A DNA stretch of 62,901 bases, counting the filler, from Craspedostauros australis (lineage: Eukaryota): the NCBI GenBank assembly GCA_030167865.1. It is 9 parts of 9 records of this genome, joined end to end, with 100 filler letters (N's around TTAATTAATTAA, not from the genome) between each part and the next. Parts side by side here need not be neighbours in the genome. Positions count along the whole stretch, not along the records: positions 1 to 4,026 come from JALAGF010003823.1; 8 more parts are not named here. One strand, given 5' to 3'. The position numbers and the translations under genes are program-made. Shown here piece by piece: positions 1 through 62,901 of this stretch (position 1 is the first letter of the stretch; each line of letters opens with the position of its first letter). The notes below the pieces were generated by a model. The model made no database searches. It worked only from the letters and a program-made list of their open reading frames with translations, and had not been told where the DNA came from.

Positions 1-223
1 AAACGTCACGTTTGCCATGCCGCAGTTGCAGATGGCGATGTGTACATGCCTTAGCCAAGCAAGCAAAGGCGCGGTGTTGCGACAGGAGTGTACTTCGAGT
101 AGTGTACCAAATGTAGAGTTGAATACAGTGGAGTGGAGGAGAGTCAGGTCTGGCAATGTGTCCGGTGAATGTATAATAAAATAGAATATTCCACTCCACA
201 GTCCACATCCCATGTTCTCAAGG

Positions 224-1188
224 CTACAATTCGACATGCTTGGGGGAGGCTTGAGATTGCTGTGTTGAAGTTTCGGTGGAAGTTGTAGCTTGATCTTCGC
301 TGCCGCTCTCACTTGCCATTGGAACCTCCTTGGCGTTGTAAACTGGAGACGACAGCGCGTGTTGGGACAAGAAGCTGTGGAGCTTCCGCTTTGTGAATTC
401 TGCGCCGTCGTAGCGGACAAAAGCATCGTTGTTGTTGACAAGATCCACAAGTTCGCCCGGTGGGATCACAATCAACAGCGGCAGCCCATCTTTGGACGAT
501 TGTGAGATGCCGAACTGTTTCATGATCTCTTGGTTGTTCTTCGTTGGTGGCACTTCCGCAATTAGGATGCGACGACGGAACTCGGTTGAAAGAAACTTCG
601 TCATGGGCGCCGTCCGTGGGTGAACAGGATGGCCAGTGGCAAACCGAACTTCTTCGCCTTGGCAATGGCCTTGTCCAGGTCGGACTGACCAAATGTGATG
701 CGCTGGCTGTAGTTCGTCATCTCATTCTCGATGAACTGCTTCATGTCTTTTGCCTTGCGCTCGAAGTTGTAGTCCACAACGGTCTTGTCCGAGTTGCTCT
801 CAGGCTTGCGCTGCTTCTTCTTGGGCTTGAAGAGACGGATGGTGGGCGTTCCCTGGATTTCCCCCAACAAACGCGGTGGAGGACGGCTGCGGTTCCCCTC
901 CGTGTCCCAATAGGCGATCTTGACGATCCCCTTGGCAGCCTTTGCCAGCTGTTCCCACTCAGGAGTGAGACGCTGGCAGTATCCTCATCCTTGTCGACAG
1001 ATGTTCACAAACACCGCATGGGGTGACTCGACCACCTCCTTTCTCCAGTTTTCATGCGTCAATGCGACCACGTTGGACGAGAACGGATTTCCAGCGCTGA
1101 CAGATGTGACAGCAAGTAGGGCCCCAAGGGTCCAGGCTGTTGCTTTGCGCGCCCACAACAGAGCCGGTCGGTTACTGTGGGCCACCAT
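224..1188 (-). CDS. ER protein disulfide isomerase/thioredoxin-family protein, probable selenoprotein (UGYC active site, Sec at codon 68); -1 frame break near 604-621
   Basis: Signal peptide (..WTLGALLAVTSVSA-G). Thioredoxin fold reads VVALTHENWRKEVVESPHAVFVNICRQG-TGA(987-985)-GYCQRLTPEWEQLAKAAKGIVKIAYWD...GTPTIRLF in one frame to 601. The C-terminal part (TKFLSTEFRRRILIAEV...KHVEL, HDEL-like ER retrieval signal) is in the -1 frame, 604-224. Joins track ORFs 985..1188, 601..870 and 224..604. Confidence 0.85.
943..978 (-). promoter_or_regulatory. Stem-loop starting 6 nt 3' of the in-frame UGA (candidate Sec redefinition element)
   Basis: mRNA: UGA GGAUAC UGCCAGC-GU-CUCACU-CCUG-AGUGGG-AACA-GCUGGCA. 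Perfect 7-bp outer stem plus about 8 further pairs, with two single-A bulges and a 4-nt loop. Confidence 0.55.
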
Positions 1189-2947
1189 GGTGGATTTTCA
1201 GTGTCTTTTGCTGCTCTATCCGAATGTGCAGCTTACGTTTTATGCTGATGCTGTTTTGCGAGCTGCGAGTACAATTGTGCGCCTTCGCGAATCGTCGAAA
1301 AGGGGCTCGTTGCAAAGTGCTTGTGACGACTTCGCCATTTGTCGCAGATCTTTGCTTTTTGTTGCTGATGGATTTGGGGGTTGCGGCGGATTATATTTAG
1401 CGAATATTATCTCACGACGACGTCGCGTTGCATGTCACACGACATGTCTCTACTTTTAGTCATGTATAGCATCAGAACCTGATCGAAGAATCTCATGGTC
1501 GTCCTTCATACATCACACTGTGGCTCAACAGGGACTCCATCGCCGTCAATCATGCGGGCGTCGCTGTTGAGTTGTGTTGGTATGAAGCAGACGCGAGCAC
1601 AAGTACAAGTACAAGTCTGAATGCGCTCTCGTGATGGTCACACACGTTGTCACTTTCACACGAATACCAGCAACTAAATCTTGTACAACGGCTGCCCCCG
1701 CACACTCCTGTACCCACGAATTTCACAAGGATTTGTCTCTATGTAGGTCCTAGCTTGCCGCCTCCAAGATCGGCAGATCTCCGAGACGATACCTGTAGGT
1801 TCCGCCTTGGATGTCGGAATGCCGGTGGATTGCTGACCAGTCTCCAACGTCGTGTATGTGATGCGCAATCGGCACAAAACGGCGCAACGCACTGCATACC
1901 GCACATGCCCATGTACACAAACGTGGATGAGATGGCAGCAAGAAATAGTTGGCGATGTTGAAGTCGGAGTGGGCAGGAATGTTGATGCCTTCGTTGATTT
2001 TTGTCAACAGTTCGCTTTCGACTCAAAAATGTGAAGCAACTTGCGTTCATCGAAATCGTCCATGTTCATCTGTTGCTTGCGTTTTGGTGATCAAGTCGTG
2101 AGCGATAGTCCAAGGAACATTCCACAGAGTTCATTCCTTGATTTCTTGTTCCAACTGGCATTCTCGTCGCTTTCAATTGCGCTCTTTTCGAACCAGGCAC
2201 ACCGCTTGGGAGAAGACGGCAACGATGGCGATAGCAACGACGAAGGCGGTAGCCCTGGAGATATCATGCATTCGCTACCTCAATCCATGCACGGCCAGAT
2301 CGTTGCAAATCTGCGCACCTCTCCATGATCCTTCTCATGTGATCTTTTGAGAAGGGAAGAGAGACCATCTGAGTCCCTCGATCATGGATTGTGGATCGTG
2401 CTGGAACCAGGAGGCGGATGGAAGATCCATCTCGGGATCATGGAGTCTTGCTGAGTGAGAAAGACCTGTCCAGAGATCAAACATGAAAACAACCGAATGT
2501 GTACGGGCCTGCGTCGTGCGTCGTGCGTCGTGCGTCGTGCATCACAGTTGTGCCAAACCTAATCGTCATGCTCAACGCAAGTATTACACTTGCCATCAAA
2601 CCCACGAGCACTCGTGCTCGTGCTCATTCATGCTCACACTCGTAGTCGTACTATGTCTGAAGAGAGGATCATCACATTCGGATCTCACAAAAACGCCCAA
2701 GCTCCAAAGTTGAACACAGACCCCAAAAAACAAAGCCAACTGCGATACCGTTCCACCAAGAGATCTATCATATCCATAGTGATTTCATTGCAAAATACTT
2801 CGGACAAACAAACTCACCAACAGAAAGAAAACAAACAAGTATCACATTACATCAAATACACTACACAGCACTACACTGCACTATACAATTTCTAAACAAC
2901 GTGGTTGAACATCCAACTCCAGGAGACAACCAAGACGTTCCACTATC

Positions 2948-4026
2948 ATGATCCAAGGTATCGAAGTCGAGGCTGATCCTCCCGTCGTTTCCAACGAAGA
3001 AATGCCTTACGAAGAGGATGACGACAACAGCAACAAGAACAAGAACGACGACAACAACAACAACGAGAAGATCTGGCAACGTGTGGCACGACGAGTCGCT
3101 CGCAATCCGCGAAGGTACCTTCTCGGGGCTCTCGCCACTTCTCTGGTGCTCTCCGTCGTTGGCATGGTCGCCGGCGAGTTCAGCGTCGGCGCTGACACTG
3201 GTGGATGGCAATCGCGTGGAACCACGATCGCTGATCGCACTGCGCAAGTGCTGCTCGTCGAGATGAACCGAGAGTACATCTACAACGAAGGAGAGGCGGC
3301 ATGGAGCGATCTCATCAACAATGTCCAGCCAGGATATGATGGTGACGACAGCGACGATGACAGTAACGACAACAGCAAGAGGACCAACACCGGAGATGAC
3401 AATAACCGTCGACTGGCATCATCCTTTGGCTCAACTCCGATTTCATCCTTCCTCTCGCAGGCTTCCACCAGCGTTGGTAGCAACGCTCTCAGACATGGCA
3501 ACCACCGCACTCGCACGATGCCCTTCACCATGACAAGCGAGCTTCGCCGTCGCCTCGAGGAGAAAAGCCATCTCATGCCAGGCTGCGACTTCGGATGGTA
3601 CAATTCGGAATCGATGACCAACTCATCCCGCCTCTGGCCCATCTGGGAGGTCAAGAGCTCCAAGTCAGCCCTTGATGCAGATATCATCTACGAACTTTGC
3701 GTCGCTGAGGAGGACACCCAGCGCATTTTGGAGGAGAAAGGCCACTGCTTTGGATGCGATGAAGGATGTCTCCCACCCTTGTCCATCGTGCTCTACGCCC
3801 GACTCGCCTTGACCTCCGACGACGGTCTGTCCATGTCCTGCGCAGCCCTTCGAGATGCATGGGGGCCATACGAGGCCAAGACGAAGCAAGAATGGATCAC
3901 CTGCGTCACCGACTTCGATACCGACTACGACCCAGAAACCAAGACCATCCCCGCATCTTGCCCTGACCATTTCTCCTCCGCCATGGTGAACTTCGACTAC
4001 GACGAGACTGGCGTGGTGTCTTACAC
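2948..4026 (+). CDS. Dispatched/Patched-like (RND/SSD) membrane protein, 3'-truncated by the contig end
   Basis: Open frame to the spacer. N-terminal TM (RRYLLGALATSLVLSVVGMVAG), GWQSRGTTIADR motif and a Cys-rich luminal loop (ELCVAEEDT..CFGCDEGCLPP). The SSD itself is not reached. Confidence 0.55.
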
Positions 4027-4126
4027 NNNNNNNNNNNNNNNNNNNNNNNNNNNNNNNNNNNNNNNNNNNNTTAATTAATTAANNNNNNNNNNNNNNNNNN
4101 NNNNNNNNNNNNNNNNNNNNNNNNNN
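4027..4126. other. Artificial contig spacer N44-TTAATTAATTAA-N44; same spacer at 16822-16921, 28902-29001, 33299-33398, 37762-37861, 47300-47399, 52218-52317, 57136-57235
   Basis: Identical 100-nt linker with stops in all six frames, repeated eight times. Confidence 0.99.
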
Positions 4127-4340
4127 AACGCCAACAACTTCAATTTGTCAAGTTGTGACAACTCGGTGGATCTTATACAAGCTCTAGTCGTACCACAGAT
4201 CATGCTTACACGTAATCTCGAGACGGAGAGATAGATCGAGCGAGAACGGAGATAACCAGAGCCTTGATTTGTCGATATGTGTTGTTTTCGTTTCACACGC
4301 TCCAGAGTAGTTCCAAACCTTCACCCACGCGACGTGTTGA

Positions 4341-6191
4341 TCATTCATCGCTGTCGACGTCTAGGTCGACGCTTCCATACGAGGATTCCACATCGTGTGT
4401 ATTCTCGTATTCCCCGAGGATGGAAGCGTCGATGCCATCGCCCTGATCCGCATGGGACATGCGACTGTAAAGATGAGCGCAGTAGATCGGCAGCGCGCAA
4501 ACCAGCACCAGCATACTATTGACGTATGAATACTTGCCATCCGCGTACGACTCCGTCCACACCGCCAGCGGGTACTGAACCAGAGTGAAGACTGCCGCGG
4601 TTGTGAACACGCAGCCCAACGTCCGCCCCATGGTCTCCACACCGAACGTCATGGCCAGGAACGTGTTCAGCGTAGCGTACAGGTAGGCGCGGAATGCCGT
4701 GAAGAGGACGAAGTTGCCGACCTGCACATTCAGGGATGGGATGCACAGGATCACGCCGAATATCACGCCCAGGCCATTGGCCACGTGGATCATGCCATGG
4801 ATGCCAAGTATGGAAGCCGTCCGTTCGATCCAGGGCACGAAGATGACGCCGCACGGGAGGACCCAGCTGAAGATCTTGGCATACTTGCTGGTGACATCGC
4901 CGTAGTGGAGAAGCAAGTCGTCTACCGTCATGATGAAGAAGTTGCTTCGCATCATGTGCACGCTGGCAAAGATGAGCGCCAATCCGAAGTCGTAGGTCTG
5001 CATCTGCTCCCCGACTGGAAGTCGTTGGATGCCTCGCCGTTCGATCCAGACAACGTGTGGGTCTACTCGTACCCTGCGCACTTTGCCATCGCGGCTCTGC
5101 TTATGTTGTTGTTGTCGGTGCTGGTGCGGCACTTTCTGCGTCTGTTTAGGTTTTCGTTGAATACGTGTCACCACGACGATGTCCTCACTGTGTTGTGCTT
5201 CCGCAATGAGAGGAACAGTCTCTGTTGGAAGCGATGAATTATGCTGCAGTTGCTGACACTGGATGGCGTTTCTATCTTCGTTGTTCTCATCGTCATTCTT
5301 GCCATTATTGGGTTCGCGATGACCAGCTGCCTTGGCAGCGTCAACCGCATTGTGCGATTTCACAAAGCCCTTCCAATCTCGCCGCTCCAGAACGATCCAG
5401 CAAGCGATGAGAGTCGAGTACACCACCAGCGCCCACATTGCGTAGGCGGCGAAGAGGAGACGTCGCTGCACTCCAAACTTTTCCTGAAGGACTTCGAAGA
5501 CGAAGAACACGACGGATGATGCATCGAACAGGCAGCTGCAGGCCGCCAAGAGCAGCGTCTGTGCTTGCAGCAGCAGGAAGGTCGCCGGGAAGGAGCTCAG
5601 CATGGTCATGCAACCACCGATACCCATCAGAGAATATGCCAGCGCGAAGTAGTCGCCCCCAGCGGCACTCCTGTTCGTCGCTGAGGTGGATTGCCCAAAG
5701 CCGTCGGCACCGAGGGTTGCTTCATGATGATCGTTGGATTCGGAGATCGCAAAAAGCAATAGGCCTGTTATTTGAATGACCGCGCAGAGCGATAGCACCG
5801 TGGACTTCGGGAGGCGATCCAAGATGTATCCAACTGGCAACGACGCGAAGGAGAGCCAGAACTGCGCCAGCGTGAACATACCGAACAACGTATTCGTCTG
5901 CTCGGAGCAATCCATCCGACTGGCTCCATCACCCGAGAAAGATGCGGCAGTCGTGCCGTTGTGGATGGCGACGCAAAGCTCCAAATACTGTCCCTCGCGA
6001 AGCAGTATGAGCTCCAACGGCGCCCATCCAAAGATGATTCCCGAGAAGCACACGACGCTCAATTGTCCAAAGATGTTGGTTGCCCAACAGAGCCAGGTAG
6101 GGATGTGCATTGTGCTGGACGGCGTTTGCGTCAGCGATCGTGGTGGTGATGGTGATGGAGCCTGTGGTTTGATTTCTTGTCTGGCTCCCAT
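4341..6191 (-). CDS. MFS transporter, SLC43/LAT3-FMP42-like
   Basis: 616-aa ORF with about 12 hydrophobic segments in two halves around a hydrophilic loop. Motifs SGIIFGWAPL..ILLREGQY..LC, PVGYILDRLP and CLFDASS. Confidence 0.8.
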   Translation of the reverse strand: MGARQEIKPQAPSPSPPRSLTQTPSSTMHIPTWLCWATNIFGQLSVVCFSGIIFGWAPLELILLREGQYLELCVAIHNGTTAASFSGDGASRMDCSEQTNTLFGMFTLAQFWLSFASLPVGYILDRLPKSTVLSLCAVIQITGLLLFAISESNDHHEATLGADGFGQSTSATNRSAAGGDYFALAYSLMGIGGCMTMLSSFPATFLLLQAQTLLLAACSCLFDASSVVFFVFEVLQEKFGVQRRLLFAAYAMWALVVYSTLIACWIVLERRDWKGFVKSHNAVDAAKAAGHREPNNGKNDDENNEDRNAIQCQQLQHNSSLPTETVPLIAEAQHSEDIVVVTRIQRKPKQTQKVPHQHRQQQHKQSRDGKVRRVRVDPHVVWIERRGIQRLPVGEQMQTYDFGLALIFASVHMMRSNFFIMTVDDLLLHYGDVTSKYAKIFSWVLPCGVIFVPWIERTASILGIHGMIHVANGLGVIFGVILCIPSLNVQVGNFVLFTAFRAYLYATLNTFLAMTFGVETMGRTLGCVFTTAAVFTLVQYPLAVWTESYADGKYSYVNSMLVLVCALPIYCAHLYSRMSHADQGDGIDASILGEYENTHDVESSYGSVDLDVDSDE

Positions 6192-7030
6192 TGTTCTTCA
6201 GATAGCGTGCGGTTTGACTAGTCGGTAGATCAGGATGCTGCAAGATCAGCGCAGAGTGGATGGCTTGATGGATGCCTGAATGGAATGGATTGGATTTGAT
6301 GCATGAAATGGTCACATGACGAAGCGGACACCACCGGTCCAAATCCATCACATGGGTTGGGATGAAGGGAGATGAGAGGGAAAGAGAGAAAGGCGCATGA
6401 CCATGGGCATGCCAACGCTGTTGTTGCTGCTGCTTGTGCTCCAGATGGAGGGGACAACGAGAACCATCGTCCATCTGGGTTCTCGTTTGTGGAATGGGGA
6501 AGGAAGTGTTCTCCTTTTCATGTCGATCGGAGAAGAAAGGTGGTTGGGGAGTCGGAAGGCGCGCACAGCGATACACATGAAAGCCAGTCGGCCGATCATT
6601 GGGCACGACTCCAATGAAGCGAAAGTCACAAGATTGTTCCACGATTGGAGTTAGCACATCTCGGAACGAAACAAACGTCCCAACCTGCTGCGCTTCCCCT
6701 TGTTGATGTCTCATCAGTTGCTTTCGTTGCTGACAGTGGTGATGTCGCCATCGTCATTTGTTGGGTGGTGGTGGAGACAACTGGGCACGCACATCATCGA
6801 TGTGTTCTCCGTCAGCCCAAACTCAATCCAACTCGGTCCAACTCGATCCACCTTGGACTCCACCCGCCCGATTTCATCTCACCTTCATCTCCACAATCGC
6901 CTCGACGACCCTTGGCATTGACGTCGACTTCGACTCCAACCGTCTCCGACCTCGTCGGTCAGTGCAACGAGGAGTAGCCGCAAAAGCAGCAGTAGCAGTG
7001 GAAAGAACCGGAGTATAGGAGTTGGCGTTG

Positions 7031-10000
7031 ATGGGCCAGCCCGTATCAACCATCGATCATTCGGAAGAGGCGGTGCACAGCAGCGCACCCAATAGAGTCG
7101 AGACCGCGGCTCATTTCAATTCTTCATCCATATCTTCATCATCATTGGTGCCGCCCGCAACACCAATAGTATCTGCACAGACATCTGCAGAGGCAACCAC
7201 AAAAACTCTCCGCAGTTTGGACATGTCCACAACAGCAGAAGTGACTGCTGCTTCGAACGATACAGCAGAGCAGCCGCAATTGCAATCCAACCAACAATCT
7301 GAACAAATTCAGCACCCAACTCACACCAAAATGGACGCAAACGAAGCAGATATCAACGCTGAACCCGCAGCTGACGACACGGCAGAAATCGAACAACAAG
7401 CAAAGACGGGAGCGATGGAACATGCCGAAGATGTATCGGGGGAATCATCGCTCACCAACGCAGGAATCAATGCAGGAATCAATGCAGGAATCAATGCAGG
7501 AACCAACGCAGGTTCGAGCGATAGTTCCGAGAAGATGACAACAGCCGTGTGGGATGTGACATCAGAAGCCTCGAGGTTGCAGCAACAGCATGCGGAGCTG
7601 CTGCAATCTTTGGTGCTCCGCTATTCGACGTCGTCGCTACACAAGTACATGGATCTTCCTATGATCGCGGTCATGGGGGACACCTCGAGTGGCAAATCGT
7701 CTCTGTTGTCGAGCCTTTCAGGGTTGGAGCTGCCGTCATCATCGACCCTCACCACAAGATGTCCCATCGTCATCCAGCTCATCCAGCAGCCCGCGGATGC
7801 GAAGCGCACAATCAGCTCGATCGAAGCCACAGTCCAAATCGCCTGGCAACCAGCGGCGACATCTGTTTCTGCTTCTGCCTCTGTTTTTCGCCACGAGGAC
7901 AGACCCGCCTCACCCACACATCCATCTCCGGCGCGTGACCGCAAACGCGAGCTGGAGCATCACCATGATAAAGTGGCGCCACCAACCTTCCCGTCGATCC
8001 ATCTCAATGGCCCTGCCGCAGTTTCGCAGGAATTGTCCGGTTCGATTCAGCTCGCTCAGGACTGCATCCTGGAACACCGTTCGCCCGCTCGCATCGCGCC
8101 GGACCAAATCCATGTGACCGTCATTAGCAAAAGCACCAGCACGAGGACATCGACGACGCTCACTCTCGTGGACCTGCCTGGGTTGGTCCAGTTCGATGCC
8201 TCCAAGGACTCCGCGGCTGTTTCGCCTTCTGGATCTGCCGACGGCAAATCTAAACGGCATGTGTACGCAGGATCGTCGCTGCTGGATGCTCCCGCCACAG
8301 AGGAGAAGAAGGTGGAGCAGGACGAACTGAACAGCTCGCAAACTTCGCACAATCAGCAACCACATTTGCGACAGATGCAGCAGAATCAGCAATCATTGCA
8401 GCAGCAGGTGCACGACGTCATGCAGGACTACTGCATGAACCCGAACTGCTTCGTCCTTGCCGTTCTGCCAGCGCCGGTGGATATCCACAACTCCACAGTC
8501 CTGCAGTGGATGCGACAGCCTCACATTGATCCCTCTGGGGAACGCACCATCCCCGTCTTCACCAAGCCAGATCTCATGGATCCTGGAAGCGAGCAGCCCG
8601 TCTTGGATCTGCTTCTCGACCATGCGAGTACCAGTGTCACTAGCTCCGGAGAATCCACCAAGTCGCCGTCGCAGCCTTGGTTCTTGGTCAAGAACCGCGG
8701 CCAAGCAGCGCGGGACAGTTCGTCGTCTGTGTCGCAAGGGTGGGATGCTGAGGACAAATTCTTCGCTCATGACCAATCGCCATGGAAGGCAGTGGCGGCG
8801 GATCAACTGGGCGTTCCCAACCTGCGCCGGTACTTGGTCAACCTGCAGTGGCGACGCACCATGATGATGCTGCCTCCGTTGCTGCAGGAATTGACGCAGC
8901 AGCGCGATGACTGTCAGGTTCAGTTGGATGCGTTGGGGACCTTCTTCACCACCCCGCTGGAACGCCGCCAATGCTACCAGGAGATGATCCAGGAATTTGC
9001 TCATCTGCTGGATGGATCACTGTCCGGTAAAGGTGGACGCTCAAGGTCTCGATTGCTGAGATCGAGACGCAAAGCAAAGCCAGGCAACGATGGCGGTAGT
9101 GGTAGCGGTGGCAGCGGATCTTCGTTTGCTTCAGCGAGTACAAGCTCTGCGAACGGCGCGGTGTCTGAGGCTGCTCATCGAGGTAGTATCTTTGCAAATG
9201 CAGACACAAATGCATGCACAACCAGAAGCGGTGACGGCAGCAGCAGCAATGGCACCGGCACAGGCAAGCAGCATTCGAAGATCCCCATGGCAGCAACACA
9301 ACTGCATCAAGCCATTAACGAATTCCGGTCGTCTGTTCGATCGAGCGCATTGGCGACCATCCAGTCTCTCACTGAGGGCACCCATGTCTGGGTGCGGTCC
9401 CCTTTGCACCCAACGATTGATGTCCGTGGTGAGATCGTGCACATCCATCATGCTGCCAGCAACCGGCACGGTGCCATTGATGGCAGCAGCGATGACGAGG
9501 AGTCGTACGCCTGTGTTGATTTTCTGGATCCACGCGATCATACCACGGACGTGCTGTTCGACGCTGTCGGGTACAACAACCCACCACCGCCACCACCATC
9601 GTACTTGGATCAAGCGTGCGACGAGGAGGCTGGTCAGGAGTCGTACCAAGTGGATGATGTGTGGACAGACGGCATCAAGGTGTACATCGCGAGAGACTAC
9701 AATCGCTTCGATAGCCTGCGGAAGATACCATTGGCGCGGATTCGAACAGATCCGTCGTGGCTCATGGAGAAGCTGCAGATGACGGACGACCTGGCGTGCT
9801 TCATCAACGTGGATCAATTCCGTCACATTGTCGCCGAGTTCGTCCAGTCGGATTGGATCCCCCCGTGCGTGGACCTGATGCAGCAAGTGGAAGGCATCCT
9901 CATGGGTACAGTGGAGGCATGCTGGGATGAGGTGTTTGGTGTTTACAACGATACCGGAAGGACGAGCTCCACTGGGTTGGCTGTGTCGTCGTCATCGTCG

Positions 10001-10678
10001 TTGGCAGCGAAGTACCCTAACCTGCGCTCCATGATGATCCGAACGTGCCATGACATGACGAAAGAGCTGATCCAGAAGGCAAAGAACGAGGTGGAAGACC
10101 ATCTTGAGATGGAGCAGCACCATCCTTACACGCAAGACGACGCGCTGATCCGAGAGATCGCCAAATCCAGATACTCCAACCTGCGCAACGACTTGGAATG
10201 GAACTTGAAGCTCCGCCAGAAGGAGGATGTCGTGTACGACCGCGAGGCGTTGCTTGCCATCTTGGACCGCGTGTTCAATAAGCATCAGGCTGGGTTCAGC
10301 TCGTCGTCATGGGGCGATCCACAGCAGGCCGAGAATATCGGCGGTGGAGGAGGGAGCAATGCAGGCCATGGTAGCAGCGCGAACGTGACGATGTACATGG
10401 CGGAGGAGATGGAGTTCATCCTAAGCTCGTACGGAAAGATGGCGACGCGGCGCATCATGGATCGGATGCCCATGATCTGCTGGCAAACGTGCCGCACCTT
10501 GAAACGAAATCTGCAGGACATGCTGCTGGGTGGCGTGACGGACAGCGCGCTCGAGACGAAGTACTTTGCCGATTCCCCGGCCGTGCTGGAGAAGCACGTC
10601 CAAGTGCTGGAGCAGTTCGCAGAAGTGAGCGAAGCCGTCGAGCTGGTGGAGCAGATGTTGTCAAGTGAGGTGCTGTGA
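7031..10678 (+). CDS. Dynamin-related GTPase, Mx-like architecture
   Basis: G1 LPMIAVMGDTSSGKSS, G2 TTRCP, G3 LVDLPG, G4 FTKPDL, LVKNRGQ, PYTQD, and a C-terminal GED-like helix (YGKMATRRIMDRMPM). First ATG at 7031; the track starts at an upstream TTG. No introns needed. Confidence 0.9.
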   Translation: MGQPVSTIDHSEEAVHSSAPNRVETAAHFNSSSISSSSLVPPATPIVSAQTSAEATTKTLRSLDMSTTAEVTAASNDTAEQPQLQSNQQSEQIQHPTHTKMDANEADINAEPAADDTAEIEQQAKTGAMEHAEDVSGESSLTNAGINAGINAGINAGTNAGSSDSSEKMTTAVWDVTSEASRLQQQHAELLQSLVLRYSTSSLHKYMDLPMIAVMGDTSSGKSSLLSSLSGLELPSSSTLTTRCPIVIQLIQQPADAKRTISSIEATVQIAWQPAATSVSASASVFRHEDRPASPTHPSPARDRKRELEHHHDKVAPPTFPSIHLNGPAAVSQELSGSIQLAQDCILEHRSPARIAPDQIHVTVISKSTSTRTSTTLTLVDLPGLVQFDASKDSAAVSPSGSADGKSKRHVYAGSSLLDAPATEEKKVEQDELNSSQTSHNQQPHLRQMQQNQQSLQQQVHDVMQDYCMNPNCFVLAVLPAPVDIHNSTVLQWMRQPHIDPSGERTIPVFTKPDLMDPGSEQPVLDLLLDHASTSVTSSGESTKSPSQPWFLVKNRGQAARDSSSSVSQGWDAEDKFFAHDQSPWKAVAADQLGVPNLRRYLVNLQWRRTMMMLPPLLQELTQQRDDCQVQLDALGTFFTTPLERRQCYQEMIQEFAHLLDGSLSGKGGRSRSRLLRSRRKAKPGNDGGSGSGGSGSSFASASTSSANGAVSEAAHRGSIFANADTNACTTRSGDGSSSNGTGTGKQHSKIPMAATQLHQAINEFRSSVRSSALATIQSLTEGTHVWVRSPLHPTIDVRGEIVHIHHAASNRHGAIDGSSDDEESYACVDFLDPRDHTTDVLFDAVGYNNPPPPPPSYLDQACDEEAGQESYQVDDVWTDGIKVYIARDYNRFDSLRKIPLARIRTDPSWLMEKLQMTDDLACFINVDQFRHIVAEFVQSDWIPPCVDLMQQVEGILMGTVEACWDEVFGVYNDTGRTSSTGLAVSSSSSLAAKYPNLRSMMIRTCHDMTKELIQKAKNEVEDHLEMEQHHPYTQDDALIREIAKSRYSNLRNDLEWNLKLRQKEDVVYDREALLAILDRVFNKHQAGFSSSSWGDPQQAENIGGGGGSNAGHGSSANVTMYMAEEMEFILSSYGKMATRRIMDRMPMICWQTCRTLKRNLQDMLLGGVTDSALETKYFADSPAVLEKHVQVLEQFAEVSEAVELVEQMLSSEVL
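7457..7512 (+). repeat. 12-bp coding minisatellite (AAYGCAGGAAYC), about 4.7 copies, encoding NAGI repeats
   Basis: aacgcaggaatc aatgcaggaatc aatgcaggaatc aatgcaggaacc aacgcagg. Confidence 0.85.
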
Positions 10679-11518
10679 GATGCGTGGTTCGATTGGTGGG
10701 TGCATCCGCTGCTCACTTCTCTGCATTTCATATGTGCTTCGGCCGATGATGGGCACGACGATCAATCTCCCAGGATCTCACAAGCATTGGTGCGCACTTC
10801 TTCGTGTACCTCGTATCTATGAGGAGTAGTTCATGCCCTTACGCCATGTATGGGACCGAAGCACTTTCAATTTACAATAAAATGAATGAGTATTCGTCGT
10901 ACCATACGACTACTGCTGTTGTGCCTGCATGGATAGAGTACGACTAGTCTCCTTGCACTTGCTTCCACCTCTTTGTGACATGTAGAGAAATTCGACTTTG
11001 TTGACTGCAGACAAAGTCAATGAATCAGCGATTCACACTCATTCCAGTCACGAGCAGCAAGAATGTCATGTTTCTTGGGCAAGAACAAGAACACCAAAAC
11101 AACAACAACGGCAGAAATGGTGCACAGCGATGGCGAGAGTAACGGCAACAGCACCAAGAACAACAGAGAGACAGAGTGTTGTTGATTGCTCCGTTCGTGT
11201 GCAACACCTCCACAATCACTTGATGCTGATGCAGTGATCAAAGAAGGAGCGCTACAACACAGGGCCCCTGATCGTGCTCAACCAGAGTCGGAGCACATCA
11301 ACAGCAGCAGCAGCAGTGTCAGAGAGCGAGTAATCGAGGCGCCTGGCTGAGACGGATCGAGTGATTCATCGATTCATCGCGCGCCATCATCGCACGCAGT
11401 CGACCCACAAAAGCAGGACAGAACAGGCAGCAGACGATCGTCCGATCTCGAAAGAGAGCGTGTGTCTGTGTGAGGCGCGATCTATTATACGAGGACAGAA
11501 TCGCGACAAACCGACCAC

Positions 11519-13309
11519 ATGTCTCGCTTCATGCCACCGAGCCTCGCCCATCACTCCCTCCTCGCCAGCTCCGTGCTGCAGGATGGCGATGAGCTGTACC
11601 TCAAGTCCACTGGCGCGACCTTGCATCGCCTGCAGAAGACGTCGTCCATTCGGGCCAACCGCCATGAATCCATCGAGTTTGACACGCTGGATGATCTGCT
11701 GCGTCAGGACGATGCGCATGATATCATCGACGAGGAAGGAAGCGAGTTTTATGACGATGATGAAGACGACTATGGCGGTAGCAGGGGCGATTGGCAGGAC
11801 TCGGACGGTATCGGTCGCAAGTGTTGCTTGCCAAGGCCGTGGAAGACGAAGGAGTCAGCCGCATCGAATGGGCGCAACGCTCTTGCGGAGAGTGCGCTTG
11901 ATGCACCATATCGTGGCGCACCGCAATCGAGAGGGGGGTTCATGCAATCCGACAAGACGCTTCTGACGTCGAGTCGAAGAGATTCCCATCCCGAGAGCGG
12001 CGATGGAATCACCACTGAGTACACAGCCTTCAAGCCGGCCTACATATCCTTGCGACGTGGCCGCGCGCAGCACATTCAGGACGTGGTCAATTACTACAAC
12101 AATGAGAAAAAGAAGAAGCGCAGGAGCAAGAATGACGGCGATAGTGGTGCTAGCGTTGGCGTCTACAAGCTTGGAACGTATTGGGCCTGGCCGTGGAGGC
12201 GGTGGAACAAGCATGTGCAGCACCAGCGACAGTTTACGCACTGCCAAAACCGAAGCAGCGATGGCCAGGATTGTCTCGATTGCCGCAATGATCCGGCCGC
12301 GACGCACGCATCCTGTTCGCCCGGATCAACTTCCGCACAAGCACCATCCACTCATGGCCCGCAGCATTCGTACATGGGAAGACCGCCAACAGCAGAAGCA
12401 GCAGCTCCGATTTCATCGCCGACATCGACTGCATCATCGACATCGACATCAACCGTTCACTTTCATGCTTGGCACATGTACAATAAGACTTCGACCGCCC
12501 AACGGAACTTGCTGTCAGGAGTCTACGACGATGGTGACGATGGTGATAGCGATGATAGCGGTGGTTTTGTTGGCAGAACAATACCGCGCAAGCCGCGGAG
12601 AAGTGCCAGATTCGATTCGTCGACAAGGCAGCATCTCTTACGACGGCAAATGGCTCAAGTGTGGGATAGAGACAGCGTGGCTCAAGCTCCTCTCAGCCCT
12701 TTGAACGAATCGGATTCTTCGCTCTCCGTCACGGATCAAAGCAACACAGACGAAAGTTCCTATCACCATCAGCATCATCAACAACATCAACACAATCACA
12801 GCCACAACCAACATCACCGCAGACTGAATAGGAGAAGGAGCTCCGCCTCGATTCCGTACGAACTCCTCAACAAGTCGCAACCCAATCTCATACTCCCGGA
12901 ATGGTGCAAGACGGGCATCGATCCAGCGCTCGTGGAAGAGAAGGATGCGGACGGTCAGCACAGCGAAGACGGCACGCCGACGAACGGACGAGGGGACCGG
13001 CCCATCCCAAACTTCCGACTGGAGCATCTTTCGTCTGCCTATCTGCACAATTATTTTGAAAACGAGGTGAGCGGTCCCATTACGCCCGACAATCGTATGA
13101 CCGCCCTGCGCATGGGTTCATCCTCGTCATCGCTGCGATCCGTCGATTCGTCCTCCATCCGTTCCGGAACGTACGCCACCGTGCTGGCGACGGGCCGCGT
13201 GATGTTCGCCACCTCGGTGCTGTACCCAGACGAAGAGCAGAGCGACGAAAGCCACAGCAACGAGGACGACAACATGTACGCCTACGACGATGCCTGTTTT
13301 CTCAAGTAG
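11519..13309 (+). CDS. Hypothetical low-complexity protein (596 aa)
   Basis: Long ATG-initiated ORF rich in S/D/H/Q with an NLS-like KKKKRR. No family recognised. Confidence 0.65.
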   Translation: MSRFMPPSLAHHSLLASSVLQDGDELYLKSTGATLHRLQKTSSIRANRHESIEFDTLDDLLRQDDAHDIIDEEGSEFYDDDEDDYGGSRGDWQDSDGIGRKCCLPRPWKTKESAASNGRNALAESALDAPYRGAPQSRGGFMQSDKTLLTSSRRDSHPESGDGITTEYTAFKPAYISLRRGRAQHIQDVVNYYNNEKKKKRRSKNDGDSGASVGVYKLGTYWAWPWRRWNKHVQHQRQFTHCQNRSSDGQDCLDCRNDPAATHASCSPGSTSAQAPSTHGPQHSYMGRPPTAEAAAPISSPTSTASSTSTSTVHFHAWHMYNKTSTAQRNLLSGVYDDGDDGDSDDSGGFVGRTIPRKPRRSARFDSSTRQHLLRRQMAQVWDRDSVAQAPLSPLNESDSSLSVTDQSNTDESSYHHQHHQQHQHNHSHNQHHRRLNRRRSSASIPYELLNKSQPNLILPEWCKTGIDPALVEEKDADGQHSEDGTPTNGRGDRPIPNFRLEHLSSAYLHNYFENEVSGPITPDNRMTALRMGSSSSSLRSVDSSSIRSGTYATVLATGRVMFATSVLYPDEEQSDESHSNEDDNMYAYDDACFLK

Positions 13310-15152
13310 GGCGACGCTCTACTCTGGAGAGTACGAGTTTGCACTTGCCCTACTACTTGGCGGCAGCAATAGTATTTGCGATGATACTGCAACCAGAGAG
13401 TGTCGACAGCGGTGGCAGCGGCGGCAACAATCATGGCCGAAAGGAGCCCTGCCCTTCAGCATCTCCTTATTCTGCCAATGTCGACATCTGGGGAATTAGT
13501 AGTACCACACTCCACACGAAAACCCAGTGAATACGGCACGGATGCCAAAGGGCTGATGCTTCCTGGCTCGGCGAATGCTCTCTTCCTGCACAGCCTGCTA
13601 CATCGGTTTCGCACTTGGTGCCCATGTGTTACGTACGCGTACGCGTGCGAGTATGTCTCAGATTCATACGTTGGGTAGAATGACATACTCTCTCTAATAA
13701 TAGAATTGAACTGAACTGTTATCAATCAACGCACGGTCGGTCGTACCTACTCTCCCATCCTCTCTGCTTTTCGGCGAGGTATGGCACTGTGTGGAGTGAT
13801 GAGGCATGGCACAAGACCTGACTACATGTCTCCCGTGTGGGCGAAGTGTTGACGAACATCACCTGTGATGTTGCGCCATCGTTCGTAGCCACGATGGCCT
13901 TCACAATGTTGGCATGCGTCTTGGCGGTTCCAGCATCGGTTCCGAATCTGACACGTCCAAATCCAGAACACACACGTGCCAAGGCTGAAGCCTTCTCAAT
14001 CGCAACACATCACGTCGACATCATCCTCTCTCTCACTCTCTCTGCCATCATTGCTGTCGCCGTCTTTCTCCATTCGTTTCCGACCGTTTCCGAATGCCAA
14101 CAAGCCAAGACAACCGAACATCAAGCAGGAAAGGTTCGGAACAAGAACACAAGGTTAAGAAGCAAGCATACACAAACGGAGTCAAAGACCGAAGCGTTGA
14201 ATGAAACCACCAGTTTGTTGCAGTCAGACATGTTGGGAGTGCAAGTCTGGAACCTTTTGCAAGCGATGCAGACGTGTGCGGCGTCAGACGTGATGATCAC
14301 AGAATGTCGCTGGTCATCCCACACGACAGTGACTTAACAACTTCAAGCCCAGTGCGTGAGCGGGTGGTCGATGCCTCTCTTTCTGTCTGTATGTCGTCCG
14401 CATGGATGCAAGTTCCGTCCAACGAGTTCATCAACAGGAACCACCACCAGACGTGACTGGCTTGCCGATCACAACGCTTCAGAAGTGCGCTGAAAGACGC
14501 CAAACCGGAAAAACACGTCTGCCCAAGAGCCAAAAAGGGATTGTTGCACGGAAGAACGACTCATTGGACTACACGCGAGGCGCATGGACAGGCATTACCA
14601 ACAACGAACGGGTCGTGATAGCGACACGGAGAACACCATCGCTTCTTGGGCGTTCCCGCAAATGAACCACGAGAGCAGACACGACACAGAGAACGGAGAG
14701 GAAATGCCAGAGACGCCGGAGACGTGGTCTTCGTTGTGTGGAGACGTTGACCGGTTTGCGGAAGACTTCTCAGGAATTAGTAGCGTTCTTGGAACGTGTC
14801 GTGTGTCACCAGACTGCGAACTGCGAAAGCGGAACACTGACTCCACACGCGGTTTTCCTCCATGAAGGCGCGAGTGTGCGTGTATTGTGCGAGCGTGGCA
14901 CTGCGCGAACTCTGGGCGCTGTGTTTTTGTTCTGAGTACAAGAAGCAAAGCGCAAGTACCTTGCCACGACAGGAACCGCGCAATCAGCACAATCAACTCT
15001 GTGCAGTAGCCACCAAAAAGCACCGAAATCTCAGGAATCGCAATCTCTCTCCCTCTCTTCCTTCTCACAATTCGCAACTCAGCACCAACAACATCAACCG
15101 CATCAACACCCACATCAGCTATAACCACTATTATACTACCAGCCACGCCACA

Positions 15153-15911
15153 ATGCCAGCCACTATGATCAGCGCCACAACAGCACCAGAGGACAAGACA
15201 GTCCAGATGTCAGCAGCCCAGGCCCTCATGAACGGACCAGCCATGCTCTCAAACAACAAGCGCACAATCACCGACATCGCCACTGTCACCGCAGCCGTCG
15301 TTTCCGACGATGAGACCAGCGACTCGGAAGACGAAGCACCACAGCAGCAGCAGCAGCAGGTGCAGGAGGAGAGACCATGCAAGCGCCAACGCACACGCAA
15401 GCAGAAGAAGTCTGTGCAGTTTGCCGAGTTTGCTCTCTACCGCCCAATCCCCTCCAGACATGAGTACCACCCAGAGATGCTCTTGGACATGTTCCGCACA
15501 TACGAGGACATGAGACAGACGAAGATCGACATCGTCCAGACCATCCGATCGTACAACGAGACGACAAACACTGCCGCCGCCACCAGCAACGGCGTCAACA
15601 ACAAGGAGGAGGGAGAGACCAGCACGATCCGTGGCCTGGAGAAGTACATCCCATCCCAGTCTGCCGGACGCACCCAACGCATCCGCCAGTCCATCGCCCT
15701 TGTTCTGCACATGCAGGCCATGAAGGCAGGAACCGCGAGTGATATCGCGCGCGCATACCAACGCGAAACCGCACCATCTGTGTGCTGCGCATACATGCGC
15801 GGATCGTTGGATGAACGCATCGAGGAGGACATCACCGAGGCGCAGCAGCAGGGCATGGAGGGACTGCAGCTGGAGATCTTCCAGAAGTACAGCAGCTCCA
15901 TCGCCGCATGA
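15153..15911 (+). CDS. Diatom-type RVxF...RGLE domain protein (one module)
   Basis: Likely start MPATMISA at 15153. Module KKSVQFAEFALYRPIPSRHEY...IRGLEKY...IARAYQRET...AYMRGSLDE. Confidence 0.75.
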   Translation: MPATMISATTAPEDKTVQMSAAQALMNGPAMLSNNKRTITDIATVTAAVVSDDETSDSEDEAPQQQQQQVQEERPCKRQRTRKQKKSVQFAEFALYRPIPSRHEYHPEMLLDMFRTYEDMRQTKIDIVQTIRSYNETTNTAAATSNGVNNKEEGETSTIRGLEKYIPSQSAGRTQRIRQSIALVLHMQAMKAGTASDIARAYQRETAPSVCCAYMRGSLDERIEEDITEAQQQGMEGLQLEIFQKYSSSIAA

Positions 15912-18846
15912 ACATGAGAATCATCAGAACAAAACATTAACGCTCTAACAAAACAAAGCCAGCACTGTAACATCACACTACTTGCATCTACCGTCCCACT
16001 GCACGAGCCTTTAGTTGGGCTGCAGACACAAGCACAACCATAACCGAAGCTTTCCGGAGGAGGCATGCATCAGGTTCCAGCTCCCTCTGGTTGTCGACAT
16101 CGTGCCTGCTCCTTTTTGGTGTGATTGCGCTGCTGCGGCTGTATCGCGACCATCTTCCGCGGCATCGCGTTGCGCAACACCAATCCGATCTTCATGACAC
16201 AAAAGCGAAAGCCCGAAGATTTAGCCTACCTCCGTGCCCACAGAGACTTTGGAAAGACCGTGGTCGCCATTCGCTTCGGCGTTGGACAATAGTAGCGCTT
16301 TCAACCTCGCCGACAAACGTACAAGGAAGGTAATGGGACAGTCATGCGCGGGAACATTGGTCATGCCCCCGACCAGCCAAGGAACTCGGACGGGCAACTC
16401 CGATACATCTGCGGCAAGACGAGAGAACAGGGCACATGTCCAGAGATGTTGCGTGTTTGCTGGTGAGGCAACGTGTCCACAAGGAACAGATACACGCGAC
16501 ATTGTTGTTAACTAATAGATTCGGTACGAGTTATGTACGTGTCCGCTTCATTGATTCCTCGTGCGTGACCGTCCACATTTCTATTTATGGCAGGTACTGT
16601 ACAAAGGAGGCAATTGAAAAATATCGAAGGTGAAATTGGGGCGCTGTCGCAAATACGCCGCAACATTTTGGCGACGTCGAATAGCGCTGGCCAAGGATCT
16701 ACTATGAGCCCGATCAGTGAGTCGACCTGCACTCCGTTATTGGCCTCCAGAAATTTTAGCTTGGATATCCCAACCAAGCACATATTCGTAATCCCTGTAG
16801 GTCTAATACAAATAATTAACCNNNNNNNNNNNNNNNNNNNNNNNNNNNNNNNNNNNNNNNNNNNNTTAATTAATTAANNNNNNNNNNNNNNNNNNNNNNN
16901 NNNNNNNNNNNNNNNNNNNNNAAAAGTGCGGTACAGTGCAGTGCAGTGCATGTGCACGAAAAGTGCGTGAAGTGCAGTGCATGCGCATGCGACGTCGATC
17001 TGTGTACACGGACAGTGTATGGAAAGTGCACATGGTTTCACAGTACATGTTGCTACGCGAATACAGTGCACTCTTCGTGCGTTTGCAGCCCATGCATGGT
17101 TCATCTGCAGTGCAAGCATCCGCACGCGCATGCATTTGCGCATGGGGGGATGCGTTCGACGTTTTTGATGTTGTGCACGACGTGCCTCTGCGCAGGTGGA
17201 ATAATGCAAGACGACGTCATCGTGGAGAATGGTGCGTCGCGAAGGCAATCGTGGAAGGCGAGAGTGCGTGTCCCCCGCACCCACCAACACGCGTCCGGCA
17301 TCAAGTGTGAGCCAGAGACAGACAGCACCCTCGATGGAGAACTTTGTGCATCGTCATCCTGAATCGCGGGGTGGTTGGTGCGTTTGCGATAGCACTGGAA
17401 GGAGAAATGACCTTGTTCCGCCAATGGCATGGAATGCAATAACGCGTCGTCGTTGGGATGTACAGGTGCATGCAAGACACGACCACAGCAGGTGTTTAAT
17501 GTGCATGCATCAGTACTACTGCACCTTTCTGTTCCCCGCGAATAATCCATCTTGGAATGCTTGGATACAGCACGCGTCATCACAAATTTGGCAATGCTAC
17601 GCAAGGTGCTGTGCCCTACCGCATGACCCGCGTCAGATCATGTCAATGAGATCCGTGAGGATGGAGTGGCACGCCCGTGGACGTAGTTGTTTGACATCAT
17701 GGAACATTGCAGATGTCAGAGAGCGTCGGTGTCAATCGTGACGTGAGTTTCCCCGCCCCTCGCTGCGATGACACCAACATCGGTGCAGTCCCTCACCATG
17801 CAGGGAACTCCGTCGACAAGGTAGAGCTTTTTCCGCGTATCACCCAAAAGTAACAGCATATTGTCCGCCGTGCAACTTCAAGTGATATCTTTGCTGGATA
17901 GGAACAACAACACGAAGTACCACGGAATGACAGCTGCGTCCAGTGTCAAGTGCCATCATTGGCATCGTAGTTGCATGAGCGAACGCAATGTGACGCCATG
18001 GCAGGGAAACACGAGTGAGATTGGGGAGAAACGACCGAGACTGTACATCTTTCGTCGCCAAGGAGGGACATGTTGTGTATACGTGTCATCACAGAGCTGG
18101 GCAATCCATGTCGTACAGAACAAACATGGTGATTAAGTGCCGCTGCCGATGGTCTGTTTTGTGACATCAACCCTGTCGCGCGGAGAGCCATCATGCCACA
18201 CCACAAATGCTGGTGACGAAAGCAAATTGGCCTGTCTCCGTCATGAATGACGTTTCCCTGGCTCGCCATGTCAAAGCAGAGGATTCCAAAGGATAAGACA
18301 ATTGGTAGTGTGAAGCAGCGATGGAGTCTTGCATTTGTGGCACTGTTCGTAACAACGCAGTTTTGCTTTCGATCCCGCAAAGACAAGGCACATTGCGGGA
18401 ACAACTAGCTCTATCAGCAAATTACAATCACAAGTGCACTACTACATGTATGTGCTCTGAATCCAATATGTTGTACGCCTGCGAGAGACAGGAAGCTGTG
18501 TAAGGAGCATCCACCATGTCCAATGTTGTGGCTTCATGATAAAATGATAGTGTGAATAGGCACTACATGATGGCTCCCTCTCATTATTGTTTCACGTTTG
18601 ATTGCGATGTGGAGGTCGTTGTGTTCGTCATGCAGCGCAAGATGGCGACGGGTGCACACGCTTCATGTGTTGACACGAAGAACAGCAAATGATTCACGTT
18701 TGTAGGAACAAACGGCACCCACCGCGGAGGTGGCGGCTGTCTGGTATTGGTGTCAGCACGACAGCGCGCAGTGGCTTGTCGACGCTGACACCGACACAAG
18801 ATAAAAAGTAAATCATCTCAAACCAGGCTCGAGTTGGGTTGGGATT

Positions 18847-19952
18847 ATGCAACTGTCACAAAACCGAAAAAGCGCCTGCCGAAACATGTCGGACGGATTA
18901 CCCCTGTACGCGCTCACCCCCGGGACCTTCGACTGGCTGGGTTGGTCCATCATTGACGTTTCCCTCAGCATGGAAGAGATCAAGCGACTCGGTAACACAG
19001 CAGATAATCAACGAATTTTTCTTTCCTTTTTTGGCACAACAGGAACGGTTCTACACACGTTGTGGAATGAAATCGGACAAGCTGGGCTATGTCGGCATGA
19101 CATGCAGGCGAAGCACATTCTTTGGACAGCGGCGTTTCTGAAGCAGTACTCCACAGAGGCCATTCTGTCTGTGTGGTTGGGCACAAATCGCACCACACTC
19201 CGCAAATGGGTCTGGATCATGCTGGACTTAGTGAGCCGAGTAAAGCAGGACGTGGTAAGTCCGCAAATTGATCAACATTGGTTCTTTCGTGTTCCATTCA
19301 CTTCTCCAACAAAGCACTAACATGTCACGCATAAATACTGCAGATTCACTGGCCCAATCGTTTTCGTGGAGTGTCCGAAGACGACAAAGCGCTTGTCACT
19401 GTTGACGGAGTCGACATTCGCATCGAAGAACCGCAACCGTTCACAGAGGGATGGTTTTCACAGAAGTTCAAGGGTCCAGGTGTCCGGTATGAGGTCGCCC
19501 TCTCGATTGTTGGTGGAGAGATCGTCTGGACCAATGGACCCTTTCCTTGTGGCATGTGGAACGATCTCAGCATCTTCCGTTTCGGTTTAAAAAACAAGCT
19601 GATGGACGGCGAAGTTGTTGTCGCCGACAAAGGATACATTGGGGATGAACGCGTTTTGCCTCCCAAGTACGTCACTGACAAGATTCTGCGTGCAAGACAT
19701 GAGACTGTTAACCGACGGCTGAAGCACTGGGCATGTATGAGAAATGCGTGGCGACATGACACCGACAAACACATTCTTGCCTTTAATGCGGTTGCCACCA
19801 TTACGCAAATTGAGCTTGTGGGTGGTTCTCCACTGTTCGATCCCTTTCCGGTGGTGGAACGAAAGCTGGCTCGGATGAGATTGCGCGAGGCACTCGGCGA
19901 GCACCTGGATCGCGTAATGGAGGCCGACCCAAACGACAGTAGGACTACCTAA
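18847..19952 (+). mobile_element. PIF/Harbinger-ISL2EU-type DDE transposase (DDE_Tnp_4-like), two exons 18847-19254 and 19344-19952
   Basis: A GTAAGT...CAG phase-0 intron (19255-19343) joins KQDV|IHWPNRF. Catalytic motifs VTVDGVDIRI, VADKGY and RARHETVNRRLK are intact. HTH-like RTTLRKWVW in exon 1. TIRs and TSD not identified. Confidence 0.85.
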
Positions 19953-20470
19953 CTAGCGATAACTGATGTAGAACACTGACTAACACACCGAACTACTCTC
20001 TGATCTAGTACATCGCTCTGCGATGCGGTCAACATGACTGTGCAGTCGTGCATTGTGTTCATGTGCATGAACGTGGAGTTGTTGTCAGCATCAACAATGT
20101 CCGGAATGGAACGCGAAACCGCATGAGATCCACACCCACATCGAAGCTAAAACGAAGGCAACATACAGACTGGCAAGAGGAGAGAGCCAACCACACAGGC
20201 ACCATGCAACCCCAGGTCCAAACGAGTTCAATCTAAAGGAGATTGGATGGACAAGCAAGCGATGTGATAACAACACCATGCAAGCAAGGCAAGGCAGGCA
20301 CACACATGTGCCGAAGTTGGTCGGTCAGAAAACAGAGGGGGCAGGTGCCAACTCCGTTCATGAACAATACGTCGACAGTGCAAACGTGCTGTGTCGACGT
20401 GTAACAGCGCGCGGTGTTGTGTGATGCTGTGATGCTGAGTGATGGTGTGTGCAGTTGCGTTGCCTCGTGT

Positions 20471-20650
20471 GCGACGGTGTGGGATGGTGTGCGATGGTGT
20501 GCGACGGTGTGCGACGGTGTGGGATGGTGTGGGATGGTGTGCGATGGTGTGCGATGGTGTGGGATGGTGTGTGAGGTTGTGTGATGTGGCATGGCATTGT
20601 GGGATGCTGTGCGATGCTGTGGGATGCTCTGTCATGTTGTGCGATGTGGT
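20471..20650. repeat. 10-bp tandem repeat G(C/G)GA(T/C)GGTGT
   Basis: Ten near-perfect copies at 20471-20570, degenerating to about 20650. Confidence 0.9.
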
Positions 20651-21494
20651 GTTGGATTGCGTCGAGTTGTTTTGCGATTTGTTTTGTGTGCTGTGGTGCG
20701 GTGCCATGTTCTCTGTGGTGGATGTGTGGGAACACACAGCACGGAACAAGGAACGAAATCGAAAAGGACAACATTGTCGCGACATGAGGAAAGACGCAAG
20801 AAAGGAAAGCAGAAGAGCGCGGACACGCGAAGGTGGCAAAAAACAACGACACGACACCTGTGCGCCGCGCAGAAGTGAGTTGTTGGGTGTAGCACCGTGT
20901 CTCGATTGATACTACCCCAGCGGGGGTTACTTGAAGACAGCATTGGTCGTATCAGTCTGATGCGGGGAAATGCTCGTGAACAAGTGCAAAAAAACAGCCT
21001 TTTTTTTTGAGCGACGACTATTTCCCCTGCTCCCAGCACCACCACATGTCAAATGTTCATGCGCGCATCCGCGCACATCGCACTCCACTGTCGTATTGGT
21101 AGTCGTACGACTACCACGTGCAATTCGAACGCACCTACTCTGCTACTGCATGTACTATTACAAGGTATCCAGCAGAGAGCGCGTACGTGACAATGATCTT
21201 GCGAGACGACTCAACATCATCGTCGAGCGGAGAGGGTTTGTTCTTCGCGTCGCTCATCATCGTGTTCGCCAACCCATCACATCACTTCGCACACGCCACG
21301 AGACCAAGCGAACAGAATTTCGCCTGTCTTGGTTGTTGTCCGGAAGAACTTTCGAAATCGTGGTGTGTTGAGAACTTGTTGACGTCACGAATGACATCAG
21401 TAGTTGTAGATTGAGTCCTCCCAGTCAACTATTTAGTCATGAACACACAGCCACGCAAAAGAGGCTAGTCTACAATCACTCTACTCTATCTAGC

Positions 21495-23099
21495 TTAGTT
21501 GTTCTCGGATTGAGAACTTGCGTCGTTCTCAATCCATTCTTTGTAATCCACAATCGAATCGCGCTCATCCGCGATGCCACGGTGAATCCCGAGCTTGACG
21601 CATGGAAAGGACAGCTTCTCATAGAGCTTTGCAATTCTGTCAAAATCGTATTGGAACTCAGATCTGCCGCCATCGTCGTCGAGGCCCTGTTCAACATCCG
21701 CCCTTTTCTGTTCTGCGTACGCTTGGTACTGTCGATCTTGTTCCGCGAATACGACATCGCACGCCCGATCTCTCATCTCGTGGCGTTTCTTGGCCCTGCT
21801 AGAGAAGATGTTCTCGGATCCACGCATGATGAGTCCTCTGGAAAGGTCGTCGATGTACTTGTTCTGCTTCAGTTGCTGCGCCATGATGCTGCGTTGCTGT
21901 CGCATGGCGCGCATCTCTTTGCCGTTGTACCACATGTCGGTACGTTGCTGCGCCGTGTAGGTGGAAAGGGGTGGAATCTTGCGAACGCGCACATGCGACC
22001 CGAACGAAACCCTCACCTGTTGCTTCGTTGTGCTTACCATCGACGCTTCCGACGCGGAGGCGTCGTCTGATGACACCGTTTGGTCAGCGGTGGTATCATC
22101 GCTGCCCACATCGGAACTGCAGCAGGAGGAATGGTCGGATGTTTCATCAACAGATTTGTCTTCATCCCGCTCCTCGTTGGCTCTTCTCGATGGCAAGCGT
22201 CGCCTCGATCGGGTGCGATTCGGACTCAATCTCGGCTTTCTCGCTCTCCTCACCTGTCGCGGCTTCGATCGTGTGGTCACTTGTTGGCCTTCCCCCGTCT
22301 CTTCCGACTGTTGCTTTGATTGTTGCCGACGATGATGCGCGTAGTCGGCATCTTGCGCATCTTTGCGTCCCATGTAGTGGGCAGACTGTCTGGCGCCGTC
22401 GCTGAACTTACGGCTGGCATCCGCGAGAGCTGTGGCGTCACGCTTTGTACGTTCCTGCAGGTGCATGCTTTGCTCGTTGAGAACTGCGTCGATACAATCC
22501 TTCCGCTGCTTTCTGGTCTCCATCTCACGCCGACGGCCGAAGGACTCCAAGCCCCGAGGCGCGGCATGGTTGCTGCGGCGATCGTTGGTGTCATGTGCAC
22601 CGCTCTGCTTCTGCTTCGACTTTGTTGCCAGAGTTCGTGCTTCGTGGTGTTTGGTCGGATTCATGTTGGTGATCTCCTTGACGCAATCTCCATGGATGCG
22701 CTTCAGCTCTGTTGCTGTGTACCAAAGCTCCGCCATCCTGGCATCCCTGCTGCTCTCACCATCGTCGTCGTCATCGGGATGATCATGCCTGATGGTCGCA
22801 TCGAAGTTGAAGCCAACGACTCTCACGTCTTCACCATCCAGCGAGATGGAAGCGCGCACTGCCTGCGGAATCGTCACATGCTTCGCATCCAGTGGATGGG
22901 TGATGGTCTTGTGGTCGATCATGACAGAGTTTGGTGATTTGGAGTGCAGGGCGGGGCATGGGGGAGGCATCGCCACACCACCGGCAGAAGGAGCTGATGG
23001 CGTTGGCGACTGCAATCCGTCGCATTGCTGGAGCATGGAGAGCGCCTCTCTTTCATTCGATGGCTGGCTGCGTTCACTCATCTTGTCCTCGTGATGCAT
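21495..23099 (-). CDS. Diatom-type RVxF...WY...RGL protein with two modules
   Basis: Module 1 VRVVGFNFDATIRH..ELWYTATELKRI..PRGLES. Module 2 VRVSFGSHVRVRKIPP..DMWYNGKEMRAM..SRGL. First in-frame ATG at 23099 (alternative 23081). Confidence 0.75.
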   Translation of the reverse strand: MHHEDKMSERSQPSNEREALSMLQQCDGLQSPTPSAPSAGGVAMPPPCPALHSKSPNSVMIDHKTITHPLDAKHVTIPQAVRASISLDGEDVRVVGFNFDATIRHDHPDDDDDGESSRDARMAELWYTATELKRIHGDCVKEITNMNPTKHHEARTLATKSKQKQSGAHDTNDRRSNHAAPRGLESFGRRREMETRKQRKDCIDAVLNEQSMHLQERTKRDATALADASRKFSDGARQSAHYMGRKDAQDADYAHHRRQQSKQQSEETGEGQQVTTRSKPRQVRRARKPRLSPNRTRSRRRLPSRRANEERDEDKSVDETSDHSSCCSSDVGSDDTTADQTVSSDDASASEASMVSTTKQQVRVSFGSHVRVRKIPPLSTYTAQQRTDMWYNGKEMRAMRQQRSIMAQQLKQNKYIDDLSRGLIMRGSENIFSSRAKKRHEMRDRACDVVFAEQDRQYQAYAEQKRADVEQGLDDDGGRSEFQYDFDRIAKLYEKLSFPCVKLGIHRGIADERDSIVDYKEWIENDASSQSENN

Positions 23100-24269
23100 G
23101 TGGTATGAACAGCGCTGTTGACAATGGTCTTCGTCTCTCTGATCAATGCTGTTGCAACGATAAATTGTGGACTGTGGTAAGAAAGTATGGCAGAGCAAGT
23201 GTATGACATGTGCTCGTATGGCAGAGAGCAGTTGGAAGAGTATTGTGCGAGGCCGTGGAACTTCGTCAGACGGACTTGACCAAGAGATGATGGACGGATC
23301 GATCACGCAACTCGCTTCGACGCGACGATGAAATCAATCACGCGCAACGCACCAACTAACCGATCAAGCAACGCAGGAACCAACCAGCCACCAGCCGACA
23401 CTATTGAGTCTCCGCACCAGGTGCTCTTTTGGGCGCTTTTTGGGATGCAATACAATCACATCCCACCCGCGAATTCCGCACAAAGAATCGGCGGGTGCTT
23501 GCATTGCCGCTGATGGTGTCGGCGTTGCATTGCGATGATGTTGCCTTGCGAAAAGTGATTGTGTTGTGCTCGCACGCGGGATTGTTTATGTGGTGTCAGT
23601 GGAATGGTTTTGTTGTCATTGGTGCGAAGCGGGCACATATTTTGTTCCCGATGACAAATCAACCGTTCTTGAATTATGTGTGTTCGGGATACGGTGTTCG
23701 GTCCTGTCGTCGTGAAAACGTTAAACACATGTCCATCGAGGTACCAGGTGTTGTCATTTGGTCGTATCGCGGAGGAATCATGATGCCGTGTTCTCAATGA
23801 TACACACGATCCAGTTTGTTCTTCCAATCGCGAGAGCGCCAAACGCCGAAGTTCGCCTCATGGAAGGTCCGACCAGTCGAAAGCAACAATGGAAATCTGA
23901 AATCCTGTGAGTCGTTTTTTTCACCGACAGACAGACAGACAGACAGACTGATGGATGGAGAACAACGATCTTCGACGAAAGGACAAACACAGACGGCAAG
24001 ATCGAAACGCAGCGAAAAGGAGGCGACGATGGCGACGGTGAGATCTTTCGCCGCTCTTCAGCTTGACCTGCATCGCACTCCGGATAGATCCAGCGACGGC
24101 ACTCCTTGGCAGACTAACAGGCCTCTCCAGAGCGAGCGACTGTCAAGGAATAGACACACAGGTACATACGCACTCGTACCAAAACTCTACCATCCTCCGC
24201 AACAACACACACGGTGTGATACCAACACGAACAAGGCGACAACAAGCAAGCGCAGAAGGAGATCTCAAG

Positions 24270-26627
24270 ATGGCATCGGATGGGCAGGCCGAAGCTGAGA
24301 CAACGGAGCTCGAACCGAAGCACTTCGACATCCGCTTCCATGCTTGGTTGGATGTGGCGCAGAACACCCACGGCGTGCGCCATGACGACTACCGACAGTA
24401 CCACGGATACTGCACGAGGCGCCTGGCAAGGTTGAGGCATTCCGACAAATCGGCCAAACGCTTCATGATCCACTCCGCCAAATACCAGGGCAAACCGGCG
24501 ACTGGCGCGGCGGATGGCGGCAAGTCGAAGAACAGCGGCAAGTCCAAATCCGGTCAGCAACGCAACATGCACGCCTACTGCTCCATCAGCCAACAACACG
24601 CGGAAGAAATCCACAGCAAGCCGCTGCAACAGGATGTGCTGCTGTGGATCTCGTTCGTGCAGGCAGAGCGCGCGTGGGCCCAGGCCTGCGAACTCAAGCA
24701 GCAGCATCCCAATCCGACCGCGAAGCAGCGATCGCATGTCGTGCGTCGTCTCAAGAAGGCGCAATCGTATGCGCAGGAGCTGCACGGTCTGGCAACGAGC
24801 CAGGAGGGCAACGTGACGGCATTGACGTTGCTCGAAATCCAGGCCTACGTCAGCTGGATCAAGGCGACCTTCGCGCTTGAAAGGACGCAATACAAAGTGA
24901 GTTTGTTCTATTCCATTCCATTGTGTGCTGTTCTGTGCTGTGTCGTGTTAGTCCTCTGGCGTTTGTTGCTGCATGGATGGATGGCATCGGCCGCATTGAC
25001 TGTCATCACGGAGTTGATTTGGCTTGATCTGGATGGTTACCTATCGGTTCCTTTCGATTCATGCAAAGTCATGCATAGTGATGCTCACCCCTCCCGATTC
25101 ATGCCTTCGCTCCTACTGCTCTTTCATTTCCCACGATCTCATGTCTTCACCGATGCTTCAAACGCTCTCATTGAATCATGCATCTTCCGATACCGCAACA
25201 TAATACAATGGAATGCGATGGCATGGCATGGCATGGTAAACTTGCAACGACAGGCAGCATGCGTCGAATATGCAAATGCCATGCGATTCTGCTTCGACCT
25301 GGCGCAACCAATCGAGAATGAGGCCAAAGAGAACAGCAACAACAGCGCGAGTGCTATCGATGAGAACCGCGCCTTCCTGGAAAGGAAGGAGTTCTTCATG
25401 AACCGCGCCGAGACCGTTCTCCGACCTCTCTTCAGATACTGCCAGTACGAGTGCAAAGAGAGCAGCGGCGAGGGTGACGACGCTGAGCTCCCGCAAGAAC
25501 CTGTGGCACCAGGATCGGAGCGGAGCGCGGCGACGGATGCTGATTCCAGCCTGGCCATCGATTTCCGTGGTCACACGCTCGTCGTGGATCACCACAAAGA
25601 CTTGCGTGTTGTCTTACTCAAGCTCTCCAGCTTGGATGCTGCGGGCATCTCATCGGACGTTGGCAAGTCGGCAGGTGATGACGGTGAGGCGAAAACAGAT
25701 GACTCTGCGAATGCCAAGGCATCCGCGACGGATGGCAAGCAGGAAGCCCAGTTCCTGTCGTTGCTCTCCGTTCTGGATGATGCCTTGACGTTGAGCCAGG
25801 CTCAAATCCAATCGCTGACGAGCGGCACGAACACCGCCAAATTGCAACAATGGAAGCTCTGGAAGTCGTACTTCGAGTACCAAAAAGTGCGTGCTGTATC
25901 GCAGCACACGAGCGGACTGCTCCAGACTGTCGACCGGACCGCCCATGCCGAACGCGCGCACATCTACCAATCCCTCTACCAGTACGCGAACTCCTTGCTG
26001 TCTCTCGAGCAGCACCCCGAAGATGGTGGCGACGAGGATGAGTTTGCATTGCAGGCGATGGCCAACTGCTACAGACTCCGTGCATTCAAAACGTACCACA
26101 TGGGAATGCATTACTACGAGCACCGGCAGCAGCATCCGCAGGCGTTGGCCCTGTTGCGTCATTCTCAACAACTGACCAAACGCGCCTTGGAAGAGATCGC
26201 GGCATGTGACGAGGATATGGAGAACTCTGAGAAGCACATGAACGAGTTGGAGACGTTGCTCGATGAGCAGCTGGCAGGTGGTGTTGCCGCGGTCGAATCC
26301 GCCCTGGCGATGAATGCTTTGCTCTCAGGCAGGACGTCATCGTCGTCATCTGGCGCTGCGAATTCTAACCGCTGCCTTCTGCAACGCCTCGCGGACATGG
26401 ATGCCGGGCCCATGCTGGTTGATGTTCCACCCATGACGCTGCCAATTCCATGTAAGGGTGTGTTCTACGATCTGGCCTACGACCATGCCACTCACTATTC
26501 GGACGCAGCCGACCATATCCAGCAGTATATCGATGCACATCTGGTTGAGGAATCGAGCAGACAGCAAGATGGAGCTTCGGCTGGTGGGTTCTTCTCTGGA
26601 TGGTTCGGCGGCAGCAGCAGTCAGTAG
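24270..26627 (+). CDS. SRP68: Signal recognition particle subunit SRP68; exons 24270-24896 and 25254-26627
   Basis: AQNTHGVRHDDYRQYHGYCTRRLARLR, AERAWAQACELK, RRLKKA, LEIQAY, LFRYCQYE, PIPCKGVFYDLA and terminal GFFSGWFG. GTGAGT..CAG intron at 24897-25253. Confidence 0.92.
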   Translation: MASDGQAEAETTELEPKHFDIRFHAWLDVAQNTHGVRHDDYRQYHGYCTRRLARLRHSDKSAKRFMIHSAKYQGKPATGAADGGKSKNSGKSKSGQQRNMHAYCSISQQHAEEIHSKPLQQDVLLWISFVQAERAWAQACELKQQHPNPTAKQRSHVVRRLKKAQSYAQELHGLATSQEGNVTALTLLEIQAYVSWIKATFALERTQYKVSLFYSIPLCAVLCCVVLVLWRLLLHGWMASAALTVITELIWLDLDGYLSVPFDSCKVMHSDAHPSRFMPSLLLLFHFPRSHVFTDASNALIESCIFRYRNIIQWNAMAWHGMVNLQRQAACVEYANAMRFCFDLAQPIENEAKENSNNSASAIDENRAFLERKEFFMNRAETVLRPLFRYCQYECKESSGEGDDAELPQEPVAPGSERSAATDADSSLAIDFRGHTLVVDHHKDLRVVLLKLSSLDAAGISSDVGKSAGDDGEAKTDDSANAKASATDGKQEAQFLSLLSVLDDALTLSQAQIQSLTSGTNTAKLQQWKLWKSYFEYQKVRAVSQHTSGLLQTVDRTAHAERAHIYQSLYQYANSLLSLEQHPEDGGDEDEFALQAMANCYRLRAFKTYHMGMHYYEHRQQHPQALALLRHSQQLTKRALEEIAACDEDMENSEKHMNELETLLDEQLAGGVAAVESALAMNALLSGRTSSSSSGAANSNRCLLQRLADMDAGPMLVDVPPMTLPIPCKGVFYDLAYDHATHYSDAADHIQQYIDAHLVEESSRQQDGASAGGFFSGWFGGSSSQ

Positions 26628-29409
26628 CTTCATCTTTTGCTATTTTCCATACGACACGCAATCCGACCTCGCCGCGCTTGCCACTACCTGCCATACCATG
26701 GACACCTGCGCATCTATAATGGCGTGCCCGTTTAATGCTCGATGGAGGCTTTGCGAATCATCTAAACTGCTCGCAGAACGCTTCACTGTTGAATGCATGC
26801 TCTTGCGTCACCCGCCTGTAATGCGGTACTCGTACTCGTACGCACGGTGCTATGCACAACATGCTGGAGGGGAGCTGCCCAGCCATGCATGTTGATAGCG
26901 CAAGTCTTTCTTCTCCTCGACGGCACTGCCTTCTCACGATAACAACAGCCCCATCTTCGCCACATGAGGTCGGCTTTGGAGGAGCCGGATAAGGAAATAG
27001 AGCACGAAAAGTTTGCCCGAGGCAGTCTCGTAGTTACAGAGCGCTCACACAGGCACAGGGGTACGTATCTGGAACCTGGTACTCGCAAGTCGAGGAGGAG
27101 GATTGGGATTGCCTGTTGGGGTCGCAGATACTCGCACTGCCTGGTGAAATTGGCGTGAACAGTGTTTGAGTATCCGGTTGCACTTCTGGATGTCCGGCAC
27201 AGCAGAATGTTGAAGAGCAGAACAGTCTCACGCCGACACCGGGGCTACTCAGCGAGCGCATGGGACTTCGTTAAGGCCGGAGCGTGATCCGAGCATGCAC
27301 AATGACGGATCATCGGAGATGGACAAGATGACATTGTTCTCATGTTTTCGATCTCAGATGCTGTGCTGCTCCCTGATGCCATTTGTTATGTGAAGGCAAC
27401 CACGATGATGGCAGATAGTTTCCTATAGTACAAGTACTCGGATGTACACGTATGTGTGGGCAGGAACTGTTGGATTCGTAGGAGCATCTTGATTGCAAAG
27501 GTGCCGCCGCTGGCCTTCGTCTCCATGACCACACCTCCAAGTTCAAGCAACCCGGAAGCCCAATGGGACCACTTGGCCCATACTTCGTGGGCGCTGTGGA
27601 GCACCTTCTTCGGAATGGAACGGCAAGACCAAATCCTTCGTCTCGTCACCAGCTTTGGACGTTTGCGCCTGTTTGTTTTTTGTTGTTAGCGTGAGGTTGG
27701 TTGATTCATGGCCAGGCCTGATGTCCCCCAAGGCTCCAGACAGTGCGCGACTGTTGTAAACCTTGGAGAGAGAGAGAGAGAGTGGAGGCAGTGCGACCAA
27801 CTCGGCCCTACTCTACTTGATTGAATGTTCTTATCAATTTGAAGCGTGTCCGCTCTCCTCCGGATCGCAACTGGAACGATTTCCAGCTTCTTGTGGGAAG
27901 GAAGGAAGGAAGGAAGGAAGGAAAGAAAGAAGAATGACAACCATTCAACAGACGAACCACGCCTTCGCAGATCCAAACATAAAAAGAGGACCTACGAGGT
28001 ATCACAAACAGCGCTCTGGCTTGTTTCGCTTGATTGCGACAAAGCACTTCACTTCACTTCACTTCGTGGGGAAAATGTCTTGGTGGAACAAAGAACACAG
28101 AATACTGACTACCGACTGTATCCAGGTACAAGCCACGGAGTACCGGAACCGCCTCCATCACAATGGTTTGCGTCATGGTGATCTCTTGGGCTGTGCCCGC
28201 CGTCTGCGCATGTCATTTCGTTTGTGGGCGCTTTGCACTTCGCAAACGACGCAATTCGATAGCTCGCCGACGTCCTCAAAGCTCTGATCGAAAGATTATC
28301 GCGAAGCCTGTATCGTGGTTGGTCGGAACACTGCGAAAATATTCGAGAATCGTACGGCAGCTCGCCATGGTATCCGGGTAGAGTGGGAGGCATGCACATG
28401 CTAGAATAGTTGAGATTGCATCATTGCATACTCTACATGCATAGTCGTGGCCCCTATGTGCTCCAGCGAGCCGATTTCGAAAAATCCCAACGGGCAGCTC
28501 AGCATGCGGACGTACCAGAATGACGAGATGCGAGAGCGTCTCTGCAAGGGCGGAGCATTTGTCGCCTGTTCACTTTGGGTGCTGCCGCCATCTCTGGGCC
28601 GATTGGCGAGAAGCCATGGTGCGAATTTGTGGAGCGCAACAGGACACATTCGACGAGTATGGCGCAAAAAAACAACACGATACTAGGAGCTACCATACAG
28701 GGAGTTGAGGGAAATTGGCATCCGTGACATATCTCCACCCGTGATTCGACATCTCAGAATCGGATCGAACAATCTCGAATGTTTCGTAACACAACACAAA
28801 TCAGCTGTCTCGATCTTACAAAACTGGTTGTTGTTGAGAACTACTACTACTACTGTTATGTTTGGTGTTGATGTTGGTGCAAGATGCGATTGTGCACTGT
28901 TNNNNNNNNNNNNNNNNNNNNNNNNNNNNNNNNNNNNNNNNNNNNTTAATTAATTAANNNNNNNNNNNNNNNNNNNNNNNNNNNNNNNNNNNNNNNNNNN
29001 NCACCATTTGATTTCATACTCGGCTGTTGTGTGAGAGCAAATAACTAGAGAGCAGAATACGATTGGACGATAGCATCCTTCTTTGGGGTATCCTCATCGT
29101 CGTGTGCTTGTACTGTTGCTGGTGTTGGTCCCGATACTCTTCGAATGCCACCCCACCTCGTCCCCAACTTGCACCCTTCCGAACTTCTCCTGCTTCGTCA
29201 TGGTGCCTGGTGCCATTCGTTCTCCTCCTCCAAATCTCGATCTGTATGGTGTTGTCCGTACGTAAACGTACTTTTGGAATGGAGTAGTGGTGTTCGCGCC
29301 CTTCTCCGCATCATCTGCCTCCTCCATCTCATTCTCACCTTCCACAAACCCCGCTCACGGTCATGCACTGGTACAGTGATACAGTGACACCCACAAAACT
29401 ATGATGGCT

Positions 29410-32400
29410 CTACAGCTTGCGAATCACCAACACCGTGTCACCGATCGTCACCTTGTCATTCAGGAACGCGCGGCTGGCCTTGCCCTCCCCAAGCAACACA
29501 TTACGCACAACCGTAGATCCTCCCTTTAGATCCAAAACCTTCACCGTTGTCAAGCGCTTCGTGGCATTCAGCTCCAGCCGGACATGGTTCTTCGCAACGC
29601 TCGCATCTTTGTGCAGCCTCACCTTCACCTCCGAAGGCTGCTGTTGCTGTTGTTGCTGCTGCTCTTGCTGTGGTACCTGCGGTTGCGCTTGTTGTTGTGC
29701 TCTGGTTCGTGTGCTGGTCCTTGTGCAGATCTGCGTCTGGACGAGGGAATCCTTCACGGATCCATCAGCAGATGCAGAAGGCAGAAAAGAAGCATTGGAG
29801 CCGATGGTGAGGCTGATGATGCCACCCTTCTGGAGTGTGAAGGTCTCACCTTCGTGTGGACCGCTGATGACGTCCAGCTGCACTCCTTGACGCTGTGCCT
29901 GTTTCTGCTGCGGTCGGTCTGATGTTGATGGAACGGACGCTGGTGAAGCCTCTTCATCCATATCACCAGAAGTGTCGTTCTTCCTGTCGTCGCCCTTTGC
30001 GTTGACCTTTGAATCATCGTGATCACCTTCGCTACCATCCACATCGATGATCTCCATATCAATATCATCTCCGTGGGCTTGCGACGATGGCCCTGACGGC
30101 ACCTGTGATACCACCTGTGATGCCACCTGTCCACCTGATCTGTGTGCTTTGCCTGTGGACTTCAACGACTGTCTCGGTATCGACTTCGACAATGGCTTCA
30201 CCTTGAACGTCGTGCTGCCAATGCGGAACGATTGATTCAGGAACACACGGCCAGTCTTGCCGATCTTCTGACTTTCCACAAAGATGCCACTCGTCGAGCT
30301 GAGATCAGTGAGAGTGACAGAAATGAGCTTCTTGGTGATGTTGAGCTGCAGCCGCACATGAGAGTCATCGAGATGACTGCCATGCGCGATGTGGTATGTG
30401 TGGTTGGCATGACTGGTGTGATTGCTTGGAGCTGCGGCTGCAGGTGTAAGTGTCGTCGGCTTGGATCCAACGATGATGGTGTCGGACACTCCTTCGATGA
30501 GATGAAACTGCTGTTGCTGTTGGTGGTGTTGCTGATGAAGGATGGGATCGTATGCGTACCCGTGGTCTACATGGACGGTGATGGTGACACCTGTACTTGT
30601 CTTGTTGCGTGTTGTGCTTGATCTGGGTTTGCGTTTCGTCATTGACGTGGCTTTGGCCGCGGTTGTGGTTGTGGCCTTGAGTTTGGAAGATGTCCGAGTG
30701 TCGATGGTGTTGCCAGCAGCAGGCTTGACGTTCTCTTCATCGAGGATGGGGTCCCATTCCATTGGATCATCGTACTGATCATCATCGCTGTCGCCGCCGT
30801 CGTTGTCATAATTGTCATCGTTGCTAGCATCACCGATGGTTTGACCCATCATGTGATCCATCGATCCTTCGGCGCAGGTCACGAACACGGTATCGTCCTG
30901 AGCATCATGAGTATCTTGTGTATTGATGTGGATGTACTGCTGTGTCTCCTCGTCTATGTCCTCTTGTGCATCTTCGTATTGGTCAGCATGCGCATCTTGT
31001 TGGGATGGTGGTGTCGGATGATCGTGGGCGGATGCATCGTCATCCACACCGATGACCTCCTGTGCATCTTCAAATGAATGCTCTTCATCGTCTTCATGAT
31101 CATGATCATCATCATCATCATCATCGCTGTCGTCGATGTTGATAGTATCGATGTATTGCTGATGCTGCTGTTGTTGCCTCTGCTGAAGCCTCTTCGATTG
31201 ACGTACCGGTTGTTGACGTCGTTGACTCTTGGTCGGTGATCCATCACGCTGCGCCAAGGATGAAGCAGGCGTAGCTGCAGCTGCTGCTACTTCTGACGCT
31301 TGCGAGGCTCGTGTTGCTCTTCTCTTGGTACCTGCTCGCTTGGCTGTAGCCGTGGCTGGAGCTGTGGCTGGAGCCGTGGCTGGCTCTTCTGCCGGTGCTC
31401 TAACTGCTTTGCTCGATCTGGTTGCTCTGCTTGCCCTGGTTGCCCTGGTCGTTCTTGTTGCCATCGATGCCATCGATTCCTTCGCTGTTGCAGATGGCTG
31501 CTTCGGTGTTGCCTTCTTTGACGACAAACCATCGTCATTAGCACCACCAATAGCACCACCACTAGTACGAGTACTACCATCACCATCAACCACCACCACA
31601 TCAAGATCGAGGAGCATCTCCACAAGACCATCATAGTCAGGCTCCTGCTTGTACGAATACCCTCTGATCTCATCAAGGAACTTGCGGAACGTGTCGCCCA
31701 CCTCAACCGGTCCAAGCATCTTGTAGAAGTCAGAATCGGGGTTGGTCACATGCGATTCCTTGATGTTGCCGATGTCTTCATCCGACTTTCCGTTGCTCCA
31801 TGGCAACGTGAGGGACATGTCCCCACCAGACGACAGCTGCATGATGAGCTCTGCGATGATGTACGCGAGTGCTTCCAGATCGTCCCTGCGACTCGGTGTC
31901 TGTCCTTGATGGACGTTGAGCGATGCGTAGAGTGGCGTGCCTGCCTTGATTCCGTCAGCGGTCTCGTTCGGTCTGTGCGAAGCAGAGAAGGTGGCCCTTG
32001 GTTGGACGAGGGCGAGATCGAGGATGCGGATGCGTTGAGCGAGAGCTGCTGCTGCAGTTGCTTTTGTTGATTTGGTTGCTTTTGTTGATTTCGAAGACTT
32101 TGCAGACTTGGTTGATTTGATCTTTGGGAATGCTGGTGAGGTAGTGGATGGAGCCAACATGAAGTTGTCGGTCTTGACATCGATGACGATGTGTCTGCAC
32201 TCGTGGATGGCTTGTATAGACTTGATCAGCTGTGCAGCAACTGGTCCGAATGGCACCACGCGGGAACCTCCGCTGTCACTCTTGGAGCTTCTGTTGCTCC
32301 TTGAGCTCTTTGAGCTCCTTGAGGTTTTGGTGGTGGCACTGTTGGATGGAGTGGCAAGTTCGAGGAGGAGCGGGACAATCATCTCGAGCGGGCTGTGCAT

Positions 32401-33103
32401 CCGTTCCATCACCATGAATCGGAAGCCTACGTTTGTACGAATACGTATGTGCAGATGAACATGTGGATGAATGAAGGGATGGATGAAGGTATGTATGTAT
32501 GGATGGCATGAGAGAGAATTGGGCTTGGTGAGATTAGTGAGATTAGTACGATGATGAGATGGCATGACGGCATCATGGTATGATGGAGGATCCAACAATG
32601 TCAGCAAACGAAGCAGACGCCACTGATCGAACATATCCATCACACTTATCACTCATCACTCATCACTTTCAGCACAGTCAACAATATGCCTGCCTCACAA
32701 GCTCACCTGAGATGTCACCGAATGCCTGCGGCCCTTTGCTGGGTGGCAAACGAGGAACGAAGGTGCCCTGCAGAGTCTGGAACTGATTGTGATACATGTT
32801 GTGCTCGTAGTAGAGCCGAGATGCGTTGACCTCAGCAGGCGAGTTGCGCTTCTTGGTGGTCTTGGTGGGGAGCGGTGCGATCTTGATGGCAAAGTCGTTT
32901 GAGGTGAAGGCCGACGATGGCTTGAGTGACAGAAGCTCATGCACGGTGCCGCACGCACCAGCACCGAGCATCTTCCCGATTCTCCATTGTGGAGTGGTTC
33001 CCTTGTAGAGCTGGAGACCTTCCGCACCAGAAGATGATGTGGACTTCGTTGCAGCCTTCGACGTGGACTTGGATGCCGATCCACGTGGCCGAGTTGGAGG
33101 CAT
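29410..33103 (-). CDS. CK1-superfamily (VRK-like) Ser/Thr kinase with two C-terminal FHA-like domains, variant A; exons 33103-32707 and 32426-29410 (about 1137 aa)
   Basis: LGAGACGTV, FAIK, spliced GDIS-GFRFMVMERM, IDVKTDNFML, ILDLAL, GTPLYASLNVH and SRRDDLEAL (CK1/VRK signature). GTGAG..GTAG 280-nt intron. Confidence 0.88.
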
Positions 33104-33806
33104 GTTTGTGTTTGTCGCAGAGGAGGTTGCCTGTGACGGTCGCAGGCTGATGACTGATGGCTGATGGCTGCTGGGTGGTATCCGATGCCTGCTACTCCTA
33201 TCGATGTCTACAGTATTGGTGCAACCAACGATCCACGATGCGCGATGCTCGATGGTGGCGTGAGATGTGGGATGTGAGATGGAGGAGGATGGAAGATGNN
33301 NNNNNNNNNNNNNNNNNNNNNNNNNNNNNNNNNNNNNNNNNNTTAATTAATTAANNNNNNNNNNNNNNNNNNNNNNNNNNNNNNNNNNNNNNNNNNNNCA
33401 CCATTTGATTTCATACTCGGCTGTTGTGTGAGAGCAAATAACTAGAGAGCAGAATACGATTGGACGATAGCATCCTTCTTTGGGGTATCCTCATCGTCGT
33501 GTGCTTGTACTGTTGCTGGTGTTGGTCCCGATACTCTTCGAATGCCACCCCACCTCGTCCCCAACTTGCACCCTTCCGAACTTCTCCTGCTTCGTCATGG
33601 TGCCTGGTGCCATTCGTTCTCCTCCTCCAAATCTCGATCTGTATGGTGTTGTCCGTACGTAAACGTACTTTTGGAATGGAGTAGTGGTGTTCGCGCCCTT
33701 CTCCGCATCATCTGCCTCCTCCATCTCATTCTCACCTTCCACAAACCCCGCTCACGGTCATGCACTGGTACAGTGATACAGTGACACCCACAAAACTATG
33801 ATGGCT

Positions 33807-36800
33807 CTACAGCTTGCGAATCACCAACACCGTGTCACCGATCGTCACCTTGTCATTCAGGAACGCGCGGCTGGCCTTGCCCTCCCCAAGCAACACATTA
33901 CGCACAACCGTAGATCCTCCCTTTAGATCCAAAACCTTCACCGTTGTCAAGCGCTTCGTGGCATTCAGCTCCAGCCGGACATGGTTCTTCGCAACGCTCG
34001 CATCTTTGTGCAGCCTCACCTTCACCTCCGAAGGCTGCTGTTGCTGTTGTTGCTGCTGCTCTTGCTGTGGTACCTGCGGTTGCGCTTGTTGTTGTGCTCT
34101 GGTTCGTGTGCTGGTCCTTGTGCAGATCTGCGTCTGGACGAGGGAATCCTTCACGGATCCATCAGCAGATGCAGAAGGCAGAAAAGAAGCATTGGAGCCG
34201 ATGGTGAGGCTGATGATGCCACCCTTCTGGAGTGTGAAGGTCTCACCTTCGTGTGGACCGCTGATGACGTCCAGCTGCACTCCTTGACGCTGTGCCTGTT
34301 TCTGCTGCGGTCGGTCTGATGTTGATGGAACGGACGCTGGTGAAGCCTCTTCATCCATATCACCAGAAGTGTCGTTCTTCCTGTCGTCGCCCTTTGCGTT
34401 GACCTTTGAATCATCGTGATCACCTTCGCTACCATCCACATCGATGATCTCCATATCAATATCATCTCCGTGGGCTTGCGACGATGGCCCTGACGGCACC
34501 TGTGATACCACCTGTGATGCCACCTGTCCACCTGATCTGTGTGCTTTGCCTGTGGACTTCAACGACTGTCTCGGTATCGACTTCGACAATGGCTTCACCT
34601 TGAACGTCGTGCTGCCAATGCGGAACGATTGATTCAGGAACACACGGCCAGTCTTGCCGATCTTCTGACTTTCCACAAAGATGCCACTCGTCGAGCTGAG
34701 ATCAGTGAGAGTGACAGAAATGAGCTTCTTGGTGATGTTGAGCTGCAGCCGCACATGAGAGTCATCGAGATGACTGCCATGCGCGATGTGGTATGTGTGG
34801 TTGGCATGACTGGTGTGATTGCTTGGAGCTGCGGCTGCAGGTGTAAGTGTCGTCGGCTTGGATCCAACGATGATGGTGTCGGACACTCCTTCGATGAGAT
34901 GAAACTGCTGTTGCTGTTGGTGGTGTTGCTGATGAAGGATGGGATCGTATGCGTACCCGTGGTCTACATGGACGGTGATGGTGACACCTGTACTTGTCTT
35001 GTTGCGTGTTGTGCTTGATCTGGGTTTGCGTTTCGTCATTGACGTGGCTTTGGCCGCGGTTGTGGTTGTGGCCTTGAGTTTGGAAGATGTCCGAGTGTCG
35101 ATGGTGTTGCCAGCAGCAGGCTTGACGTTCTCTTCATCGAGGATGGGGTCCCATTCCATTGGATCATCGTACTGATCATCATCGCTGTCGCCGCCGTCGT
35201 TGTCATAATTGTCATCGTTGCTAGCATCACCGATGGTTTGACCCATCATGTGATCCATCGATCCTTCGGCGCAGGTCACGAACACGGTATCGTCCTGAGC
35301 ATCATGAGTATCTTGTGTATTGATGTGGATGTACTGCTGTGTGTCCTCGTACATGTCCTCTTGTGCATCTTCGTATTGGCCAGCATGCGCATCTTGTTGG
35401 GATGGTGGTGTCGGATGATCGTGGGCGGATGCATTGTCATCCACACTGATGATCTCCTGTGCATCTTCAAATGAATGATCTTCATCGTCTTCATGATCAT
35501 CATCATCATTGCCATCATCTTCATCATCATCATCATCATCATCATCGCTGTCGTCGACGTTGATAGTATCGATGTATTGCTGCTGCTGTTGCTCCTGCTG
35601 TTGCTCCTGATGTTGCTGTTGCTGATGCTGTTGTTGTTGCCTCTGCTGAAGCCTCTTCGATTGACGTACCGGTTGTTGACGTCGTTGACTCTTGGTCGGT
35701 GATTCATGACTCTGCGCCAAGGATGAAGCAGGCGTAGCTGCAGCTGCTGCTACTTCTGACGCTTGCGAGGCTCGTGTTGCTCTTCTCTTGGTACCTGCTC
35801 GCTTGGCTGTAGCCGTGGCTGGAGCTGTGGCTGGAGCCGTGGCTGGCTCTTCTGCCGGTGCTCTAACTGCTTTGCTCGATCTGGTTGCTCTGCTTGCCCT
35901 GGTTGCCCTGGTCGTTCTTGTTGCCATCGATGCCATCGATTCCTTCGCTGTTGCAGATGGCTGCTTCGGTGTTGCCTTCTTTGACGACAAACCATCGTCA
36001 TTAGCACCACCAATAGCACCACCACTAGTACGAGTACTACCATCACCATCAACCACCACCACATCAAGATCGAGGAGCATCTCCACAAGACCATCATAGT
36101 CAGGCTCCTGCTTGTACGAATACCCTCTGATCTCATCAAGGAACTTGCGGAACGTGTCGCCCACCTCAACCGGTCCAAGCATCTTGTAGAAGTCAGAATC
36201 GGGGTTGGTCACATGCGATTCCTTGATGTTGCCGATGTCTTCATCCGACTTTCCGTTGCTCCATGGCAACGTGAGGGACATGTCCCCACCAGACGACAGC
36301 TGCATGATGAGCTCTGCGATGATGTACGCGAGTGCTTCCAGATCGTCCCTGCGACTCGGTGTCTGTCCTTGATGGACGTTGAGCGATGCGTAGAGTGGCG
36401 TGCCTGCCTTGATTCCGTCAGCGGTCTCGTTCGGTCTGTGCGAAGCAGAGAAGGTGGCCCTTGGTTGGACGAGGGCGAGATCGAGGATGCGGATGCGTTG
36501 AGCGAGAGCTGCTGCTGCAGTTGCTTTTGTTGATTTGGTTGCTTTTGTTGATTTCGAAGACTTTGCAGACTTGGTTGATTTGATCTTTGGGAATGCTGGT
36601 GAGGTAGTGGATGGAGCCAACATGAAGTTGTCGGTCTTGACATCGATGACGATGTGTCTGCACTCGTGGATGGCTTGTATAGACTTGATCAGCTGTGCAG
36701 CAACTGGTCCGAATGGCACCACGCGGGAACCTCCGCTGTCACTCTTGGAGCTTCTGTTGCTCCTTGAGCTCTTTGAGCTCCTTGAGGTTTTGGTGGTGGC

Positions 36801-37566
36801 ACTGTTGGATGGAGTGGCAAGTTCGAGGAGGAGCGGGACAATCATCTCGAGCGGGCTGTGCATCCGTTCCATCACCATGAATCGGAAGCCTACGTTTGTA
36901 CGAATACGTATGTGCAGATGAACATGTGGATGAATGAAGGGATGGATGAAGGTATGTATGTATGGATGGCATGAGAGAGAATTGGGCTTGGTGAGATTAG
37001 TGAGATTAGTACGATGATGAGATGGCATGACGGCATCATGGTATGATGGAGGATCCAACAATGTCAGCAAACGAAGCAGACGCCACTGATCGAACATATC
37101 CATCACACTTATCACTCATCACTCATCACTTTCAGCACAGTCAACAATATGCCTGCCTCACAAGCTCACCTGAGATGTCACCGAATGCCTGCGGCCCTTT
37201 GCTGGGTGGCAAACGAGGAACGAAGGTGCCCTGCAGAGTCTGGAACTGATTGTGATACATGTTGTGCTCGTAGTAGAGCCGAGATGCGTTGACCTCAGCA
37301 GGCGAGTTGCGCTTCTTGGTGGTCTTGGTGGGGAGCGGTGCGATCTTGATGGCAAAGTCGTTTGAGGTGAAGGCCGACGATGGCTTGAGTGACAGAAGCT
37401 CATGCACGGTGCCGCACGCACCAGCACCGAGCATCTTCCCGATTCTCCATTGTGGAGTGGTTCCCTTGTAGAGCTGGAGACCTTCCGCACCAGAAGATGA
37501 TGTGGACTTCGTTGCAGCCTTCGACGTGGACTTGGATGCCGATCCACGTGGCCGAGTTGGAGGCAT
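33807..37566 (-). CDS. Same kinase, variant B; exons 37566-37170 and 36889-33807 (about 1159 aa)
   Basis: Same as variant A except in the polyQ/polyD linker (about 35343-35713), which is 66 nt longer. Confidence 0.88.
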
Positions 37567-37861
37567 GTTTGTGTTTGTCGCAGAGGAGGTTGCCTGTGAC
37601 GGTCGCAGGCTGATGACTGATGGCTGATGGCTGCTGGGTGGTATCCGATGCCTGCTACTCCTATCGATGTCTACAGTATTGGTGCAACCAACGATCCACG
37701 ATGCGCGATGCTCGATGGTGGCGTGAGATGTGGGATGTGAGATGGAGGAGGATGGAAGATGNNNNNNNNNNNNNNNNNNNNNNNNNNNNNNNNNNNNNNN
37801 NNNNNTTAATTAATTAANNNNNNNNNNNNNNNNNNNNNNNNNNNNNNNNNNNNNNNNNNNN

Positions 37862-39397
37862 ACACAGCAGTACATCCACATCAATACACAAGATACTCAT
37901 GATGCTCAGGACGATACCGTGTTCGTGACCTGCGCCGAAGGATCGATGGATCACATGATGGGTCAAACCATCGGTGATGCTAGCAACGATGACAATTATG
38001 ACAACGACGGCGGCGACAGCGATGATGATCAGTACGATGATCCAATGGAATGGGACCCCATCCTCGATGAAGAGAACGTCAAGCCTGCTGCTGGCAACAC
38101 CATCGACACTCGGACATCTTCCAAACTCAAGGCCACAACCACAACCGCGGCCAAAGCCACGTCAATGACGAAACGCAAACCCAGATCAAGCACAACACGC
38201 AACAAGACAAGTACAGGTGTCACCATCACCGTCCATGTAGACCACGGGTACGCATACGATCCCATCCTTCATCAGCAACACCACCAACAGCAACAGCAGT
38301 TTCATCTCATCGAAGGAGTGTCCGACACCATCATCGTTGGATCCAAGCCGACGACACTTACACCTGCAGCCGCAGCTCCAAGCAATCACACCAGTCATGC
38401 CAACCACACATACCACATCGCGCATGGCAGTCATCTCGATGACTCTCATGTGCGGCTGCAGCTCAACATCACCAAGAAGCTCATTTCTGTCACTCTCACT
38501 GATCTCAGCTCGACGAGTGGCATCTTTGTGGAAAGTCAGAAGATCGGCAAGACTGGCCGTGTGTTCCTGAATCAATCGTTCCGCATTGGCAGCACGACGT
38601 TCAAGGTGAAGCCATTGTCGAAGTCGATACCGAGACAGTCGTTGAAGTCCACAGGCAAAGCACACAGATCAGGTGGACAGGTGGCATCACAGGTGGTATC
38701 ACAGGTGCCGTCAGGGCCATCGTCGCAAGCCCACGGAGATGATATTGATATGGAGATCATCGATGTGGATGGTAGCGAAGGTGATCACGATGATTCAAAG
38801 GTCAACGCAAAGGGCGACGACAGGAAGAACGACACTTCTGGTGATATGGATGAAGAGGCTTCACCAGCGTCCGTTCCATCAACATCAGACCGACCGCAGC
38901 AGAAACAGGCACAGCGTCAAGGAGTGCAGCTGGACGTCATCAGCGGTCCACACGAAGGTGAGACCTTCACACTCCAGAAGGGTGGCATCATCAGCCTCAC
39001 CATCGGCTCCAATGCTTCTTTTCTGCCTTCTGCATCTGCTGATGGATCCGTGAAGGATTCCCTCGTCCAGACGCAGATCTGCACAAGGACCAGCACACGA
39101 ACCAGAGCACAACAACAAGCGCAACCGCAGGTACCACAGCAAGAGCAGCAGCAACAACAGCAACAGCAGCCTTCGGAGGTGAAGGTGAGGCTGCACAAAG
39201 ATGCGAGCGTTGCGAAGAACCATGTCCGGCTGGAGCTGAATGCCACGAAGCGCTTGACAACGGTGAAGGTTTTGGATCTAAAGGGAGGATCTACGGTTGT
39301 GCGTAATGTGTTGCTTGGGGAGGGCAAGGCCAGCCGCGCGTTCCTGAATGACAAGGTGACGATCGGTGACACGGTGTTGGTGATTCGCAAGCTGTAG
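37862..39397 (+). CDS. 3' part of the kinase gene (FHA-like domains), truncated by the contig start
   Basis: Reverse complement of 29410-30945. Confidence 0.85.
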   Translation, partial: TQQYIHINTQDTHDAQDDTVFVTCAEGSMDHMMGQTIGDASNDDNYDNDGGDSDDDQYDDPMEWDPILDEENVKPAAGNTIDTRTSSKLKATTTTAAKATSMTKRKPRSSTTRNKTSTGVTITVHVDHGYAYDPILHQQHHQQQQQFHLIEGVSDTIIVGSKPTTLTPAAAAPSNHTSHANHTYHIAHGSHLDDSHVRLQLNITKKLISVTLTDLSSTSGIFVESQKIGKTGRVFLNQSFRIGSTTFKVKPLSKSIPRQSLKSTGKAHRSGGQVASQVVSQVPSGPSSQAHGDDIDMEIIDVDGSEGDHDDSKVNAKGDDRKNDTSGDMDEEASPASVPSTSDRPQQKQAQRQGVQLDVISGPHEGETFTLQKGGIISLTIGSNASFLPSASADGSVKDSLVQTQICTRTSTRTRAQQQAQPQVPQQEQQQQQQQQPSEVKVRLHKDASVAKNHVRLELNATKRLTTVKVLDLKGGSTVVRNVLLGEGKASRAFLNDKVTIGDTVLVIRKL

Positions 39398-40092
39398 AGC
39401 CATCATAGTTTTGTGGGTGTCACTGTATCACTGTACCAGTGCATGACCGTGAGCGGGGTTTGTGGAAGGTGAGAATGAGATGGAGGAGGCAGATGATGCG
39501 GAGAAGGGCGCGAACACCACTACTCCATTCCAAAAGTACGTTTACGTACGGACAACACCATACAGATCGAGATTTGGAGGAGGAGAACGAATGGCACCAG
39601 GCACCATGACGAAGCAGGAGAAGTTCGGAAGGGTGCAAGTTGGGGACGAGGTGGGGTGGCATTCGAAGAGTATCGGGACCAACACCAGCAACAGTACAAG
39701 CACACGACGATGAGGATACCCCAAAGAAGGATGCTATCGTCCAATCGTATTCTGCTCTCTAGTTATTTGCTCTCACACAACAGCCGAGTATGAAATCAAA
39801 TGGTGATGCCGATTCAGCAATGATGAGAGTTGTGTTGTAATGTGGAGCGGCATGGTCGCAGTACCAAAATGGTGATGAATGTATGTGTGTGGGTGGATGT
39901 AGAGCGATGGCGCAGAATAGTACGAGCTATTGTACAACCTACGAAAGTATAATATGTACATACAGTATGCATGGCATACATAGTGCACCCAAATGTGTTG
40001 GCGAGATCGTGAAGCTGATCGAGTTGGCGAGCAAAAGGTTAGGTTCCAACAGAGCTGCGGGTGTTGTGGATGTGTAGCGGAACAAAAGGACA

Positions 40093-40166
40093 AGCTTCAT
40101 CGCGGATTCGAACCACGGACCTCCTCATTACTAATGAGGTGCTCTAACCAACTGAGCTAATGGAGC
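40093..40166 (-). tRNA. tRNA-Thr (anticodon AGT)
   Basis: Reverse complement of the 44981-45054 cloverleaf, followed by TTTT. Confidence 0.93.
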
Positions 40167-40560
40167 TGTTGCCGCAATTACTGTTGCTGCCATCCTAGGC
40201 CAATCCACTGTACAAATACTATAATACAAGCATGTACTCATGTGTCGCATCATTTTGGTCTCATCTCACCAGTCGATCCGCTTCCTGTCCTTCCGACTGT
40301 TCACCTTTTCATAACCGTGTAGATCGTACTCATACAACACAACCTTCTGAATCTTCTGTGTTGCGTGTGATCCTTCTCAGTTATGCTTCTGCTCTAATGT
40401 GTATTTATGTTCCGGAATGTGTTCCGGAATGTACTGTACATAGAAATGTGTTGTTCCTCCAGCCCAAACAACTGCTCGCTACCGCCTCCAGAAAGTCCAT
40501 CGTATCACTGCTGATGCGATCCATTCAGCATGACGCGTCTCGGTGCCTTGCGATGATGAC

Positions 40561-43412
40561 TCATGTGCTGTCTTGTTCGCCACGACTGGTCGTACCGGAA
40601 TTGATCTCAGGTCCGCAGATGGAAAGGACAACAGGAAGCAAGACGAGGCCATGGCCGATTCCAATGGTCACGAGTCCGATGAAGGCAATGAAGATGGTCG
40701 AAAAGATCGTGCTCGTGGAGAAGGCGAGTGGGATGACGCCAAGGAATGTGGAAAGACCACCGAGGAATACGGACGATCCCATGGTTCGAAGCAGCTCGAC
40801 GACCCTGGTTCTACGATCTCCGGGGATTTCGTAGTATCGCAGAAGGATATGGATGAGGAAGTCGACCAGCAGACCGATGGACATGACCAACGAAACGTAG
40901 CTGACGGTATTGATGTGGACGCCGGCCAATTGAAGGAAGCCAAGCAGATCGACGTAGAGGATGGTAATGAACGGAGCCACGAAGAATGTGGCAGTCCAAT
41001 GCGGAATAAAGATCATACTCAGCACAGTGACAGAGACGACACCCAGGATGGTAGTCAGAATCAGCTCTTGCACCGCGACTGCGTAGAATTCCCAGATGGA
41101 GTACAGCGATGCGTAGGTGAAGAAATTCCAATATTTCTGGCCTCTGTTGGTTGGCTGTATCCTGCTCGTCTCTCGCTGGTTGAGCAACGCATCAATCAAG
41201 TCCTCGACATCGTCGTTATCGAGGTTGTCCATGTAGATGCTGACGCGGGATGCAGTGATCTTGTTGTTTTCATCCACGACAATGTCGTTGCGGTACTGCG
41301 TCTGGCTAGCCTCTTCCGCGAAGAAGGCATCGAACTGGTCCTGGAATGACTTATCCTGGATGCTGGAGGTTTCGTTGACGTACGCTTCGAAGTCCTTGAT
41401 CCAGAAGAATGGCGGCTCATATGAAATTTCATGCATGGCCACAAGATCGTCAACGTACGTCTTCATCTCCTCTCTGACATCTTCGGAGGTTTGATCGACG
41501 TTACGGAAGTACGCTTCGATGACGTATCCACCACGAGTGGTGAAATCATCGTACGAATCCCAGTATGGCTTAATGTACTGTGAGTGAAGAAGGAATAGTA
41601 GCGGACCGGATGGTAGAGGAGGGTAAACAGGGGAGGAGAATGTGCAGATACGCAGCGGTTAGATGAGGACGATTGAGCATGGTACAGCTGTCACTCGAAT
41701 ACGGGCACTCGTGCGATGAGAGAATCGTGTCCGATACCACTTACCGAATCCGACGGAACGACATCAGTGAATTCGAACTCTTGAGTTAGAAGGGAGGCGC
41801 TGTAGCTGCATGCGCATGCGATTGCAAGGAACACGACCACCACGACTACCTTGACAGCGGGTTGCAGCAGAAAGTTTGCATACGACACCATCATGCGGTC
41901 GATGATGGATTCTTCGGGCTCAATCGGCAGCTGGGTTTCTCCCTTCGCGACGTTGTCATTCTCGTCATCATCACGAGCGTTTTGATCCTCCTCATCTTTC
42001 GGAACAGCGATGCACACGCAGCAATCGCGCCGATTGTCCTGGATACGGCGCTCATCGATGGCCATGAGAGCGATATAGAATGTCATTTGGTAGAAGAAGT
42101 CGATGAGGATGGTGGGGAACGCGTACATGCACAACCAGTAGACAGAGGGAATGGTGGAGATGCATCCCATGGCGAAGGCAACAGATGAAGTGGTCGTGGT
42201 CAGCGCGATGCTGACTCCAACATCTCGGACGGTGTCTTCGATGCGTTGTTCGACGGACCGATTTGGATCTGTGCGTTGGAAGGATCCGGACAGGATGTAC
42301 GCTGCGTCCATTCCGATGCCGAACATGATGAAGGGAAGAATCTGCGTCATGGAGGTGAACGGGACACCGATCAGAAAGAGCAGACCGTATCCAGTCATGA
42401 TGCTGAGGAAGACGGAGACGACAGCACCAAAGCCCAGGGTTGTCCGTGACTTGACTCTGTCCTTCTTGAAGAAGACCATGCAGGTGAAGATGCTCATGAC
42501 GGTGAAGACCATCGGCACGAGCGGGATGTCAGCCATGATGGCACGTCCGAATTCATCGGAGAAGGAACGTTGAGAGAAGACCTCCACCTTGTACGGATTG
42601 CTCTTGTCGGCATTCCATGCGTCCTGCAGATCGAAGACATTCTCCAAGGCACTGGATTCAAACTCTTCAGCTTCGGGAGTTTCCGGCAAATCAAAATGGA
42701 TGAGGAAGATCCTGGACGAGACGAGAATCTCGTTTTCGTCGTAGGTGTTGGTCCCCAGCACGCTTTCGGTGTCCACGCCAGTCCCGTCCGGATACTTTTT
42801 AGCGGACATGGCGATGAGGACCTCTTCGTCGGTAGGACCTGCGGCTTCGAACACGGCCGTCGAATGATTCCAGAAGTTGGTGATGGCTTTGAGCTGGCAG
42901 GTGCTTCTTTGGGTACCGTCTGCGAGCATCTCAGTGGCGCCGCCCTCCAGGCAAATCTGTTCGTAATCGGGCGTGTTGCGAACGGTATCGACTGCTTCGA
43001 AGACGCGCTTGACGCCATCCGCAGCGAGGACGTTGTCGCCGTCGATGTGAACGGTCATGAGGAAGAAGCGCGGATCCAACGGAAAACCTGATGACTCGTC
43101 GATCCAGTCCTTGTGCTGCCGCGAGCGGCTCTTGCTGGGCGAGTACAGAATGTCCTCGTCCACCTCGACGTAGAAGTTGGTGAACAGGCCGAGCACGACC
43201 ATGGACAGCGCGAAGCAGATGGTCAAGGAGACCGTGGTCTTTGGGAACTTGACGGCCGTCCCAGAGAGTTTCAGCAGAACGTTAGTGATGGGCTCGTGGA
43301 TGAAGCGGAGGATGGCCCTGGACCATTGGGCACCGATGCTGGTGTCGTCGTCGTCATAGTAAGCATTTCCATGGCGCGATGGCGCTGACGATGTTTCCTT
43401 TCTTTCGCTCAT
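40561..43412 (-). CDS. Patched/NPC1-like sterol-sensing-domain (RND) membrane protein; exons 43412-41745 and 41577-40561 (about 894 aa)
   Basis: SSD-like ILPFIMFGIGMDAAYIL and GVSIALTTTTS..AFAMG. Splicing gives VVPSDS|YIKPYW. Second TM cluster LVMSIGLLVDFLIHI..MGSSVFLGGLSTFLG..GHGLVLLPVVLS. GTAAGT..CAG intron. Confidence 0.92.
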
Positions 43413-44409
43413 GAGTGCGTGCGTTCAGATGGCTAGAAATATGTGCGTGGCTTGGCTTGGTGACTTGGTGGCTTGATTGAATGGCTTGGGGGTGAAGTTT
43501 GAAGGAATCTGTGTTCTTGATGATGGGAAACGGTGAAATGTCTGATGGTTGATGTTCAAAATTATGAGTTGATTCAAGTTCTCCTCGGCTCGAGATGGTT
43601 CTTGTTCCTCCACGACAGACCTGCCAAGAACAACCAGCTTATCAACCGGGACACAGTGGAATGTGGAAGATTGCGGCCATCAAAAATGACTTCTTCGCGG
43701 TTTGGTTCAGCTGGTGTGTGTTCGTCACGTGGGTACTGGCCATTTTGGTTTCTCCACGTTTGATCTCTTGGTCAAGAGTTACCGCGTCGTCATTCGGAGA
43801 AAAAACTGAAGAACGTCTGTGATGTCAGCTGGTGCGACATTGACCGGTGAATTAGCAGCACTTGGGGTCTTCAAAAGCCTTTTGCATTTCATTGACCACG
43901 ACACAAGCGCCCATTTGAAGAAAACAAATCGGACACTCTTCACGGAAACCCGAATCTTGAGTCCTGCGTCACGTTTCGGTCTGTCCACTGAACGCAGAAA
44001 CGGGCGATTTACAGACATGATACTCCACAAACACAGTTCTGTCCTGCTCTGCTGTCGAACACTGTGCTGATCAGTTTGACTTGTGTCCGTATGTCGTCGG
44101 GCCAAGTCGGCGATCGCAAGGTTCCCCGCATCCGGCTCCTGTGGATGGCATCGTGTATGGGCAGTTGTGTCTGGAACGATGGGTTCTTCAGTTCGAGTAG
44201 TTCTGGATAATGCATGGAGTAGATGGAGTTCAGGGTGACGACAGATAAAGTGGTGTTGGCATTGATAGACCGCACCTTCTGCTCCTCTTTACGACGGGCA
44301 ACGGGGAGCCGTGGCATGCAGCGCTGCGTTCACCCCAGCCACAAAAGGTGGTGGAGGAGACATATGACTCACGATTTCATGCATAGGGTTGAAATGTTTT
44401 GATTTCGCT

Positions 44410-44586
44410 GTCATCCCACTCGCCTTCTCCACGAGCACGATCTTTTCGACCATCTTTATTGCCTTCATCGGACTCGTGACGATTGGAATCGGCCATGGCC
44501 TCGTCTTGCTTCCTGTTGTCCTTTCCATCTGCGGACCTGAGATCAATTCCGGCACGACCAGTCGTGGTGAACAAGACAGCACATGA
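44410..44586 (+). pseudogene. Duplicated 3'-terminal fragment of the Patched/NPC1-like gene
   Basis: VIPLAFSTSTIF...SRGEQDST* matches the C-terminus of the 40561 gene. Homology begins abruptly at 44410 with no upstream gene body. Confidence 0.85.
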
Positions 44587-44980
44587 GTCATCATCGCAAG
44601 GCACCGAGACGCGCCATGCCGAATGGATCGCATCAGCGGTGATACGATGGACTTTCTGGAGGCGTTATCGAACAGTTCTTTGGGCTGGAGGAACAACACA
44701 TTTCTATGTACGGTACATTCCGGAACACATTCCGGAACATAAATACACATTAGAGCAGAAGCATAAATGAGCAGGATCACACGCAACACAGAAGATTCAG
44801 ACGGTTGTGTTGTATGAGTACGATCTACACGGTCATGAAAAGGTGAACAGCGGGAAGGACAGGAAGCAGATCGACTGGTGAGATGAGACCAAAATGGTTC
44901 AACATATGAGGAACTGTTTGCATTAGCTAGTTTGTACAATAGATTGGCCAAGATCGGCAGCAACAGCAATGATGGCAACA

Positions 44981-45054
44981 GCTCCATTAGCTCAGTTGGT
45001 TAGAGCACCTCATTAGTAATGAGGAGGTCCGTGGTTCGAATCCGCGATGAAGCT
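44981..45054 (+). tRNA. tRNA-Thr (anticodon AGT)
   Basis: GCTCCAT TA GCTC AGTTGGTTA GAGC A CCTCA TT-AGT-AA TGAGG AGGTC CGTGG TTCGAAT CCGCG ATGAAGC T. A and B boxes intact; T5 Pol III terminator at 45059-45063. Confidence 0.95.
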
Positions 45055-45763
45055 TGTCTTTTTGTTTCGCTACACATCCACAACACCTACGACTCTGTTG
45101 GAACCAAACCTTTTGCTCACCAACTCGATCAGCTTCACAACGTCACCAACACATTTGGGTGCACTATGTATGCCACGCATACTACTGTATGTACATATTA
45201 TACTTTCGTGGGTTGTACATAGCTCGTACTATGCTGCGCCATCGCTCTACATCTACCTACACACATACACACATACATACATTCATCACCATTTTGGTAC
45301 TGCGACCATTCCGCTCCACATTCCAACACAACTCTCATCATTGCTGGATCGGCACCACCATTTGATTTCATACTCGGCTGTTGTGTGAGAGCAAATAACT
45401 AGAGAGCAGAATACGATTGGACGATAGCATCCTTCTTTGGGGTATCCTCATCGTCGTGTGCTTGTACTGTTGCTGGTGTTGGTCCCGATACTCTTCGAAT
45501 GCCACCCCACCTCGTCCCCAACTTGCACCCTTCCGAACTTCTCCTGCTTCGTCATGGTGCCTGGTGCCATTCGTTCTCCTCCTCCAAATCTCGATCTGTA
45601 TGGTGTTGTCCGTACGTAAACGTACTTTTGGAATGGAGTAGTGGTGTTCGCGCCCTTCTCCGCATCATCTGCCTCCTCCATCTCATTCTCACCTTCCACA
45701 AACCCCGCTCACGGTCATGCACTGGTACAGTGATACAGTGACACCCACAAAACTATGATGGCT

Positions 45764-47299
45764 CTACAGCTTGCGAATCACCAACACCGTGTCACCGATC
45801 GTCACCTTGTCATTCAGGAACGCGCGGCTGGCCTTGCCCTCCCCAAGCAACACATTACGCACAACCGTAGATCCTCCCTTTAGATCCAAAACCTTCACCG
45901 TTGTCAAGCGCTTCGTGGCATTCAGCTCCAGCCGGACATGGTTCTTCGCAACGCTCGCATCTTTGTGCAGCCTCACCTTCACCTCCGAAGGCTGCTGTTG
46001 CTGTTGTTGCTGCTGCTCTTGCTGTGGTACCTGCGGTTGCGCTTGTTGTTGTGCTCTGGTTCGTGTGCTGGTCCTTGTGCAGATCTGCGTCTGGACGAGG
46101 GAATCCTTCACGGATCCATCAGCAGATGCAGAAGGCAGAAAAGAAGCATTGGAGCCGATGGTGAGGCTGATGATGCCACCCTTCTGGAGTGTGAAGGTCT
46201 CACCTTCGTGTGGACCGCTGATGACGTCCAGCTGCACTCCTTGACGCTGTGCCTGTTTCTGCTGCGGTCGGTCTGATGTTGATGGAACGGACGCTGGTGA
46301 AGCCTCTTCATCCATATCACCAGAAGTGTCGTTCTTCCTGTCGTCGCCCTTTGCGTTGACCTTTGAATCATCGTGATCACCTTCGCTACCATCCACATCG
46401 ATGATCTCCATATCAATATCATCTCCGTGGGCTTGCGACGATGGCCCTGACGGCACCTGTGATACCACCTGTGATGCCACCTGTCCACCTGATCTGTGTG
46501 CTTTGCCTGTGGACTTCAACGACTGTCTCGGTATCGACTTCGACAATGGCTTCACCTTGAACGTCGTGCTGCCAATGCGGAACGATTGATTCAGGAACAC
46601 ACGGCCAGTCTTGCCGATCTTCTGACTTTCCACAAAGATGCCACTCGTCGAGCTGAGATCAGTGAGAGTGACAGAAATGAGCTTCTTGGTGATGTTGAGC
46701 TGCAGCCGCACATGAGAGTCATCGAGATGACTGCCATGCGCGATGTGGTATGTGTGGTTGGCATGACTGGTGTGATTGCTTGGAGCTGCGGCTGCAGGTG
46801 TAAGTGTCGTCGGCTTGGATCCAACGATGATGGTGTCGGACACTCCTTCGATGAGATGAAACTGCTGTTGCTGTTGGTGGTGTTGCTGATGAAGGATGGG
46901 ATCGTATGCGTACCCGTGGTCTACATGGACGGTGATGGTGACACCTGTACTTGTCTTGTTGCGTGTTGTGCTTGATCTGGGTTTGCGTTTCGTCATTGAC
47001 GTGGCTTTGGCCGCGGTTGTGGTTGTGGCCTTGAGTTTGGAAGATGTCCGAGTGTCGATGGTGTTGCCAGCAGCAGGCTTGACGTTCTCTTCATCGAGGA
47101 TGGGGTCCCATTCCATTGGATCATCGTACTGATCATCATCGCTGTCGCCGCCGTCGTTGTCATAATTGTCATCGTTGCTAGCATCACCGATGGTTTGACC
47201 CATCATGTGATCCATCGATCCTTCGGCGCAGGTCACGAACACGGTATCGTCCTGAGCATCATGAGTATCTTGTGTATTGATGTGGATGTACTGCTGTGT
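45764..47299 (-). CDS. 3' part of the kinase gene on the second inverted arm, truncated by the contig end
   Basis: Matches 29410-30945. Confidence 0.85.
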   Translation of the reverse strand, partial: TQQYIHINTQDTHDAQDDTVFVTCAEGSMDHMMGQTIGDASNDDNYDNDGGDSDDDQYDDPMEWDPILDEENVKPAAGNTIDTRTSSKLKATTTTAAKATSMTKRKPRSSTTRNKTSTGVTITVHVDHGYAYDPILHQQHHQQQQQFHLIEGVSDTIIVGSKPTTLTPAAAAPSNHTSHANHTYHIAHGSHLDDSHVRLQLNITKKLISVTLTDLSSTSGIFVESQKIGKTGRVFLNQSFRIGSTTFKVKPLSKSIPRQSLKSTGKAHRSGGQVASQVVSQVPSGPSSQAHGDDIDMEIIDVDGSEGDHDDSKVNAKGDDRKNDTSGDMDEEASPASVPSTSDRPQQKQAQRQGVQLDVISGPHEGETFTLQKGGIISLTIGSNASFLPSASADGSVKDSLVQTQICTRTSTRTRAQQQAQPQVPQQEQQQQQQQQPSEVKVRLHKDASVAKNHVRLELNATKRLTTVKVLDLKGGSTVVRNVLLGEGKASRAFLNDKVTIGDTVLVIRKL

Positions 47300-47673
47300 N
47301 NNNNNNNNNNNNNNNNNNNNNNNNNNNNNNNNNNNNNNNNNNNTTAATTAATTAANNNNNNNNNNNNNNNNNNNNNNNNNNNNNNNNNNNNNNNNNNNNG
47401 ACGTTACTCAACACTGAGAGGGGGTCCAAGTGACAAACACATGCCATCCATGCTCAAACATCGCGAGAAGAGCCCACCCATCGAACACCGACCAGGTGAC
47501 GACCAACGATGGCGGCAAAAGCAATGCGAAGAATGCGAAGAAGCTTCTCATAAAATCGGAAATCACATCTCCACCAACAAAGCTCAACAACGTACTATTA
47601 TACTTACTGCGAGTAGCTCCTCCATTCGAACAAGCCCAGCAAAACCAAACCAAACCAGCCACGCATCAGCACC

Positions 47674-48512
47674 ATGAAGCTCATCTCCATGCCAACCCTC
47701 ATCCTTGCCGTTCTGTACCTGACGGATCTCCACGGCGGCAGCGGTAGCGGCAACGCAGGCGTTGAAGCGTTCACGATCAACGTGATCCCGACCATGCCTG
47801 CGGCTCGTCATGCAGAAGGGCCGTCTATCACTTGCCCAGTTGACACCAAGGCTGCGACGGCCTTGTTCTCCACCGAACAAGGCCAAGTAGGTCCGGACTC
47901 TGTCGCAGAAGCGAGAGACGTGAAAGACAAACTTGCGGTAAGTATCGGAAGAGAAACGAAGGATGGAGACGCCTGCGATCACTGTGCGATATCATATGAA
48001 AGTAATTCATGTCGAGTTATGGTATCGATGTGCAGCAACCGCCCGCCAGATCTGAACGCGCGACTCACACCAATCAACTCTGCTATACTCGGATGTTCTC
48101 CTGTTGTTCAATTTCCGACATACGTAATACATTGGTATGTACTATACCATGTCGACACGCCCACCATATCATATCATGTCATACAATCGTACATCACGCC
48201 ATAACACAATAGCTTGTCAGGGATGACATCGACCAAAATGGTTCAGGTTTGGACTGGGCTAAGGTGGACACCACTCTCGCATCGACCAACCAACTCACCG
48301 GCGCGATGGAAAGAAAGGCGCTTGAATACGCCCCCTTGTCCCCCCAACGTATCCGAATCAACCAGCTCGCGGGGAACAACAACTTGTATCACTCATCAGC
48401 AGTGGCACACAGGGCCAACAGCGATCATGTATCTCTTCGGGCGGATGCAGTGCTCCTCATTGAAGGCTGCGGCGACTACATCTGCATCATTCAACCGGAG
48501 CTCCCCGCATAG
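47674..48512 (+). CDS. Small hypothetical protein with bipartite plastid-targeting-like presequence; exons 47674-47937 and 48213-48512 (187 aa)
   Basis: Hydrophobic signal (TLILAVLYL), VEA-F cleavage-like motif and ..ATALFS transit-like end. Phase-0 GTAAGT..TAG intron. The exon 2 model is less certain. Confidence 0.5.
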
Positions 48513-48859
48513 AGGTGTTGAGCCCCTGTTGCCAGCGTGTCCGAAGGAGGAAGGCTGTTGGCCGTTTCAAAGTCCGAGTTCCACATCTTGCATCCGTGCG
48601 CGATGGATAACCTCACACGAGTGGTCCATGCATGCTCCATCCGGTTTACGATGCATGGTACGAATAGCTCGCCAAGCACAAGGCTGGTTGGCTTCCAACC
48701 ACACGGAACTCATGCAATCTAATGTTAACTCCATAGTGCCATAGCGCCAAACTTGACTCTAGAGAGAGAGAGAGAGAGAGAGAGCATAAATTAAAGCACG
48801 GGCTAGAGTGTGGGTTCGCTCCGTCTATCCGTTTCATTTGTCAGCCCAAACTAGCATCA

Positions 48860-51800
48860 TCACACATCCCAAAAGTACAGCTCGTCAATCTTCAAGCGGA
48901 AATTTCCAGTCCGGAACTCTGCAGAAAGCAAAAGATAGACGTCTCCGTCGATGTCCTTCGGGAAATCAGATGTCACGCAGGATGCGATCGTGTTTTTGCC
49001 CGCAGTCTCGAGGCATCTGAGATTGTTGCAATCATCACCAACAAAGATCGCCATTCTGAAATCCTTGATGAGTTCACACAATGTAACCCGCATTCCCCAG
49101 TGCGTCCTTTGCAGGTCGGATGAAAGAATCTTGTACCATACACCAGGTGAATCGGAACGTGTGGAAGGTCGTGTTGGATACCCACGTGCTTGGCAAAGAT
49201 CAATATCATCGATCATTGCCAATGCCGTGCTGCCTTGCAGTTCGTCGCCTTCGTGCAGAAGAGTTGCACGTTCGCAATGGTCGTTGATCACCGCCGGCTT
49301 GACTTCAACCGATACCAACGACCCGCCTGATGATGTATTGCTGTTCGTCGCACGGGGACGAGCGGAGGCTTCAGCATCATCTTCGGTGCTGTTCCCAACA
49401 TTTTCATCGGATTGAACAGCAGAGATGCGGATGAAGTATGGCTCGCCCAACGTACTCTGCCACGAGATGGAACCGTGCCATATGTATGAGCCATCCGCAT
49501 GGGCAGAAGATAATACCATCGCGCCACCTTCGCTGAGCCATCCATTGACTCGTGCTTGTATCGCACCATCCACGCATTCAAGCTGATCACAGTCCCGTCC
49601 TGAATATACTTCCACTGTGGAGTTGAATCTCGTGTCGAAGCCGCGCGTGGTCACCATCATGTACCCGCCGTTGCCCATCACAGTCAACCACGCAACGTTG
49701 CTGGATGATGACCTGAATTTGAACTCGCATTCGGGTGGTCGATTGGCCTCCCGGCCTTCCTGCTCGCCGCCAACGTTTGTTTCGGTTGGACTTGATGTTG
49801 GTGTTGGCATGACGAACGTCATGTCATCTCTCAGCTCCAACGGGGCTGTGACGATGCCGGAGCAGGTACTCGATGCCTGTGATGCCGAGCGCAGGGCCAA
49901 AACATCCTGATCAAAGAAGGGCTTGGGGTGGCGGATCAGCACGTAGTAAGTGATCCCAGCTTCGCTTGGCCATGTCACCTGAGAGTCGCCGTTGCAGTAA
50001 TCATAACTCGATCCAACGCAACTCAACGCACCGCAGGCACCGCTGTACACGCTCACTTGGGTGTCGAACGGGCTGCGAGTGTGTGTGACTTCACCGCACG
50101 TGGATGCCATCATCGTAGTGCCATCTCCGACAACCGTGTACCAAGCGCCAGGAAAGTTCCACCAATCCGCCGACGGATCGTCACATCGAGAGTCCGTGAT
50201 ATCTGGTCCCAATTCGTTTTCAAGAATCAAATTGATGCGCTTTCCGACCCCAGCAGGTCGAGCTCCGTCACAGGTGTCTACAGATCTCAAAACTGTTATG
50301 CTCAGTTCGAAGACGTGCTGAATACTCGTGGTGCTGGCGTCATTGTCAGTCGCATGCACGAAAAGATTGTACCGTTGGCCGCGCGTGCTTTTCCAATCGA
50401 CATCTCGGTGTCCCATCACAGTATAGCCTATACCGTTGAACTTGAATTCGATGACATCCTCATGATACGTTGCTCCTTCACACTCCAACATGTCGCAACT
50501 GTCGCCACTGTACACTTGAATCGTCATGTTCGCGTTCGAACCAGGGTTGCTGGTGGACGCACGGACGCGCCTGCCATCACCNATGAATGAAAACCATGCT
50601 CCGGTGATATGGGGAGTTTCGGCTTGACCGTCACAAACGCCCGGCACTGCCTCAATCTGGGGATTGGCCCTTCTAGTCACTGAAAGGACTGTGTCGCCCC
50701 GTCCGATTACATTCGTGGGTATGTCATCAACCACGTTGTCTCCGCATGCGGCACCTGCCTGTGTGTGCTCGATCAGCGTTAGGCGCACAGCGATGGATGG
50801 GTATGCATTGTACACCTGGATGTAGTAATCGACCCCATCCTCCGCAAACCATGTTGCGAAGGTATGTTGGCTGCCGTCTCCACCCTGACTGTTACCGTGC
50901 ACGCAACGCAAGTTGTCACAGACGGATGATGCCCCAGCTGGTTCCTGCTGTGCTTGATACACGACGAATCTTGCGTCTCTGGTCAAATGTTTGCTTCTCT
51001 CAAAAGGATTGTCAGCGAGTTTGGTTGTGTCAACCGTCATCTTCACCAATTCACCCATTCCATGGACGTGGAACCAAGCTCCGCCAACCAGCTGGGGGTA
51101 GGCGGCACCGCACATCTCAACGTGGTCATCATTCGTCACCATGGCCGTCGATATCAGCAAGTTGTCAGTGTTGGCGTCACCTGCGTTGCTCGGACGGTTC
51201 ATCAATTCCAGCGTCACCGCATGTTCGCACTCGTCGTATGCAGGGAATTCAACATCAACCCAGGCCTTCCAAGCCTTCCACGGATTCGATGCCGATGTCG
51301 ACGATGGTAGTGCCACTGATGATGACACCGATGAGCTGTCTGCCACGTGCAACGAGTAGTTGCTCTTTGAGAATCCTTCTGTCCCGATCCATACATGATA
51401 GATTGCGTCGATCTCGCTCTCCCACATCACTTGCCCATTCAGCCCACAGAAGTGAGTGCTGGAGTCGATGCAAGTGAGATTGCCACATTCTCCTGCCATC
51501 ACAATCACGATTGTTGGCGTTAGTTGGACTTGATCGAGACATGAGGATGCGATCATCTGCCGACCGGTGCCAATGGTGTAATACCATGAACCCACGAGAG
51601 CCACGTTTCTCCTTTGATACGAATAATCGTCCTGGACGTAGCAATCCATGGCGTTCTCGTCCAGTGCGGCCAGCTTGAATGATCCATTGAAGGATTCGCC
51701 AACTCCGATGAATTCTGCCTCATCGCACACAGTGTTGCCCTCGAGGGGATCGCTTGACACAGAGATGTTGAGCAATGAGGAATCTGGCAAGTCGTCGGAC

Positions 51801-52217
51801 GACCGAGATCTTGCCCCTACTGCAATGCGGTACGTGTAATTTGCCTCACCAATCCAACTCACCGTGGGAGTTAACATCGTGTCATCACCGCAAATGCCAT
51901 GCGTTAATGGGTCGAATCCGGAGACTGCAGAACACAGATAACTGGTGCAGTTCCCGTCAAGCACGCGCACATCCATGAATCGGAAGTCTTTGATAGAGCA
52001 AACGTGGACCGTCAGCTGAGATCTTTCTGCTGGGCTCGTGACCTGATACCAAACCGCGTCCATAGTGGGGGGATTGCTGCTCGTATCCCAACATCCTGCT
52101 ACCGAGCTCGACCTCGTTACCGTGGCTGAGAATTGGATTGGTTCGTCGCCCAATTCCAACTCCACCGCCTTATCGCACTGGTCATTCGGCACGACTTCAT
52201 TGATACTGAGACTAAAC
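48860..52217 (-). CDS. Large Cys-rich tandem-domain protein (at least 7 repeats of ~150 aa), probably extracellular, variant 1, 5'-truncated
   Basis: Frame is open to the contig edge. Repeated N-D-x-C-xx-A ... G(A/V)W(Y/F) ... ASTC ... V(Y)SG-x-C-xx-L-x-C ... W-x-S-xx-G-xx-Y-x-I motif. Confidence 0.85.
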
Positions 52218-52591
52218 NNNNNNNNNNNNNNNNNNNNNNNNNNNNNNNNNNNNNNNNNNNNTTAATTAATTAANNNNNNNNNNNNNNNNNNNNNNNNNNN
52301 NNNNNNNNNNNNNNNNNGACGTTACTCAACACTGAGAGGGGGTCCAAGTGACAAACACATGCCATCCATGCTCAAACATCGCGAGAAGAGCCCACCCATC
52401 GAACACCGACCAGGTGACGACCAACGATGGCGGCAAAAGCAATGCGAAGAATGCGAAGAAGCTTCTCATAAAATCGGAAATCACATCTCCACCAACAAAG
52501 CTCAACAACGTACTATTATACTTACTGCGAGTAGCTCCTCCATTCGAACAAGCCCAGCAAAACCAAACCAAACCAGCCACGCATCAGCACC

Positions 52592-53430
52592 ATGAAGCTC
52601 ATCTCCATGCCAACCCTCATCCTTGCCGTTCTGTACCTGACGGATCTCCACGGCGGCAGCGGTAGCGGCAACGCAGGCGTTGAAGCGTTCACGATCAACG
52701 TGATCCCGACCATGCCTGCGGCTCGTCATGCAGAAGGGCCGTCTATCACTTGCCCAGTTGACACCAAGGCTGCGACGGCCTTGTTCTCCACCGAACAAGG
52801 CCAAGTAGGTCCGGACTCTGTCGCAGAAGCGAGAGACGTGAAAGACAAACTTGCGGTAAGTATCGGAAGAGAAACGAAGGATGGAGACGCCTGCGATCAC
52901 TGTGCGATATCATATGAAAGTAATTCATGTCGAGTTATGGTATCGATGTGCAGCAACCGCCCGCCAGATCTGAACGCGCGACTCACACCAATCAACTCTG
53001 CTATACTCGGATGTTCTCCTGTTGTTCAATTTCCGACATACGTAATACATTGGTATGTACTATACCATGTCGACACGCCCACCATATCATATCATGTCAT
53101 ACAATCGTACATCACGCCATAACACAATAGCTTGTCAGGGATGACATCGACCAAAATGGTTCAGGTTTGGACTGGGCTAAGGTGGACACCACTCTCGCAT
53201 CGACCAACCAACTCACCGGCGCGATGGAAAGAAAGGCGCTTGAATACGCCCCCTTGTCCCCCCAACGTATCCGAATCAACCAGCTCGCGGGGAACAACAA
53301 CTTGTATCACTCATCAGCAGTGGCACACAGGGCCAACAGCGATCATGTATCTCTTCGGGCGGATGCAGTGCTCCTCATTGAAGGCTGCGGCGACTACATC
53401 TGCATCATTCAACCGGAGCTCCCCGCATAG
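52592..53430 (+). CDS. Redundant copy of the small plastid-targeting-like gene
   Basis: Matches 47674-48512 (offset 4918). Confidence 0.5.
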
Positions 53431-53777
53431 AGGTGTTGAGCCCCTGTTGCCAGCGTGTCCGAAGGAGGAAGGCTGTTGGCCGTTTCAAAGTCCGAGTTCC
53501 ACATCTTGCATCCGTGCGCGATGGATAACCTCACACGAGTGGTCCATGCATGCTCCATCCGGTTTACGATGCATGGTACGAATAGCTCGCCAAGCACAAG
53601 GCTGGTTGGCTTCCAACCACACGGAACTCATGCAATCTAATGTTAACTCCATAGTGCCATAGCGCCAAACTTGACTCTAGAGAGAGAGAGAGAGAGAGAG
53701 AGCATAAATTAAAGCACGGGCTAGAGTGTGGGTTCGCTCCGTCTATCCGTTTCATTTGTCAGCCCAAACTAGCATCA

Positions 53778-56700
53778 TCACACATCCCAAAAGTACAGCT
53801 CGTCAATCTTCAAGCGGAAATTTCCAGTCCGGAACTCTGCAGAAAGCAAAAGATAGACGTCTCCGTCGATGTCCTTCGGGAAATCAGATGTCACGCAGGA
53901 TGCGATCGTGTTTTTGCCCGCAGTCTCGAGGCATCTGAGATTGTTGCAATCATCACCAACAAAGATCGCCATTCTGAAATCCTTGATGAGTTCACACAAT
54001 GTAACCCGCATTCCCCAGTGCGTCCTTTGCAGGTCGGATGAAAGAATCTTGTACCATACACCAGGTGAATCGGAACGTGTGGAAGGTCGTGTTGGATACC
54101 CACGTGCTTGGCAAAGATCAATATCATCGATCATTGCCAATGCCGTGCTGCCTTGCAGTTCGTCGCCTTCGTGCAGAAGAGTTGCACGTTCGCAATGGTC
54201 GTTGATCACCGCCGGCTTGACTTCAACCGATACCAACGACCCGCCTGATGATGTATTGCTGTTCGTCGCACGGGGACGAGCGGAGGCTTCAGCATCATCT
54301 TCGGTGCTGTTCCCAACATTTTCATCGGATTGAACAGCAGAGATGCGGATGAAGTATGGCTCGCCCAACGTACTCTGCCACGAGATGGAACCGTGCCATA
54401 TGTATGAGCCATCCGCATGGGCAGAAGATAATACCATCGCGCCACCTTCGCTGAGCCATCCATTGACTCGTGCTTGTATCGCACCATCCACGCATTCAAG
54501 CTGATCACAGTCCCGTCCTGAATATACTTCCACTGTGGAGTTGAATCTCGTGTCGAAGCCGCGCGTGGTCACCATCATGTACCCGCCGTTGCCCATCACA
54601 GTCAACCACGCAACGTTGCTGGATGATGACCTGAATTTGAACTCGCATTCGGGTGGTCGATTGGCCTCCCGGCCTTCCTGCTCGCCGCCAACGTTTGTTT
54701 CGGTTGGACTTGATGTTGGTGTTGGCATGACGAACGTCATGTCATCTCTCAGCTCCAACGGGGCTGTGACGATGCCGGAGCAGGTACTCGATGCCTGTGA
54801 TGCCGAGCGCAGGGCCAAAACATCCTGATCAAAGAAGGGCTTGGGGTGGCGGATCAGCACGTAGTAAGTGATCCCAGCTTCGCTTGGCCATGTCACCTGA
54901 GAGTCGCCGTTGCAGTAATCATAACTCGATCCAACGCAACTCAACGCACCGCAGGCACCGCTGTACACGCTCACTTGGGTGTCGAACGGGCTGCGAGTGT
55001 GTGTGACTTCACCGCACGTGGATGCCATCATCGTAGTGCCATCTCCGACAACCGTGTACCAAGCGCCAGGAAAGTTCCACCAATCCGCCGACGGATCGTC
55101 ACATCGAGAGTCCGTGATATCTGGTCCCAATTCGTTTTCAAGAATCAAATTGATGCGCTTTCCGACCCCAGCAGGTCGAGCTCCGTCACAGGTGTCTACA
55201 GATCTCAAAACTGTTATGCTCAGTTCGAAGACGTGCTGAATACTCGTGGTGCTGGCGTCATTGTCAGTCGCATGCACGAAAAGATTGTACCGTTGGCCGC
55301 GCGTGCTTTTCCAATCGACATCTCGGTGTCCCATCACAGTATAGCCTATACCGTTGAACTTGAATTCGATGACATCCTCATGATACGTTGCTCCTTCACA
55401 CTCCAACATGTCGCAACTGTCGCCACTGTACACTTGAATCGTCATGTTCGCGTTCGAACCAGGGTTGCTGGTGGACGCACGGACGCGCCTGCCATCACCA
55501 ATGAATGAAAACCATGCTCCGGTGATATGGGGAGTTTCGGCTTGACCGTCACAAACGCCCGGCACTGCCTCAATCTGGGGATTGACTCTTCCAGTCACTG
55601 AAAGGACTGTGTCGCCCCGTCCGATTACATTCGTGGGCATGTCATCAACCACGTTGTCTCCGCATGCGGCACCTGCCTGTGTGTGCTCGATCAGCGTTAG
55701 GCGCACAGCAATGGATGGGTATGCATTGTACACCTGGATGTAGTAATCGACACCATCCTCCGCAAACCATGTTGCGAAGGTATGTTGGCTACCTCTTCCA
55801 CCCTGACTGTTACCGTGCACGCAACGCAAGTTGTCACAGACGGATGATGCCCCTGCTGGTTCCTGCTGTGCTTGATACACGACGAATCTCGCGTCTCTGG
55901 TCAAATGTTTGCTTACCTCAAAAGAGTTGTCAGCGAGTTTGGTTGTGTCAGCCGTCATCTTCACCAATTCACCCATTCCATGGACGTGGAACCAAGCTCC
56001 GCCAACCAGTTGGGGGTAGGCGGCCCCGCACATCTCAACGTGATCATCATTCGTCACCATGGCCGTCGATATCAGCAAGTTGCCAGTGTTGGCGTCGCTT
56101 GTGTTGCTGGGATGGTTCATCAATTCCAGCGTCACCGCATGTTCGCACTCGTCATATGCAGGGAAGTCAACATCAACCCAGGCCTTCCAAGCCTTCCACG
56201 GATTCGATGCCGATGTCGACGATGGTAGTGCCATAGATGATGACACCGATGAGCTGTCTGCCACGTGCAACGAGTAGTTGCTCTTTGAGAATCCTTCTGT
56301 CCCGATCCATACATGATAGATTGCGTCGATCTCGCTCTCCCACATCACTTGCCCATTCAGCCCACAGAAGTGAGTGCTGGAGTCGATGCAAGTGAGATTG
56401 CCACATTCTCCTGCCATCACAATCACGATTGTTGGCGTTAGTTGGACTTGATCGAGACATGAGGATGCGATCATCTGCCGACCGGTGCCAATGGTGTAAT
56501 ACCATGAACCCACGAGAGCCACGTTTCTCCTTTGATACGAATAATCGTCCTGGACGTAGCAATCCATGGCGTTCTCGTCCAGTGCGGCCAGCTTGAATGA
56601 TCCATTGAAGGATTCGCCAACTCCGATGAATTCTGCCTCATCGCACACAGTGTTGCCCTCGAGGGGATCGCTTGACACAGAGATGTTGAGCAATGAGGAA

Positions 56701-57135
56701 TCTGGCAAGTCGTCGGACGACCGAGATCTTGCCCCTACTGCAATGCGGTACGTGTAATTTGCCTCACCAATCCAACTCACCGTGGGAGTTAACATCGTGT
56801 CATCACCGCAAATGCCATGCGTTAATGGGTCGAATCCGGAGACTGCAGAACACAGATAACTGGTGCAGTTCCCGTCAAGCACGCGCACATCCATGAATCG
56901 GAAGTCTTTGATAGAGCAAACGTGGACCGTCAGCTGAGATCTTTCTGCTGGGCTCGTGACCTGATACCAAACCGCGTCCATAGTGGGGGGATTGCTGCTC
57001 GTATCCCAACATCCTGCTACCGAGCTCGACCTCGTTACCGTGGCTGAGAATTGGATTGGTTCGTCGCCCAATTCCAACTCCACCGCCTTATCGCACTGGT
57101 CATTCGGCACGACTTCATTGATACTGAGACTAAAC
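53778..57135 (-). CDS. Cys-rich tandem-domain protein, variant 2, 5'-truncated
   Basis: Same as variant 1 except for 13 amino-acid differences in one block. Confidence 0.85.
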
Positions 57136-57235
57136 NNNNNNNNNNNNNNNNNNNNNNNNNNNNNNNNNNNNNNNNNNNNTTAATTAATTAANNNNNNNNN
57201 NNNNNNNNNNNNNNNNNNNNNNNNNNNNNNNNNNN

Positions 57236-58957
57236 GGTGATGGCAGGCGCGTCCGTGCGTCCACCAGCAACCCTGGTTCGAACGCGAACATGACGATTCA
57301 AGTGTACAGTGGCGACAGTTGCGACATGTTGGAGTGTGAAGGAGCAACGTATCATGAGGATGTCATCGAATTCAAGTTCAACGGTATAGGCTATACTGTG
57401 ATGGGACACCGAGATGTCGATTGGAAAAGCACGCGCGGCCAACGGTACAATCTTTTCGTGCATGCGACTGACAATGACGCCAGCACCACGAGTATTCAGC
57501 ACGTCTTCGAACTGAGCATAACAGTTTTGAGATCTGTAGACACCTGTGACGGAGCTCGACCTGCTGGGGTCGGAAAGCGCATCAATTTGATTCTTGAAAA
57601 CGAATTGGGACCAGATATCACGGACTCTCGATGTGACGATCCGTCGGCGGATTGGTGGAACTTTCCTGGCGCTTGGTACACGGTTGTCGGAGATGGCACT
57701 ACGATGATGGCATCCACGTGCGGTGAAGTCACACACACTCGCAGCCCGTTCGACACCCAAGTGAGCGTGTACAGCGGTGCCTGCGGTGCGTTGAGTTGCG
57801 TTGGATCGAGTTATGATTACTGCAACGGCGACTCTCAGGTGACATGGCCAAGCGAAGCTGGGATCACTTACTACGTGCTGATCCGCCACCCCAAGCCCTT
57901 CTTTGATCAGGATGTTTTGGCCCTGCGCTCGGCATCACAGGCATCGAGTACCTGCTCCGGCATCGTCACAGCCCCGTTGGAGCTGAGAGATGACATGACG
58001 TTCGTCATGCCAACACCAACATCAAGTCCAACCGAAACAAACGTTGGCGGCGAGCAGGAAGGCCGGGAGGCCAATCGACCACCCGAATGCGAGTTCAAAT
58101 TCAGGTCATCATCCAGCAACGTTGCGTGGTTGACTGTGATGGGCAACGGCGGGTACATGATGGTGACCACGCGCGGCTTCGACACGAGATTCAACTCCAC
58201 AGTGGAAGTATATTCAGGACGGGACTGTGATCAGCTTGAATGCGTGGATGGTGCGATACAAGCACGAGTCAATGGATGGCTCAGCGAAGGTGGCGCGATG
58301 GTATTATCTTCTGCCCATGCGGATGGCTCATACATATGGCACGGTTCCATCTCGTGGCAGAGTACGTTGGGCGAGCCATACTTCATCCGCATCTCTGCTG
58401 TTCAATCCGATGAAAATGTTGGGAACAGCACCGAAGATGATGCTGAAGCCTCCGCTCGTCCCCGTGCGACGAACAGCAATACATCATCAGGCGGGTCGTT
58501 GGTATCGGTTGAAGTCAAGCCGGCGGTGATCAACGACCATTGCGAACGTGCAACTCTTCTGCACGAAGGCGACGAACTGCAAGGCAGCACGGCATTGGCA
58601 ATGATCGATGATATTGATCTTTGCCAAGCACGTGGGTATCCAACACGACCTTCCACACGTTCCGATTCACCTGGTGTATGGTACAAGATTCTTTCATCCG
58701 ACCTGCAAAGGACGCACTGGGGAATGCGGGTTACATTGTGTGAACTCATCAAGGATTTCAGAATGGCGATCTTTGTTGGTGATGATTGCAACAATCTCAG
58801 ATGCCTCGAGACTGCGGGCAAAAACACGATCGCATCCTGCGTGACATCTGATTTCCCGAAGGACATCGACGGAGACGTCTATCTTTTGCTTTCTGCAGAG
58901 TTCCGGACTGGAAATTTCCGCTTGAAGATTGACGAGCTGTACTTTTGGGATGTGTGA
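57236..58957 (+). CDS. 3' half of the Cys-rich tandem-domain gene (redundant assembly copy)
   Basis: Reverse complement of 48860-50581; starts exactly next to the single N at 50582. Confidence 0.85.
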   Translation, partial: GDGRRVRASTSNPGSNANMTIQVYSGDSCDMLECEGATYHEDVIEFKFNGIGYTVMGHRDVDWKSTRGQRYNLFVHATDNDASTTSIQHVFELSITVLRSVDTCDGARPAGVGKRINLILENELGPDITDSRCDDPSADWWNFPGAWYTVVGDGTTMMASTCGEVTHTRSPFDTQVSVYSGACGALSCVGSSYDYCNGDSQVTWPSEAGITYYVLIRHPKPFFDQDVLALRSASQASSTCSGIVTAPLELRDDMTFVMPTPTSSPTETNVGGEQEGREANRPPECEFKFRSSSSNVAWLTVMGNGGYMMVTTRGFDTRFNSTVEVYSGRDCDQLECVDGAIQARVNGWLSEGGAMVLSSAHADGSYIWHGSISWQSTLGEPYFIRISAVQSDENVGNSTEDDAEASARPRATNSNTSSGGSLVSVEVKPAVINDHCERATLLHEGDELQGSTALAMIDDIDLCQARGYPTRPSTRSDSPGVWYKILSSDLQRTHWGMRVTLCELIKDFRMAIFVGDDCNNLRCLETAGKNTIASCVTSDFPKDIDGDVYLLLSAEFRTGNFRLKIDELYFWDV

Positions 58958-59304
58958 TGATGCTAGTTTGGGCTGACAAATGAAACGGATAGACGGAGCG
59001 AACCCACACTCTAGCCCGTGCTTTAATTTATGCTCTCTCTCTCTCTCTCTCTCTCTAGAGTCAAGTTTGGCGCTATGGCACTATGGAGTTAACATTAGAT
59101 TGCATGAGTTCCGTGTGGTTGGAAGCCAACCAGCCTTGTGCTTGGCGAGCTATTCGTACCATGCATCGTAAACCGGATGGAGCATGCATGGACCACTCGT
59201 GTGAGGTTATCCATCGCGCACGGATGCAAGATGTGGAACTCGGACTTTGAAACGGCCAACAGCCTTCCTCCTTCGGACACGCTGGCAACAGGGGCTCAAC
59301 ACCT

Positions 59305-60143
59305 CTATGCGGGGAGCTCCGGTTGAATGATGCAGATGTAGTCGCCGCAGCCTTCAATGAGGAGCACTGCATCCGCCCGAAGAGATACATGATCGCTGTT
59401 GGCCCTGTGTGCCACTGCTGATGAGTGATACAAGTTGTTGTTCCCCGCGAGCTGGTTGATTCGGATACGTTGGGGGGACAAGGGGGCGTATTCAAGCGCC
59501 TTTCTTTCCATCGCGCCGGTGAGTTGGTTGGTCGATGCGAGAGTGGTGTCCACCTTAGCCCAGTCCAAACCTGAACCATTTTGGTCGATGTCATCCCTGA
59601 CAAGCTATTGTGTTATGGCGTGATGTACGATTGTATGACATGATATGATATGGTGGGCGTGTCGACATGGTATAGTACATACCAATGTATTACGTATGTC
59701 GGAAATTGAACAACAGGAGAACATCCGAGTATAGCAGAGTTGATTGGTGTGAGTCGCGCGTTCAGATCTGGCGGGCGGTTGCTGCACATCGATACCATAA
59801 CTCGACATGAATTACTTTCATATGATATCGCACAGTGATCGCAGGCGTCTCCATCCTTCGTTTCTCTTCCGATACTTACCGCAAGTTTGTCTTTCACGTC
59901 TCTCGCTTCTGCGACAGAGTCCGGACCTACTTGGCCTTGTTCGGTGGAGAACAAGGCCGTCGCAGCCTTGGTGTCAACTGGGCAAGTGATAGACGGCCCT
60001 TCTGCATGACGAGCCGCAGGCATGGTCGGGATCACGTTGATCGTGAACGCTTCAACGCCTGCGTTGCCGCTACCGCTGCCGCCGTGGAGATCCGTCAGGT
60101 ACAGAACGGCAAGGATGAGGGTTGGCATGGAGATGAGCTTCAT
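59305..60143 (-). CDS. Redundant copy of the small plastid-targeting-like gene
   Basis: Reverse complement of 47674-48512. Confidence 0.5.
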
Positions 60144-61558
60144 GGTGCTGATGCGTGGCTGGTTTGGTTTGGTTTTGCTGGGCTTGTTCGAATGGAGGAG
60201 CTACTCGCAGTAAGTATAATAGTACGTTGTTGAGCTTTGTTGGTGGAGATGTGATTTCCGATTTTATGAGAAGCTTCTTCGCATTCTTCGCATTGCTTTT
60301 GCCGCCATCGTTGGTCGTCACCTGGTCGGTGTTCGATGGGTGGGCTCTTCTCGCGATGTTTGAGCATGGATGGCATGTGTTTGTCACTTGGACCCCCTCT
60401 CAGTGTTGAGTAACGTCGATCCGGCTCAGAGAGCAAAGACCGCATGGAAAGACGAAACCACGAGACCGAACGGCAACAAGGATACGAGCACGATCCACGC
60501 ATACGACCACACACGACCAGTTGTAAGCGTAAGCGCTGAGCAACCAGCTTTCACCGGAACTCTTATTAAGGATGTCATTGCGAGCACGAGAGTAGCTCGT
60601 ATGGTGCGTGCATGACCGGGATGTACGATGGGAGGAGGTCAGGGCAACGCCCTTCCCTTCGTTGCGTTGCGTTGTGTTGTTCTTTCTTGTGCGCGGTTTG
60701 GTTTGGCGGAACTGCGGCAGGTCTTCCTATTGGCTTCATCCGGCTCTTATTGTTCCGGTGACTGTGTCTGCCTGGCGGAGACTTCATGGTGGCTGGATCT
60801 CGCTTCCGCCAATGTGCGCAGGGCGGAAGTGACAATGACATTGTGGCGGAGATTCGAATTTATGAGACGACAATATGTGATTCTTGTGGAACAAACGGCC
60901 TTGGCCGAAACATTTGTCAGGAATCGAGGGTGCGACTATGTCGTGTTATCCTAGGTTACCGCACCTCCCATATTACCAAAAATAGACTGACCAATCTACC
61001 AAAGTCGGACACACTCCCAAGTCGATTGTGAACCTTCCTCCTCTGTGTGTCAAGAGCATGGCGGACGATAGACAGACTAAAGGTGTGACATGTTTGAACT
61101 GATTGACAAACCAACATGGCGAATGATGGATGTAAAAGGGAGATTGGAACACCGAAGTGTTCCAAGCACGATGGTTGACCGGTTGAACTGAACATCTATG
61201 CAAAAACGCTATCAATGTTGTGTCAATCGGAACCCAGAACATGATTACATGACTGACAGAGAACCGGCAAAGGAGAACAATGCGCGGACTGGAACATCAT
61301 TGAAGGATTGACTCGATCGTGCCAGAACATAATGTTCTGAACCAAGTGTGACCACCAGTGAACATGTGAGAAGGGTGAGTGAACAACACGGAAGAGTGCA
61401 CTGAATGAGTGATGGATGCCTGATCAGAAGAGAGTGAATCCGACATCGGCATGCATGCACTGCAGGAGTGTAGGAGGAAACCTCTATGGACGAGCATGAT
61501 GAAATGCACCTGTCATGAGCAATGAGATGTGAATGATGGAGAGGGTTTGCTATGATGA

Positions 61559-62651
61559 TTGCAGGAGCAACTACAGGGCGCCATCAGCGTCATTGTGGGC
61601 AAACGACTTGAGGAATTGAGAAATGAAGATGTTGTTCTCACAGTTCTAAAACGGTACAGTTTAATAAGGATTAGACTACAGTATCAATACCCCGGATTTC
61701 CAACAATTGTCAATCTCTTCCTTGGTGAAGGTTCCATGGTGTACAACACTGCATTCAAGGGGAAAGGATTGATGAACTCCAAGTTGGAGTATTTCTAATT
61801 CCTTGCTGCATTTGCAACTCAAACGACATATCGCCAGACTGCGAAGGAGATGTATGATGTTCCCATCTTCCACCAGACACCAGGTTTTCCATCCAAAACA
61901 CACTACAATGAACTCTGGACGAGAATCGAGGCTGTTGGTGACCGTCCTGAGGTAGACAACCACAAGTACTTTTGGGAGGACCTTCAAGACGCCGTCAATG
62001 AAGTCTTTGAGAGGGTTGTTGCTTGTGAGATGCCAGGCAAACGGACAGTGACAATTGACAACGACAAATTGCTCTGCACAAGCACAGGAAAACGGGCTGG
62101 ATTGGCTCATCAAAGACACAAAGCTAGTAATAGATCTGGGTAAGTGAGCTTGTGGTTGCTTGATTCATGTCATCTTCCCCCCACAGGGCGTTGATACAAT
62201 CGCGATTGACGCGGCTGAAATATCCATCCATTACTCGCATTTCCCAAGTGTCCTACCAAACCAAATTCCTGCGTGGTTTCATACTTGTACCATACTCGTA
62301 CAAACCTTTTTGTCTTTGACCGTATTTCTTGTCGAACTACACATACGCAGAATTTCTGGACATACACTTGCCTTCACTCTATGTGGCATTGTGTGTGGCA
62401 TCAGCTTCATCCGGCAAAGCGAAAGGGACACATGTGCACCTGCTGTACACATAGCAATGAGGCAGCTTGGTCATCAATGCTCTCTCACCAACACTGTGAT
62501 CATGATGGACCATGGGTACAACAGAAGGCAGCTGAGCTCGCAGCTCCTTGGCAAAGCAACTGATCGTGAAGGAACGCACAAGCACTCTTCGGAGTTACCT
62601 TGTGGGTATGGTACTTATTCTCCACCGAACTTCAAATCAATGTGCCCCTGA
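61559..62651 (+). pseudogene. Decayed DDE transposase, piggyBac-like
   Basis: One frame runs 61559-62139 with an internal TAA (61796-61798). A putative GTAAGT..CAG intron (62140-62350) joins NRSG|ISGHTL. Motifs FWEDLQDAVN, VTIDNDK, IMMDHGY and GTHKH resemble xIDDDK / DRGY / GTxKR. Confidence 0.55.
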
Positions 62652-62901
62652 TGGGAATACCACGAATATAGTGGGCCACAATAGGCAAGCTATCGCCAGG
62701 CCAAGCTGTGACATGCCACACACGCTGTGGCCATGGCAAGGGTTTGATCACTATCACCTCTTCCAAAATGTGATTTGGTTCTGACATCACTCTACACAGT
62801 TCCAAGGACGAGGTAGCCTATCCCTTAATGGACCAGCCATAAAGGATCTGTCAGATCCATTATAAAGCCTCCGTGTTAAATTTCTACGGCTTTTTCCTAC
62901 C

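Follow-up and report, generated by a model that had tools for sequence, protein, structure and literature searches.

Does an in-frame TGA in a diatom PDI-like gene specify selenocysteine (Sec), or does it end the reading frame? Reports of PDI-like proteins with Sec date back to 2005-2007 and cover E. huxleyi, T. pseudonana, and other algae. The question arises at a locus of Craspedostauros australis (assembly GCA_030167865.1) on the minus strand of a 62,901-nucleotide stretch of DNA, filler included, which we analyzed as a whole and refer to as the window. A preliminary description, made without database searches, had read positions 224 to 1188 as one PDI gene with the TGA at its catalytic position. 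We believe that the locus is very probably a diatom Sec-PDI gene with a single catalytic domain in which UGA-68 encodes Sec, and that the copy assembled here reflects either an error of assembly or a defective allele or haplotig.

The TGA codon at the active site of a PDI-like domain

Across the site, the minus strand reads ...AAC ATC TGT CGA CAA GGA TGA GGA TAC TGC CAG CGT CTC ACT CCT GAG TGG... directly. Translated from the ATG at 1188, the ORF on this strand runs MVAHSNRPALLW...FVNICRQG, meets the TGA at 987-985, and goes on as GYCQRLTPEWEQLAKAAK.... The 127 sense codons that had been counted behind the in-frame TGA were recovered exactly by our translation. By inspection, residues 1-32 hold a hydrophobic core followed by ...SVSA/GNP, and equivalent hydrophobic N termini are present in homologues among the aligned database matches. 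The positions of all features are collected in Table 1.

The Pfam Thioredoxin family (PF00085) spans the TGA, matching residues 40-135 with an E value of 1.1e-14 and 54.7 bits against a cut-off of 23.5. When searched against PDB sequences with phmmer, the protein aligned without gaps to the a domain of PDIA6 (2dml_A; E 1.4e-13) and to that of TXNDC5 (8eky_M; E 1e-17). In both PDB alignments, U68 falls opposite the first Cys of CGHC and NICRQG replaces EFYAPW, in agreement with the earlier placement of the TGA at the nucleophilic Cys of the PDI motif. The locus thereby shows a PDI trait, namely a catalytic thioredoxin domain whose CxxC-type site lies at the N terminus of helix 2. Two further features that had been pointed out, a Gly in place of the usual Trp and an extra Cys upstream, are seen as G67 and Cys64.

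Table 1. Features of the PDI-like locus, in window coordinates
Feature	Position	Strand	Basis
ATG start of the PDI-like gene (ORF 985..1188)	1186..1188	-	First ATG after an in-frame stop; translation
Signal-peptide-like N-terminal segment, residues 1-32	1093..1188	-	Inspection of translation
Catalytic thioredoxin (PDI a-type) domain, residues 40-135	784..1071	-	PF00085; PDIA6 and TXNDC5 alignments
Cys64 codon TGT, four residues before the Sec codon	997..999	-	Direct read; translation
In-frame TGA, codon 68, proposed selenocysteine, N-terminal position of U-G-Y-C	985..987	-	Read; PDB alignment; relatives
Cys71 codon TGC, resolving Cys of UGYC	976..978	-	Read; translation
Junction of the 7-nt deletion	618..619		X1 contig has 7 letters inserted behind 618; P0026, P0123; family consensus
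Rest of protein in another frame: b-type thioredoxin-like domain to about 341, Ser/Thr/Gln-rich tail, C-terminal HVEL (238-227)	227..616	-	
Premature TGA stop of the shifted frame	601..603	-	Translation; assembled protein ends ...LAILFTHGRRP
TAG stop of the intact gene model	224..226	-	Read; translation
Visible 3'UTR, ending at the window edge	1..223	-	No SECIS detected
Weak SECIS-like remnant, putative	141..211	-	3' half = family GACCTGA; 5' half ATGT for ATGA, A.A helix mismatch

Conservation of the codon and of a SECIS element in relatives

DNA of relatives was taken from metagenome and metatranscriptome contigs. These gave 80 loci, mostly of 1.1-1.7 kb and transcript-like, whose protein identity to the window was 37-69% for the main match and up to about 80% for single short exons. 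The codon aligned to U68 was TGA in 76 of the 80 loci; the remaining 4 are unaligned there, and no locus has any other codon at this position. The protein is conserved on both sides of the codon (PHAVFVN[IMLV]CRxG-TGA-GYCQxLxPEWExLA), the pattern expected of a UGA that is kept among selenoprotein orthologues. The contig of a public run (X1) that contains the stretch has the identical codon, with no difference at 985-987. Thus, the TGA is not private to this assembly. The Cys71 column reads TGC or TGT in all 76 aligned loci. At the Cys64 column, TGC or TGT was found in 66 of 74 loci and AGC or AGT in the other 8, and these 8 Ser codons were taken to be intron read-through, as they occur in genomic loci where the alignment breaks just upstream.

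At the protein level, we inspected 28 aligned database homologues at the site. Seven have Cys (MCRxGCGYC; P0010, P0011, P0013, P0014, P0016, P0018, and P0020), 15 have W, and 6 are truncated or mis-modelled. An in-frame UGA therefore stands opposite the Cys of homologues, another selenoprotein trait, with respect both to the PDIs of the PDB and to 7 of the 28 family matches.

The W residues raise the question of whether TGA is read as Trp, or as some other residue, through a variant genetic code. Such a code would suit the 15 W-containing proteins, and it would also suit the stop codons of the family, since all 56 transcript-like homologue ORFs end in TAA or TAG and none in TGA. However, Trp columns elsewhere in the protein are written TGG, in 70 of 74 loci at W48 and in 76 of 78 at W94, and never TGA. 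The TGA is confined to the catalytic position; outside position 68, aligned TGA occurred in two cases only, one each at query positions 8 and 75. The canonical PDI residue at the site is Cys, Cys forms exist, and the recoding is explained by the SECIS described below. We consider the chance of a variant code to be negligible.

The W itself appears to be a gene-caller artefact. For three proteins paired with their loci (P0003/L001, P0006/L011, and P0023/L050; locus identity, 99.0-99.3%), the W at the Sec site is TGA in the DNA. Pairing was done by near-identical matching, since exact matching gave none. Other database entries are distorted around the same codon. P0123, which belongs to the 90% cluster of P0026, starts with MRILPAS, a +1-frame reading across the TGA of the window, and this implies a TGA in its source sequence. 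P0027 and P0123 both hop frames around the Sec codon, so that a TGA is implied in the source of P0027 as well. The source names of both carry identifiers of MMETSP, which we take to be a transcriptome project. P0024, an NCBI model, has an unrelated N terminus. Among the matches listed, at least about 95 of 120 cover no more than 63% of the query, in keeping with the earlier expectation that the gene would be fragmented by standard annotation. Members of this family fare badly in public protein sets, which place W at the Sec site, truncate models at the N terminus, and contain frame-hopped peptides, and reading the raw sequence alone can reveal a real selenoprotein gene.

We then turn to the 3'UTRs of the homologues, which by inspection share tgaATGACGGTCT...AGACCTGAa. 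A motif scan found the SECIS core ATGA[CT]G in 54 of 56 transcript-like homologue 3'UTRs, and the best core pairings lie 41-243 nt past the stop. An early strict helix scan had reported a SECIS in 6 of 56 only; because of its rigidity, we moved to motif and duplex scans and to a covariance model. In the alignment of 32 elements, the six core-proximal pairs are 90.3% paired and 5 of the 6 show double-sided changes, with a covariation score that was reached by none of 500 shuffles. When the partner was slid by one column in this alignment, pairing fell from 73.6% to 50-55%.

The covariance model built from the 32-element alignment, termed R1, was run on 41 held-out loci and matched 27 at E<=1 and 23 at E<0.05. 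The matches all fall on the coding strand, and each R1 match that was compared with its coding match lay downstream of it. Rfam returned no SECIS family match on 20 homologue loci, and the SECIS identification rests on our own model R1 together with inspection. The element in the homologues has classic eukaryotic SECIS anatomy. This makes Sec a well-supported reading of the UGA for the family, about as well supported as computation allows; the conserved TGA, the Cys forms, and the homologue SECIS all point toward the decoding that had been proposed from the window.

These data also bear on whether the TGA is an ordinary stop, leaving a dead gene or two chance ORFs and no Sec. Under the standard code, a 67-codon ORF does end at 985, and no SECIS is visible in the window. 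Nevertheless, the codon persists in relatives that share as little as about 37% protein identity, the sequence behind it is strongly conserved, and the homologues carry a covarying SECIS and include Cys forms. An ordinary stop is already contradicted at the family level, and we regard it as very improbable at this locus.

The frameshift and the 3' end of the window copy

The reading of 224 to 1188 as a single read-through gene did not hold. The frame of TGA-68 stops at a second TGA (603-601), and the C-terminal part of the protein lies in a different frame. The last 126 codons (604-224, ...FLSTEFRRRILIAEV...KHVEL and then TAG) are read in that other frame. The two parts are separated by 7 missing bases, which in relatives code for the Ser-Lys of a conserved LFTSK. 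Over the junction, the family consensus is LFTSKxxTSPLTKxLSTEFRRR, while the window reads LAILFT and then shifts. P0026 and P0123, at least 94% identical to the window, read LFTSKPRTAPM across the junction.

The X1 sequence contains the missing letters. Its one contig of 2481 nt corresponds to window positions 1-1982 plus 492 nt past position 1, and its 7 additional letters restore LFT-SK-PRTAPMTKF on the coding strand. X1 is the sole public run with the stretch and consists of contigs only, whose RNA nature is a guess; runs X2 and X3 do not cover the stretch, and no RNA run is listed as containing it. Compared with the window, X1 has 13 substitutions, all within 90-596, and none in 597-1982. 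In the second domain, the copy assembled in the window has thus lost 7 nt from a motif that is invariant in the family, and this breaks the gene. Because near-identical relatives have an intact frame, we read this copy as an assembly flaw or as a defective allele or haplotig of an otherwise working selenoprotein gene. Users of this assembly should be warned that its copy is frameshifted.

As assembled, the product is without the b domain and without the C-terminal HVEL. The out-of-frame remainder (P0002) is 97.7% identical to P0123 over 131 residues. Alone, it matched no Pfam family, and the second domain is split by the frameshift in the window. In the homologue P0010, PF13848 (Thioredoxin_6) passes its cut-off (28.9 versus 27 bits), and the family profile aligns with both domains of yeast Mpd1p (3ed3_A) over profile positions 30-254 with an E value of 2.1e-08. 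Full-length homologues end in EL or EF (KVEL, HSEF, KTEF, and GEEL), as does the HVEL here, and by inspection these ends resemble ER retrieval signals.

In the 223 nt after the TAG, ATGA is absent. Rfam, run at a permissive threshold over window 1-1300, gave nothing relevant at E<=10; this blank carries little weight because Rfam also missed the evident elements of the homologues. R1 reached a best score of 1.7 bits in window 1-260. Over the whole window, it gave 12 matches at E<=10, the best at 11.4 bits (E 1.3), and none of them was in the 3'UTR of the gene. One of these matches, at 1515-1462 on the minus strand (11.1 bits; E 1.5), was rejected as chance; it lies upstream of the ATG, has AGGA rather than AUGA, and folds no better than its shuffles (z 0.14). 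The fold of the 226-nt 3' end is not unusually stable (z -1.23).

The visible 3'UTR does hold two sequences that recall the family element. The SECIS-like stretch at 211-141 has no R1 score, the X1 differences at 200-201 do not keep its pairing, and as a SECIS it is unproven. At window 8-4, TGACG occurs as in the family core ATGACG, with G before it instead of A. A SECIS that the window edge cuts off might begin here, but the string is not significant alone.

How the deletion arose is best considered together with these 3' ends. The gene may be intact and functional in the organism, with the 7-nt gap an assembly or consensus error and the SECIS just past the window edge. The frame is intact in two near-identical relatives, the X1 contig continues beyond window position 1, and the window is draft sequence, fragmented into short pieces with N spacers between them. 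The TGACG in the last bases of the visible UTR would fit as well, although by our estimate this motif arises by chance about once per five such UTRs. A 7-nt deletion is, however, atypical as a consensus error. A SECIS beyond the edge is possible but unusual, because only in two of the homologue 3'UTRs inspected does the core lie more than 214 nt past the stop (L024 at 243 and L053 at 228). Overall, we put an intact gene at slightly less than an even chance.

Conversely, the deletion may exist in the organism, in a real defective allele or in a decaying haplotig or paralogue whose product stops behind the a domain, lacking both the b domain and the ER-retrieval end, and whose SECIS is perhaps degenerate. 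That the deletion strikes a family-invariant motif speaks for this, as does the distribution of the X1 substitutions, which fall exclusively in the post-frameshift coding sequence and the 3'UTR. The putative remnant, with its broken core, sits at the usual SECIS location of the family. Yet, apart from the deletion, the protein is intact to either side of it and shares 96-98% identity with P0123, and by our own reading of the comparison, just 3 of the 6 X1 coding differences are non-synonymous and lie in variable regions. Small indels can also arise in draft assembly. Furthermore, X1 has the same SECIS-less 223 nt but an intact frame, and therefore the real SECIS may lie further downstream.

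The setting of the gene is compatible with both explanations. In the window, N44-TTAATTAATTAA-N44 spacers link short pieces, many of them near-identical duplicates, into a chain that suits an assembly flaw as well as a real defective allele or haplotig. The piece with the gene is short (at most 4026 bases before the first spacer), which, among spacer-joined pieces with near-identical duplicates, would fit unplaced haplotigs. We consider a genuinely defective copy possible, and hold this view tentatively. Elsewhere in the window, ARAGORN found no tRNA-Sec, and the tRNAs there are 2 tRNA-Thr genes. A neighboring plus-strand ORF at 2948-4024 matched no Pfam family.

Relation to known Sec-PDIs and a model of the active site

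The preliminary description had pointed out that Sec-containing PDI-like proteins are known in algae, and the literature bears this out with examples from E. huxleyi and T. pseudonana (PMC6254913 and PMC2375036, partial texts). EhSEP2 of E. huxleyi is a PDI-like selenoprotein identified with 75Se labelling, with one thioredoxin domain and a UGHC site (PMC6254913, partial text). Like this protein of a marine alga, the locus here encodes a single domain of thioredoxin homology whose first active-site position is Sec, going by the description of EhSEP2 in the same partial text. The motif differs, being UGYC after an N-I-C-R-x-G lead-in rather than UGHC, a comparison with the published description only (PMC6254913, partial text). 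EhSEP2 comes from a haptophyte, whereas the named matches of the family studied here are diatoms (Nitzschia and a name beginning with "Cosci").

In T. pseudonana, two Sec-PDI homologues and a sequenced tRNA-Sec were reported (PMC2375036, partial text). Algal Sec-PDIs have been split into PDI_a to PDI_e, with 20-44 selenoprotein genes per diatom (PMC7539508, partial text). With the T. pseudonana proteins and these algal groups, as they appear in the portions of PMC2375036 and PMC7539508 at hand, the family shares its nature as a diatom or algal PDI-like selenoprotein, one Sec in a thioredoxin-fold site, a 3'UTR SECIS, and common Cys forms. The part of supplement file 2 of PMC2375036 at hand contains no UGYC or GYCQ string and no "pseudonana PDI" row, and shows only the DsbA-like Ostreococcus PDI2/3 (UPWC/UPNG). 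The string UGYC in the sense of a Sec-PDI was not found among the literature matches listed, and a search on a selenocysteine PDI selenoprotein of Phaeodactylum gave no match. This kind of protein is already known; what the literature examined, which was available in part, leaves unstated is at most the CRxG-UGYC subfamily with its SECIS consensus. The biological addition is small. A modest use is that the family SECIS model and the conserved C-x3-U-x2-C site could guide annotation and a simple mutational test.

Among proteins of known structure, the ER-type yeast Mpd1p (3ed3) is alike in fold and in its a-b architecture. The a domains of human PDIA6 and TXNDC5, also ER-type, resemble the a domain here with E values of 1e-13 to 1e-17. 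All three have Cys and the canonical FYAPWCGHC, in contrast to Sec, Trp changed to Gly, and Tyr changed to Cys in the present family.

From these likenesses, the full-length protein would consist of a signal peptide, a thioredoxin a domain, a b-type thioredoxin-like domain, and a C-terminal xxEL end like an ER retrieval signal, as in Mpd1p. In its U-G-Y-C active site, UGA-68 would supply selenocysteine as the nucleophilic residue, and recoding in the family would depend on a canonical SECIS hairpin in the 3'UTR (AUGA ... GA core). We infer that the enzyme is an ER thiol-disulfide oxidoreductase or isomerase and that Sec is inserted in Craspedostauros australis. By analogy with established PDI chemistry and the EhSEP2 precedent, Sec68 would attack substrate disulfides and Cys71 would resolve the mixed selenosulfide.

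Among a-b PDIs, this diatom-wide lineage has exchanged the near-universal FYAPW for an N-[IMVL]-C-R-x-G lead-in, which gives it a conserved C-x3-U-x2-C triad. Homologues of the Cys form have this Cys at -4 as well. We also hypothesized a further role for Cys64, which might act as a third redox partner, e.g., as an alternative resolving Cys in a selenosulfide with Sec68. If true, the catalytic cycle would be unlike that of classical CGHC PDIs and of EhSEP2. We consider this idea unlikely as it stands, and less likely still is that the 7-nt-deleted copy is a real allele for an a-domain-only Sec-thioredoxin without ER retrieval.

The distribution of the lead-in was viewed in a wider set of relatives. 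In a library-wide profile search, 3790 relatives passed E<=0.001, and 117 of them passed E<=1e-30. Of 145 distant representatives screened, 78 have an xGxC-type site, mostly of the APWCGHC type. A CRxG-type lead-in or a close variant of it was present in P0007, P0010, P0177, P0212, P0234, and P0265, and intermediates with YREG were seen in P0164, P0188, and P0223.

Terminators, substitutions and an upstream hairpin

The intact model of the PDI gene, the minus-strand Sec-PDI-like gene of the first piece, ends in TAG. None of the 56 homologue ORFs (homologue transcripts L001 to L056) had a TGA terminator, all of them ending in TAA or TAG. When the window was compared with the contig from sequencing run X1, 13 of 13 substitutions fell within 90-596, in the 3'UTR and the coding part after the frameshift, and 0 were found in the 1386 bases upstream (597-1982). 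Either relaxed constraint or a boundary between haplotypes could explain this clustering.

A hairpin at 1462-1515 (-), which lies before the start of the PDI gene on its upstream side, gave the second-best score in the window with R1, our SECIS covariance model (11.1 bits, E 1.5). We rejected this match as chance, since AGGA replaces AUGA and folding was no better than that of shuffles (z 0.14).

Annotation of the family in public protein sets

The Sec-PDI family is handled wrongly in public protein sets (database proteins P0003-P0122). Some proteins carry W at the Sec codon, the caller having read TGA as Trp, and about 95 among the 120 matches listed are N-terminally truncated models covering at most 63% of the query. 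Two further entries, P0027 and P0123, are peptides that hop between reading frames, and P0024, an NCBI model named "thioredoxin [Nitzschia inconspicua]," has an unrelated N-terminus where the Sec exon belongs.

Make-up of the window and duplicated pieces

The window is made up of separate pieces, not one natural contig, joined by eight spacers, each consisting of 44 N, TTAATTAATTAA, and 44 N. The first piece, with at most 4026 of its bases in the window, carries the PDI gene. In the product of its long plus-strand ORF, a hydrophobic segment comes after the acidic/Asn-rich N-terminus, and no Pfam match was obtained at an E of ≤0.01.

The pieces at 29002-60417, on the right-hand side of the window, are near-identical copies of one another, in direct and inverted orientation. 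Possible explanations are contig redundancy, haplotigs and a repeat family. Because these pieces are duplicated, chance matches of R1 have equal scores at 31480/35943 and at 49772/54690/57985. The two tRNA-Thr(AGT) genes of the window lie in opposite orientation.

Coordinates of spacers, duplicates and genes in the window
Feature	Position	Strand	Remarks
Spacers	4027-4126, 16822-16921, 28902-29001, 33299-33398, 37762-37861, 47300-47399, 52218-52317, 57136-57235		
Long ORF	2948-4026	+	359+ codons; runs into first N spacer
Duplicate pair	47400-52217 vs 52318-57135		4819 bp, 99.4% identity
Inverted duplicate	within 29002-60417		3182 bp, 100% identity
Inverted duplicate	37862-40737 / 44410-47299		2896 bp, 97.4% identity
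Four-copy duplicate	within 29002-60417		1944 bp, 100% identity
tRNA-Thr(AGT)	40092-40167	-	within 2.9-kb inverted duplicate 37862-40737 / 44410-47299
tRNA-Thr(AGT)	44980-45055	+	within the same 2.9-kb inverted duplicate

Follow-up and report, generated by a model that had tools for sequence, protein, structure and literature searches.

A conserved stem-loop 6 nt downstream of the Sec UGA in a PDI-like selenoprotein gene of diatom-like algae, a probable accessory redefinition element

The Sec-redefinition element (SRE) of SELENON is spaced about 6 nt from its UGA codon. Coding-region hairpins with conserved pairing, situated less than 10 nt 3' of UGA, have been described for both SELENON and SELENOT, where they co-occur with a 3'UTR SECIS element and are said to stimulate read-through and Sec insertion (PMC1440920, PMC8704476, PMC2248747). 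It has also been reported that all UGA-containing eukaryotic SPS genes (SPS2/SPS1-UGA) carry stable stem-loops at the UGA, which are seen as recoding helpers possibly descended from bacterial SECIS elements (PMC4561486). In viral read-through, an extended RNA structure a few nt 3' of UGA was detected by enhanced synonymous-site conservation (PMC3159437). PDI-like selenoproteins of algae, such as EhSEP2 of Emiliania huxleyi, PDI_a to PDI_e and two PDI selenoproteins of the diatom Thalassiosira pseudonana, were covered together with SECIS elements in PMC6254913, PMC2375036 and PMC7539508; a word search of the main text of PMC7539508 and PMC2375036 found no mention of a UGA-proximal structure.

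We analyzed a 62,901-nt stretch of DNA from Craspedostauros australis (GenBank assembly GCA_030167865.1), hereafter the window, which contains a PDI-like selenoprotein gene (Table 1). The first reading frame of this gene encodes a signal-peptide-like N-terminus and a thioredoxin domain (Pfam PF00085, E 1.1e-14, residues 40-135), and TXNDC5 and PDIA6 were the PDB matches that ranked best for the protein. In the translation, U68 occurs in the context CRQG-U-GYC, which is a CGHC-type site, and in the PDIA6 alignment it falls on the first Cys of CGHC. The gene thus combines a thioredoxin fold with Sec in place of the first Cys of CxxC, as is characteristic of PDI-like selenoproteins. Also, the protein has a hydrophobic leader at its N-terminus and an HVEL/KVEL-type C-terminus. 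By these predicted features it is an ER-type PDI-like selenoprotein with a single thioredoxin domain, similar to PDI-A6/P5 and belonging to the EhSEP2 kind. In databases, many entries for the family have the Sec codon rendered as Trp or begin downstream of it.

Table 1. Coordinates of the gene, the hairpin and the 3'UTR features in the window
Feature	Position	Strand	Remarks
First reading frame, PDI-like selenoprotein gene	601..1188	minus	ATG 1188-1186 to premature TGA 603-601; translation
In-frame UGA, Sec U68	985..987	minus	First Cys of CxxC site (U-G-Y-C)
Spacer GGAUAC (Gly-Tyr codons)	979..984	minus	Between UGA and stem
Outer stem, 5' arm UGCCAGC (Cys-Gln-R codons)	972..978	minus	MFE fold
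Inner stem, 5' side: G971, U970, CUCACU 969-964	964..971	minus	MFE fold
Apical loop CCUG	960..963	minus	MFE fold
Inner stem, 3' side: AGUGGG 959-954, A953 unpaired, A952 and C951 paired	951..959	minus	MFE fold
Outer stem, 3' arm GCUGGCA (..G-Leu-Ala codons)	943..949	minus	MFE fold
7-nt deletion, frame-shifting	618..619	minus	Compared with a public contig of 95-99% identity and with database protein P0026
Second reading frame	224..721	minus	ORF call; remainder of protein from ~617; stop TAG 226-224
3'UTR within the window	1..223	minus	Ends at window edge; 223 nt
Long-range 3'UTR stem, 201-190 with 137-126	126..201	minus	In both MFE and centroid folds

The premature TGA results from a frameshift in the window copy of the gene. 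The related public contig inserts 7 letters behind 618, and P0026 has LFTSKPRTAPMTKFL at the place of LFTHGRRP* in the window. From about 617 the second frame (TKFLSTEFRRR...HVEL) aligned to orthologue C-termini. An uninterrupted frame to the ER-retrieval-type C-terminus was found in the public contig and in P0026, and it is broken in the window copy.

A preliminary description of this locus had placed a strong stem-loop just 3' of the UGA, and its whole layout of UGA, spacer, arms and loop was found at the minus-strand positions it gave. UGCCAGC (978-972) pairs with GCUGGCA (949-943) and CUCACU (969-964) with AGUGGG (959-954); the MFE fold adds U970-A952 and G971-C951, which brings the stem-loop 978-943 to 15 bp and -20.9 kcal/mol. 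With its 6-nt spacer, the structure begins inside the stretch of approximately 10 nt past an in-frame Sec UGA in which SRE-type elements start. Taken alone, however, the window sequence gave the hairpin only marginal stability. Dinucleotide shuffles folded at -16.4 on average (sd 2.9), which corresponded to a z-score of -1.57, and 13 of 200 folded equally well. Synonymous-codon resampling gave a z-score of -1.85, and the proportion of equally stable sequences among 200 resamples was 0.05. The 7-bp outer stem arose in 7.6% of resamples. The argument that the hairpin exceeds chance is based on comparison with orthologues and not on the window sequence by itself.

The orthologues were metatranscriptome and metagenome contigs, namely the best 80 of 125 relatives from a single metagenome scan; scans of genome contigs and viral contigs found no relative. 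Among these best 80 of 125, an in-frame TGA was present at the same codon in 79 loci, and no locus had the Cys form. Cys-containing orthologues were found at the protein level (P0010, P0011, P0013, P0014, P0016, P0018 and P0020). Pairing was analyzed in an alignment of the window with 78 loci (A3; 72 distinct rows), and synonymous constraint in a set of 70 non-redundant sequences (<95% nucleotide identity, 276 columns).

We found that, in the 72 distinct rows of A3, 93.3% of outer helix cells, 69.9% of inner helix cells and 82.5% of cells in the whole structure were paired. When the partners were slid by 1-3 columns, pairing of the whole structure fell to 29.6-46.2%. The inner helix takes a different register in many orthologues, in which the stem is a continuous 13-bp helix. 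Compensatory changes were present. For example, pair 21-46 was GC in 51 of the 72 rows, AU in 14, GU in 2 and other in 5. Cells altered on both sides numbered 19 in A3 compared with 6.6 in shuffles, and none of 500 shuffles equaled this value; with the stem taken as a continuous 13-bp helix, double changes occurred at 6 pairs, and both-side cells numbered 30 where shuffles gave 8.8 (reached by 0 of 500). On a protein tree from which codons -3 to +17 were left out, Fitch parsimony required 5 changes to account for the A-U state, and L067 and L041 had G.U as an intermediate. At +12, Arg was encoded by CGG in 6 of 70 sequences (3 Fitch changes), always together with its pairing partner CAG at +5, a codon that occurred there in 12 of 70 sequences overall. 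The use of RNAalifold had been suggested in the preliminary description, and here the outcome was divided: on all rows the stem was not recovered (a trivial 2-bp structure in one run and a 4-bp structure in another), whereas the 7-bp outer stem appeared at -11.1 kcal/mol in 61 of 71 rows, after 10 divergent ones (L026, L039, L050, L071, L074, L075, L076, L078, L079 and L080) had been dropped.

The hairpin could in principle be a by-product of a conserved peptide motif (CQxL..EWEKLA) combined with codon bias, with no function at the RNA level. Conservation of the motif does extend even to human PDIA6 (CGHCQRLTPEW), and the z-scores of the window's own hairpin were marginal. However, with amino acids fixed by synonymous resampling, the outer stem was intact (7/7) in 52 of 70 orthologues against 6.4 expected, and its pairing probability exceeded 0.5 in 60 of 70 in a 126-nt context. 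The mean z-score across orthologues was -3.0, with values below -2 in 55 of 71, compared with mean values of -0.33 to +0.06 at six control sites elsewhere in these CDSs. The expectation that folding would surpass randomized controls was thus borne out by the orthologues and only marginally by the window, whose hairpin is among the weaker ones in the set (z -1.85). The codons pointed in the same direction. The lowest observed-to-expected (O/E) synonymous variation of the whole CDS was located at codons +2 to +6 (0.57) and +9 to +13 (0.64), and the lowest 13-codon window was +2 to +14 (0.69), while the loop codons +7 to +9 (0.97-1.06) showed no synonymous constraint and the third position of the spacer Gly varied freely (1.02). 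Individual choices were strongly biased: Cys +3 was UGC in 65 of 70 orthologues (background 49%), Lys +12 was AAG in 51 of 53 (55%), Leu +13 ended in G in 63 of 70 (45%), and the spacer Tyr was UAC in 60 of 70 (51%). Such constraint was lacking where these amino acids occur in other parts of the gene, as illustrated by Cys -4 with an O/E of 1.11 compared with 0.29 for Cys +3, and by Lys +18 with 1.05 compared with 0.20 for Lys +12. Together with the repeated swaps between G-C and A-U pairs, these data bring the by-product explanation close to refuted, and we regard it as very improbable.

By comparison with its orthologues, then, the predicted hairpin is real. A structure some 6 nt downstream of the Sec UGA, as proposed initially, is conserved, shows compensatory changes and coincides with synonymous suppression exactly on both arms; these properties, expected of an SRE-type element, were all found, although they are not universal. 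The most likely interpretation, to which we assign a probability of roughly 65%, is that a conserved and functional mRNA stem-loop in the CDS acts as an accessory, SRE-like Sec-redefinition element.

Exceptions among the orthologues bear on whether the function is tied to the UGA. About 10 of 70 UGA-bearing orthologues had no hairpin, including the clade L026/L039/L050 as well as L074, L076, L079, L075 and L013 (z-scores from -1.7 to +1.1). Since some UGA-bearing clades do without it, the hairpin would be a helper and not a requirement. In the opposite situation, L073, the one locus without UGA among the best 80 of 125 relatives (CAA; CRNNQEEC), retained the outer stem (7/7, z -2.9). Both observations could also be explained by an mRNA structure selected independently of UGA, e.g., a programmed pause about 70 codons into the protein that serves ER targeting or thioredoxin folding, or a binding or stability element; the hydrophobic N-terminal leader and the HVEL/KVEL-type end would fit such a role if they are linked with ER targeting. 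However, L073 carries little weight because it was derived recently: where it has the same amino acid as its nearest Sec-bearing relatives, only 25-27% of the codons differ, and the chance of seven unchanged codons is about 0.73^7 = 0.11. In addition, comparable constraint was found nowhere else in the CDS, and the fixed distance of 6 nt past the UGA fits the redefinition hairpins described in PMC1440920 and PMC8704476. We therefore consider a UGA-independent role unlikely, if still worth weighing, and infer that the hairpin is probably tied to the UGA as a redefinition element would be.

A further question was whether the hairpin itself serves as the Sec insertion signal, either as a bacterial-type in-CDS SECIS or as a relocated eukaryotic SECIS that replaces the one in the 3'UTR. 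The preliminary description had offered it as possibly the main signal because no SECIS was evident. Indeed, no SECIS of the family type was found in the 223-nt 3'UTR of the window (the best score of covariance model R1 in 1-1300 was 1.2 bits), and an in-CDS SECIS can function in eukaryotes according to PMC1802603. Rfam SECIS models gave no match in window positions 1-3000 at E up to 10, nor, with E up to 1, in 20 contigs carrying orthologues. The blank Rfam result reflects a sensitivity problem because orthologue SECIS elements were clear by motif and by their own model. Of 79 orthologues, 51 had a strict AUGA...GA core in the 3'UTR, compared with 4 when the reverse complements were searched, and R1, built from 26 orthologue SECIS elements, matched 49 of 80 loci, every match being 3' of the stop. 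These canonical elements were located 42-243 nt past the stop, and they contradict the proposal that the hairpin is the main signal for lack of a SECIS. The UTR of the window simply ends early, after 223 nt, so that SECIS absence cannot be read from it; the related public contig extends 492 nt beyond this end. Besides, an AUGA...GA kink-turn core flanked by helices was not found in the hairpin 978-943, where Rfam also gave no match at E up to 10, and its loop is not conserved, so the suggestion of a bacterial-type in-CDS SECIS was not sustained either. We consider it extremely improbable that the hairpin replaces the 3'UTR element.

Other structures were observed in the 3'UTR of the window. 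In the long-range stem, two changes in the related contig, at 201 and 200, convert C-G and U.U to U.G and G.U. A degenerate SECIS at approximately 208-144 (AUGUGGACU ... AGACCUGA) was considered and rejected, as it had no AUGA and nil model score, and the two helix differences of the contig were uncompensated. GUGACG at 9-4 is a possible start of a SECIS crossing the window edge and is too short for scoring.

At recoding stimulators, the ribosome meets the helix while UGA is in the A site. We infer a similar geometry for the accessory redefinition hairpin: with the GC-rich base of the stem 6 nt past the UGA, the ribosome would be entering and unwinding the helix with UGA in its A site. Unwinding may slow or alter decoding and disfavor termination by release factors, and Sec-tRNA(Sec), brought by way of the 3'UTR SECIS machinery, would gain more chance at the UGA.

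It is as yet only partly understood how ribosomes of eukaryotes come to insert Sec at UGA instead of terminating, and UGA-adjacent accessory hairpins have been studied in very few mRNAs, mostly from vertebrates. The example added by this locus is strongly supported and belongs to an abundant family of algal selenoproteins, with about 70 diverged natural variants, natural stemless "mutants" included, which provide both ready comparative data and a testable system. It is somewhat better than an even bet that redefinition hairpins extend beyond vertebrates and SPS genes to the PDI family of diatom-like algae, where this one would have been kept through deep divergence, with pairing even steering the exchange of amino acids beside the active site, Lys at +12 giving way to Arg (CGG) only with CAG at +5, and that the hairpin could determine the balance between Sec insertion and termination, e.g., in response to selenium supply. 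If so, a tractable unicellular system for SRE action would be at hand because diatoms are transformable.

Compared with known systems, the algal PDI hairpin is most similar to those of SELENON and SELENOT, in agreement with the resemblance noted at the outset: it lies in the CDS less than 10 nt 3' of UGA-Sec, is conserved, and is accompanied by a 3'UTR SECIS in orthologues. It differs in that it belongs to a PDI-like family of diatom-like algae, and has no sequence relationship with them. Also, loop and spacer sequences matter in SELENON (PMC8704476), whereas the loop of the algal hairpin varies freely. The SPS element (HRE), a larger structure of three stems, overlaps with the UGA and functions in the absence of a SECIS (PMC4561486); in contrast, the algal hairpin lies entirely downstream of the UGA, and SECIS elements are present in its orthologues. 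With bacterial SECIS elements it shares a location in the CDS directly past UGA, under both coding and pairing constraints (PMC1802603, PMC8704476). However, for SelB, bacterial elements require a bulged U and a conserved apical loop in which a G and a U are unpaired (PMC8704476), while the apical part of the algal hairpin is not conserved: with a loop O/E of about 1 and a variable inner register, it lacks the conserved apical nucleotides, set at a constant distance from UGA, to which SelB binds. Moreover, the algal hairpin comes from a eukaryote, and kink-turn SECIS elements occur in the UTRs of its orthologues. Viral 3' stimulators promote read-through by near-cognate tRNA rather than Sec insertion. 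As for the protein, it has one thioredoxin domain with Sec first in CxxC, similar to EhSEP2, the motif being U-G-H-C in EhSEP2 and U-G-Y-C in the window protein. Stem-loops adjacent to UGA-Sec are already a described class (PMC4561486, PMC1440920, PMC8704476), so the label of an undescribed mechanism does not apply; the hairpin gives no pointer to a new mode of Sec insertion and is another case of this known class of elements.

Translation of the minus strand revealed an open reading frame with an in-frame TGA, whose peptide, with this codon read as Sec, runs ...AVFVNICRQG-U-GYCQRLTPEWEQLAKA... and contains a thioredoxin domain (Pfam PF00085, E 1.1e-14). Among solved structures, the best relatives were TXNDC5 and PDIA6; the Sec residue (U68) aligns to the first Cys of CGHC in PDIA6, which also has the same letters as the peptide CQRLTPEW 3' of U68. 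A preliminary description had placed a stem-loop next to this UGA, and its elements and positions matched exactly when the minus strand was read and folded. RNAfold added the pairs U970-A952 and G971-C951, giving 15 bp in total and -20.9 kcal/mol. A tandem CACGACG-type simple repeat was observed upstream of the gene (approximately 2516-2550, minus strand).

Features of the PDI-like selenoprotein gene; codons are numbered from the Sec UGA
Feature	Position	Strand	Remark
ORF start ATG	1188-1186	-	translation; in-frame TGA at 987-985
Sec UGA	987-985	-	
Spacer GGAUAC	984-979	-	directly after UGA
Outer stem UGCCAGC x GCUGGCA	978-972 x 949-943	-	
Inner stem CUCACU x AGUGGG	969-964 x 959-954	-	
Loop CCUG	963-960	-	
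7-nt deletion	618-619	-	in CDS, relative to 95-99% identical public contig and protein P0026
3'UTR	223 to window edge	-	
Cys UGC	codon +3		65/70 orthologues; background 49%
Leu CUC	codon +6		50/69 orthologues; background 20%
Lys AAG	codon +12		51/53 orthologues; background 55%
Leu ending in G	codon +13		63/70 orthologues; background 45%

On the window sequence alone, the hairpin exceeded chance only marginally. Dinucleotide shuffles (n=200) averaged -16.4 (sd 2.9), which corresponds to a z of -1.57, and 13 of the 200 folded as well. Synonymous resampling with amino acids fixed (n=200) gave a z of -1.85 with a fraction of 0.05 equally stable, and the 7-bp outer stem arose in 7.6% of such resamples.

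Relatives were considered at both the protein and the DNA level. A protein search returned 145 of them at E up to 1e-5, the named ones being diatoms (Nitzschia inconspicua, and MMETSP entries of Coscinodiscus and Nitzschia). In a protein alignment of 38 sequences, many full-length entries had W at the Sec position, that is, TGA called as Trp by the gene caller, many others started 3' of this position, and true C was present in seven (P0010, P0011, P0013, P0014, P0016, P0018 and P0020). Public entries of this family are thus systematically mis-annotated, with either Trp at Sec or a start 3' of it. Database proteins with Trp at the Sec position were P0003-P0009, P0012, P0015, P0017, P0019 and P0021-P0023. 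From a metagenome search, the best 80 of 125 relatives were analysed, most of which were transcript-like contigs of about 1-1.7 kb with 48-69% protein identity. TGA occupied the Sec codon in 79 of these 80 (78 by active-site pattern, plus locus L079), and no Cys-codon form was found among them; the remaining locus, L073, had CAA in a degenerate site, CRNNQEEC. A DNA search of genome contig and viral contig collections detected no relatives.

Folding against synonymous controls, a check proposed in the preliminary description and only marginal for the window copy, gave a clear result across the orthologues: for codons +1 to +18, mean z was -3.0 and 55 of 71 sequences fell below -2, compared with mean z values of -0.33 to +0.06 at six control places in the same CDS. 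A repeat at the hairpin gave a mean z of -3.19, with 57 of 70 below -2. The outer stem was complete (7/7) in 52 of 70 sequences vs 6.4 expected under synonymous resampling, and its mean pairing probability was above 0.5 in 60 of 70 (126-nt context). We also scanned 276 well-occupied codon columns, comparing for each sequence pair the codon differences at identical amino acids with the pair's gene-wide rate. The lowest 5-codon windows in the whole CDS were +2 to +6 (0.57) and +9 to +13 (0.64), and the lowest 13-codon window was +2 to +14 (0.69); the loop codons +7 to +9 showed 0.97-1.06. Identical amino acids elsewhere in the CDS are free of this constraint: for example, the observed/expected ratio was 1.11 for Cys at -4 vs 0.29 at +3, and 1.05 for Lys at +18 vs 0.20 at +12. 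Codon preference in the arms fits the pairing.

Covariation, another proposed check, was likewise detected. The alignment had no gaps between -6 and +60; its 72 distinct rows came from the window and 78 loci, with L073 and L079 excluded. In this block, 93.3% of outer-helix and 69.9% of inner-helix cells were paired, and the whole structure was 82.5% paired vs 29.6-46.2% with the 3' partners slid by 1-3 columns. Cells changed on both sides numbered 19 vs 6.6 ± 2.0 in shuffles, a value reached by 0 of 500. At pair 21-46 (Gln third base x Leu first base), GC was found in 51 rows, AU in 14, GU in 2 and other combinations in 5. On a protein tree built without codons -3 to +17 (FastTree, LG; 70 sequences below 95% nucleotide identity), the A-U state was scattered over L065, L019, a clade of six and a clade of five (5 Fitch changes), and L067, a tree neighbour of L065, had a G.U intermediate. 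Among 63 sequences with Gln at +4, the combinations were G/C 45, A/U 13, A/C 3 and G/U 2. Arg CGG at +12 (6 sequences, 3 Fitch changes) occurred only with its pairing partner CAG at +5, a codon that 12 of the 70 sequences have in total. An alternative register, a continuous 13-bp helix, is formed by the numerous orthologues in which Leu-Leu follows Cys-Gln; in this helix, 80.7% of cells were paired and 30 were changed on both sides vs 8.8 in shuffles (0/500); double changes occurred at 6 of its pairs, which 20 of 500 shuffles equalled.

The consensus fold was less uniform: RNAalifold did not recover the stem from all rows, and returned the 7-bp outer stem with inner pairs (-11.1 kcal/mol) only once ten divergent rows were dropped (61 of 71 left). 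These ten and L013 are UGA-bearing orthologues with a broken or weak stem (z -1.7 to +1.1), including the clade L026/L039/L050 (CAA with CUU/CUC and GCC) and, separately, part of a distant CRAT-U-GYC clade; a Sec codon can therefore exist without the hairpin. L073, which has no UGA, kept the outer stem (7/7, z -2.9, intact in 2.6% of resamples), yet its seven unchanged codons would be expected at about 0.11 by recency; only 25-27% of its identical-amino-acid codons differ from those of its nearest Sec-bearing relatives. L073 thus carries little weight either way: it arose recently from the L027/L042 lineage and, at L073:327-386, has lost Sec as well as the CxxC motif while keeping the hairpin.

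The preliminary description had also stated that no 3'UTR SECIS was evident, which reflects truncation at the window edge and is no evidence that the element is absent. Rfam SECIS models matched neither window 1-3000 (E up to 10) nor 20 orthologue contigs (E up to 1), but orthologue 3'UTRs shared a motif, AUGACGGUC(U/C)...(A/G)GACC(U/C)GA. A strict core (ATGA, one base and four bases, with the reverse complement of these four following within 25-135 nt and succeeded by one base and GA) was present in 51 of 79 orthologue UTRs vs 4 of 79 reverse complements. At E up to 0.01, R1, a covariance model from 26 orthologue elements, had matches in 49 of 80 loci, of which 23 were outside the training set. 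Every match was on the coding strand, 3' of the stop codon, and L073 had none at this threshold. In the window 3'UTR no core was found even with NTGN allowed, and R1 with filters off scored at best 1.2 bits in 1-1300. Because orthologue cores begin 42-243 nt past the stop, the SECIS of this gene may lie beyond the edge; the related public contig extends 492 nt past the window 3'UTR end. The segments 208-199 AUGUGGACU and 151-144 AGACCUGA (minus strand) resemble the sides of the orthologue core and were rejected: they lack the essential A of AUGA, the helix is imperfect and there is no model score. They may represent chance or a decayed element. GUGACG at 9-4 (minus strand) resembles the AUGACG start of orthologue SECIS elements, is cut by the window edge and is too short to score. 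A long-range 3'UTR stem of 10-12 bp (201-190 x 137-126, minus strand) appeared in MFE and centroid folds, and substitutions at 201 and 200 in the related contig changed C-G plus U.U to U.G plus G.U, with pairing kept.

The window copy carries a frameshift. Where P0026 (97% identical) reads LFTSKPRTAPMTKFL, the window has LFTHGRRP-stop, with coding resumed in another frame to ...HVEL, followed by TAG 226-224. A 2481-nt public contig (run X1) spanning window 1-1300 has 13 substitutions, none in 597-1300, so its hairpin is the same as in the window; an additional 7 letters behind 618 bring this contig back into frame. In the window copy, the premature TGA (603-601) cuts the protein short by about 125 residues at the C-terminus, and HVEL is lost with them. 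The deletion may reflect a defective allele or a pseudogene, or may be an error of assembly. Elsewhere, an N run at approximately 4030-4078 (+), translated as X, ends a 389-aa ORF (2909-4078), so that the neighbouring gene contains a gap in the assembly; two tRNA-Thr(AGU) genes, 40092-40167 (-) and 44980-45055 (+), have identical Rfam scores and are inverted, about 4.8 kb apart.

Our analysis demonstrates a stem-loop under selection with its base 6 nt 3' of the Sec UGA; the mRNAs in question have canonical SECIS elements as well. As an RNA structure the stem-loop has good support, and it is plausibly a Sec redefinition element. Recoding stimulators generally lie about 5-9 nt downstream, and a ribosome with UGA in its A site would have its leading edge at the helix base. 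Decoding would be slowed as the GC-rich outer stem is unwound, and competition would be tilted from release factor towards SECIS-delivered Sec-tRNA. Such a steric or kinetic role, as opposed to a sequence-specific protein site, is favoured by the freely varying loop. The proposed action resembles that of the SELENON element, which is described as inhibiting termination and stimulating Sec incorporation (PMC4561486, PMC2248747, PMC8704476).

In the literature searched, including the main texts of two algal selenoproteome papers (PMC2375036, PMC7539508), no description of a UGA-adjoining hairpin in an algal PDI selenoprotein was found. The mechanism, put forward in the preliminary description as a candidate for an undescribed one, is not new, as both algal PDI selenoproteins and hairpins of this kind are known. 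Algal PDI selenoproteins include EhSEP2, a PDI-like protein with U-G-H-C and one thioredoxin domain, two proteins of Thalassiosira pseudonana, and subfamilies PDI_a to PDI_e (PMC6254913, PMC2375036, PMC7539508), and hairpins adjoining UGA-Sec, the subject of a review (PMC8704476), occur in SELENON and SELENOT (PMC1440920) as well as in SPS2 and the hymenopteran HRE (PMC4561486).
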